Source: Chlamydiota bacterium (GTDB lineage Bacteria > Auribacterota > JACPWU01). Taken from it: a DNA stretch of 32,000 nucleotides. The notes under the pieces are model-generated. The model ran no database searches and had not been told where the DNA came from. It saw only the letters and a program-made list of their open reading frames with translations. The position numbers and the translations under genes were made by a program. Positions 1 through 32,000 of this stretch are shown piece after piece. The first letter of the stretch is position 1. Every line of letters begins with the position of its first letter. Location of the stretch: NCBI GenBank assembly GCA_016196885.1, contig JACPWU010000054.1:16230-48229 (forward strand), written 5' to 3'.

Positions 1-320
1 CGGAACAGCCATTCACAGGGAAATATAATATTTTCTTTAGAAAAGGGAAATACGTCTGTGGGGCTTGTGGATATGAATTATTTGACTCAGGAAGTAAATT
101 TGAATCCCATTGCGGCTGGCCCAGTTTTGACCGATCTATAGAAGAGGGAAGAATCAAAGAGGTCAAGGACACTTCTCACGGCATGGTCCGAACCGAGATT
201 TTATGCGCCCGATGCGGCAGTCACCTCGGGCATGTCTTCAACGATGGCCCCACTGAAACAGGGCTACGCTATTGTGTGAATTCACTCTCACTTGATTTCA
301 AGGGAGAGAAGGAGGAGTAA
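1..320 (+). CDS. msrB: peptide-methionine (R)-S-oxide reductase MsrB, C-terminal ~105 codons (5' end lies outside the window)
   Basis: Frame 3 (from nt 3) is open to TAA at 318-320. It reads [73 protein letters not shown]. Two CxxC zinc pairs plus the RYCxNS catalytic-Cys motif are the SelR/MsrB signature. It is absent from the ORF track because it has no in-window start. Confidence 0.9.
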
Positions 321-454
321 GTACGAGCTCTCCGACACGCTTTGTCATTTCGAACGAGCCGAGGCGAGTGAGAAATCCGACCTACAAGGTCGTCCCGAGC
401 GAGAGCGAGGGATATTGTGTTTGCGTACAACGATGAATCTTGTTTTTAAGAGTA

Positions 455-652
455 ATGAGGGATTTTGCGTTGACCAAAACATACTATGTTTATCTCATGA
501 CCCATTGGAACCATAGAGTGATATATGTTGGTGTCACCAACGACTTACAGAGAAGAGTGTATGAACATAAAAATAAGTTGGTTGAGGGTTTCACAACAAA
601 ATACAATAAAACAACGAATCCACAATGGATGGATTTGAGTCAGAGTTTTTAA
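455..652 (+). pseudogene. GIY-YIG nuclease family (UPF0213/YhbQ-like) remnant with an internal deletion
   Basis: ATG at 455. YYVYLMT..RVIYVGVTNDLQRRVYEHKNKLVEGFTTKYN matches the GIY...YIG N-terminal half. The sequence then jumps straight to the C-terminal NPQWMDL motif. By comparison with the intact paralogue at 18345-18695, the central ~30-35 residues (LVY.E...REK..K segment) are missing. Confidence 0.6.
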
Positions 653-769
653 GATGTTTGCTTTAGGCTATAGACAAAGATTTCTCAGTCGGGCGTTCGT
701 AATGCACGCAGGTTAAACGAGAGGCTTGACTTTCATTGCTGAGAATCTTGGGCTGTACACGACATACTC

Positions 770-970
770 TCAAGTAAAATGCTGGAGTAATTCCATGTCT
801 TTACGGATCAGCTGATTCACTATCTCACCCATATTCGTGTGCTTCTTTTGAGCGATTCTTTCCAATCGGTTTTGCAACTCCGAGTTCAAATAGATGGGCA
901 AACGGAGTTTTGCTCCCTTATGGTAAAATTTTCCTCTTTGTGCTTTTGAAAAATCATATTCTTTTCGCAT
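770..970 (-). CDS. brnA: BrnA-like (CopG/RHH-type) antitoxin
   Basis: 66 aa, MRKEYDFSKAQRGKFY...LPIYLNSELQNRLERIAQKK...NQLIRKDMEL. The EYDFS.A.RG motif and C-terminal RHH-like segment are present. It lies 9 nt downstream of a BrnT-like ORF on the same strand. Confidence 0.7.
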   Translation of the reverse strand: MRKEYDFSKAQRGKFYHKGAKLRLPIYLNSELQNRLERIAQKKHTNMGEIVNQLIRKDMELLQHFT

Positions 971-979
971 AAGAGCTCC

Positions 980-1177
980 TTATAGATACTGCTTTATTTC
1001 AGTTTTTGTCGCTTTCCGAGCCGATATGATTCGAATATAAGCATTGTGACTTCCTGTCTCATGAAAAGCATGGCACACCACGAGCAAAATACCGTTCTGG
1101 TCGATGCCCAAAGTAATCCATCTGTCTTCTTCCTGACTGTGATCTGGATCAAAACGTGACAATGCTCTAGCCCGCAT
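980..1177 (-). pseudogene. brnT: BrnT (DUF497) toxin lacking ~30 N-terminal residues
   Basis: ...FDPDHSQEEDRWITLGIDQNGILLVV.H......IRIISARKATKTEIKQY is the BrnT C-terminal core. The apparent start codon (1175-1177) lies inside the left arm of the palindromic element at 1168-1349. The intact paralogue at 18772-19059 has the missing N-terminal WD..K...N..KH.. region. Confidence 0.65.
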
Positions 1178-1349
1178 TTCTCATCACATTTCTGCTGCGA
1201 ACGCCGATTCCGCCTCGTCTGCTTCGTCAGACTCGGTCGGCCACGCTCAACATACTGTAAAGTATGCCTCGCATGGCCTCGGTCGTCTTCCTCGCATCCA
1301 AAGCGGACTCGGCGCTCTCGCGACGAAATCTGATGAGAAATGCGGGCTA
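1168..1349. repeat. ~180-bp imperfect palindrome (MITE-like) with 23-25-bp terminal inverted repeats
   Basis: The left arm is GCCCGCATTTCTCATCACATTTC (1170-1192). The right arm is GAAATCTGATGAGAAATGCGGGC (1325-1347), 22/23 complementary. Both arms are extended by TA. The centre is the small palindrome CATACTGTAAAGTATG at 1251-1266. Arm fragments recur at 31734-31750 and 31921-31930. Confidence 0.7.
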
Positions 1350-1420
1350 CGAGTATAACAAAAATCAGAACTCAGAAAAATTTAATTCCTTTTCGGGAGA
1401 GCGAGGAATCTTACGCTTGA

Positions 1421-1469
1421 GGGCAAGATTTATCAGTCGGGGTGTCCGATCTGACATCGGACACCCCTT
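1421..1469 (+). repeat. 49-bp hairpin repeat, copy A
   Basis: GGGCAAGATTTATCAGTCGGGGTGTCCGATCTGACATCGGACACCCCTT matches 2406-2454 at 48/49 positions in the same orientation. It contains a perfect 12-bp stem (1439-1450 / 1456-1467) with a 5-nt loop. A third partial copy of the leader (CAAAGATTTCTCAGTCGGG) is at 675-693. Confidence 0.85.
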
Positions 1470-1502
1470 TCAAGCAACAGTTTAGCTACCCCTCTCCCTC
1501 GA

Positions 1503-1647
1503 GGGAACTGAGGCGGTTTCTGGCGGGCGTTGGAGACGTCCGCGACCCGGTGGGCCGACGAATAGTCGGCCCGAGCGGACGGCTCCGTCGAGCGACAGGC
1601 CGCCGGTGGGCGGCCCGAGCGCCCCGTCAGAAACTGCCTCAGTTCCC
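1503..1647 (+). other. GC-rich 145-nt multi-hairpin element (candidate structured RNA or MITE)
   Basis: A 25-bp closing stem pairs 1503-1527 with 1623-1647, giving 23 Watson-Crick pairs plus 2 G-T pairs. Inside, a 12-bp stem (1533-1544 / 1575-1586, one mismatch) encloses hairpin GGGCCGAC-gaata-GTCGGCCC (1552-1572). A second hairpin is GGCCGCC-ggtg-GGCGGCC (1598-1615). The overlapping ORF 1442-1711 is Arg-rich low-complexity sequence and is not credible as coding. Confidence 0.5.
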
Positions 1648-1724
1648 GGGACTAAACTATTACCCTTTCAAATATCATAATATCAGCATTGCTACTGTTG
1701 ATTTTTCATAATTTTAGCGATAGA

Positions 1725-2389
1725 ATGACTGATATGAACTTTCATCGAATTCTCGATCTTCAACAATTATTGAAAAAAAAGTCTTTTTTCCTTTTTCTCG
1801 ATTTCTAAAAGCAGCGGCTCTTTCTGTAGGGCAACCCCTCAACCTGACACAGATTGGCAGTGACTGCCAAGTTCCTCCCTCTACAGTGAGAGAACATTAT
1901 TCGATTCTTGAAGACACCTTGGTGGGTTTTTTTTTAGAGCCCTGGACACGATCTCAAAAAAGAAAAGCTGCTCAGACGGCTAAATTCTACTTCTTCGATT
2001 TGGGCGTTACACACACATTAACTGGAACAAAGACCCTGGATCGTAACTCGAACCTTTATGGGATGAGCTTTGAGCAGTTTATTGGGATGGAGCTACGCGC
2101 CTATTTAAGTTATCATAGACTCAAGGAACCCTTATCTTTTTGGCGTTCCCTTCATGGTTACGAAGTTGATTTCGTGATAGGAGACCATACAGCCATTGAG
2201 GTCAAGGCCACACAACGTGTTTCACAACACGACATGAAGGGCCTCAAAATGTTGAGAGAAGAGGCTGTTTTTAAAGAATATTATCTGGTAAGTCAAGATC
2301 CTATTGAGATAAAAAAAGAAGGGATGACTCTCATTTATTGGGAGAATTTTTTGAAGAGACTTTGGGAAGACCAGGTGTTTTCAATTTGA
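1725..2389 (+). pseudogene. AAA_14/DUF4143-type ATPase remnant (ATPase core deleted, frame broken)
   Basis: ATG at 1725/1734 gives MTDMNFHRILDLQQLLKKKSFFLF, a typical N-terminus of this family, then stops at ~1803. In another frame the ORF resumes as RFLKAAALSVGQPLNLTQIGSDCQVPPSTVREHYSILEDTL...YEVDFVI....AIEVK (DUF4143 plus C-terminal restriction-endonuclease-like motif) and runs to TGA at 2387-2389. The Walker A/B region present in the paralogue at 22416-23558 is missing. Confidence 0.75.
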
Positions 2390-2405
2390 AGGAAATTTAT
2401 TTAGG

Positions 2406-2454
2406 GGGCAAGATTTCTCAGTCGGGGTGTCCGATCTGACATCGGACACCCCTT
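2406..2454 (+). repeat. 49-bp hairpin repeat, copy B
   Basis: Direct repeat of 1421-1469 (48/49). The stem is 2424-2435 / 2441-2452. It sits between the ATPase remnant and the 3' end of the giant gene, so it could also act as a bidirectional terminator-like hairpin. Confidence 0.85.
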
Positions 2455-2474
2455 CTTCGAAATGACATGCTTTA

Positions 2475-5400
2475 TTACATCGAACGCTGTGCGGCTTCGT
2501 TTCTTTGGATCATCTTATCGAGTGTTCTTAATGGAAGTTCCAGGCTGGGATGTGTCTTGAGACTAATCCCATTTTCAGGATTGTCAATCTCTGCCAGTAA
2601 TGCGGCCTTCTTTTCAGGATCTGTTACCAATCTCTCAATCAGAGCCCTATAATCTTCAGGCGATTGAGCGGCCACCAACATCTGGGCTAAAGTGACCTGG
2701 GCATTACCCAAGACCAGGCGTTTACGGCATTCTGCATTTTCACCATACTCTTGGCTCTTCTCAAGAGATCCCAAAACAATAACATGTTCTAGATCTGACA
2801 ACTCATCCGCTTGCAAAAAGTTCTCTAACGCATAGGAGGATGTTGGCCTGACCCTGTAACGATCCCTCAAATCATCCAGGTTAAATCTCTTTTTTACTGG
2901 ATCCATCTCGCCCTCGTGAGAGACAACGAAGGTCACATAAACCTCTTTAGGCAGTCTTTGCAAAATTTCGAGAAGCTCTAGGCCATCTTGTTCCATCACG
3001 AGACGCACATCGATTAAAATGTGAAAATTTTCTTTCGAGCTGATACCCTTCATAAATGGATCCTTCTTGACAATGCTTGCTTTTACGTTCGCGATGTCTT
3101 GGACCCACGCCGCTTGCCTTCCGTCCACAATCAGGCCAGCCAAATCATCGGTGAGCTTAGCTGCTGCGGCAGAATCCATGCCCTTTGAGCGAATGCGAGC
3201 GTTTAAAGCTCCTCCCACAACTTCAAGAATACGACGGACGCTCCCACCTCCTTGTAAATAACGCGAACGATATTCTGGATCGTCCAGGAACTGATTTAGA
3301 TCAAACGAACGACTCGGGCGATTTCGTTTTCCTGTTGTGCCTCTTCTCTGAGAAGAAGATTTCTTCCCTTCAGATCTTGGAAGCGCGGGGACAGGTAAAT
3401 CAAAAACAAACTGAGCACTCGTCCACTCGTTCATCGTGATCCAATACTCAGCAAAGGAACTGCGGGTGGTTCCCAGATGGATGGGCTTGGATGCTGCCGG
3501 TGCGTCTCCCAAAGAGAGAAGCGTCCACAAATCTGCCGGTCTTTTTTCCCAAAATTTCAAGCGTTCTCGTCTGTTTTCTCTTCTGAACCGTTTCAGGGCT
3601 TCGTGAGGTCTCTCATTCAGAGCTAAAGAGGCTTCTCCCGAACTCAAAGGGTCTCGCGCAAGCAAGTTTTGCGCCATCAAATCGTAATAAACACCCCATG
3701 AATCAGGCCTGGAAAATCTGGCTCCCAAGATAGTCTCTACTTCTAGCTCTTGACGCACTTGGGCCTCTGTCGGATTTTCTGAAGGAGATTTCAAGAGAGA
3801 GATGAGATTGGGTCTGTCTTCGGGTGATTGAAGGAGGGCGATTAAAATCGCGAGACGTGTATAAGGCTCCTCTGGTCTAAGAGAGCCGCTTTTGATTTGT
3901 TCTTGGACTGCCTGAGAAAGCTTTTGTGAATAAAATCTTCTTACGAGGTTTTGATAAAGATCATCCTCCCCATGAGTGGTCCCATATAAATCCATGGCCA
4001 CGACAAGCCCCGCAGAAATCAAAACACTGGATTTGGGTGAGAAAGAAGCACTCAGCGTTTCGCTACTGGTCTCCGTTATTCTATAGCGAGGATGAAATAA
4101 TCTATGGGTATCTCCATCCATCCTATCGAAGGTTGAAAGAATTTTTTTAATCATTTTTTGAGCTTCTTGAAATGAAATCTTCTCCAAACGCTGACGCTGG
4201 GCGATCGTCAAGAGACTTAAGCCCAAGTCTTCTGAGGATATCTCAAGACCCACTCGCAGACCCGTCTCATTGAAGGAGGCATCAAACCAGGCTTTAAACT
4301 GCTCCCACCCCTTATCATATTCTTTGTTGCAATAAGCGACCTCTTTTGGAGAGAGTGGAGCGGGTGTTTCAACGTGGTCAGTGGGTGCAGGGACAGGGGC
4401 TGCTTGTTCACTCTGCGCTGCTGGTGCTGTTGCTTCCTCGCGTGGTACAGCAGGAGGTGAAACCGCTGGGGCAGCAGGGACAGGGGGGGGTTCTGCAGGA
4501 GCTGCAGGTACAGGAACAGAAGGTAATACTGAACCTGTTGTTCCTACCCCTGCTGGACTGGGATCTAATAGACGTCTGAGACCTAACCCTCTTGCGTCTT
4601 TATGTTCTCCTGTCCAAAATCTATTCCAGAACTGATCAGGTGTTGTGAATGCTTGTTGTGCACTGAAGAGCGCATCTGAGAGAGCCATGAACGTCCATAA
4701 GGGATCAGAAGGGGCGTATCCATTTCTTTTGAGGCGATCAAGCACCTCATCCCCTGCGAAACGTAATGCCAGGGCACTGTCTTGTGGCTTTGTCGCAAGC
4801 CAAGGGGTGGCTATTTGTTGATCGTACTCATCCCACCGAGCTTCGAGTCCGCTGAGTCTGAGAAGAAGATCTATTTCCAACTCTTGGCGCTGGACATCGT
4901 TTGGAGGGTTTGCTAGAGGGGGCCTCAATTGTGTAATCAGACCTAGGTCGAACTCGTCTGCTTGAAGAACAGCCAACAAAATGCAAAGACGTCCATAAGG
5001 CTCTTCGCCGAGATGGGGATTTGTTTTGAGTAACTCTAATGTAGCTGTGTGAAAGTCCATTGAATGAAACAGTTCTTTAAGAGCTTGATAAGTAGGATCT
5101 TTTGCATAACCTGGATCATTTTCCCTGAGAAACTCCATGGCAACGACAAGTCCATAAGCGGCTAAGCCATTGGACCTGACTGTAGCAAGAGCTCCTTCTT
5201 GTTTCACCCCTTCTATTACCATCGCAGTGGTACCTTTTTCTGCTGTCATGGTGTACACATCGTACAAAAGGCCGTTAGGGGCTTTTTCACTGAAGCTTAA
5301 ATCGTCAACGATCCCCTGAATCATTTCTTTAGCTTCTTCTAAAGAAATGGCAAGTGTAGAATTGAGACTGGCTGGTTCCACAGAAAGAGCGTAAGCTTGT

Positions 5401-8400
5401 GTAATGGCTACAAGGTCTAAGCCAAGCGTCCCGGGCTTTACTGGATTACCTGCGTTGGTGACATGGGTTACAGGATCGCGTGTAGTTTTAATAGATTGGA
5501 TAACAGTTTCCCATCTTTTAGGAAGCTCAGTTCTAAAGAAGGCCAAATTCCCTTCGTTGAGGGTAACGCCCTGCGAAGTGGATTTTTTCTCAGGCTTTGG
5601 GCCTATTTCGACCCTTGCCCCTGGGGTTGTCCCTCGATCGGCTCTTTTTAGTTCGATAGCATGAGGTACAAGGGTCAAGTTAGCCGACCCTGTCCAGGCG
5701 GGACGAACTGTCAAAGGGTCATACGCGTCCAGGTTGCCGGCACCGATCTCGATGCTTGCCCTTCCGAGCCGAGGATGAACCCGAGAGTAACGCACGGACG
5801 CAGTCCCACGAAAGCGACCTCTTGAGGAGGCATCGCCGCCGACCGAAAGAAGCCATTCTCCTCCTAGTCCTACGAGGGTGGCATTGGATTCGAAAAAGAC
5901 GCGCACGCCTTGGGAAGGAGAAAAGGAATTTGTCAACCGGCCATGTTCTCCTGGAGATGAAATGGTGGCGACAGTGTCCCAAGAAAATAGATCAACTACA
6001 GTACCTGCTTTCAAAGCCCAGGAAGCAAGAGGGCCTCTACTAGGTGAGTAATCCGCCATATTCAAATAAAGCCGAATGTCGGTGAGGGGTTCACCTACAG
6101 CGTTCAAGATTAAGGTATCTCCACTTTGAGTCCCCTCTAAATAATACCCCCCGCCTCCATAAAGTTCATCTAGAAAACCTCTTTGAAAGGCTGTGTCGGG
6201 ATTTCCTGAATGGGCTGCCCACTGCTGAACAGCGGTTTGCAAAAGGGGATCCGGTAAAAAAGCAGTTTTCAAGTGAAACGTTATAGGTCCCCCTATTAGT
6301 TGAGCATGCAATGCGAGTGTGCTGGGGGGAAGAGGCGAACCGTAGACACGAAGAGGATTGACCGGTTGGTAAAATACGGCTGCGATAGGATCCAGACGGA
6401 ACCAAGCGCCATTGATAATGGGATTCAGTCTAAACTCCGCCCCTCCTGAAGGGCGAATCATCCATGTTCCATCAGGGGTGGCCAATGCTTGGATCCCGAG
6501 CCTTATCTTGGCTCGCCCAAAGGATCGAAGGCCATACACATAACCCATGTAAAGGGGATTGTTTTTATATAATTCCCAAAGGGTCAAGTCTTGTGCTCTG
6601 AGATAGTTAGGATCGGCAAAGGCTTCCACTAAATCGGGGTCTACATAGGTATTGATCCGACCTCCTCCGCCAAGAAAGACCCAGTTTCCGTAGTTTGCTG
6701 ATAAGTGGCCTGAATCTACCCCCAAGGTTCCGTATTGGAAGAAGGCAGAGGGGGTTATCTCTCTTGGTATTTCGGGGGCTGAAGAGACTGCAGGAGTAAG
6801 AGGCACTTCTGAAGCGGGTGGTGGTGTCACAGGTTCTGCTCCTTGAGCCAGGGCTAAATGGGACATGAAAAGCAGGGTCAGAGCAAGGACTGCTCGAGAG
6901 AATCTCGGCATGCGTTTTAGAAAACGAGAAGTTAAAGGAAGAATAGAAACGAGGGCAACAGGAATTGCAAAAATAGAATAGGAAGAATTAAAAGCAAGTA
7001 AAGATAAAGTAGCAAAGCCCAAAATACTGAAAAATGAAAATTTCAAAAATCTGAAATTCCAAAACTGAGTTCCCACTGGGCTTCCGTAACTGCCTCCTCT
7101 TGAGGATTCGCTCTTAGGTTTGGCTGATGAATCTTCAGCTTTGAGAGGGGCTTCGTCTGGGATTACATCAGCGGTGAGATTATCATAGACCACTGAACCA
7201 CTGTCATAAGAACTCAAGAAACCTATTTGGTAAGGCCTATAGCCCGCAGGTGTTTGTACAATCTGTGTTGATTTTAATTCATCATCTACATAAAAACGTA
7301 CGGTATTGTTACCTTGATCGAGAGGATCCGGAACAATCTCCAACCTTACCTGATACGCAACATTGTATTGTAAATCCGATGGAACACCTTCATCAGGACC
7401 TCCTGAGTCTTCCACAGCGTAGTGTGTCGGATCAGCATAGAGATTGACATATTTCAAATTTGATACATTGGAAGGATCGGCATATACGACGACAAACGCA
7501 CTCTGATTCGCGTTGTTGAAGGTAACTTGATATTCAAATTGAAAAGAACTATCTAGATCAATGAATCCTAAATCATTTCGATTCATTGCCGCGGAATATC
7601 CGACTGTTGAAGAGTCTCCATCTTCTGTGACTGTAAGTGTACCGTCTGATGGAATGGACCAAGTAGTATTTCCATTATTACCGTTTTCATCATAGATCAC
7701 TTCCCATCCTCCCCCCAATAAATCATCGAATGATTCATAGCCGTTAAAATCTTCTGAGTAAAAATGGGTGTCTGGGCCAGGAGTTGGGGTTACTTCAGTA
7801 GGCGTCGGAGTAACTTCAGGCGTTCCAGCAGGTGTTGGAGAAGCTTCAGGCGTTCCAGCGGGTGTTGGAGAAACTTCAGGCGTTCCAGCAGGCGTCGGAG
7901 AAGGTTCAGGCGTTGGTGTGACAACCACAGGCGTAGGGCTTGGAGCTTCACTAGGTTCAGGTGTCTGTGTAGCTGAAGGTGTAGGAGCTTCAGTAGAAGT
8001 AGGCGTCGGAGTAACCTCAGGTGTGGGACTTTCTCCAGCAGGTGTAGGAGAAACCCCGGGCGTCGGAGAAACCTCAGGAGTCACAGCAGGCGTTGGAGAA
8101 ACCTCTATCGGTGTGGGGGATCCACTGATGGGCAGGGGTGTAGCTCCTGGAAACTCTGTTTCAAAGCAACCCATGAAAGAAGCAAGACTCATTGCAATTA
8201 AGAGAACGATGCTCGCGGGGAGCACTCTTGAGAGCACACGCAAAAAACTCCCTCCTTGAGAAGGTGTAGAAGGTACTTCCTTCGGGAAGAGTCGATCGAG
8301 CACGTTCTCTAAGGGTTCCGTATATCCATCACGTATTAATACTCGGGTCAGATATCTCTCGGTTAAAGCACGTCGGCTTTCATCGTTATCGTTCAACAAT

Positions 8401-10367
8401 GCAAGAATTTCGTCAGCATTCTCAAACTCAGTGATGGTTAGAAATTGATTGAGATCAAGTGTGGGAAGTACGCCTTCGGCGGAAGCGGGCTCTAATTCTC
8501 GGCTTTCCAATTCGCGAAGCACAGACTCAAGGTCGCTGACGGCTTCAATGGCTGCTTGAGTATTCCCCAACCCCTGCTGCCAATCTGCAAAAAGTTTAGC
8601 GTGATTCCAGTTTGAGGCCTCAATCATTTCTCGGCCCATTTGTCCTGTCGTTTGCATCCCCAGCAAATGAAGGCGTGCGATCTTGAGTAATGTGGGCAAA
8701 GGTGCTGTTTTCAAGGCGCCTGGGGCACCTCCTAATAAGCCAAACAGTTCCTCCATTTTTCTAAAATAAAGACTTCGATCATCGGGATGACTCACGCGAG
8801 GGCTGATGATCCAGTAGCCGATTTTGGCTTCTTTGAGCAATTCTTTGAGGCCGGAAGTATGAAAACCTCCAGCAACCAAGGCCGCATGGTTGATTTTTTT
8901 CTCAGAGATCAGAGCGAGAGATTTATCCAGAAAGATGTGATCGCGTTCAAGCACTTTTTCGTAGAATTTTGCGGCCGTTTTGAAAACATCCCCAAAATCA
9001 GGGGATTCGAAAGCCGTTGTTCGTTGCTCGTCCTTCGTCGCTCGTAGATACAAAGTTTTGAGTTTGGCAACAAATTCTGTGACGAAACGGTTTCCGGTAC
9101 GATCTACGGACGACGAGTGACGATAGACGGCTTCAATATCTTCCCGCTTTCCTTCGAGTCGCGCAACCCGGTCGAGAATTGCATAATTTTTCTGAATCTC
9201 TATCAATTCTCTTTCCTGATCATTTTGGATGAGGGCTTGAGTTAATTCTTCTTCGGCCTCTTTCATTTCACCGTCTAATTTTTCCCATGAAAGATTTTTC
9301 ATGAGATTCATTTGGTCCATGAGAAGTTTGAGATTTTGAAAGGTCGAACTTCCATTTTCCATACGATTCATGTATTGGCTCAAATAAAGATAATGTTCTT
9401 GATCGCTCACTTGCCCCAGGCGATATTCCAGGACATGCCTTAAAAGGCTTGTGGATTCTTCCTTGGGGAGTTTGGCTTCAAGAATCTCTAGGAAGTGAAG
9501 GTATTCCTTTTCCAGGGCTTCTGGATTCACTTGCGATTCTAATTGAACCAGATCGGCATAATTTTTTAGAGTTGGATAAGGGGTGGAGACATCCTTGCCG
9601 AATGTTTCCTTATACTGCTGGGATAATTCTTTAAAATAGGTCTGAATATCTGTTCTCGTCTCTCGGTACTGCTTTACTTTGCTCATCCAGTCGTACATTC
9701 CTTTAGAGAAAACCTTTTTCTCAAGTGCTTCAATCATCTCTTTCGAGGTTTGCCAGGCCTGTTCCTGAAGGGTGTTTTCCTCCAAAGATTTTCCCATGGC
9801 GTCAATATTGTCTACATAAACGGATAAATCTTCGATTCCGAGACCCTGTGCCTTGTCAGGTCCTTCGGTGATGAGAAAGGATTCCACGGCGTCAATATCG
9901 CTTCTCTGAAGAAATTTCTCTTGAGCGATTTGAAGCGCCTTTTTGTCTGGAAAGGTATCGAAAAAGGACATGTCCATGCGGCCTTCAGCGGCCTCTGAGA
10001 AAACATAAAAGAGGGAATTGGGATTGGAAGATGGATGCGCACGTGAAACTGTTTTTAAAATGCCTCGTATATGGGCTTGTGCTTCTGGATTGCAGTGAAT
10101 ATCTTCAATAATGAACAATACGGGACGATCCTGAAAAACATTTTTTTCGACCACTTCTCCAAAATCACTCGGAATTTTTAAATGATCCAAAGCTGCACCG
10201 AACTCTTCTGAAGGCCTCTGAAGATTCCAATCGCTCCTTTGAATGGGGGAGGATTTGGACACAGTCTGGGCTATGTTTGCATCTTGTGCAAAGGTGAAAC
10301 TACAATCGTGGGTGATAAAGGAAAGACAGACAACAAGGCTGATGATTTGACGCGCAATTTTGAACAT
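2475..10367 (-). CDS. giant (2,630 aa) multidomain secreted/membrane-anchored protein of unknown function
   Basis: Single open frame with SD GAGGAGGG ~7 nt upstream of the ATG at 10367 and a TAA stop at 2475-2477. Order of segments: N-terminal signal peptide (MFKIARQIISLVVCLSFI..FAQD); ~700-aa domain; TM ending ..LASFMGC; Pro/Thr linker; ~230-aa beta-sandwich-like domain; hydrophobic cluster containing a second signal-peptide-like segment; ~450-aa beta-rich region; two paralogous helical modules split by a Pro/Ala linker; ~300-aa C-terminal region. Confidence 0.85.
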   Translation of the reverse strand: MFKIARQIISLVVCLSFITHDCSFTFAQDANIAQTVSKSSPIQRSDWNLQRPSEEFGAALDHLKIPSDFGEVVEKNVFQDRPVLFIIEDIHCNPEAQAHIRGILKTVSRAHPSSNPNSLFYVFSEAAEGRMDMSFFDTFPDKKALQIAQEKFLQRSDIDAVESFLITEGPDKAQGLGIEDLSVYVDNIDAMGKSLEENTLQEQAWQTSKEMIEALEKKVFSKGMYDWMSKVKQYRETRTDIQTYFKELSQQYKETFGKDVSTPYPTLKNYADLVQLESQVNPEALEKEYLHFLEILEAKLPKEESTSLLRHVLEYRLGQVSDQEHYLYLSQYMNRMENGSSTFQNLKLLMDQMNLMKNLSWEKLDGEMKEAEEELTQALIQNDQERELIEIQKNYAILDRVARLEGKREDIEAVYRHSSSVDRTGNRFVTEFVAKLKTLYLRATKDEQRTTAFESPDFGDVFKTAAKFYEKVLERDHIFLDKSLALISEKKINHAALVAGGFHTSGLKELLKEAKIGYWIISPRVSHPDDRSLYFRKMEELFGLLGGAPGALKTAPLPTLLKIARLHLLGMQTTGQMGREMIEASNWNHAKLFADWQQGLGNTQAAIEAVSDLESVLRELESRELEPASAEGVLPTLDLNQFLTITEFENADEILALLNDNDESRRALTERYLTRVLIRDGYTEPLENVLDRLFPKEVPSTPSQGGSFLRVLSRVLPASIVLLIAMSLASFMGCFETEFPGATPLPISGSPTPIEVSPTPAVTPEVSPTPGVSPTPAGESPTPEVTPTPTSTEAPTPSATQTPEPSEAPSPTPVVVTPTPEPSPTPAGTPEVSPTPAGTPEASPTPAGTPEVTPTPTEVTPTPGPDTHFYSEDFNGYESFDDLLGGGWEVIYDENGNNGNTTWSIPSDGTLTVTEDGDSSTVGYSAAMNRNDLGFIDLDSSFQFEYQVTFNNANQSAFVVVYADPSNVSNLKYVNLYADPTHYAVEDSGGPDEGVPSDLQYNVAYQVRLEIVPDPLDQGNNTVRFYVDDELKSTQIVQTPAGYRPYQIGFLSSYDSGSVVYDNLTADVIPDEAPLKAEDSSAKPKSESSRGGSYGSPVGTQFWNFRFLKFSFFSILGFATLSLLAFNSSYSIFAIPVALVSILPLTSRFLKRMPRFSRAVLALTLLFMSHLALAQGAEPVTPPPASEVPLTPAVSSAPEIPREITPSAFFQYGTLGVDSGHLSANYGNWVFLGGGGRINTYVDPDLVEAFADPNYLRAQDLTLWELYKNNPLYMGYVYGLRSFGRAKIRLGIQALATPDGTWMIRPSGGAEFRLNPIINGAWFRLDPIAAVFYQPVNPLRVYGSPLPPSTLALHAQLIGGPITFHLKTAFLPDPLLQTAVQQWAAHSGNPDTAFQRGFLDELYGGGGYYLEGTQSGDTLILNAVGEPLTDIRLYLNMADYSPSRGPLASWALKAGTVVDLFSWDTVATISSPGEHGRLTNSFSPSQGVRVFFESNATLVGLGGEWLLSVGGDASSRGRFRGTASVRYSRVHPRLGRASIEIGAGNLDAYDPLTVRPAWTGSANLTLVPHAIELKRADRGTTPGARVEIGPKPEKKSTSQGVTLNEGNLAFFRTELPKRWETVIQSIKTTRDPVTHVTNAGNPVKPGTLGLDLVAITQAYALSVEPASLNSTLAISLEEAKEMIQGIVDDLSFSEKAPNGLLYDVYTMTAEKGTTAMVIEGVKQEGALATVRSNGLAAYGLVVAMEFLRENDPGYAKDPTYQALKELFHSMDFHTATLELLKTNPHLGEEPYGRLCILLAVLQADEFDLGLITQLRPPLANPPNDVQRQELEIDLLLRLSGLEARWDEYDQQIATPWLATKPQDSALALRFAGDEVLDRLKRNGYAPSDPLWTFMALSDALFSAQQAFTTPDQFWNRFWTGEHKDARGLGLRRLLDPSPAGVGTTGSVLPSVPVPAAPAEPPPVPAAPAVSPPAVPREEATAPAAQSEQAAPVPAPTDHVETPAPLSPKEVAYCNKEYDKGWEQFKAWFDASFNETGLRVGLEISSEDLGLSLLTIAQRQRLEKISFQEAQKMIKKILSTFDRMDGDTHRLFHPRYRITETSSETLSASFSPKSSVLISAGLVVAMDLYGTTHGEDDLYQNLVRRFYSQKLSQAVQEQIKSGSLRPEEPYTRLAILIALLQSPEDRPNLISLLKSPSENPTEAQVRQELEVETILGARFSRPDSWGVYYDLMAQNLLARDPLSSGEASLALNERPHEALKRFRRENRRERLKFWEKRPADLWTLLSLGDAPAASKPIHLGTTRSSFAEYWITMNEWTSAQFVFDLPVPALPRSEGKKSSSQRRGTTGKRNRPSRSFDLNQFLDDPEYRSRYLQGGGSVRRILEVVGGALNARIRSKGMDSAAAAKLTDDLAGLIVDGRQAAWVQDIANVKASIVKKDPFMKGISSKENFHILIDVRLVMEQDGLELLEILQRLPKEVYVTFVVSHEGEMDPVKKRFNLDDLRDRYRVRPTSSYALENFLQADELSDLEHVIVLGSLEKSQEYGENAECRKRLVLGNAQVTLAQMLVAAQSPEDYRALIERLVTDPEKKAALLAEIDNPENGISLKTHPSLELPLRTLDKMIQRNEAAQRSM
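7819..7908. repeat. 3 x 30-bp tandem repeat inside the Pro/Thr linker of the giant gene
   Basis: The units at 7819-7848, 7849-7878 and 7879-7908 (GGCGTTCCAGCAGGTGTTGGAGAAGCTTCA and variants) differ at a few positions. On the minus strand they encode (E/T)(A/V)SPTPAGTP-type decapeptides. Partial units flank the array. Confidence 0.9.
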
Positions 10368-10566
10368 ATTCCCTCCTCAGGGTAACAATTTATAACGAAA
10401 ATGGGTGCGGAGAAAAAGACACTCCGGGCTAGAAATAGCCTACAGACGGAAGACACTTCTTGGCCTAAAAAGGTCAAAATAAATGAGGTTCAAAGAGTGA
10501 GGGATAGGGAACCTCTTCCTGCTAAAGGGGTTTTGGAACGAGGATTTTGAGTAAAAAGAGGTTATT

Positions 10567-10787
10567 TTAAACCCAGATTTTGCAATAGACGCGAGAACTC
10601 AAGAGCAAGAGCTTGAGCCAGACAGGCCTTTGCAGTCCCTGTGGGATTGGCCTGAAGAAAGCGCAGGCATGCATAAAAAGATGCCTGTCGAGCATTTCTG
10701 AAGGCCAAGATGGCCAAGATCTCAAGCTGTTATAGGAACCTGTGGGATGCGGTCGAATTCCGCGGCCTATTGCAAATTCTGGGTTAA
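10567..10787. repeat. 221-bp element bounded by 20-bp inverted repeats
   Basis: TAAACCCAGATTTTGCAATA (10567-10586) versus TATTGCAAATTCTGGGTTAA (10768-10787), 18/20 complementary. It lies in the 5' intergenic region of the giant gene. Confidence 0.6.
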
Positions 10788-10901
10788 AGGAGGGTGGTCC
10801 GATAGATGTTAGAGAGCCTGTTGGTGTTGTCGCATCCTATCCTACCTGTCGTGTCACGCACCCCAGCCCACATGTCATTTCGAAATCATGTCTTTTTGTA
10901 G

Positions 10902-10939
10902 CCGCCCGATTCATCGGGCAGTCCCATAAATGGGGCGAC
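10902..10939 (-). repeat. double-hairpin repeat, shorter inverted copy of 31803-31864
   Basis: The reverse complement reads GTCGCCCCATTTATGGGACTGCCCGATGAATCGGGCGG. It shares the GTCGCCCCATTTATGGG and CTGCCCGAT.AATCGGG hairpins with 31803-31864 and lacks ~27 nt between them. Confidence 0.65.
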
Positions 10940-10952
10940 ACCAAAATGAGCC

Positions 10953-12168
10953 TCACTTCTTTGTTGTTGCACTCGCAGTCGTGGCCGTATCTACGTTTGT
11001 ATTTGTTGAAGAAGTTTTTTGTTTCTGAGCTGAAGCAACTGATAACGTATTTGCACTGACCCACTTAATATTTTTTAAATTGGGATTGTATTGTAGAGGA
11101 GCAGGTTTCAGCAAAGTCGCTGAAGATGTTTTGGTAGAACTTGTCTTTCCTGTAGAAACGGCTTGTTGAGTCGTTTTGCTGTTGGTTTGAGTTTTTTTAG
11201 TTTGTGGTGTTTTTGAAGAACTGGTTTTTGAAGATTCTTGAGAGGTTATTTTCTGTGCGGATGCATTTTGAGTAGAGACTGCGTGCCAATCTACATTTTG
11301 ATAGGCAGGTTTTAAATTGAGAGCGGGTTTTTTTGCCTGTGGAGGTTGAATAACAGGAATCTTTGTTTGTCCAGAAGCAGGTGTTTCAGTGCTATGGGGT
11401 GCAGATGAAGAAGATTGTGAGGACATCTGGTTTAGAGCATTCCAATCCACAGAATTTGAGTGTGTTTGAGAAGATGAACTTTGAGATGTATTGCTGGGGT
11501 GCTGGCGCCGTTTGCGTTCTAGAATTTTCAGGAGGGCGAGAAGAAGAGGGGGCAGCGGGCTCTCGTCTGGGGGCAGAAGAGGGCTGTTCATCTCGAGCTG
11601 GACGATTCTCCCAATCAGAACGGGCGGTTGTTCGAGCCTGAAGAATGGGATGCAATCTAAATGTTTCCCAGACATCGGCAGAGGTGTTGATTGCCCCTAA
11701 GTAACTGTCATTTCCAATCCCCGCGCGGACATATCTGCCCAAGGCGATCGATCGAAACGCCACTTTGTCATCTCCCAGTTGGCGCAGTTCAAAAGTTTGT
11801 TCTTCTGCGATGTTTGAACTTAAAGCCATTACATCAAAATTAGGGATGTTGTAGCTGATGGAAGCGTACTTATTGCTTTTGACGGATTGAAGAGCGACTT
11901 TGCGATTCCCCAAATCAACCAAGCGAAATGCCTCCCAAATTTGAAGGTGGGAACTGGCGGCGCCGAGCCTTGATTTTTCTCCGAGGCCTGCTCGGACGTA
12001 TTTCCCAGTTTTAATGGATTGAAAAGCAACTTTCCCGTCTCCCAGCATGTGGATTTTAAAACCCTCCCAAAGATGAAGATGAGGACTGACGGCACCCAAA
12101 TAGCACCCGATGAAATCAATGCCCGCTCGCACATAGCGTCCATTGGAGACAGATTGTATGCCGATCAT
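10953..12168 (-). CDS. beta-trefoil (fascin-like) repeat protein with Ser/Thr/Gln-rich tail, interrupted by a +1 frame change near 11496-11499
   Basis: ORF 11392-12168 has four ~44-aa repeats of the pattern G(D)xKVAxQS..xGxYVRAG....LGA.S....WExF. Its Pro/Ser-rich linker overlaps ORF 10953-11675 in another frame. An xDW motif occurs in the first frame (SDWEN) and then in the second (VDWNA, VDWHA, IKWVS) at irregular ~55-75-aa intervals. Skipping one C in GCA-CCC-C-AGC joins the two frames. Confidence 0.55.
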
Positions 12169-12312
12169 ATCACCCGAGTTGATTTTCCCATTCCAGTCTT
12201 CTATTTTTTGAAATTTTTTCTTTCCGTCAGAGAATTTATAACTTTTTCGCGTTCCACTGTGCCGTCCAAATGAGATGCTTCCAATGTCTACACTGAGAGA
12301 ATTAAGACCGAT

Positions 12313-12828
12313 CTAGTCCGTGCTAAAATGTTTTGACAACCAATCTACACCGATACGAACATCTACTTTGACGACAGGGGTGAGGGATAAATCAATTTTG
12401 TAGCGAGGTTTTTCAAGAATAAATCCATAATTTTTTTCTAAGGATTCTCCATTCCCGGAAATAGCAGGCAAATCACTTTTTAGAGGTTTAGGCTGTGTGC
12501 TTGAGAAAGAAAGCTCTTCCTTTTTTAAATTTTGAGAGCCTAAAAAAGGTTGATAATCAAGGCCCACCGTGCCGTCTCCGTCAAATCGGATGCCAAATTG
12601 GGCAAAGCCATTCAAGGCGCCAAAACTAAATTGTGTGTTTGTCGCTGAAGGAGGGATCGGAATGATAGGGCCTTCCCCATGTCCGAGGGGAGGAGGAAAA
12701 TTCTGATTGCAATCAATTCCATAATAATGGAAGTCAATCACGGGAGGAATGTCGCTCCAAAGGGCTCGTAATTTCATTCCAAAGCCAAACTTGGCTTCCA
12801 AAACGGCTTCATTGCCGTCAAAAACCAT
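12313..12828 (-). CDS. hypothetical beta-rich protein (start uncertain: ATG 12828 or TTG 12870)
   Basis: The open frame ends at TAG 12313-12315. ATG 12828 overlaps the upstream gene's stop (ATGGTTTTTGA), which is typical of translational coupling. No signal peptide and no motif I recognise. Confidence 0.5.
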   Translation of the reverse strand: MVFDGNEAVLEAKFGFGMKLRALWSDIPPVIDFHYYGIDCNQNFPPPLGHGEGPIIPIPPSATNTQFSFGALNGFAQFGIRFDGDGTVGLDYQPFLGSQNLKKEELSFSSTQPKPLKSDLPAISGNGESLEKNYGFILEKPRYKIDLSLTPVVKVDVRIGVDWLSKHFSTD

Positions 12829-13468
12829 GTCTGAGGGTAAACCCACTTTCCTGAATGCTGGGCTTTTCAACGGGCAATCGTTCTTCCGCTCCTTGATCGG
12901 CGTTCTGAGAATTTAAGGCATCCAGATTTTTCGTCGGAAAGGGGAATTGCACTTTTCCGTTTATTTCTGGGAAAGGGGCTTTGGGAATATCATTTTGAAT
13001 ATAGTCTCGAAAGCCCTGTAAACTTGAGGGTTTTAGAGAGGCGATCGTGATATTGTTTGCGGCACGTGTGGGTGCAAACTGATTTTTAAAGAAATCAGAT
13101 CCTTGTGATAATGTTTGAGGATTGGCAACGACAAAACGAGTGCTTTGGGTCAGGACAAAGGCATCCGACAATTCTAAAACCTCGCTGGTGAATTCGGGTC
13201 TTTCAACAAGGGCCTGTCCAGACGTGTTTCTCTGAAGCTGGGCCTGAAGTTCATTTTGCTCTCTAAAAGTTTTTTGGGCAATGTTTCCCAATGTGAGCGT
13301 TTTATTGGCAAAGGAAGAAAGCGTTCCCTTGCTTAAAATATTTGGACTGGCAAATCGCACCTCTTCATCCAACGCAGGAGTTGCGTGGATCCATGGGGTG
13401 TTCCAGAAGAGATTAAAAGAGGCCGTGAGAATCACCAGAAAAGTTGATATTCTAAGGCGAGATTTCAT
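12818..13468 (-). CDS. secreted hypothetical protein
   Basis: The internal ATG at 13468 is preceded by AGGAGA at a spacing of ~6 nt. The N-terminus MKSRLRISTFLVILTASFNLFW..IHA is signal-peptide-like. I do not recognise the rest of the protein. Confidence 0.6.
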   Translation of the reverse strand: MKSRLRISTFLVILTASFNLFWNTPWIHATPALDEEVRFASPNILSKGTLSSFANKTLTLGNIAQKTFREQNELQAQLQRNTSGQALVERPEFTSEVLELSDAFVLTQSTRFVVANPQTLSQGSDFFKNQFAPTRAANNITIASLKPSSLQGFRDYIQNDIPKAPFPEINGKVQFPFPTKNLDALNSQNADQGAEERLPVEKPSIQESGFTLRHGF

Positions 13469-13576
13469 ATTCTTCTCCTGGGCGTAATCTACATTAGAAT
13501 ATAGCACAATTTTTTGAGAGTGGATGGGATGGCAAATAATAGTGTTGACCCCCAATGAGTTAGAGAAAAGGTATTC

Positions 13577-14920
13577 ATGAATGTCATTTTTTTATCTCGC
13601 CTACAATTTGGACTGACCATTTGTTTTCACTACATTTTTCCACCCCTGAGTGTGGGGCTGGGCCTTCTTCTGGTCTTAATGGAAGGAATGTATCTTTGGA
13701 CGAAAAATCCGCTTTATCAGAAGATGACGCAATTCTGGGTGCGCATTTTTGGCCTCACCTTCGCGATCGGAGTGGCCTCTGGCATTGTGATGGAATTTCA
13801 ATTTGGGACCAACTGGTCTTCTTATTCGCGTTATGTCGGGGACGTTTTTGGAAGTGCGCTAGCTGCAGAGGGAATTTTCGCTTTTTTTCTCGAGTCTGGA
13901 TTTTTAGCCATTCTTTTATTTGGATGGAATAAAGTCGGACCCAAGACTCATTTTTTCTCGACGCTTATGGTTTCGCTTGGGTCCATGTTCAGTGCGGTTT
14001 GGATTGTGGTCGCCAATTCCTGGATGCAAACGCCTGCTGGTTTCCACCTGGTGGAAAGGGGAGGACAGGTTCGTGCCGAGATTACAAATTTTTGGAAATT
14101 GTTCTTCAATCCTTCCTCCATGGGAAGATTGAGCCATGTGATCACCGGATGTTGGCAGGCCGGCGCTTGGTTCGTTCTAAGCGTCAGCGCCTATTACTTA
14201 TTGAAAAGAAAGCACGAAGATTTTGCAAAGGCCTCGATTAAAATTACATTGGTGCTAGCCTTCATTTCCTCCATTTTACAAATACTTTCAGGTCACGCCA
14301 ACGCGGTGATCGTAAGCCGTTATCAGCCGGCGAAGCTCGCGGCCATGGAGGGGCATTATCCTGTGAATGCGCCAGCCAATTTTAATTTATGGGGTTGGGT
14401 GGATGGAAAAGAAGAGAGGGTTCGAGGAGGGTTGGCCTTGCCAGGTTTTTTAAGCTTTCTGGTTTCCGGAAAATTTGACACCCCTATCAAAGGGCTCAAC
14501 GCTTTTCCTCCCCAAGATCGTCCTCCCGTTCAAGCTACTTTTCAGTGTTATCATGGAATGTTGCTCATTGGGATTGCTCTTTTTCTGTTTAGTCTTTGGG
14601 GTGTGATTCTCTGGAGGAAAGGAAAACTTTTTCAAAGTCGCTGGCTTTTAAAACTTTTTGTTTTGTCCGTTTTAGGCCCTCAACTGGCCAATCAATTAGG
14701 CTGGATGACGGCCGAGGTGGGAAGACAGCCTTGGATTGTCTATGGGCTTCTTCGAACCTCTGAAGGGGTCTCGCCCATTCTTCGTTCAGGACAAGTTCTT
14801 TTCTCCATCATTTTATTTTCTCTCGTGTATCTTTTATTATTTGTTTTATTCATTTATTTGTTGGATCAAAAAATTCGAAAAGGTCCTGAGAGTCATCAAG
14901 AAACGTTGCATCGGGCGTAA
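13577..14920 (+). CDS. cydA: cytochrome bd-type quinol oxidase subunit I
   Basis: 447 aa and polytopic. It starts with the conserved N-terminus [23 protein letters not shown]. It also has ..EFQFGTNW.., [20 protein letters not shown], and a short Q-loop. Confidence 0.93.
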
Positions 14921-14971
14921 TGCGGAAACGTCAACAGAGGTTGCTGCTAGGCTGTTCGAAAATGTTGTTTT

Positions 14972-15004
14972 CCCCTCCCTATTATGGGAGGGGTTAGGGG
15001 AGGG
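14972..15004. repeat. G/C-tract hairpin repeat in the cydA-cydB spacer
   Basis: CCCCTCCC-tattat-GGGAGGGG followed by TTAGGGGAGGG. Related GGAGGGGTTAG-type hairpins occur at 17568-17645. Confidence 0.7.
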
Positions 15005-15037
15005 AATGTTGCAATGACTAAAGCAAGGTGAGTCGCT

Positions 15038-16060
15038 ATGCATTTAGACCTTCATATCATCTGGTTTATTTTGGTCGGAATGCTCATGACGGGTTACGCC
15101 CTGTTAGATGGCTTTGACCTGGGCGTAGGGGCTTTGCATCTTTGGACCCGCACGGATCAAAATCGGCGTATCATGCTCAATGCGATTGGTCCTGTGTGGG
15201 ATGGAAATGAAGTCTGGTTGGTAACGGGGGGAGGTGCTTTGTTTGCGGCTTTTCCAGAAGTTTACGCAACTGTTTTTTCAGGTTTTTACGAAGCGTTTAT
15301 GTTGCTTCTTTTTGCTCTGATTTTTAGAGCGGTCGCCATTGAATTTAGAAGCAAGCGTCCCGGAGAAAAATGGCACCTTTTGTGGGATGTCAGTTTTAGC
15401 GTGTCGAGTATTCTTTCAAGCTTTCTAATCGGAGTGGCGCTTGGAAATTTAGCGTGGGGAATTCCCCTTTCGGATCACAAAGAATTTATGGGAAATTTTT
15501 TCACGCTCCTTCATCCCTACAGCATTTTAGTCGGAATTCTTACAGTCGCTCTTTTTATGATGCATGGGGCCATTTACATTGTTCTTAAGACAGAAGGAGC
15601 ACTTCATGAACAAGCCCGAGGCTGGGTTAAAAATACCATGATTTTCTTTATTGTTATGTTTGCAATGACGACGCTGGCCACGCTTCTTTATGCCCCTCAA
15701 ATGTCGGATGTCATTCGCACTCACCCTGTTTTATTTCTGGTTCCTCTGCTCAACATTCTTTTCATCGCGAACATCCCTCGCGAGATCTCAAAAGGAAGAG
15801 ACTTCCGAGCCTTTCTTTCTTCATGCTTTACCGTCCTGACCCTCATGGCCCTTTTTGCCATAGATGTATTCCCCAATCTGGTTTATTCCAATCCCCATCC
15901 TGAAAACAGCCTCACCCTTTACAATGCGGCGTCCTCTCCTGAAACCCTTCATATGATGCTCATCATTGCTGCTCTCGGGATTCCCTTGGTGCTGGCCTAC
16001 ACCGTCAGCATTTACTGGATTTTTAGAGGGAAGGTGAAATTGGAAGAGACGAGTTATTAA
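15038..16060 (+). CDS. cydB: cytochrome bd-type quinol oxidase subunit II
   Basis: 340 aa. The motifs LDGFDLGVG, GPVWDGNEVWL and the polytopic profile are present. SD AAGGTGAG lies upstream of the ATG at 15038. Confidence 0.92.
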   Translation: MHLDLHIIWFILVGMLMTGYALLDGFDLGVGALHLWTRTDQNRRIMLNAIGPVWDGNEVWLVTGGGALFAAFPEVYATVFSGFYEAFMLLLFALIFRAVAIEFRSKRPGEKWHLLWDVSFSVSSILSSFLIGVALGNLAWGIPLSDHKEFMGNFFTLLHPYSILVGILTVALFMMHGAIYIVLKTEGALHEQARGWVKNTMIFFIVMFAMTTLATLLYAPQMSDVIRTHPVLFLVPLLNILFIANIPREISKGRDFRAFLSSCFTVLTLMALFAIDVFPNLVYSNPHPENSLTLYNAASSPETLHMMLIIAALGIPLVLAYTVSIYWIFRGKVKLEETSY

Positions 16061-16102
16061 TCCATTGTCATTCTTTTCCGTGAATGCTACATTCCTTCCA
16101 CC

Positions 16103-16837
16103 ATGAGTATTCAAGCGGCTCAAAGGCCCCCAGTAGAAATTCCAGACATTCGAGAGCAGGGTGCTCCCAAAGAGGGAACGCCTCAAGTGCTTGACCGCCG
16201 GCTTTTTATGCAGCTTCAGGTCTTTACGGGTTGTCCCCATCCACAACCTCTGGTAGAAGCAGTCAAAAAATCTGGGCTCGAATGTGTTTTGTATTTAGAT
16301 ATAAATGATGCTCAGGGGATTGGCCTCTTGACTTTGACAGAAGATCCCTCTGTCTTGACCCAAACAGCGAGGCAACTTTTACTCTCAGAGCCTTTTGTTC
16401 GGCTCACGCCAATGCGAGAATTCACGATGCTCGGCCGCACTTACTCGAGCGGTCATGAGCAAAATTTAGAGGATTGGCTTTTAGCCAAATCCCGCCGTAA
16501 CCTTTCGAATCCAACGCTCTCCTGGGCCGTCTGGTATCCTTTAAAGCGAAAACCAGAATTTGAACTGCTCTCGAAAGACGAGCAGCGGGCCATTCTCATG
16601 GAGCATGCCAAATTGGGCATGAGTTATGGGACGGGTGGTTTAGCTCATGATGTTCGGCTGGCTTGTCATGGTCTAGATCCTAACAACAATGAATTTGTCA
16701 TTGGGATTGTTTCCTCAAAACTGCATTCCATTTCTCGCCTGGTCGAAGACATGCGTAAAACTCAACAAACGGCCAAATACATCGAATCCATGGGCCCCTT
16801 TTTTGTTGGCCAAGTTTTGTTCTCCTCTGTAAAATAG
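16103..16837 (+). CDS. chlorite dismutase family protein (Cld/HemQ-like haem enzyme)
   Basis: 244 aa. It reads W..WYPLKRKPEFELLSKDEQRAILMEHAKLG (proximal-His context) ...DVRLACHGLDPNNNEFVIGI...MRKT....YIES.GPFFVG. This is the typical C-terminal ferredoxin-like half of PF06778-type proteins. Confidence 0.75.
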   Translation: MSIQAAQRPPVEIPDIREQGAPKEGTPQVLDRRLFMQLQVFTGCPHPQPLVEAVKKSGLECVLYLDINDAQGIGLLTLTEDPSVLTQTARQLLLSEPFVRLTPMREFTMLGRTYSSGHEQNLEDWLLAKSRRNLSNPTLSWAVWYPLKRKPEFELLSKDEQRAILMEHAKLGMSYGTGGLAHDVRLACHGLDPNNNEFVIGIVSSKLHSISRLVEDMRKTQQTAKYIESMGPFFVGQVLFSSVK

Positions 16838-16842
16838 ATGGG

Positions 16843-17427
16843 ATGACGCCGCCCTCTTCTCAACAGCCGACAAAGATCGTGATTAACGGGGATATTTATC
16901 TTTCTGAACCTCTAGAAAAAGACATTCCTTCCATCATTCATCATCTTCAGGAAAAAGAAATTTATGATCTGACGCTTCAAATTCCGTATCCCTACGACAA
17001 AAAAAATGCGCAAGATTTCATCACCCTTGTTCAAAGCCGCAAAAAGCGATATGGCCGCTTGATGGACTGGGCCATTCGCAATTCCAGAAATGAGCTTGTG
17101 GGTATGATCAGTTTTCAGGGGATTTCTTCACGGGATTTGGAAAATGACGAGATCGGCTTCTGGCTTGCCAAACCCTATTGGAATCAGGGCATCATGACCG
17201 AGGTCTTGAAAAAATTTGTGGAATTTGGATTTAAAGAATATCGTTACAGACGTTTTACCCTCAGCATTTTTGTCTTTAACGAGGCCTCTTCTAAAGTAGC
17301 CGAAAAGTGTGGCTTTGTCTTCCAAGGTCTGGCCGAAAAGGTGCACTGCAAAGAGGGTCAATTGATAGACTTAAAACTTTACGCGATACAAAATCCCAAA
17401 CATCCTCCTGGGGTGTCTTTTAATTAA
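16843..17427 (+). CDS. GNAT family N-acetyltransferase (RimJ/RimL-like)
   Basis: 194 aa. EIGFWLAKPYWNQGIMTEVLKKFVEFGFKEY...RFTLSIFVFNEASSKVAEKCGFVFQG is an acetyl-CoA-binding-motif-like Q/RxxGxG/A region with the typical beta-bulge context. Confidence 0.8.
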   Translation: MTPPSSQQPTKIVINGDIYLSEPLEKDIPSIIHHLQEKEIYDLTLQIPYPYDKKNAQDFITLVQSRKKRYGRLMDWAIRNSRNELVGMISFQGISSRDLENDEIGFWLAKPYWNQGIMTEVLKKFVEFGFKEYRYRRFTLSIFVFNEASSKVAEKCGFVFQGLAEKVHCKEGQLIDLKLYAIQNPKHPPGVSFN

Positions 17428-17567
17428 TACAAACACGTTGATTCGCGTGTCATCTCCAGGAGCGCTTTTGCGGGCGAGAGATCTTTTTAAGGGAGGCTGC
17501 ATTGCCGGTGGCAATGCAAAGCCGACCGTGGTAGTAGATGTTTTTTTACATTTCTACTCTTAACTAA

Positions 17568-17645
17568 GAGGGGAGTTCTCCCCCCTTTTATTTAAGAGGA
17601 TAGTTTTTACTCTCCCCTTATTTAAGGGGAGCTGGAGGGGTTAGT
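17568..17645. repeat. cluster of G/C-tract hairpins (same family as 14972-15004)
   Basis: GAGGGGAG-ttc-TCCCCCC (17568-17586), then CTCCCC-ttatttaa-GGGGAG (17612-17631), followed by CTGGAGGGGTTAG. Confidence 0.65.
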
Positions 17646-17659
17646 TTTTGGAGCCAGTG

Positions 17660-18337
17660 ATGACGTTGTCACGCTTTGAAATTCTTTTCGGTATTCCTCA
17701 GACAGAAGTGCGAAAAAATGTACTTCTTCTTCCGATTTTACCTAAAGGGTTTCTTAAGCTTTTGGGCCTTGAAAAACTCATCAGAGGTTTTCTCTACGCC
17801 AGTGCCTCTATGAAAAACTGGACATTCATTCAAACAGGGATGGGCGCTCCCCTGGTGGGGGATGCGGTGCTTTATCTGCAGGCGAGTGCCTGTGAAAATC
17901 TACTTCTTTTCGGTTCTTGTGGGGCATTGCCGCGTTCTCGCTTGGTGATAGGTGATCTTGTTTGCCCTGAAAAATGTTTGGCGCTTGAAAGTTTCAGCGA
18001 ATTTCTTCTGGATGAAATTTCTTCTCTTCGCGTGTTACGTCTTCAAAATCCTCTTGTGAGAAACTTTTTTGGGGGTGCGATTCGTCCCGTGACTTGTGCC
18101 ACCGTGGGCTCTCTCAAATTGGAAGAAGAGAGAGAGGAATGGCTTTTTTTTCAGGGCGTGGACATTGTAGACATGGAATGTTCCGCATTTTTTTCTGCTG
18201 CCCAGTATTGCAAAATATCCGCTACCGCCCTTTTTTATGTCACAGACATTGTGAATGAAAAACCCTTTTATGCAGGAGGAGATTTTAAAATTCCTGAAGA
18301 GGCATTGAGGGTGTTGAAAGACATCATCAAGACTTAG
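17660..18337 (+). CDS. PNP_UDP_1 (nucleoside phosphorylase/nucleosidase) family protein; futalosine-hydrolase-like size
   Basis: FIQTGMGAPLVGDA, LLLFGSCGAL, GDLV, VDIVDMECSAFFSAA and ALFYVTD are the phosphorylase-superfamily motifs. GGAG lies 6 nt before the ATG at 17660; the ORF track starts at TTG 17648. Confidence 0.7.
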   Translation: MTLSRFEILFGIPQTEVRKNVLLLPILPKGFLKLLGLEKLIRGFLYASASMKNWTFIQTGMGAPLVGDAVLYLQASACENLLLFGSCGALPRSRLVIGDLVCPEKCLALESFSEFLLDEISSLRVLRLQNPLVRNFFGGAIRPVTCATVGSLKLEEEREEWLFFQGVDIVDMECSAFFSAAQYCKISATALFYVTDIVNEKPFYAGGDFKIPEEALRVLKDIIKT

Positions 18338-18344
18338 ATTCCGT

Positions 18345-18695
18345 ATGGAAAAAATATACAAAAGAATGCTTGATGGCATGAAGAAAAAAGAGAATCAAAA
18401 GAGAAGGACGAAAAAGGAAAAATGGTTTCTTTATATTTTGAGATGCAATGATCTTTCTTTGTATACTGGGGTCACCAAAGACATTGAAAAACGTTTTGAA
18501 GTGCACGCTCAAGGAAAAGGGGCTCGGTACACGCGTACACGTCTTCCTCTAGAGCTTGTTTATCAGGAAACTTGTAAAACAAGAACTGCAGCCCTGATTC
18601 GAGAATGTGCTGTGAAGACCTTGCCGAGAGTTAAGAAGTTAGCCCTCATTAAGGGGGTTGCTGCCAAGAGAAAGCGTGGTATCGGAAAAAGCTAA
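18345..18695 (+). CDS. GIY-YIG nuclease family protein (UPF0213/YhbQ-like), intact
   Basis: WFLYILRCNDLSLYTGVTKDIEKRFEVHAQGKGARYTRTRLPLELVYQE......ALIRECAVKTLPRVKKLALI is a full GIY-YIG core with a Lys-rich N-terminal extension. Confidence 0.85.
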   Translation: MEKIYKRMLDGMKKKENQKRRTKKEKWFLYILRCNDLSLYTGVTKDIEKRFEVHAQGKGARYTRTRLPLELVYQETCKTRTAALIRECAVKTLPRVKKLALIKGVAAKRKRGIGKS

Positions 18696-18707
18696 CGCCC
18701 ATTAATT

Positions 18708-18746
18708 TTATATGTATTTTTATATGTATAGTAATATGTACATAAT
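18708..18746 (+). promoter_or_regulatory. AT-rich promoter/operator region of the brnTA operon
   Basis: Direct repeat TTATATGTAT at 18708-18717 and 18720-18729. Palindrome ATGTACAT at 18735-18742 overlaps a CATAAT -10-like hexamer at 18741-18746, ~25 nt upstream of the ATG at 18772. Confidence 0.4.
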
Positions 18747-18771
18747 ATTTTAATTTTGGTATTCTAATTCT

Positions 18772-19059
18772 ATGGATGTTGAAACGGGTCTTTTTATTTG
18801 GGATGCTCGTAAAGAATGGGTGAATGTTCAAAAACACAAAATTCACTTCACTCATGCAGCAAAGGTTTTTAAGGATTCTAAAAGGAAAATCTTTATTGAT
18901 TCTAAGCACAGTAAAACAGAAGAAAGATATTTTTGTATAGGAAAAGTAGGAAGTCAAATTCTGACAGTACGTTTTACCTATCGAGAGAATAAAATTCGGA
19001 TTATAGGAGCAGGTTGTTGGAGGAAAGGAAGAGAATATTATGAAAAGAAAGAAATCTGA
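18772..19059 (+). CDS. brnT: BrnT (DUF497) toxin
   Basis: 95 aa. FIWDARKEWVNVQKHKIHFTHAAKVFKDS...DSKHSKTEERYFCIGKVGSQILTVRFTYRENKIRIIGAG is a full-length DUF497 pattern. Confidence 0.8.
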   Translation: MDVETGLFIWDARKEWVNVQKHKIHFTHAAKVFKDSKRKIFIDSKHSKTEERYFCIGKVGSQILTVRFTYRENKIRIIGAGCWRKGREYYEKKEI

Positions 19060-19279
19060 AAATGATATGCCGTATGGGAAGCTCACAAGAATCGAAGATT
19101 TTTTGCCCTCTCCGAGTGAACTTGCCATGCCGGATGAAACTGTGAAAATTACCATATCCTTGAGCAGATCTAGTGTCGATTTTTTTAGGCATGAGGCAAA
19201 ATCCTCTCACACGAAATATCAAAGACTGATTCGGAAAATTTTGGATCGGTATGCCATGCTTTATCAGAAGGCGAGCTGA
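19040..19279 (+). CDS. brnA: BrnA-like antitoxin
   Basis: 79 aa and overlaps brnT by 20 nt. EDFLPSPSEL...VKITISLSRSSVDFFRHEAKSSHTKYQRLIRKILDRY is the typical BrnA/CopG-type C-terminal RHH. An alternative ATG lies ~19067. Confidence 0.75.
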   Translation: MKRKKSENDMPYGKLTRIEDFLPSPSELAMPDETVKITISLSRSSVDFFRHEAKSSHTKYQRLIRKILDRYAMLYQKAS

Positions 19280-19305
19280 TAAATTTTTGATTAGGAGAAT
19301 ATCTC

Positions 19306-19748
19306 TTGGTGCATATGAACTATCTATCTAAATCAGACTTCAAAGTCGCTCGCGAGTGCCCTACAAAACTTTATTACCGAAAAAATCATTATCCTAATTT
19401 AAAGCAGGAAGATGATTTTCTCCAATTGCTGGCCGAGGGAGGCTTTAGGGTCGGCAAGATGGCGCAGCTTTTATTCCCCAAGGGGATTGAGGTCCCAGGG
19501 GGTCGCAATCATGAGGAGGCGATTGCCCAGACGCGAGAATATTTGGAGCGAGAGGACGGGGTGCTCTATGAGCCCGCCATTTATGTGGATGGCATGTTGG
19601 TGCGCGTCGATGTGTTGATCAAGCATGGAAAAAAATCGAACTGATTGAGGTAAAGGCCAAATCTTTTGATGGAGAGGCTTATGAAAAACATATCAAAGGC
19701 GGGATCGAATGTTTTGTGATGGATTCTTTGAAGAATAATCGGAAGTAA
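19306..19748 (+). pseudogene. DUF2779-type (PD-(D/E)XK-like) protein, frameshifted in an A7 run and truncated
   Basis: NYLSKSDFKVARECPTKLYYRKNHYP...LLAEGGFRVGKMAQLLFPKG...MLVRVDVLIKHGKK stops at 19642-19644. The next frame continues as IELIEVKAKSFDGE... and runs to TAA at 19746-19748. One extra A in the run at 19629-19635 would join the frames. As I recall, full-length relatives are several-fold longer. Confidence 0.6.
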
Positions 19749-19857
19749 TTGTCTCACAAGAATGGACATGCATCAAGAGAGAAGGTTTTTCAAAATACTT
19801 TGTTATCTCTAAAAAATGCGAAAGACCCCTCAGAAAAACAGTTCAATTAAACTGGGT

Positions 19858-20103
19858 CTAATGAGCGTTTGAGTGACGCTGACCGGTATGATAATTCTGA
19901 TCATGCCCATGTCTGCCATATTGGGCATTGTAGTTCATACCGGTACCGTGATATCCATCCGTACCATTGTAGCTCATACTGCTGCCATGATATCCCCCCG
20001 TGCCTCTGTTATGATGGCTACCCATGCTTGAGCAGATTCCCGTTGAAGCCAAAACTAGCAAAATTGAAAAACCGACGCCCAGTCCCGACAAAAGAATTTT
20101 CAT
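19858..20103 (-). CDS. small secreted His/Gly/Tyr-rich protein
   Basis: 81 aa. A strong SD (AAGGAGGG) lies ~6 nt upstream of the ATG at 20103. The signal peptide is MKILLSGLGVGFSILLVLAS. The mature part carries GYHG(S/T).M.YN repeats and about a dozen His residues. It lies 77 nt downstream of the cytochrome-porin candidate on the same strand. Confidence 0.7.
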   Translation of the reverse strand: MKILLSGLGVGFSILLVLASTGICSSMGSHHNRGTGGYHGSSMSYNGTDGYHGTGMNYNAQYGRHGHDQNYHTGQRHSNAH

Positions 20104-20180
20104 ATTTCCCTCCTTTATTATTACGGGGCTATGGTAGATGATTTCAGAATGTATCTTTATGATCTAAATCATATTTATTC

Positions 20181-21416
20181 TTAAAACATTGAATCGATAT
20201 TTAAACTAACCACATGTTTCTTTACTTCCTCCGATTCCGCATCAATATGACCGATAAGGCCAATTCGCATATTATCTCTTGGGAAATACCAAATCGCGGG
20301 ACTGAGCACTAAATGATCAATATCGGACGCATCAGAGGAGTGAACCCAATCGGCTTGAAAGGCACAATACCAATGCTCATTGATGGTATAGCCCAAAATG
20401 GATGCAATTCCCTGGAAGTCCGTGTCCTCAAGGCTCATCGTACTAAGATCGAAATCATCGTCGTGCCCAAAGAAATACGCAAACTGTAAGTCCCACTTTT
20501 CGAGGTAACGAATATTCACAGCGGGAGAAAGACGCCAGAAATCATCCTCCGTCTCTCCCGAGGGGGCCCCGGTTACTTCGTCGGTGAGCTGCTTGGTATC
20601 CGTTCCAATAAGTCCCCACAGCGAAACGGCCGAGCCGGCGAAGTCCCCTTCCTCGACAACATAGTACTTGGCCATCCCCCAAAAATTTTTCTTATCATTG
20701 GGATCCTTGATCTCGGCGCCGTTAGAGACACCCACTTCCAGCACGAACGGGCCCTTCCAGCCATAAAGTCCAATTGCTGGAACCGGACCCGTCATAGATA
20801 CAGAGTCATCGCCTGTCCCATTCGCTGATTGAACATCCGAAAGAATCTCATGTTCTGCATTCGTCAATTCACTGAATTTGGAAAGGGCGTTCCACTGCCA
20901 CGTTGACATTTTCCCTACTCGCACATTCAGAAGGGAGGTGCCAAAAAGATTATGAAATGCAACTTGAAAAAATTCATTGCTGATTTCATCCTCATCCACC
21001 TCTGTCTCAATCTGGACGGACGTATTTTTGAAGATCGTCCCTGCGGTATATAATGAGACCGCATTGGGATTGCCAATATCAACACTCGTCTTTGTCTTTC
21101 CGTTTTCTTCCAGACCATTGCCTTCGACAGCAATCGGCGTTACACTCACTCTGATTCCAAAAATATCCGTGAGTTCGTTGAGATTGAGATTATTTCCAAT
21201 AATTTGCTTGGCAACATCGTCGCCATCATCCGTCCCGGGCATTTGAAGCCCATTCAATGCGAATTTATCACCAAAATAATTCAGACGCGGATAAGCCGTG
21301 TGACAAGTCTGGCAACTGACACCGTATTTACGTGCCCATTGGGAAGTCGCATCACTTTCCTTCACGGCATAAAACGATACTAACACGACAAACGCTAATG
21401 AGATTAGCCTCTTCAT
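20181..21416 (-). CDS. outer-membrane beta-barrel protein with a single N-terminal CxxCH haem-c motif (Cyc2-like fused cytochrome-porin candidate)
   Basis: 411 aa. The signal peptide is MKRLISLAFVVLVSFYAVKESDA. CQTCH is encoded at 21300-21314 (residues 35-39). The remaining ~370 aa show alternating-hydrophobic strand patterns, and the protein ends ...VVSLNIDSMF with a terminal Phe, the OMP C-terminal signature. Confidence 0.6.
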   Translation of the reverse strand: MKRLISLAFVVLVSFYAVKESDATSQWARKYGVSCQTCHTAYPRLNYFGDKFALNGLQMPGTDDGDDVAKQIIGNNLNLNELTDIFGIRVSVTPIAVEGNGLEENGKTKTSVDIGNPNAVSLYTAGTIFKNTSVQIETEVDEDEISNEFFQVAFHNLFGTSLLNVRVGKMSTWQWNALSKFSELTNAEHEILSDVQSANGTGDDSVSMTGPVPAIGLYGWKGPFVLEVGVSNGAEIKDPNDKKNFWGMAKYYVVEEGDFAGSAVSLWGLIGTDTKQLTDEVTGAPSGETEDDFWRLSPAVNIRYLEKWDLQFAYFFGHDDDFDLSTMSLEDTDFQGIASILGYTINEHWYCAFQADWVHSSDASDIDHLVLSPAIWYFPRDNMRIGLIGHIDAESEEVKKHVVSLNIDSMF

Positions 21417-21624
21417 GGCCCCCCCTTTTTTTAATTCATATTTTTCACCACTACTGTTCCCTTAAGGAGTCATTCAGTCTTTGCAACCTGAATATTTTCA
21501 ATGTGCCAAACAAAACATCACAACAATAGTAACTCCAATTTATACATTCCAAAAAAATTTGGATACTGATAATCCCAAGCAACTGTCACCATTCAAGTTA
21601 TAATGGGACAGTAGTGATGTAAAT

Positions 21625-22319
21625 TTTTGAAACCTCTGAAAAACCCTTCAAATGACTGATATAATATCAGGAAGAACGAATGGAGGGCAAGATACAAATG
21701 AGTTTCGGGATGTATGAGGATGAACACAGACGACAGAAACGAACAATGCTTGATGAAGTGGAAAGAGTTATTGATTTCGCAAACTAGAGATCAGTCATAT
21801 TGAAGAACATGATCATAACCATTTTAAAGGGATGGTGCCCTCAGGCACACGAAGGGTCTATGCAGATAAGGCGTACTATTCACAGGCTCATAGGGAATAT
21901 CTGAGGGAACGAAAGATTAAAAACTGTATTTTAGCAAAAGGATATAGAAATCGACCCTTGAGTAAGCGTCAAGAAAATCAAAACCGCACATGGGGCAAAA
22001 TAAGAAGTGCCATTGAACCTCGGATCAATGATTTGAAGAATTGGTGCTCGATGCAGCGACTAAGGTACTATAGCCTCGTCAGGAATCGGCTATGGATTAT
22101 GATATGTGGTTTGGCATGTATTGGAAAGAGGGCGATTCAGTTGCAAGCGATGTCAACTTAAGATACGAGTGGCAGTGAGAAAAAATGCTTTCAGTTGAAA
22201 GAAAGAACGAATGATAGATTCAAAATTCTTTTTTTGATCTCGTTTTCAGTTTGCACATTGCAAAAAACTTCAGCGATAGGTTGTTTGTAATAATTAATCG
22301 TTTTCCAGAGGTTTCAAAA
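21625..22319 (+). mobile_element. internally deleted IS5-family-type insertion sequence (~695 bp) with intact terminal inverted repeats
   Basis: TTTTGAAACCTCTGAAAAAC (21625-21644) versus GTTTTCCAGAGGTTTCAAAA (22300-22319) is 19/20 complementary. The element encloses N- and C-terminal transposase fragments only. Confidence 0.7.
21680..22161 (+). pseudogene. IS5-type DDE transposase, central part deleted
   Basis: The N-terminal fragment MEGKIQMSFGMYEDEHRRQKRTMLDEVERVIDFAN stops at 21785-21787. The C-terminal fragment (21832-22161) reads VYADKAYYSQAHREYLRERKIKNCILAKGYRNRPLS..QNRTWGKIRSAIEPRINDLKNW..MQRLRYYSL.RN. This is the ADKGY...RxxVE...K part of the DDE fold. The DD-containing middle is absent. 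Confidence 0.7.
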
Positions 22320-22415
22320 TTAAAGTGGAAAATAAGGACGGGAAAAGAAATTTTTTATTTACTAACCGTTGAAAATGAGGCATAATTTACGGTGATATGA
22401 AGATTGAGAGGGATC

Positions 22416-23558
22416 ATGAAAAACTATCAGCGGCTTTTTTATCCACCTAAATCAAGTTTCTTTCTGTTGGGTGTGAGAGGGGTTGGTAAGAGTACCCTGA
22501 TAAAGCACGTGTTTAAAAATGCCAAAATAATCAATCTCCTAGATGAGGCTCTTTATCAACTTTATCTTTCAAAGCCTCAATCTTTTGTGGAGGATTTGTC
22601 ACTGGTCAAGCCTGGGGATTGGGTTGTCGTAGATGAAGTTCAGCGTTTACCTCAGCTTCTGAATGAAGTACACCGTTTTATTGAAGAGAAGAAAATAAAA
22701 TTTGCGCTTTTAGGCTCAAGCGCAAGAAAATTGAGACGCGCAGGTGTGAATCTTTTAGGCGGAAGAGCTTTGCAAAAATGGATGCATCCCTTTCTTTTGG
22801 AAGAGTTAGGCGATGATTTTTCATTGGATAAAGTGTTTAGGAATGGATCAATCCCCCTCATTTGGACTTCCGTCAATCCCAAAGAACAACTTTTGGCGTA
22901 CATGCAACTCTATTTGAAAGAAGAGATTCAAGCCGAAGCCATTGTGAGAAATTTACCAGGGTTTGCGCGCTTTTTACCGGTCGCAGCTCTTTTTCATTCG
23001 CAGGTCATTAATGTCGAAGGTCTGGGCAGAGATTGTGGCGTTGCCCGATCTACGGTTGAAGGATACTTACAGATTTTAGAAGATACGCTGATTGCATTTC
23101 AAGTTCCTGCTTATGAGAATAAATTAAGGGTTCGTCAAAGAGCTCATCCAAAGCTTTACTGGTGCGATTCGGGTATTGTTAGGGCTGCAAAAAGACAATT
23201 AGAGGGGCTTGCGATTGAGGAAAAAGGTGCTTTATTTGAAGGGTTTATCGCTCAGACGTTGAAAGCCTATCGAGAGCTTGGACGGCTTGATTGTGATCAA
23301 ATTTCTTATTGGTCGGCGGGTAAGAATTCTGTAGAGGTTGATTTTGTGATTGAGAGAGGGAGAGAACTCATTGGCATCGAAGCCAAATCAGGCACGGATC
23401 CCGAAAAGAAATGGTTTGCCGGTTTATCAGCCTTAGAAGACAGTGTGAAATTAAAACGTTCCATCCTTGTTTATACAGGCAAAAGAAAATACAAACATGA
23501 TTCTGGTGTAGAAGTGTTGCCTCTACAAGATTTCATGAAAGAAGTAGAACGGTTTTAA
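22416..23558 (+). CDS. AAA_14/DUF4143 ATPase (intact copy)
   Basis: Walker A is LLGVRGVGKST and Walker B is VVVDEVQRLP. The DUF4143 region is FARFLPVAALFHSQVINVEGLGRDCGVARSTVEGYLQILEDTLI. The C-terminus has ..EVDFVIE....IGIEAKSG. GAGAGGG precedes the ATG at 22416. Confidence 0.85.
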   Translation: MKNYQRLFYPPKSSFFLLGVRGVGKSTLIKHVFKNAKIINLLDEALYQLYLSKPQSFVEDLSLVKPGDWVVVDEVQRLPQLLNEVHRFIEEKKIKFALLGSSARKLRRAGVNLLGGRALQKWMHPFLLEELGDDFSLDKVFRNGSIPLIWTSVNPKEQLLAYMQLYLKEEIQAEAIVRNLPGFARFLPVAALFHSQVINVEGLGRDCGVARSTVEGYLQILEDTLIAFQVPAYENKLRVRQRAHPKLYWCDSGIVRAAKRQLEGLAIEEKGALFEGFIAQTLKAYRELGRLDCDQISYWSAGKNSVEVDFVIERGRELIGIEAKSGTDPEKKWFAGLSALEDSVKLKRSILVYTGKRKYKHDSGVEVLPLQDFMKEVERF

Positions 23559-23645
23559 AAGGATTTTGGAAAATGATTCCAAAGCCTTTTGAGTCGATCT
23601 TTGTATTTTGTATACTAAGATCTCTATAAAAAATGATGCCATCAT

Positions 23646-23695
23646 AATACCATTAATATAATGGTATTGTCAAGTTGTTTCAATGAAGTCATAAT
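23646..23695 (+). promoter_or_regulatory. sigma70-type promoter with overlapping palindromic operator for the RHH gene
   Basis: TTGTCA (23667-23672), a 17-nt spacer, then CATAAT (23690-23695). The palindrome AATACCATTAATATAATGGTATT (23646-23668) abuts and overlaps the -35. The ATG at 23702 is only 6 nt past the -10, which implies a leaderless or near-leaderless mRNA. Confidence 0.5.
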
Positions 23696-23701
23696 CCTTT
23701 C

Positions 23702-23869
23702 ATGAAGAAAATGGTTCGATTTGAGCTTCGTCTTTCTGGGAATTTGCATAAAAAACTTGGCGAGATCTCAAAGAGGGAGACTCGATCCCTACATGCACAA
23801 ATCCTTCATTTCCTTCAGTTGGCCGTTGAAAAGTACGGAAAAGAAGGGAAGGAAATCAAAATAGATTAG
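23702..23869 (+). CDS. Arc/MetJ-type ribbon-helix-helix DNA-binding protein (55 aa, below the ORF-track cut-off)
   Basis: MKKMVRFELRLSGNLHKKLGEISKRETRSLHAQILHFLQLAVEKYGKEGKEIKID shows the beta-strand (FELRL), helix (L.KKL..IS), RS.N/H..I helix pattern of Arc-family repressors. The stop is TAG at 23867-23869. Confidence 0.6.
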   Translation: MKKMVRFELRLSGNLHKKLGEISKRETRSLHAQILHFLQLAVEKYGKEGKEIKID

Positions 23870-24098
23870 CTACCATTTCTTGCCGATCGCTTCGGCGTTT
23901 ACGAAGGGATTATTCCTTACTTCATGACTACGTAAACCGCAACGATTCTCGTACAACCCATTCCTGTAGCGCTTTGATAAGCCATAACTTATTGGAAATA
24001 AGTATATTACAATAAAAAATATATGTATAAAGGTTATATACCGCTAAGTTATTATACTAGTATAATTAGTAAAAAATAATTGATATCATGTATAACAT

Positions 24099-24800
24099 AT
24101 GAATAATACTATCAAGCGTGTCATTAAAGCTTTGGAAGGCAAAATGGAGAGTTTCCCTCTAGGCGGTGGAACCGCTCTATCTCTTTTTTATTTTCAACAC
24201 CGTCTTTCTTACGACTTGGATTTCTTTACCCAAACATTTTCTCGAAAAGAGGTAGAGAAAATAATAACAGAGCTTTCATCAACTTTAAAAGCGGATGTTC
24301 AATTAACGGCTGAAGTCTCAAAAAGAGAAAGAGCGCGGATCTTGGTTTACAATCTAATATTGGACAAAGAGAATTCCTTAAAAATTGATTTTATTGAGGA
24401 TCTTTTTAAAAGGATTGGAACAGTCAATGTCTTTAACGGAATCCCGGTGCTCTCACTAGAAGATATTTACTTAAGAAAAATTTATGCGGCTTGTGGCGTT
24501 TCTGAAATGCTTGACGAGGCAGGACGAAAAATATTTTTGGGAGGTAGGCAAGAAGTGAAAGATTTTTTTGATCTCTTCTTTTTATCAAAAACATTTATGA
24601 GTCTTTCCAAATTTGCCAGCGATTTTTGCAGCTCTTCTGAAAAGGAAAGCATCATTGCCTGGTATAGAAAATACAATTGCCCTCAGATGAAGATGGGACT
24701 CTCTGAAATTCAAACAGATAAAAGAGTGAGCTATCAGGAAATGGAACGCCATTTTAAGGATGAGGTAGAAGCGTTGGTTCGTAAAGAGGTTGAAGGATGA
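24099..24800 (+). CDS. nucleotidyltransferase, AbiEii/AbiGii (DUF1814) toxin family
   Basis: 233 aa. FPLGGGTALSLFYFQHRLSYDLDFF is the hGG(T/S)x(9-13)DhDh pol-beta-fold NTase motif as found in AbiEii. A further acidic motif is KIDFIED. Confidence 0.7.
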   Translation: MNNTIKRVIKALEGKMESFPLGGGTALSLFYFQHRLSYDLDFFTQTFSRKEVEKIITELSSTLKADVQLTAEVSKRERARILVYNLILDKENSLKIDFIEDLFKRIGTVNVFNGIPVLSLEDIYLRKIYAACGVSEMLDEAGRKIFLGGRQEVKDFFDLFFLSKTFMSLSKFASDFCSSSEKESIIAWYRKYNCPQMKMGLSEIQTDKRVSYQEMERHFKDEVEALVRKEVEG

Positions 24801-25369
24801 AAAATTTATTTTGGGATCGAAAAACGAGTTTAAATAAAGTTAAAAACATTCTCAAAAATCCGGACCATCCTCAATTTATTGAATATGCCGCTCTCGTTCT
24901 TTCTAGAACCAACGAGATCAAAAAGATCTTCTCAGAATTTCTCGATAAAAAAGTCTTTTGCATCCATTGGCGAAAAATCAAAAGCAGAATGCGAAAGAAT
25001 AAATGGGGTGATACCAGAATAGACTTATGGGATGAGGTTTATAAAGTTTTGTCCAAGGATTTAGGGATCAAGGAGTCCAGCAAGGAAGCAGTTCCTCGCC
25101 ACTCCAAGGCTTATGAAATAGGTCAGCGGATCGAAACAGAGCGAGACAAAAGGGGCTGGAATCAGAAAGAGCTGGCTCAGAGAGCAGGTGTCTCTCAGCA
25201 ACTTATTTCTTTCATGGAAAGAGGCTCTCTTAATTTTTCGTTTGAGACTTTGATGAAAGTGACATCAGCATTGGGTCTTCAGTTTGAGATCATCCCGAAG
25301 AAGCATCGTAAGACTGGAAATGTAACGGGCCTTCTCTCGGGTGAAGGAGGTAAGACTCAAACGAGGTGA
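24797..25369 (+). CDS. XRE-family helix-turn-helix protein with unknown ~110-aa N-terminal domain
   Basis: The start overlaps the NTase stop (ATGA). The C-terminal half GWNQKELAQRAGVSQQLISFMERGSLNFSFETLMKVTSALGL is a canonical HTH_3/XRE motif. Confidence 0.7.
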   Translation: MKNLFWDRKTSLNKVKNILKNPDHPQFIEYAALVLSRTNEIKKIFSEFLDKKVFCIHWRKIKSRMRKNKWGDTRIDLWDEVYKVLSKDLGIKESSKEAVPRHSKAYEIGQRIETERDKRGWNQKELAQRAGVSQQLISFMERGSLNFSFETLMKVTSALGLQFEIIPKKHRKTGNVTGLLSGEGGKTQTR

Positions 25370-25408
25370 GATATTAAGTTTTTTTTAGATTTTTGAAATC
25401 ACTTACTT

Positions 25409-25440
25409 GTGTAAAGTGTCACGTAACACTTTACACTTTT
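25409..25440. terminator. hairpin between convergent genes (intrinsic-terminator-like)
   Basis: GTGTAAAGTGT-cacgta-ACACTTTACAC is a perfect 11-bp stem followed by TTTT (25437-25440). Confidence 0.55.
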
Positions 25441-25471
25441 CAAGAGAGATCCTTGAGAAGGGTTTTGAGCT

Positions 25472-26047
25472 TTACGGTTTTTCGGACTGAGCCTTCGTGC
25501 TTTTAAGCGCTGATTCTTTTGAATAATCCACAGGCGCCAGATCGTTTGGAGTGCTAAGTTTCACGTCTGCCAGAAGATTGAGCCAGACGGTGTATCGTTC
25601 GCGGTCTATTTTTGAGGCTTTGTGTGTGTAGCGAATCAGATAAATGGCTGATTTTCCGAGAATGAGTCGGGCCACTTCATACTGATCTTCATCATCGGGA
25701 CAATTTTTGAGTTGCCAGGTGTAGACGATGTCTTCCGGAGTTTCATTCAAAATCTCCCATCGAGTGGCAGGACAAGCCCGATAAAGATCACTTTGCATTC
25801 TTTCCATCAACTCTTTGAGCGTTGTTTTATTTTGAAGATTTTTAAATTGATGGACGGTGACGAGCTCTGTCCAGTTGTCTACCGTTTCTCCCTCGAGCAC
25901 ATATTCTGTGATGTTTTGAGATTCATCATGGGCTTGGTAACCCATTTTCCAGGGGCGGCCATCAAAAGTGGGTTGAAGTGTTTCTTCTGCCTGGCTGAGG
26001 GGGGGCATACTGACTAAAAGGACTAATAAGTAAAGTAAACGTTTCAT
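25472..26047 (-). CDS. secreted hypothetical protein
   Basis: ATG at 26047 gives MKRLLYLLVLLVSMPPLSQA|EE, a signal peptide. The remainder has no motif I recognise. Confidence 0.6.
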   Translation of the reverse strand: MKRLLYLLVLLVSMPPLSQAEETLQPTFDGRPWKMGYQAHDESQNITEYVLEGETVDNWTELVTVHQFKNLQNKTTLKELMERMQSDLYRACPATRWEILNETPEDIVYTWQLKNCPDDEDQYEVARLILGKSAIYLIRYTHKASKIDRERYTVWLNLLADVKLSTPNDLAPVDYSKESALKSTKAQSEKP

Positions 26048-26230
26048 AAATTCTCTGTTTATCAAAGGTAAAGTTAAAGAAAACCCCTTTTTTGTAAAGC
26101 CAATTTAAAAATCTCATAAATCAAAACGATCGTCCAGAAAAGAGTAGTTCCCTTTTTTTCTTCCCTTGGGGACTGTAAAAAGGTAACCTACGGGCTTTAT
26201 TTTCAAAATTGAAATTTAAAGGAGAAGAAA

Positions 26231-26851
26231 ATGAAGAAGATGATGTTGGCTTTATTAATTTGTTCCATGGCCAGAGCGAGTGCTTTTGCCCAAGAGCAGG
26301 CATCAGCCCCAGCTCAGAATGCTCAAGCGCAAAATGCATCTGTTCAAGATGCCAAAATGGCTGAGTGGATGAAACTCGCCAGTCCGAATGAGAATCACCA
26401 GTATTTAGAACCTTTCGTGGGCAGTTGGACTCACACCGTTCGTTGGTGGATGGATCCCAGTCAGCCTGCGCAGGAATCCAAAGGCACCAGTGAAAATCAT
26501 TGGATCATGGGCGGCCGATTTCTTTCTCAAGAAGCCAAGGGTGAATCTATGGGCCAGCCTTTTGAAGGCATGGGGATTACAGGCTACGACAATGTTCGTG
26601 GGGAATACACCTCTATCTGGATTGACAACATGGGTACAGGCATGATGAATGCCACGGCTCAGTATGATTCCGCCACCAAGACCTTTTCTGAAAAGGGTTC
26701 AATGGCTTGCCCCATGACAGGAGAAAAGGATAAGCATTTTAGATCCGAGTGGAAAATCGTGGACAACGATCATTATACGTATGAGATGTACACGAACGGT
26801 CCCGATGGCAAGGAGTTCAAGAATATGGAGATCAGCTATACTCGCGCGTAG
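26231..26851 (+). CDS. DUF1579-like secreted protein
   Basis: Signal peptide MKKMMLALLICSMARASAFA. LEPFVGSWTHTVRWWM...GGRFLSQEAKGESMGQPFEGMGITGYDN..GEYTSIWIDNMGTGMM......DNDHYTYEMY..GPDGKEFKNMEISYTR resembles, from memory, the DUF1579 consensus. Confidence 0.55.
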   Translation: MKKMMLALLICSMARASAFAQEQASAPAQNAQAQNASVQDAKMAEWMKLASPNENHQYLEPFVGSWTHTVRWWMDPSQPAQESKGTSENHWIMGGRFLSQEAKGESMGQPFEGMGITGYDNVRGEYTSIWIDNMGTGMMNATAQYDSATKTFSEKGSMACPMTGEKDKHFRSEWKIVDNDHYTYEMYTNGPDGKEFKNMEISYTRA

Positions 26852-26870
26852 TTTGTTGGGTGGATATTTG

Positions 26871-26910
26871 AAAAAGAGGCTTCCTTTTATTTAGGGAGCC
26901 TCTTTTTTTT
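26871..26910 (+). terminator. rho-independent terminator
   Basis: AAAAAGAGGCTTCC-ttttatttag-GGAGCCTC followed by T8. It lies 20 nt after the stop of the DUF1579-like gene. Confidence 0.75.
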
Positions 26911-26946
26911 GCCCTTTTCATCCTTCAGTCCCCTCTGGACAAGTTA

Positions 26947-26955
26947 TGCTATAAT
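26947..26955 (+). promoter_or_regulatory. extended -10 promoter element upstream of cysD
   Basis: TGcTATAAT at 26947-26955, ~40 nt upstream of the ATG at 26995. The AAGGAA SD lies at ~26983-26988. Confidence 0.45.
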
Positions 26956-26994
26956 ACATGCCCTTTAGTCTTAGAAAAGTGAGAAGGAAAGCTT

Positions 26995-27876
26995 ATGGAT
27001 CATTTGGAAAAATTAGAGAGTCAATCGGTCTACATTCTCAGGGAAGGCTATAGCCAGTTTAAGAATTTGGTGATGCTCTGGTCCATTGGCAAGGACAGCA
27101 CCGTCCTTTTGTGGTTGGCCCGCAAGGCTTTTTTCGGACATGTTCCCTTTCCTCTGGTCCATATCGACACGGCTTACAAAATCCCCGAAATGATTCAGTA
27201 CCGCGATCAATTGGCCTTGGAATGGCATTTGAACATGGTGTATGGCCAGAATACGGAAGCGCTTAAAAACAAGCAGACTTTCCCAGATGGGGCTTTGGAT
27301 CGCATTAGTTGCTGTAAGACCCTCAAGACTGATGCGCTTCGCAATACCTTATCAGGGGCTTGGCCACGGTATCGTTTGGATCACGTTCAAAAAAAATATG
27401 TGCTGGATGAAAATAAAGAGCCTTATACCGGAGTGATTGTCGGAGTCCGAGCCGATGAAGAGGGAAGTCGCTCCAAGGAAAGATATTTCTCTCCCCGTGA
27501 CAAGAGAAATGATTGGAATGTGGGAGATCAGCCGCCTGAACTCTGGAATCAATTCAAAACAGATTTTGCTCCCGGAACACATATTCGGATTCACCCCTTG
27601 CTAGATTGGACGGAATTAAATATCTGGGAATATATTGGTCGGGAAAATATTCCTGTAGTCCCTCTTTATTTTGATCAGGGGAAGGGAGAGCGTTATCGTT
27701 CTCTGGGCTGCTTCCCTTGTACCTTCCCCGTAAAATCGACTGCCAAAAATGTGGAAGATATTATTACAGAATTAAAAACCGGAAAATTTTCCAACATTGC
27801 CGAACGTGCGGGACGAGCTCAAGACAAAGAAGATGGGGGAGGACTTGAGACTTTAAGGCGTGAAGGGTATATGTGA
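26995..27876 (+). CDS. cysD: sulfate adenylyltransferase subunit 2
   Basis: 293 aa. [11 protein letters not shown]..., the PP-loop [13 protein letters not shown], ...[11 protein letters not shown], and the C-terminal RAGRAQDKE....LE.LRREGYM are all characteristic of CysD. Confidence 0.92.
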
Positions 27877-27909
27877 CGGAAGTTCAAAGGTTCAAAGGTT
27901 TAAAGGTTG

Positions 27910-29715
27910 ATGAAAAAAGATCATACACAAGCAGCTAAAATGAATATCGTCATCGTCGGCCATGTTGATCACGGCAAAAGCACGGTGATCGGCCGACTTC
28001 TCGCGGACACGCATTCTCTTCCTCAGGGGAAACTTGAGCAGGTTAAAAATGAATGTGCCCGAAACTCCAAGCCCTTTGAATATGCCTTTCTTCTGGATGC
28101 ATTAAAAGATGAACAATCCCAAGGGATTACCATTGATACGGCGCGCTCGTTTTTTAAGAGTGAAAAACGCGAGTATATTATCATTGATGCCCCGGGGCAC
28201 ATTGAATTTTTAAAGAACATGATCAGCGGTGCCGCTCGCGCGGAGGCAGCGCTTCTGGTGATTGATGCAAAAGAAGGGGTTCAGGAAAATTCCAAGCGCC
28301 ATGGTTATTTGCTTTCGATGCTGGGCATTCGTCAAGTTGCGGTGTGTATCAACAAAATGGATTTAGTTCAGTACAGCGAAAAGATTTTTAAAGAAATTGA
28401 AAAAGAATACAGAGCCTTTTTAAAACCGATTGGTCTTAAGCCCAAAGCATTTATTCCCATTGCAGCCATGTTGGGTGAAAACATGGTCGAGGCTTCTAAA
28501 AATCTTTCCTGGTATCACGGCAAAACCATTTTAGAAATGTTGGATTCTTTTGAGAAAGCGCCCAGTTTAGATGCTAAACCTTTTCGCATGCCGGTTCAGG
28601 CCATTTATAAATTCACAGAAGAAGGGGATGATCGCCGTATTGTATCAGGTCGCGTCGAATCAGGTTCGATTGCGGTAGGGGACTCTGTCGTGTTTCTTCC
28701 TTCTCACAAAAGATCTGAAGTGAAAACGATTGAAGAATTTCATGCGCCCGCAAAAAAACGTGCCGCGGCGGGTCACTCTATTGGATTTACTCTGAAAGAA
28801 CAGATTTACATCAACCGTGGGGATGTGATGTGCAAGGGCGATGAAGAGCATCCCTTGGTCAGTTCTCTTTTTCAGGCCGAGATTTTCTGGATGGGAAGAG
28901 ACCCGATGGTGATGAACAAGGAATACAAACTCAAAATTGGGACCGCAGCTGTTCCTGTTCAGATCCATGAAATTAAACGAGTTTTCGACGTGTCTCAATT
29001 AAAAAAATCCGAACGCAAAAAGCAAATTGATCGCCATGAAGTGGCGCAATGCATTTTAGAATGCGCTCGGCCGATTGCCTTTGACCTAGCGGGTCAAATA
29101 GAAGCCACGGGTCGATTTGTCATTGTGGATCAATATGATATCTCAGGCGGAGGCATTATTTCGGCCTTGGTGAAGGACAAAGAAGCAGATCTTCGCGACG
29201 AAGTTGAGGCCCGAGAAATGAATTGGGATTTTAGCATTGTGGACCCCAAAGAACGTGAAGCTCGATACGGGCATCCTCCAAAATTTATTTTGCTCACGGG
29301 AAAAGTGGGTGTTGATAAGAAAAACATTGCGAAAGAGATCGAAAAAACCCTTTTTGAAAGAGGGGCCAAAACTTATTTTTTAGGCATGGGAAATCTTTTG
29401 AGAGGCCTAGACGTAGATCTTGAAAAACACAAATCTGAGCGCCATCAACAAGTGCGTCGCATGGGAGAAGTGGCTCATCTTCTCTTGGATGCAGGTCTAA
29501 TCATTTTGGCGACAGGAAGCAATCTCAACGATGAAGAATTGAAAATCCTCCAAGAGGTAACAGACCGATCTTCCATTCTGGTGGTGAATGTGGGTGAAAA
29601 TCATTTTCGCGAAGGAATCGTGGATTTAAATTTAAACGCGAAAGATGCTGCTTCTAGAAATGCTAAAAAGGTGATGGAATTTTTAGAATCAGAAAAGATT
29701 ATTGGTAAAGTTTAA
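27910..29715 (+). CDS. cysN: sulfate adenylyltransferase subunit 1 (GTPase) fused to an APS-kinase-like domain with degenerate P-loop
   Basis: G1 is [10 protein letters not shown]3 is DAPGH and G4 is NKMD. The C-terminal ~150 aa align by eye to APS kinase ([20 protein letters not shown]) but carry [11 protein letters not shown] in place of G.SGSGKST. ATG at 27910; TTG at 27907 in the ORF track. Confidence 0.85.
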
Positions 29716-29760
29716 TTTTTCGACCTATCTTCATCAAACTCCTCTGAATCTATTCTATTC

Positions 29761-29789
29761 ACTATTCTATACTAAAAGTATAGAATAGT
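29761..29789. promoter_or_regulatory. perfect 12-bp inverted repeat immediately upstream of the third AAA_14 gene
   Basis: ACTATTCTATAC-taaaa-GTATAGAATAGT ends 5 nt before the ATG at 29794. ATTCTAT is also directly repeated just upstream. Confidence 0.45.
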
Positions 29790-29793
29790 TATT

Positions 29794-30735
29794 ATGAATG
29801 TTAATCGCTTTGCTCTCAAAGAGTTATGTCTTGACCTCTCCAGACCTGAAATCACTTTTTTGGTGGGTGCCAGACAAGTGGGCAAAACTTATTTGATGAA
29901 AGAAGTGGAGGCCTTTGCGCGGTCCCAAGGAAAGAAGACCGTTTATTTTAATTTGGAAATTCCTTCTGATCTTTTGAAATTTGCGGGCTCCGAGGAAGAC
30001 ATTTTTAAAACTTTAACTACCTCTGCAGAGGTAGTTTTTTTAGATGAATTTCACTATTTGAAAAATGCGTCCCATTTTTTGAAGGCGGTTTATGACAGCC
30101 ACTTGGGTGTAAAAATTTTTGCTTCCGGTTCTTCCTCCTTAGAGCTTCATAACCATTTGCTTTGTCTCTTGGCGGAGAATCAAGGAAGTCTTGTCTCGGT
30201 ATGGAATTTAGCCAGTGAGGTGGGGTTGACGGCAAAAACCATCGAAAAATATTTGATGATTTTGGAGCAAACCTATGTTTGTTATTCGTGTACCAGTTTT
30301 TCAACGAATTTGGGAAATGAATTAAAGAAATCCAGAAAATATTATTTTTATGACTTGGGTATTCGCAATGTCATTTTAAAGGATTTTGAATATGACATTC
30401 GCCAGAGGAGGGACAAGGGTGCTTTATATGAATCTCTCGTTTTTCTGGAGCTCTTACAAAAGATTTCTCCCAACACCTCTCTTCATTTTTGGAGAACCAA
30501 ACAAAAATCAGAAGTTGATTTTGTGAAGGTGGTGAATCGTAAACCCATTCCGATTGAGGTCAAAAGTTCTCTCTCTGGGTGTGCAATTCCTTCAGGGATG
30601 AACGATTTTTTAAATCGATATCCTCATACGAAAGAAGGAGTTGTGGTGAATGAAAGTTACAAGGGAGAAGTCAAACATGGCTCGGCAGTGATTCGATTTA
30701 TTCCTTGGAAAGAGATAGGTCAAGGGATGGGATAA
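29794..30735 (+). CDS. AAA_14/DUF4143 ATPase, shortened copy (probable in-frame internal deletion)
   Basis: Walker A is LVGARQVGKT and Walker B is VVFLDEFHYL. The sequence GSSSLELHNHL runs directly into the DUF4143 segment LLAENQGSLVSVWNLASEVGLTAKTIEKYL. About 70 aa present in the 22416-23558 paralogue are missing. The C-terminal ..EVDFV....IPIEVKS is retained. Confidence 0.7.
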   Translation: MNVNRFALKELCLDLSRPEITFLVGARQVGKTYLMKEVEAFARSQGKKTVYFNLEIPSDLLKFAGSEEDIFKTLTTSAEVVFLDEFHYLKNASHFLKAVYDSHLGVKIFASGSSSLELHNHLLCLLAENQGSLVSVWNLASEVGLTAKTIEKYLMILEQTYVCYSCTSFSTNLGNELKKSRKYYFYDLGIRNVILKDFEYDIRQRRDKGALYESLVFLELLQKISPNTSLHFWRTKQKSEVDFVKVVNRKPIPIEVKSSLSGCAIPSGMNDFLNRYPHTKEGVVVNESYKGEVKHGSAVIRFIPWKEIGQGMG

Positions 30736-30881
30736 GAAAAATAGAAAACCAGATCGAAAATTTTTTCATAAAAGGTCGGCTTGAAAGAAGAGAATTTAAG
30801 CTTTTTCATGCCCTTTTTTCAAAAGTCAAAGAGCGTCTGGCCTCTTGAAATTTTTTGATCACATGTTAGTGTTGTGAGCCT

Positions 30882-31625
30882 ATGAATGTAAAAACCCAGC
30901 CTTTTTCTGAAGAAATGGATCGGCTTTTTAAGAATTTCGATGCCCAGAAATTTTCTCAAGGATATTGGGCGCAAGATGAATTTATTTTTATTCCGCCTTT
31001 TTTGCCTGAGCCTCTTTTGTCTGCATTGATGGAAGAGGCCAATTTTTTGCAAGCGGGTGTGAATCGCAATCATATTCCCAAGCATAAAAAAGGGGGCAGC
31101 GTCAGCGCCTTTACCTTGGCCCAGGAGGCGCCTATGCTGCATGCTTTCTATCTTTCAGATGAGTTTAGGAAATTTGTGGAAAGGCTGGTCGGAAAAAATC
31201 TTCAGCTTTGTCCCCCCAAGGACCCTCATTCTCATGCCCTTTATTATTACACAGAGGCGGGGGATCATATCGGCTGCCATTATGATACTTCCTATTATCG
31301 GGGGGCTCGTTATACGATCCTGGTCGGTCTCATTCAGCAGTCTTCGAGCCGGCTCTTGGCGCGGCTTCATACCCGTCAGTCCGAGAAAAAGCCTGTGGAT
31401 TTATCGCTCGATACGGTTCCCGGTTCAATGGTGATTTTCAATGGCGATAAGGTTTATCATGCCGTGAGCCCTTCGAAAGAGGGAGAGAGGCGTGTGGTGT
31501 TTACGATGGAATATGTGACGAATCAGGGAATGAGGGCAGCCCAAAGAATTTTTTCGAATTTGAAAGACGCGTTTGGATATTTTGGTGTAAAATCCCTTTT
31601 TCAGAGTTGGCGTAAGAGTATTTAA
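30882..31625 (+). CDS. 2OG-Fe(II) oxygenase superfamily protein
   Basis: 247 aa. HxD is in IGCHYDTS, the distal His is in GDKVYHAV, and a basic residue follows in ERRVVFTMEY. This is the jelly-roll dioxygenase arrangement. Confidence 0.6.
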   Translation: MNVKTQPFSEEMDRLFKNFDAQKFSQGYWAQDEFIFIPPFLPEPLLSALMEEANFLQAGVNRNHIPKHKKGGSVSAFTLAQEAPMLHAFYLSDEFRKFVERLVGKNLQLCPPKDPHSHALYYYTEAGDHIGCHYDTSYYRGARYTILVGLIQQSSSRLLARLHTRQSEKKPVDLSLDTVPGSMVIFNGDKVYHAVSPSKEGERRVVFTMEYVTNQGMRAAQRIFSNLKDAFGYFGVKSLFQSWRKSI

Positions 31626-31636
31626 AATTGTAAAAG

Positions 31637-31708
31637 GCCACCTTAGCTCAGTGGTAGAGCAGCTGTTTCGTAAACAGCAGGTCGTCGGTTCAATCCCGAC
31701 AGGTGGCT
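31637..31708 (+). tRNA. tRNA-Thr (anticodon CGU)
   Basis: The manual cloverleaf has acceptor GCCACCT/AGGTGGC, D stem GCTC/GAGC and anticodon stem GCTGT/ACAGC with loop TT-CGT-AA. The variable loop is AGGTC and the T arm is GTCGG-TTCAATC-CCGAC. Discriminator T; no encoded CCA. Confidence 0.9.
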
Positions 31709-31733
31709 TAAATTCCGTTCATCGTGCGTGCTT

Positions 31734-31930
31734 CGAAATCTGATGAGAAACATTCATGCCGACTGAGGTCGGCACAAAGGGGGATGAAAATCACCCTTTG
31801 TAGTCGCCCCATTTATGGGGCGGTCTATGACATTGGGGCATTGGGCACTGCCCGATAAATCGGGTGATTACAAGTCATCATGAGTCATTGTATAAGAAAG
31901 AGTAAAGACTATTTTCAGATGAAATGCGGG
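31734..31930. repeat. cluster of hairpin repeats 3' of the tRNA, flanked by fragments of the 1168-1349 palindrome arm
   Basis: CGAAATCTGATGAGAAA (31734-31750) is identical to 1324-1340. GAAATGCGGG (31921-31930) is identical to 1337-1346. Between them are the hairpins GCCGAC-tgag-GTCGGC and CAAAGGG..CCCTTTG, plus the double hairpin at 31803-31864 that is shared, in inverted orientation, with 10902-10939. Confidence 0.65.
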
Positions 31931-32000
31931 TTAAAGGATGGAAGTTCCTCCCCTCCGTGGTTTCCTATAGTAGACAGACTCCTATCGTCGGGGTTTAACC

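Follow-up and report, generated by a model that had tools for sequence, protein, structure and literature searches.

The 7.9-kb open reading frame (ORF) studied here is a genuine single gene, which specifies one membrane-threaded mosaic protein of 2,630 residues. By its sequence, this protein is a member of a very large family of bacterial giants that has had no name so far. It is one instance of a recurrent architecture, made of a head, a variable middle and a tail, not a one-off fusion, because its N-terminal domain defines an enormous family of giants and its C-terminus bears a tail motif that is found family-wide. For the overall picture we favour, with a probability of roughly 0.6, a single gene of a family of giants with a Tiki-like head, where the exported head is tethered by a transmembrane helix and the remainder of the chain is lineage-specific cargo. 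All coordinates below refer to the window, i.e. the whole stretch of 32,000 nucleotides that was analysed.

A genuine single gene

2475..10367, minus strand: complete ORF, 2,630 codons and a stop, ATG start; best codon score in the annotated frame, identical gene in an independent assembly
10371..10378, minus strand: Shine-Dalgarno site GAGGAGGG, 3 bases 5' of the ATG

The sequence is derived from a metagenome-assembled genome (MAG; NCBI entry for the giant protein: HYS08_04965) and the ORF holds a short tandem repeat that could have been collapsed, two reasons to consider a chimeric assembly, or a sequencing error that masks a frameshift or a stop codon. Such an artefact is, however, very improbable. 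In an independent Logan assembly of run SRR12113387, a contig of 8,177 nt carries the gene with all 2,630 aa identical. When codon-usage log-odds were trained on the other genes of the window, the annotated frame came out on top in all 17 scoring windows along the ORF (17/17), hence nothing points to a concealed shift of frame, and codon usage is uniform. GC content runs from 0.40 to 0.56 without abrupt break. With an identical independent ORF, an unbroken GC profile and a consistent codon frame, a chimeric assembly was rejected. Furthermore, the family head and the tail motif stand at opposite ends of one ORF, and relatives of equal length exist. A scan for promoters and terminators returned nothing beyond chance.

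A preliminary description of this DNA, made from its letters, had reported a long single ORF with a strong Shine-Dalgarno site. Both were confirmed, each of its segments can be located in the protein, and the peptides that it quoted are all in the translation: IIEDIHCNPEAQ at residues 86-97, VAGGFHTSG at 498-506, LASFMGC at 730-736 and FYSEDFNGY at about 861.

An enormous family of giants with a common head

8598..10235, minus strand: family-defining N-domain, aa 45-590; common to 27 giant proteins, profile matching 10,421 clusters, AF2 pLDDT 83
8244..8597, minus strand: helical extension, aa 591-708; in Chlamydiae-type paralogues only, blastp to P0002-P0005 reaching aa ~727-806

Relatives were found only for the first ~550-800 residues. 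Homology is confined to the N-terminus and every relative is itself a giant (1,871-4,548 aa among the 27 giant proteins). A profile of the N-domain retrieved 10,421 protein clusters at E<=1e-3, 7,397 of them at E<=1e-30, with lengths almost all between 1 and 7.6 thousand amino acids (kaa); in the best 150 of the 10,421 clusters the domain begins within ~150 residues of the N-terminus and lengths go up to 7,623 aa. The protein scores 556 bits against this profile (E 6e-162), being itself one row of it; independently of the profile, blastp gave E 7e-28 to 5e-37 against the Omnitrophica proteins P0008-P0010, and 1e-178 against the paralogue P0002. Family members are defined by a Sec-type signal peptide, an N-terminal domain of ~540 residues and a C-terminal region with a conserved amphipathic tail, with modules between head and tail that differ from member to member. 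The present protein has the signal peptide followed by the ~540-aa N-domain at its extreme N-terminus.

The distribution of the head is mostly Omnitrophota, with some Elusimicrobia and the present PVC/'Chlamydiae' MAG lineage; a scan of species-representative genomes gave 372 loci with the head family, almost all in Omnitrophota. The Chlamydiae-labelled lineage has 6-7 paralogues, one of which is fused to isocitrate lyase and malate synthase, and many relatives carry metabolic enzymes, not adhesion domains. Short complete members, of 1,045-1,482 aa, consist of a signal peptide, the head and a C-terminal domain, without transmembrane helix. One Omnitrophota locus, L074, has the head in a gene by itself; downstream of it, a gene of 3,018 aa has its own signal peptide and the tail. 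Giant genes form tandem arrays at family loci, and around the gene studied here, its paralogues and 80 Omnitrophota loci no conserved accessory gene was found except further giant genes. A scan of genome contigs with Chlamydiae-type patterns found no relative, and a scan of metagenome contigs matched the Pro/Thr linker only.

Both this enormous N-domain family and the family tail motif had gone unseen in the preliminary description.

A divergent Tiki-like fold, split by a helical insertion

9798..10184, minus strand: Tiki-like alpha/beta core, N-terminal half (aa 62-190), which contains E88-D89-x-H91, Q97, E125, G177 and E179; from invariant columns, the core-only model (pLDDT 88.9) and Foldseek
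8997..9797, minus strand: ~270-aa insertion in the core, helical throughout, aa 191-457; from DSSP of the AF2 model
8733..8996, minus strand: Tiki-like core, C-terminal half (aa 458-545), which contains F468-Y, R475-D, G500-G-F-H503, P523 and Y534; sub-threshold PF04187/PF01963 matches map there

The AF2 model of residues 45-600 (pLDDT 83, pTM 0.79) displays a parallel-strand core with a helical insertion. Searching the PDB by Foldseek with this full N-domain returned nothing significant (HopBA1 at rank 20); the insertion dominated the comparison. A core-only model, an artificial deletion construct lacking the insertion (pLDDT 88.9, pTM 0.86), solved the difficulty: against 350,542 PDB chains its first match is HopBA1 (5t09; E 0.011, probability 0.99) and its second ChaN (2g5g; E 0.063, probability 0.82), with EreC (6xcs) at rank 16. 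E-values of 0.01-0.06 and TM-scores of ~0.4 make this a moderate match to TIKI folds. HopBA1, ChaN and the Ere-family protein Bcr135 are all listed as folds of the TIKI superfamily (PMC6254334).

Conservation points the same way. Nine residues (D89, H91, Q97, E125, R475, G500, G501, H503 and P523) are at least 98% conserved among 170 sequences. D89-x-H91, E125, R475 and GGF-H503 mirror the Tiki constellation of two histidines, two acids and an arginine, as in RRSP, with its site of two His, two Glu and a conserved basic residue, E3900, H3902, E3930, R4001 and H4030 (PMC6254334). The Arg-to-His spacing is 28 residues in the head vs 29 in RRSP (R4001/H4030). The first acid is Asp across the family, not Glu, and the present protein has E88 adjacent to it.

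Curated models stop short of the head. Family consensus sequences match PF04187 at E 0.005-0.095 (13-17 bits vs a cutoff of 27.7) and PF01963 at E 0.16-0.22 (~12 bits vs 26.8), both below threshold and concordant, on the R-D...GGFH region and at the matching end of those profiles. The protein itself has no match to the clan models PF04187, PF01963 and PF05139, none of which reaches its curated threshold, and NCBIfam gave nothing. PDB sequence searches with the N-domain and core profiles yielded chance matches only, and an hhalign comparison between the core profile and one sequence alone, YbaP of E. coli (TraB family), was negative; for YbaP, no PDB relative was found.

Taken together, the model and the profiles support a head core with a divergent fold of the Tiki/ChaN/erythromycin-esterase superfamily, split by the ~270-aa helical insertion. 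The preliminary description had loosely guessed at ChaN, Tiki or erythromycin esterase for its first segment, a guess that proved well aimed, with HopBA1 and ChaN as top PDB folds, the sub-threshold PF04187/PF01963 matches and the invariant residues. The D-x-H / E / R / H set is near-invariant over 170 divergent sequences, which argues for catalysis, and the head most probably works as a hydrolase, of either the peptidase or the esterase kind. Against this, the fold can be non-catalytic, as in ChaN and the C2 domain of PMT.

A predicted path through the membrane

10287..10367, minus strand: Sec-type signal peptide (aa 1-27), with K3/R6 in the n-region, IISLVVCLSFI as h-region and cleavage predicted at TFA/QD (the slash marks the cleavage point); from hydropathy and flanking charges
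8163..8234, minus strand: transmembrane helix, aa 712-735, with a lipobox-like FMGC end; Kyte-Doolittle 2.12, flanking charges
6828..7055, minus strand: hydrophobic cluster, aa 1105-1180; hairpin 1105-1126 / 1132-1148, +5 loop RFLKRMPRFSR, signal-peptide-like helix 1159-1174 with ALA/Q1175

The mosaic with several signal- or membrane-like segments described earlier is borne out by hydropathy, which picks out five hydrophobic stretches. They fall into three clusters: aa 8-26; aa 712-735; and aa 1105-1126, 1132-1148 and 1159-1174. The distribution of charges gives one self-consistent topology, read from hydropathy and charge only. The head would be exported and then stay on the outer side of the inner membrane, anchored there by the helix at 712-735; residues 737-1104 would lie in the cytoplasm, and residues 1175-2630 would be outside again. 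The x-A/Q site at the end of the signal peptide, the predicted point of cleavage, recurs in the paralogues. Two arginines before the helix at 712-735 would fit the opposite orientation, as would the lipobox-like ends, FMGC in the present protein (aa 733-736) and MTAC in the paralogues P0002 and P0004. A lipoprotein lipobox has its cysteine where an N-in signal helix reaches the extracytoplasmic side; the topology that follows from the N-terminal signal peptide would put the FMGC cysteine at the cytoplasmic face. Translation starting internally at M1153 was considered and rejected, as no Shine-Dalgarno site precedes this codon.

An orphan middle and a shared tail

7794..8150, minus strand: Pro/Thr-rich linker, aa 740-858; by composition, holding a 30-nt x4 tandem repeat at 7796-7914
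7143..7793, minus strand: orphan globular module, aa 859-1075, the putative beta-sandwich-like domain of the preliminary description; no Pfam/PDB match, predicted cytoplasmic from the topology
5457..6827, minus strand: Pro-rich spacer and orphan Gly/aromatic-rich module, aa 1181-1637, the putatively beta-rich segment of the preliminary description; no Pfam/PDB match, predicted extracytoplasmic
4671..5456, minus strand: helical module A, aa 1638-1899; paralogous to module B
4278..4595, minus strand: Pro/Ala-rich linker, aa 1925-2030; by composition
3501..4256, minus strand: helical module B, aa 2038-2289; 31% identity to module A, E 2e-21
2478..3248, minus strand: C-terminal domain, aa 2374-2630; ends ...IQRNEAAQRSM-COOH, the family tail motif

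The modules that this member has between head and tail are a transmembrane helix, a linker rich in Pro and Thr, an orphan globular module, a hydrophobic cluster of three helices, a module rich in Gly and aromatic residues, and a helical module in two copies. The middle, ~1,900 residues long, is orphan: Pfam gave no match for the whole protein at E<=1 or for six segments at E<=10, NCBIfam gave none either, and PDB sequence searches with three segments gave chance matches only. Homologue searches with aa 1161-2630 and aa 1225-1900, two of the three large ones, covered 8,000 candidates each, among which the protein itself was absent, so that the lack of homologues for the middle is drawn mainly from the other searches. 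Two statements of the preliminary description stand, that most of the protein has no match in a curated family and that its two helical modules are paralogous. Its proposal of several secreted proteins fused in frame was not demonstrated: no free-standing orthologue turned up for any middle or C-terminal segment, and M1153, the internal Met of the signal-peptide-like segment, has no Shine-Dalgarno site of its own.

The tail motif, with consensus ...[YLI]-x(5)-[AV]-L-x-[SA]-[LAVM]-COOH, is present in 117 of 168 family proteins (~70%) vs 42 of 292 neighbouring ORFs, and the end I-Q-R-N-E-A-A-Q-R-S-M of the present protein fits it. The domain that carries it matches the C-terminal domains of the paralogues weakly (HMM E 0.005, hhalign E 0.057); an HMM of the ~290-aa Omnitrophota C-terminal domain found no match in the protein or its paralogues, and hhalign against that domain gave E 0.047 over 19 columns. 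Neither homology is statistically established.

Alternative explanations

In the account that we favour, the target of the head may be the chain or tail of the very protein that carries it, or else some external substrate, and the variable part would supply lineage-specific surface or cargo functions. A different fate for the same chain has an appreciable, if minor, chance of being right: it may be a bacterial polyprotein, inserted in one piece and cut by signal peptidase I at A27/Q28 and ALA/Q1175, perhaps also by the Tiki-like head, so that the head would remain on a fragment anchored in the membrane (aa 28-1174) and an exported protein of ~1,456 aa would be set free. This is the fusion idea of the preliminary description. 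The internal MPRFSRAVLALTLLFMSHLALA/QG, with its +5 n-region, its h-region and an A-x-A/Q site, mirrors the N-terminal TFA/Q, and at locus L074 the head and the tail-bearing body do come from two genes, both of which start with a signal peptide; protease-mediated cleavage has further been raised for Omnitrophota giants (West-Roberts et al., 2023; 10.1101/2023.11.21.568195). However, no free-standing orthologue of residues 1175-2630 was found, the bare M1153 argues against an independent translation start, and internal signal-like helices are rarely cleaved in bacteria.

A purely structural role, in a surface coat or an adhesin, with the head as a binding module akin to haem-binding ChaN and serving attachment or the envelope only, is unlikely. 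ChaN is indeed among the two best structural matches; surface proteins typically have Pro/Thr linkers and orphan modules of beta type, the latter putative here, and adhesion or coat roles have been proposed in the literature for Omnitrophota giant ORFs. Against this, the near-invariance of the putative catalytic set argues for catalysis, Pfam detected no Ig-like, cadherin, discoidin, dockerin or Pmp repeat family, and what many relatives carry is metabolic enzymes. We find it still less likely that the protein is an effector directed at a host or prey, which after Sec export would pass the outer membrane and insert in a host membrane in the manner of Inc proteins, its Tiki-like domain acting on host proteins. 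Two TIKI folds are effectors, HopBA1 of type III secretion and RRSP of a MARTX toxin, residues 1105-1148 form a bilobed hydrophobic pair, and Omnitrophota and Chlamydiae are largely host-dependent. Also, in the relatives P0017, P0020 and P0088, which have no transmembrane helix, the signal peptide is followed by cytoplasm-type enzymes, as judged from kinase, GT2/glucanotransferase and weak GHMP-kinase-like matches. The surroundings speak otherwise: no secretion-system gene is nearby, the neighbours being housekeeping genes, the paralogues in the related HYS07 MAG are flanked by GGDEF/EAL and sigma-54 regulator genes, the window encodes a cytochrome bd, and there is no known host. GGDEF/EAL proteins, sigma-54 regulators and cytochrome bd are unusual for obligate intracellular chlamydiae.

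What the family may mean

The giant ORFs of Omnitrophota and other host-dependent bacteria have been described as almost devoid of recognisable conserved parts, which left no functional handle on them. Here, thousands of proteins of 1-7.6 kaa share one exported head with a Tiki-type constellation, and a common C-terminal tail. The head offers a putative catalytic set that can be mutated (H91, E125, R475, H503), the tail is a defined peptide, a candidate substrate or ligand, and the two make a sequence signature to find and classify such genes. The family now extends to a MAG lineage labelled Chlamydiae, with its 6-7 paralogues; the one that carries isocitrate lyase and malate synthase raises the question why central metabolic enzymes follow a secretion signal.

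It is tempting, if speculative and with the odds well against it, to see head and tail as a functional pair, the exported head recognising or trimming the tail in cis or in trans, in a new class of modular, self-processing head-cargo-tail giants with more than 10,000 clusters. If so, host-dependent Omnitrophota and the Chlamydiae-labelled lineage would export and mature arbitrary cargo, whole metabolic enzymes included, and the split loci, where a head gene lies upstream of the giant gene with the tail, would represent the same system in two components.

Comparison with known systems

The TIKI superfamily (Tiki1/2, TraB/PrgY/GumN PF01963, ChaN PF04187, erythromycin esterases PF05139, HopBA1, RRSP/PMT-C2) shares with the head a parallel beta-sheet core flanked by helices and the order of motifs: strand 1 is followed by [acid]-x-H and strand 2 by E, then come R-[DN] in a helix and, past a later strand, G-x-x-H. 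The first 740 residues, with a predicted signal peptide, ectodomain and transmembrane helix, share the layout of animal Tiki. The head differs in that no curated model exceeds threshold on it, a ~270-aa helical bundle is inserted in its core, its first acid is Asp, in a Q-D-A-H motif, and it tops proteins of 1-7.6 kaa, where it co-occurs with a conserved C-terminal tail.

With chlamydial Inc and Pmp proteins the protein has in common the nominal host phylum, the bilobed hydrophobic pair at 1105-1148, and being large and exported. Its signal is of the Sec type, not type III, and there is no sequence similarity; known Inc proteins are several times smaller. Pfam found no Chlam_PMP repeats and no C-terminal beta-barrel, which sets it apart from Pmp autotransporters.

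With the giant ORFs published for Omnitrophota (Seymour et al., 2023, PMC10066038; West-Roberts et al., 2023, 10.1101/2023.11.21.568195; 2026 preprint, 10.64898/2026.06.07.730766) the family shares the phylum of most relatives, mosaic, poorly conserved bodies, a signal peptide and/or transmembrane helices, fused metabolic enzymes (phosphoglucomutase, PEP-utilising enzyme, kinases) and tandem giant-gene arrays. Yet, published examples are longer than 10-20 kaa (>20 kb) and reach 147 kaa, with N-terminal regions without identifiable domains except C39/S8 peptidases (PMC10066038; 10.1101/2023.11.21.568195; 10.64898/2026.06.07.730766), whereas the head family spans 1-7.6 kaa and the present host is labelled Chlamydiae. 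The searchable text of this literature makes no mention of a Tiki-like head or of the tail motif. 'Archaeovorin'-type giants (West-Roberts et al., 2023), far above 10,000 aa, have numerous transmembrane helices and a divergent SecA-DEAD domain; the present protein has 2,630 aa, 4-5 hydrophobic helices and no SecA match in Pfam.

MARTX toxins have a similar plan, with constant ends, a variable, shuffled central array and a protease domain in the same chain, and they contain a TIKI-fold domain (RRSP; PMC6254334). The protein is not one of them: Pfam and NCBIfam found no RTX or glycine-rich repeats and no cysteine protease domain, there is no type I secretion context, and the N-terminal signal is Sec. 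The roles are also exchanged, since the Tiki-like domain is a variable effector in MARTX and the constant head in the family described here.

Reality of the giant reading frame

The open reading frame at 2475-10367, on the minus strand, runs for 2,630 codons from an ATG preceded by GAGGAGGG at 10371-10378, and its translation contains every peptide quoted in the preliminary description. When codon usage was scored as log-odds after training on eleven other genes of the window, the annotated frame came top in 17 of 17 segments of 200 codons each, and GC content shows no abrupt break. The protein has been deposited under HYS08_04965, from a MAG labelled 'Chlamydiae bacterium', and an identical gene lies on an 8,177-nt contig assembled independently by Logan from run SRR12113387. 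Because codon and GC evidence, the deposit and the second assembly agree, the ORF is real and assembly chimerism is unlikely as its source; the uniform codon score gives no sign of a hidden change of frame. The sole tandem repeat, a 30-nt unit in 4.0 copies (86% matches) at 7796-7914, lies within the Pro/Thr linker and encodes its TPEVSPTPAG-type repeats; assemblies may have collapsed this array or may differ in its copy number.

Hydropathy bears out three separate signal- or TM-like segments (aa 8-26; aa 712-735; aa 1105-1126, 1132-1148 and 1159-1174), and the two helical modules thought to be paralogous (aa 1638-1899 and 2038-2289) are so, with 31% identity at E 2e-21. Most of the protein had been left without a family, and Pfam and NCBIfam indeed gave no match to the whole or to six segments of it.

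A family with a common head

A search of 5.8 billion proteins found 27 relatives, all giant (1,871-4,548 aa), in Chlamydiae-labelled MAGs, Omnitrophica and Elusimicrobia. Six are paralogues from Chlamydiae-labelled MAGs, 37-42% identical to the query, one of them in the query's own MAG. Similarity is confined to the query N-terminus (aa 1 to ~800 in close paralogues, ~60-550 in others) and the rest of each relative differs; beyond aa ~600 the query matches none of 168 family members compared. Several relatives carry enzymes of cytoplasmic type: isocitrate lyase with malate synthase, Maf and phosphoglucomutase, and also protein kinases, glutamate dehydrogenase, glycosyltransferases and asparaginase. 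In P0003, a 3,811-aa paralogue from a Chlamydiae MAG that shares the head and ends in ...ETSM, the Pfam domains of isocitrate lyase and malate synthase, which we take to be the two glyoxylate-cycle enzymes, both lie within one giant protein bearing a signal peptide. A ~140-aa multi-TM module (ILETILFGLPLL...), absent from the query, occurs twice in each of the paralogues P0002, P0004 and P0005 with 35-66% identity between these proteins, which shows duplication and shuffling of modules inside the Chlamydiae-type subfamily.

With a profile of the family N-domain alignment, an exhaustive search of 1.84 billion cluster representatives returned 10,421 proteins at E<=1e-3 (7,397 at E<=1e-30). Lengths range from 519 to 7,623 aa among the matches listed, and in all 150 best of the 10,421 the domain starts at most about 150 residues from the N-terminus. 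In species-representative genomes 372 loci were confirmed, nearly all from Omnitrophota. Among 80 Omnitrophota loci, head-to-tail tandem pairs are frequent (L019, L041, L050, L067: two head-bearing giant genes of 2.8-3.9 kaa each, ~200-1,200 bp apart), and a further giant ORF adjoins in 56. The same 80 hold six head-only ORFs of 511-559 aa, and no conserved neighbour gene family besides these giant genes. At L074 (9965-20624) only 4 nt lie between a 532-aa head gene and the next gene, of 3,018 aa, which has a signal peptide of its own and carries the tail motif. At L038 (9992-17706) one gene is split into three consecutive ORFs, head, middle and tail.

The other end is also shared. Chlamydiae-type paralogues finish alike (...ETSM, ...RLSM, ...QLYM, ...QKNM; ...AAQRSM in the query), and the ending [SAQNMH][LAVM]-COOH is found in 117 of 168 family proteins vs 42 of 292 neighbouring ORFs; members lacking it may be truncated at contig ends. 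Upstream of the terminal pair lies a conserved amphipathic helix, E-A-[YLI]-[KR]-A-A-R-x-[AV]-L-x-[SA]-[AL]. An HMM built from the C-terminal ~290 residues of family proteins in Omnitrophota matches 69 of the 168, including short complete members (1,045-1,482 aa, no TM helix) that consist of signal peptide, head, middle part and C-terminal domain. It does not detect the query, and profile comparisons between the C-terminal domains of query, paralogues and Omnitrophota are suggestive only (E 0.005-0.057), so that what we assign to the query is the tail motif and not the domain in full.

The head as a Tiki-like domain

AlphaFold2 modelled aa 45-600 from the N-domain alignment with pLDDT 83 and pTM 0.79, as six core strands with flanking helices, the core being broken by an inserted stretch of ~270 residues that is entirely helical. 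Helical-bundle matches dominated Foldseek with this full model, the type III effector HopBA1 appearing only at rank 20. For the insertion (aa 191-457), alpha-pore-forming toxins of the ClyA/AhlB/YaxA/MakA type recurred, alongside chemoreceptor bundles, none significant (E 1-5). Because of this swamping the core alone (aa 62-190 plus 458-545), an artificial deletion construct, was folded with its own alignment, giving pLDDT 88.9 and pTM 0.86 with strand order unchanged. Its best match among 350,542 PDB chains is HopBA1 (5t09; E 0.011, probability 0.99, TM 0.40) and the second haem-binding ChaN (2g5g; E 0.063, probability 0.82, TM 0.42), with erythromycin esterase EreC at rank 16.

TIKI-superfamily folds include HopBA1, ChaN and the Ere-family Bcr135, and in RRSP the characteristic set is E3900, H3902, E3930, R4001 and H4030 (PMC6254334). 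Ten positions are at least 98% conserved in 170 family sequences (D89, H91, Q97, E125, G177, R475, G500, G501, H503, P523) and reproduce the superfamily set of [acid]-x-His, Glu, Arg and His, with an Arg-to-His spacing of 28 residues in the query head vs 29 in RRSP. Family consensus sequences hit PF04187 (ChaN, 'Tiki superfamily'; E 0.005-0.095) and PF01963 (TraB/PrgY/GumN; E 0.16-0.22) below threshold, concordantly on the R-D...GGFH stretch and the corresponding C-terminal part of the profiles. No Pfam match of the head reaches a curated threshold, and hhalign gave no match between the core and one TraB-family sequence. The E-values are modest. From the model, its structural matches and the conserved residues, we conclude that the head is a divergent Tiki/ChaN/Ere-type domain, probably catalytic, much as had been guessed from the N-terminal peptides.

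Proposed topology and possible function

At the query N-terminus, K3/R6 and an 11-residue h-region come before a TFA|QD site, and the small-x-A|Q site recurs in paralogues. The loop RFLKRMPRFSR (charge +5), which links hydrophobic stretches four and five, is predicted to be cytoplasmic, and working backwards from it yields one consistent topology. The head would lie outside, followed by the TM helix aa 712-735; aa 737-1104, comprising the Pro/Thr linker and an orphan globular module, would be inside; a helical hairpin, the +5 loop and a signal-peptide-like helix ending ALA|Q1175 would then place aa 1175-2630 outside. The query's first 740 residues would share the plan of animal Tiki and of PrgY, in which a TM anchor tethers an exported Tiki domain.

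The most likely reading is an extracytoplasmic hydrolase head joined to lineage-specific cargo. Such a head may trim its own chain or tail, by an autoprocessing logic like that of MARTX, or act on an external substrate. It is also possible that signal peptidase cuts the chain into separate proteins, the ALA|Q1175 helix being signal-peptide-like. No Shine-Dalgarno site was found before M1153, and the internal 'signal peptide' is therefore not a separate start. The initial reading was right on the mosaic nature of the protein and on its Tiki/ChaN guess, while the joining of several secreted proteins stays a conjecture. A host-directed effector is possible too, HopBA1 being itself an effector, and so is a coat that serves adhesion only, although the conserved residues, which suggest catalysis, count against the latter. 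An assembly artefact, with an identical gene in a second assembly, is very unlikely.

Genomic surroundings

The neighbours of the query and of two paralogues are unrelated across the three loci compared, and include cytochrome bd, a chlorite-dismutase-like protein, GNAT, sulfate-activation genes, DUF4143 ATPases and toxin-antitoxin pairs. Features of the window are:

10953-12168, minus: overlapping ORFs in different frames, directly upstream of the giant gene
11392-12168, minus: beta-trefoil-like protein with DUF7910/FRG1-like repeats
10953-11675, minus: Ser/Thr/Gln-rich low-complexity ORF
12818-13555 (signal-peptide-like start) and 12313-12870, minus: overlapping ORFs, no Pfam match
13577-16837: cydA, cydB (cytochrome bd oxidase), then a chlorite-dismutase/HemQ-like gene
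1886-2389, 22404-23558 and 29794-30735: AAA_14/DUF4143 ATPase family, three copies in 32 kb
24099-25369: AbiEii toxin and HTH partner

The pair at 10953-12168 may be one frameshifted gene or a pseudogene, and that at 12313-13555 a single frameshifted secreted protein. The AAA_14/DUF4143 copy at 1886-2389 is truncated to its C-terminal DUF4143 part, and another copy lies upstream of P0004 in the related HYS07 MAG (L085, 6817-7989). Small mobile or defence-type genes occupy 440-1177 and 24099-25369; the translations of 440-652, 770-970 and 980-1177, read by eye, are presumably a GIY-YIG-like ORF and a BrnT/BrnA-like pair. To our knowledge, cytochrome bd with a HemQ-like gene is unusual in obligate intracellular chlamydiae. 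GGDEF/EAL and sigma-54 regulators flank paralogues in the HYS07 MAG (L086). Behind the name 'Chlamydiae' there may be a PVC lineage that is free-living or branches deeply.

Comparison with known giant proteins

The query lacks the features that define Archaeovorins, MARTX toxins, Pmp autotransporters and Inc proteins. Giant ORFs of Omnitrophota are already known as poorly conserved proteins with few annotated domains and many TM helices, sometimes fused to sugar-metabolism enzymes, their N-terminal regions being described without identifiable domains except C39 or S8 peptidases (PMC10066038; 10.1101/2023.11.21.568195; 10.64898/2026.06.07.730766). The papers searched hold no link between them and a Tiki-like domain or a conserved C-terminal tail. 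The query is best filed among these giant mosaic ORFs, set apart by its Tiki-like head: one orphan-bodied member that reveals a very large uncharacterised head-and-tail family.

Follow-up and report, generated by a model that had tools for sequence, protein, structure and literature searches.

A probable divergent Cyc2-type cytochrome–porin, orphaned from its partner genes, in an uncultured groundwater bacterium

We analysed a 32-kb stretch of bacterial DNA (hereafter, the window) and found that one of its genes is best explained as encoding a divergent, orphan protein of the Cyc2 type, in which a monohaem cytochrome is fused to an outer-membrane porin. We put the probability of this reading at roughly three in four. 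It is supported by the sequence motif, profile homology, predicted fold and length of the protein and by the genomic context of a paralog, and it agrees with the original prediction made for this gene. A barrel is predicted, similarity to Cyc2-type proteins is strong and a cytochrome c maturation gene is present in the same MAG.

Results

Gene and protein architecture

The ORF listing and the sequence confirmed the 411-residue frame with an ATG start from which the prediction had been made. No frameshift or stop interrupts the 411 codons of the gene, and its product is identical in sequence to the NCBI protein HYS08_05040 (P0001 in our family; Table 1). A G-rich run resembling a Shine–Dalgarno sequence lies upstream, and scans for promoters and terminators around the gene returned no more than the background of shuffled controls. 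The gene has a GC content of 46% and the window one of 44%, so that composition gives no sign of a recent foreign origin.

Table 1 Features of the Cyc2-like gene and its surroundings, in window coordinates
Feature	Position	Strand	Residues	Details
Complete Cyc2-like fused cytochrome–porin gene	20181–21416	−	1–411	ORF listing; 411 aa, ATG start, stop codon 20181–20183
Signal peptide, MKRLISLAFVVLVSFYAVKESDA	21348–21416	−	1–23	n/h/c layout by inspection; cleavage inferred after A23
Cyc2-motif variant A23-T-S-Q-W-A-R-K-Y31	21324–21350	−	23–31	Published form AxPxFAR[Q/K][T/Y]
Cytochrome module	21237–21347	−	24–60	Variant signature, haem site, PxL, N.FG..F..NG motif
Haem c attachment motif CQTCH	21300–21314	−	35–39	C35, C38, H39
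PxL motif P43-R-L45	21282–21290	−	43–45	Pro four residues after His39 (H39-T-A-Y-P43-R-L45); script check
16-stranded beta-barrel porin domain	20184–21161	−	86–411	AlphaFold2 model
Degenerate family loop motif	20862–20885	−	178–185	LSKFSELT versus family SGRLRMIP; R180K, L181F, R182S, P185T
Truncated DDE transposase gene	21832–22161	+		109 aa; ~400 bp upstream of gene; PF01609 match
Secreted Gly/Ser/His-rich ORF	19858–20103	−		81 aa; 77 bp downstream of gene, same strand
cydA, cydB	13577–14920, 15038–16060	Opposite to porin gene		~4.1 kb away, six unrelated genes between

The N terminus (MKR-LISLAFVVLVSFYAV-KESDA-TSQW) has by inspection the n/h/c layout of a Sec-type signal peptide with a 15-residue hydrophobic core, and the family alignment (A1) contains a conserved A-x-A immediately ahead of the SQW motif; both support the signal peptide that had been proposed. 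AlphaFold2 modelled residues 2–16 as an isolated helix. If cleavage occurs after A23, C35 lies twelve residues beyond the cut, which is the spacing originally given for the haem motif. The position assigned to this motif was exact. It is the sole CxxCH in the protein, and among all ORFs of 50 aa or more in the window, no other carries one. Conservation in the family is highest in the cytochrome module: CxxCH, and with it the entire SQWARKY..CxxCH..FPRLN.FG module, is kept in every member with an intact N terminus, so the CQTCH is not a chance occurrence.

The barrel that had been read from the strand pattern was predicted confidently by AlphaFold2 (mean pLDDT 83.8, pTM 0.82). In the model, residues 86–410 hold 16 long strands (86–104, 107–129, 132–140, 145–154, 164–170, 212–221, 224–231, 244–252, 263–278, 285–304, 308–319, 332–344, 349–359, 368–380, 383–392 and 401–410). 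The protein ends in a beta-signal-like LNIDSMF, and the terminal Phe to which the original prediction drew attention is likewise terminal in 100 of 123 full-length relatives. When the model was compared with the PDB using Foldseek, its matches were 16-strand porins, including OprP (2o4v) and OprO (4rjw/4rjx; TMq 0.57–0.59, E ~1e-9). OmpU, PorB, OmpF, OprP and OprO share the 16-stranded fold (E from 1e-9 to 2e-11, TMq 0.47–0.59) but are only 8–14% identical to the window protein, lack a haem module and have no detectable sequence homology to it. A solved relative of Cyc2 was found neither by a PDB search with the family profile nor among the 50 best Foldseek matches to the PDB. Pfam and NCBIfam scans of the 411-aa protein returned no family. 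The KdgM oligogalacturonate porin model (PF06178) reached 14.9 bits, below its gathering threshold of 22 (E = 0.021), over residues 288–365 only, and we rejected it as a generic barrel resemblance.

Relationship to Cyc2

Iron-oxidising bacteria draw electrons from dissolved iron by means of Cyc2 proteins. Cyc2 has been defined by a signal peptide, a single N-terminal CXXCH, the signature AXPXFAR[Q/K][T/Y] just upstream of it, PXL four residues past it and a length of at least 365 aa; its barrel has 16 strands and is OprO/OprP-like, with OprP and OprO reported as templates (PMC8406198). The window protein resembles the Cyc2 proteins of A. ferrooxidans and M. ferrooxydans (Cyc2 PV-1) and those of clusters 1–3 (McAllister 2020; Keffer 2021) in its signal peptide, single N-terminal CXXCH, PXL four residues further on, length of about 400 aa and 16-stranded OprO/OprP-like barrel. 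It departs from them in the signature, where A-T-S-Q-W-A-R-K-Y retains five of the seven specified positions, including an ARKY core at identical spacing, but has Ser and Trp in place of Pro and Phe, and the strict expression PxFAR[QK][TY] fails. This expression is the motif screen that has been used for Cyc2 (PMC8406198), and the two substitutions mean that such a screen would reject the whole sub-clade. The sub-clade, without the signature Pro and Phe, makes up about 40 of the best 150 clusters at 50% identity and was detected in 36 GTDB species from at least ten phylum-level groups, a patchy spread that, as for Cyc2, suggests horizontal transfer. The sub-clade also has barrel motifs of its own (PNWLQLFTAG, NWFxLGYHN, SGRLRMIP and a C-terminal RxMF), several of which the window copy has lost.

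The original prediction had allowed that WARKYG..CxxCH might define a separate, unrelated family. It appears instead to be a variant of the Cyc2 signature. Intermediates (AAFARKY, ASWSRKY and SQFARKY) occur in the homologous set, and the strict motif itself is carried by 64 of the 150 best representative matches and by P0033, the most distant member of the window protein's family. The gap of three residues between signature and CxxCH is identical in P0033 and in Cyc2-type proteins of Ralstonia and Caballeronia.

For comparison with Cyc2 we used strict-motif proteins together with the Ralstonia and Caballeronia proteins, which were taken from replicons in a plasmid collection. A search with the family profile matched 3,975 representative clusters over their full length at E ≤ 1e-3. 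When the family was aligned with 62 strict-motif proteins using hhalign, the match ran end to end over 399 columns (probability 100%, E = 6.3e-76). The window protein is about 22% identical to this strict-motif alignment (A2; Acidobacteria and other MAGs). Accepted Cyc2 clusters are 15–23% identical to one another (published supplementary identity tables), and the value lies within that range. The A2 proteins are longer (~430–530 aa) because of loop insertions. When the canonical-motif alignment served as a search profile, most matches were unnamed metagenome proteins, and the few named ones were from Acidobacteria MAGs, not from cultured iron oxidisers. The cluster members of ten canonical-motif matches were annotated only as hypothetical proteins.

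The alignment with the Ralstonia and Caballeronia proteins covered the cytochrome module, that is, the first ~60 residues only (probability 97.3%, E = 2e-11), and the barrel could not be aligned with single Ralstonia-type sequences. With the strict-motif profile, in turn, the match to the Ralstonia protein extended over 280 columns, the barrel among them (E = 1.9e-16), and barrel homology between the window family and the Ralstonia-type cluster is thus transitive only, through this profile. Judged by its PxL motif, length, fold and motif spacing together with these alignments, the window protein appears to belong to the Cyc2 fused cytochrome–porin superfamily, as a diverged relative.

MtrAB, MtoAB and PioAB also combine an outer-membrane beta-barrel with c-type haem to move electrons across the outer membrane, and they share an inner-membrane partner of the CymA/NapC type, found here in the cassette of a paralog (see below). 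They differ in that a separate decahaem cytochrome is threaded through a 26-strand barrel, whereas the window protein joins a single haem and a 16-strand barrel in one polypeptide, and they have no sequence similarity to it. We rejected an MtrB/MtoB/PioB porin as an identification on the basis of the 16 strands, the fused haem motif and the lack of a decahaem gene in the window.

Genomic context and direction of electron flow

The same MAG holds a second copy that is 59% identical to the window protein, and tetranucleotide composition ties the window to the contig of this paralog (r = 0.982). A monohaem cytochrome c gene lies directly downstream of the Cyc2-like gene in all six nearest relatives (P0002–P0007), which include the paralog. 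Five of them (P0002–P0006) also have a gene for a secreted protein of ~215 aa upstream, as part of a conserved four-gene cassette; in the four relatives with long enough contigs, the cassette is closed by a gene for a ~505-aa multihaem membrane cytochrome that resembles NrfH, NapC and TorC. In the MAG of the window, the cassette adjoins a gene for a fused ResB–CcsB (System II), so that the genome does contain a cytochrome c maturation gene, as the prediction required.

Most relatives of the window protein further resemble Cyc2 in that the next gene downstream encodes a small periplasmic cytochrome c, and a same-strand monohaem ORF occurs within 100 bp downstream at 14 of 38 family loci, across phyla. 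The rest of the cassette is unlike that of Cyc2, with the NrfH/NapC-like multihaem protein and the 215-aa secreted protein instead of rusticyanin and cox genes. In Caballeronia, a c-type cytochrome gene follows the Cyc2-type gene in the same order, but the neighbours there are a gene for a HiPIP and a dihaem cytochrome of the c4 type.

The window copy is an orphan paralog, a duplicate in a region with a transposase and gene fragments. It lacks the small c-type cytochrome gene that directly follows its paralog and the other nearest relatives, and a tblastn search of the 32-kb window found no remnants of the cassette partners. The slot of the cytochrome c gene is filled by the 81-aa ORF, which has a strong AAGGAGG ribosome-binding site, matches no Pfam or NCBIfam family and is not conserved at other loci. 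That this ORF might be a degraded cytochrome c was unsupported, as it has no similarity to the cytochrome c of the cassette. On the other side of the gene, the PF01609 match of the transposase fragment spans only positions 77–197 of the 200 in the profile, and we therefore take this gene to be truncated.

The bd oxidase does lie at the distance of about 4 kb that had been pointed out, but probably not as a partner. cydAB are on the other strand behind six unrelated genes and encode a quinol oxidase; a quinol oxidase takes no electrons from cytochrome c. We consider the proximity probably coincidental. The nearest named relatives of CydA, its self-match aside, are from Omnitrophica and Ignavibacteriaceae MAGs. 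The host, an uncultured groundwater bacterium, was deposited as Chlamydiae, a label that these relatives do not confirm.

In the mechanism that we propose, the precursor would be exported by Sec and cut after A23, and the ResB–CcsB system encoded elsewhere in the genome would couple haem covalently to C35 and C38, with H39 serving as its axial ligand. The barrel would enter the outer membrane by way of its Phe-ending C-terminal strand, and the haem module would sit inside the pore's periplasmic opening or right at it. Some dissolved, redox-active species, for which Fe2+ is the likeliest candidate, could then enter the pore and exchange one electron with the haem, and the electron would pass to a small, soluble cytochrome c in the periplasm. 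The relay proteins would be those encoded beside the 59% paralog, a monohaem class-I cytochrome c and the NrfH/NapC-like membrane protein, the latter providing a putative link to the menaquinone pool. We infer outer-membrane localisation, haem loading, substrate and electron direction, and favour Fe(II) oxidation by analogy with the Cyc2 proteins characterised so far, all of which oxidise Fe(II) (PMC8406198, PMC10654088).

A protein of the same fold and family could also carry electrons outward, as a minimal conduit for extracellular respiration and not as an iron oxidase, a possibility that deserves attention although we think it unlikely. The path would run from menaquinol through the NrfH/NapC-like protein and the soluble cytochrome c to the porin haem, and from there to an acceptor outside the cell, for example Fe(III) in soluble or chelated form. 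The membrane cytochrome in the paralog cassette points this way, since a quinol dehydrogenase of the NrfH/NapC type is no less suited to outward flow than to iron oxidation. Menaquinone (futalosine pathway) genes adjoin the cassette at one locus (L001), and the neighbourhood in a sister MAG includes pyruvate:ferredoxin oxidoreductase, a typical enzyme of anaerobic metabolism. For electrons leaving the quinol, a c-type haem at about +200 mV lies downhill. The potential of Cyc2 PV-1 is 208 mV (PMC8406198). Against outward flow stand the Fe(II) oxidation by every characterised Cyc2 and a second locus (L006), where the cassette adjoins an aa3-type oxidase, which fits the cyc2–cyc1–cox logic of iron oxidisers. 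CymA-type proteins, moreover, have been proposed to operate in reverse in iron oxidisers (table of PMC10654088).

Divergence of the window copy

The window copy has changed at 12 of 75 conserved family columns, compared with 0–3 in its sisters, and six of these 12 positions are invariant in all 31 other members. Four conserved arginines are lost, at positions 180, 182, 390 and 408, where the window copy has Lys, Ser, His and Asp, and the four substitutions in the loop motif (Table 1) are among the 12 changed columns. Its branch is longer, with evolution about 15–20% faster than in the sisters. Its haem module shares 75% identity with theirs and retains all motif residues except for F42Y. The changed columns, the lost arginines and the faster evolution suggest that the window copy may be impaired.

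The extreme form of impairment would be a decaying or silent duplicate, in which selection was relaxed once duplication or transposition had separated it from its partners and which no longer acts as an electron conduit. The absence of any cassette partner in the window, the truncated transposase alongside, the replacement of otherwise invariant positions, the lost SGRLRMIP loop and the long branch would all be expected of such a gene. We nevertheless find decay rather unlikely, because the ORF is intact, the haem module and the C-terminal Phe are retained, the AlphaFold2 model is confident and the Shine–Dalgarno-like run is in place. Orphan copies are also common in the family (12 of 38 loci), and stand-alone cyc2 genes beside transposases are known in Acidithiobacillus (PMC10654088). 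An orphan that keeps its haem module while many otherwise invariant barrel and loop residues are replaced suggests to us a specialised or weakened Cyc2-type protein, which would have to borrow the partners of its paralog.

Discussion

The gene that we describe appears to be a variant of the known Cyc2 type and not a separate kind of system. An independent cytochrome–barrel family that came to resemble Cyc2 by convergence only would be in keeping with the lack of a Pfam or NCBIfam model, the failure of the strict expression and the short alignment to single Ralstonia and Caballeronia sequences, but it is very improbable, being contradicted by the full-length match to strict-motif proteins, the continuum of motif intermediates, the identical spacing of all three motif elements and the bridge that the strict-motif profile forms to the Ralstonia barrel.

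A more far-reaching interpretation, which we regard as quite improbable, concerns the host. A PVC-group lineage deposited as Chlamydiae might have a full conduit from outer membrane to quinone, made up of the Cyc2-like porin–cytochrome, a soluble cytochrome c, the NrfH-like multihaem protein, System II maturation and menaquinone synthesis. It might have, in addition, a second and neofunctionalised Cyc2 copy, with its cytochrome c partner swapped for a secreted His-rich peptide and its arginine-rich loop remodelled. If the host were truly a chlamydia, a phylum regarded as obligately host-associated would contain extracellular electron exchange based on iron, which is a free-living trait, whether lithotrophic or respiratory. 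This would be striking if true.

Cyc2 is the main marker gene from which microbial iron oxidation is inferred in metagenomes. The sub-clade lacks the signature Pro and Phe and would have been dropped by the expression used for the reference tree, and surveys of groundwater and sediment, as well as phylogenies, that rely on this screen may therefore miss Cyc2 diversity. The pairing with an NrfH/NapC-like protein instead of cox genes or rusticyanin makes the direction of electron flow in these hosts a testable question. The two paralogs also constitute a natural experiment, with a conservative copy borne on a cassette and an orphan without four arginines and a loop motif, and comparing them could reveal which residues of the barrel matter for Cyc2 function.

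Signature, fold and homology of the Cyc2-like protein

The original prediction described a 411-residue protein with a signal peptide, one haem-c motif and a C terminus ending in ...SMF, and read it as a candidate Cyc2-like fused monohaem cytochrome–porin. We recovered each of these elements (see the table); the protein ends in ...IDSMF, and CQTCH is its sole CxxCH, a motif that no other ORF of 50 aa or more carries in the 32-kb window. Pfam and NCBIfam scans assigned no family, the lone match being a KdgM porin below threshold, and a word-indexed search of 5.8 billion proteins returned 33 relatives, none annotated. One of them, HYS08_05040 at NCBI, is identical and comes from a MAG named "Chlamydiae bacterium"; this MAG also holds a paralog at 59% identity (HYS08_04535; P0004). 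Others include a homolog from a second "Chlamydiae" MAG (P0005) and several proteins from "Deltaproteobacteria" MAGs. In the family alignment the N-terminal module SQWARKY-xxx-CxxCH-xxx-PRLN-x-FG-xx-F-xx-NGYQ is strictly conserved, and R-x-M-F is conserved at the C terminus. Keffer et al. 2021 (PMC8406198) define Cyc2 as a protein of 365 aa or more with a signal peptide, a single CXXCH that has AXPXFAR[Q/K][T/Y] just upstream and PXL four residues downstream, and a 16-stranded porin threading onto OprO/OprP. In the window protein the sequence is A-T-S-Q-W-A-R-K-Y-gvs-CQTCH-tay-P-R-L: PXL, length and spacing match exactly, and of the seven positions specified in the upstream motif five are kept, P being replaced by S and F by W. 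Because it departs from the strict published signature, we rank it as a Cyc2 variant and not a plain member.

Features in the window and at the loci compared with it (L001, contig carrying the cassette of P0004; L006, contig of the closest relative; L045, plasmid pSBC1_3)
Feature	Position	Strand	Remarks
AAA_14/DUF4143 ATPase genes	window 1886-2389, 22404-23558, 29794-30735	+	one is a fragment
Giant ORF	window 2475-10367	-	2,630 aa; no Pfam match at E<=0.001
cydA, cydB, then directly a chlorite-dismutase-family (HemQ-like) gene	window 13577-16837	+
GIY-YIG gene	window 18345-18695
Secreted Gly/Ser/His-rich ORF	window 19858-20103	-	81 aa; 77 bp downstream of the Cyc2-like gene, in the cytochrome c slot
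Cyc2-like ORF	window 20181-21416	-	411 aa, ATG start
Signal peptide	residues 1-23 (MKRLISLAFVVLVSFYAVKESDA)	-	Sec-like residue layout
CQTCH haem motif	residues 35-39, DNA 21314-21300	-	position as in the original prediction
Truncated DDE transposase	window 21832-22161		upstream of the Cyc2-like gene
AbiEii-type nucleotidyltransferase toxin gene overlapping HTH-domain gene	window 24099-25369	+
PAPS_reduct/CysD-like gene, then CysN-type GTPase	window 26995-29715	+	sulfate-activation pair; GTPase fused to partial APS-kinase domain
Upstream secreted protein of cassette	L001 9313-9960	+	~215 aa
Protein of no known family	L001 13287-13724	-	145 aa, opposite strand; seen in L001 through L004
AAA_14/DUF4143 ATPase	L001 16145-17467		near paralog cassette
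Crp-family regulator, COX1/2/3, 607-aa cytochrome c with EB_dh domain, 1,155-aa molybdopterin oxidoreductase	L006 1-9107		near cassette
HiPIP, Cyc2-type and dihaem c-type cytochrome genes, consecutive	L045 2948-5965		Caballeronia sp. SBC1

An AlphaFold2 model built from the 33-sequence family alignment (mean pLDDT 83.8, pTM 0.82) bore out the barrel, with 16 long beta-strands over residues 86-410 and a short helical N-terminal module surrounding the haem motif. Foldseek against the PDB matched the 16-stranded porins OmpU, PorB, VhChiP, OmpF and OmpC, and the top query TM-scores (0.57-0.59) went to OprP (2o4v) and OprO (4rjw, 4rjx), the templates also reported for Cyc2 (PMC8406198). A PDB sequence search detected no solved structure related by sequence.

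An exhaustive HMM search of 1.84 billion cluster representatives with the family profile retrieved 3,975 clusters at E<=1e-3, of which 1,776 reached E<=1e-10. Among the best 150 of the 3,975, the S/A-Q-W variant occupies the nearest ~40, P-x-F occurs in 90 (64 of which satisfy the strict published regex), and intermediates include ATAAFARKY, AIASWSRKY and SQFARKY. When 62 full-length strict-motif (PxFAR[QK][TY]) proteins were aligned with the family profile by hhalign, the match ran from the signal peptide to the last strand (probability 100%, E 6.3e-76, 399 columns). Identity was ~22%, inside the 15-23% shared by accepted Cyc2 clusters (Fig. S7, PMC8406198). Named organisms for comparison were drawn from a plasmid collection, in which the N terminus of the window protein directly matched megaplasmids of Ralstonia (E ~1e-3), one genus with Cyc2 homologs according to Keffer et al. 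(PMC8406198). The motif is ANPIFARQT-gln-CASCH-tvy-PEL in Ralstonia solanacearum MolK2 and ALPAFARQT-gla-CVACH-vsf-PEL in Caballeronia sp. SBC1, where the gene carries the annotation "cytochrome C" and stands between a HiPIP gene and a dihaem c-type cytochrome gene; the replicon, from a cultured soil bacterium, is 734 kb long, and the three genes in a row resemble a compact iron-oxidation module. Against the Ralstonia and Caballeronia proteins the window family profile aligned only over the 50-62-residue cytochrome module (97.3%, E 2e-11); the strict-motif profile aligned with the Ralstonia protein over 280 columns, reaching into the barrel (E 1.9e-16). As motif, spacing, transitive full-length homology and predicted fold agree, they support placing the protein in the Cyc2 superfamily, and the main call of the original prediction appears right. 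Its sub-clade has its own barrel motifs and partner set, and differs from Cyc2 as defined by Keffer et al. in its S-Q-W signature, with the same CXXCH-PXL spacing.

Partner cassette of the relatives

A monohaem class-I cytochrome c gene (95-128 aa) lies directly downstream in all six nearest relatives (P0002-P0007); P0007 has no other partner gene on its downstream side. The other five share a fuller cassette: a 195-232-aa secreted protein directly upstream (no haem motif, no Pfam/NCBIfam match), the Cyc2-like gene, the cytochrome c and a ~505-aa membrane-anchored multihaem protein with an NrfH/NapC/TorC-like N-terminal module, six CxxCH and one longer-spaced motif. The multihaem gene is present at four cassette loci, those with contigs reaching far enough. 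Two proteins of no recognised family accompany the cassette (see the table); both are conserved in the clade, with equivalents in L003, L006, L007 and L046.

The paralog's cassette (L001; same assembly as the window, GCA_016178005.1) adjoins a 1,018-aa fused ResB-CcsB of System II maturation, which supplies the haem-c maturation gene that the original prediction proposed to look for; futalosine-pathway menaquinone genes lie nearby. At L006 the cassette adjoins a Crp regulator and an aa3-type oxidase, and this contig is possibly a respiratory island tied to the Cyc2-like system. We compared 38 non-redundant loci spread over many phyla: a same-strand monohaem ORF lies within 100 bp downstream at 14, often with a multihaem protein after it; at 12, no CxxCH ORF occurs within 4 kb.

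An orphan and diverged copy

tblastn of every cassette protein against the window found nothing except the Cyc2-like gene itself. Beyond the upstream transposase fragment lies an AAA_14/DUF4143 ATPase gene; the recurrence of such genes may be a sign that the region is variable or mobile. The 81-aa ORF downstream is preceded by a strong ribosome-binding site (AAGGAGG); its N terminus resembles a signal peptide and its tail is rich in Gly, Ser, His and Tyr (16 G, 10 S, 9 H), with GYHG repeated. The ORF matches no family, has no homologs at the other loci compared, and could encode a periplasmic metal-binding peptide. Taken with the transposase fragment and the GIY-YIG gene, the AbiEii/HTH pair, likely a type IV toxin–antitoxin, suggests a mobile or defence-gene-rich setting for the Cyc2-like gene. 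The bd oxidase mentioned in the original prediction does lie 4 kb away; it is encoded on the other strand, and six unrelated genes intervene. bd oxidases are quinol oxidases, and we regard the proximity as coincidental.

Tetranucleotide composition correlates better between the window and L001 (r 0.982) than between the window's own halves (0.925), so orphan and full cassette plausibly share a genome, and the GC content of the gene gave no sign of recent import. Stand-alone cyc2 genes beside transposases have also been reported from Acidithiobacillus (PMC10654088).

At 75 columns, each at least 85% conserved across 31 other family members, the window protein departs 12 times, compared with 0-3 times in its five closest relatives. 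Six replacements fall at positions invariant in 31 of 31 others (W119A, Q121S, F123Y, W149F, R180K, R408D); the conserved arginines R180, R182, R390 and R408 are lost, and the loop motif SGRLRMIP has become LSKFSELT. The haem module keeps all motif residues except F42Y. Distance to two outgroup sets is ~15-20% greater than for its sisters, the excess lying mostly in the barrel. This pattern indicates that constraint was probably relaxed or shifted after the copy left the cassette; the intact ORF and the confident model speak against outright decay. The window gene is an atypical orphan paralog within its sub-clade, of uncertain activity.

Host, distribution and proposed function

Among GTDB species representatives the sub-clade occurs in 36 species, every one an uncultured MAG, labelled Lentisphaerae, Zixibacteria, Nitrospinota, Nitrospirae, Deltaproteobacteria, Aminicenantes, Bacteroidota/Ignavibacteria, Elusimicrobia, Kiritimatiellales, Marinimicrobia and others. 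This patchiness is in keeping with earlier accounts of Cyc2 moving by horizontal transfer (PMC12442345). In the literature searched we found no report of Cyc2 in Chlamydiae. Leaving the self-hit aside, no protein labelled Chlamydiae is among the best 120 relatives of the window CydA. The named relatives share 65-73% identity with it and come from MAGs: seven of Candidatus Omnitrophica/Omnitrophota and two of Ignavibacteriaceae. Either this casts doubt on the taxonomic label of the MAG, or cydAB was transferred; since these genes are transferable between lineages, the result does not refute the chlamydial label, which finds no independent support. FeGenie-based surveys already list iron oxidation and reduction genes in subsurface Zixibacteria, Omnitrophica and Ignavibacteriales MAGs (PMC8478452), so Cyc2-like genes in such lineages are less novel.

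The gene, motifs, homology, predicted fold, partner cassette and same-MAG maturation gene form the basis for a mechanism whose steps draw on what is established about the making of c-type cytochromes, the assembly of outer-membrane proteins and the biochemistry of Cyc2. The precursor would be exported through Sec, ResB-CcsB would attach haem at C35 and C38, and BAM would insert the barrel via its Phe-ending last strand. The pore-associated haem would then swap one electron with a dissolved species, most likely Fe2+, and pass it on to a soluble periplasmic cytochrome c. We favour Fe(II) oxidation as the probable role, by analogy with all Cyc2 proteins characterised so far. Outward flow, from menaquinol to an extracellular acceptor, is a serious rival because the clade's cassette holds an NrfH/NapC-like quinol dehydrogenase, and this direction would be thermodynamically downhill given the +208 mV of Cyc2 PV-1 (PMC8406198). 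The finding would be striking only if both the chlamydial host assignment and in-vivo function hold true; its use lies in iron-cycle marker-gene work and in the study of Cyc2 structure and function.
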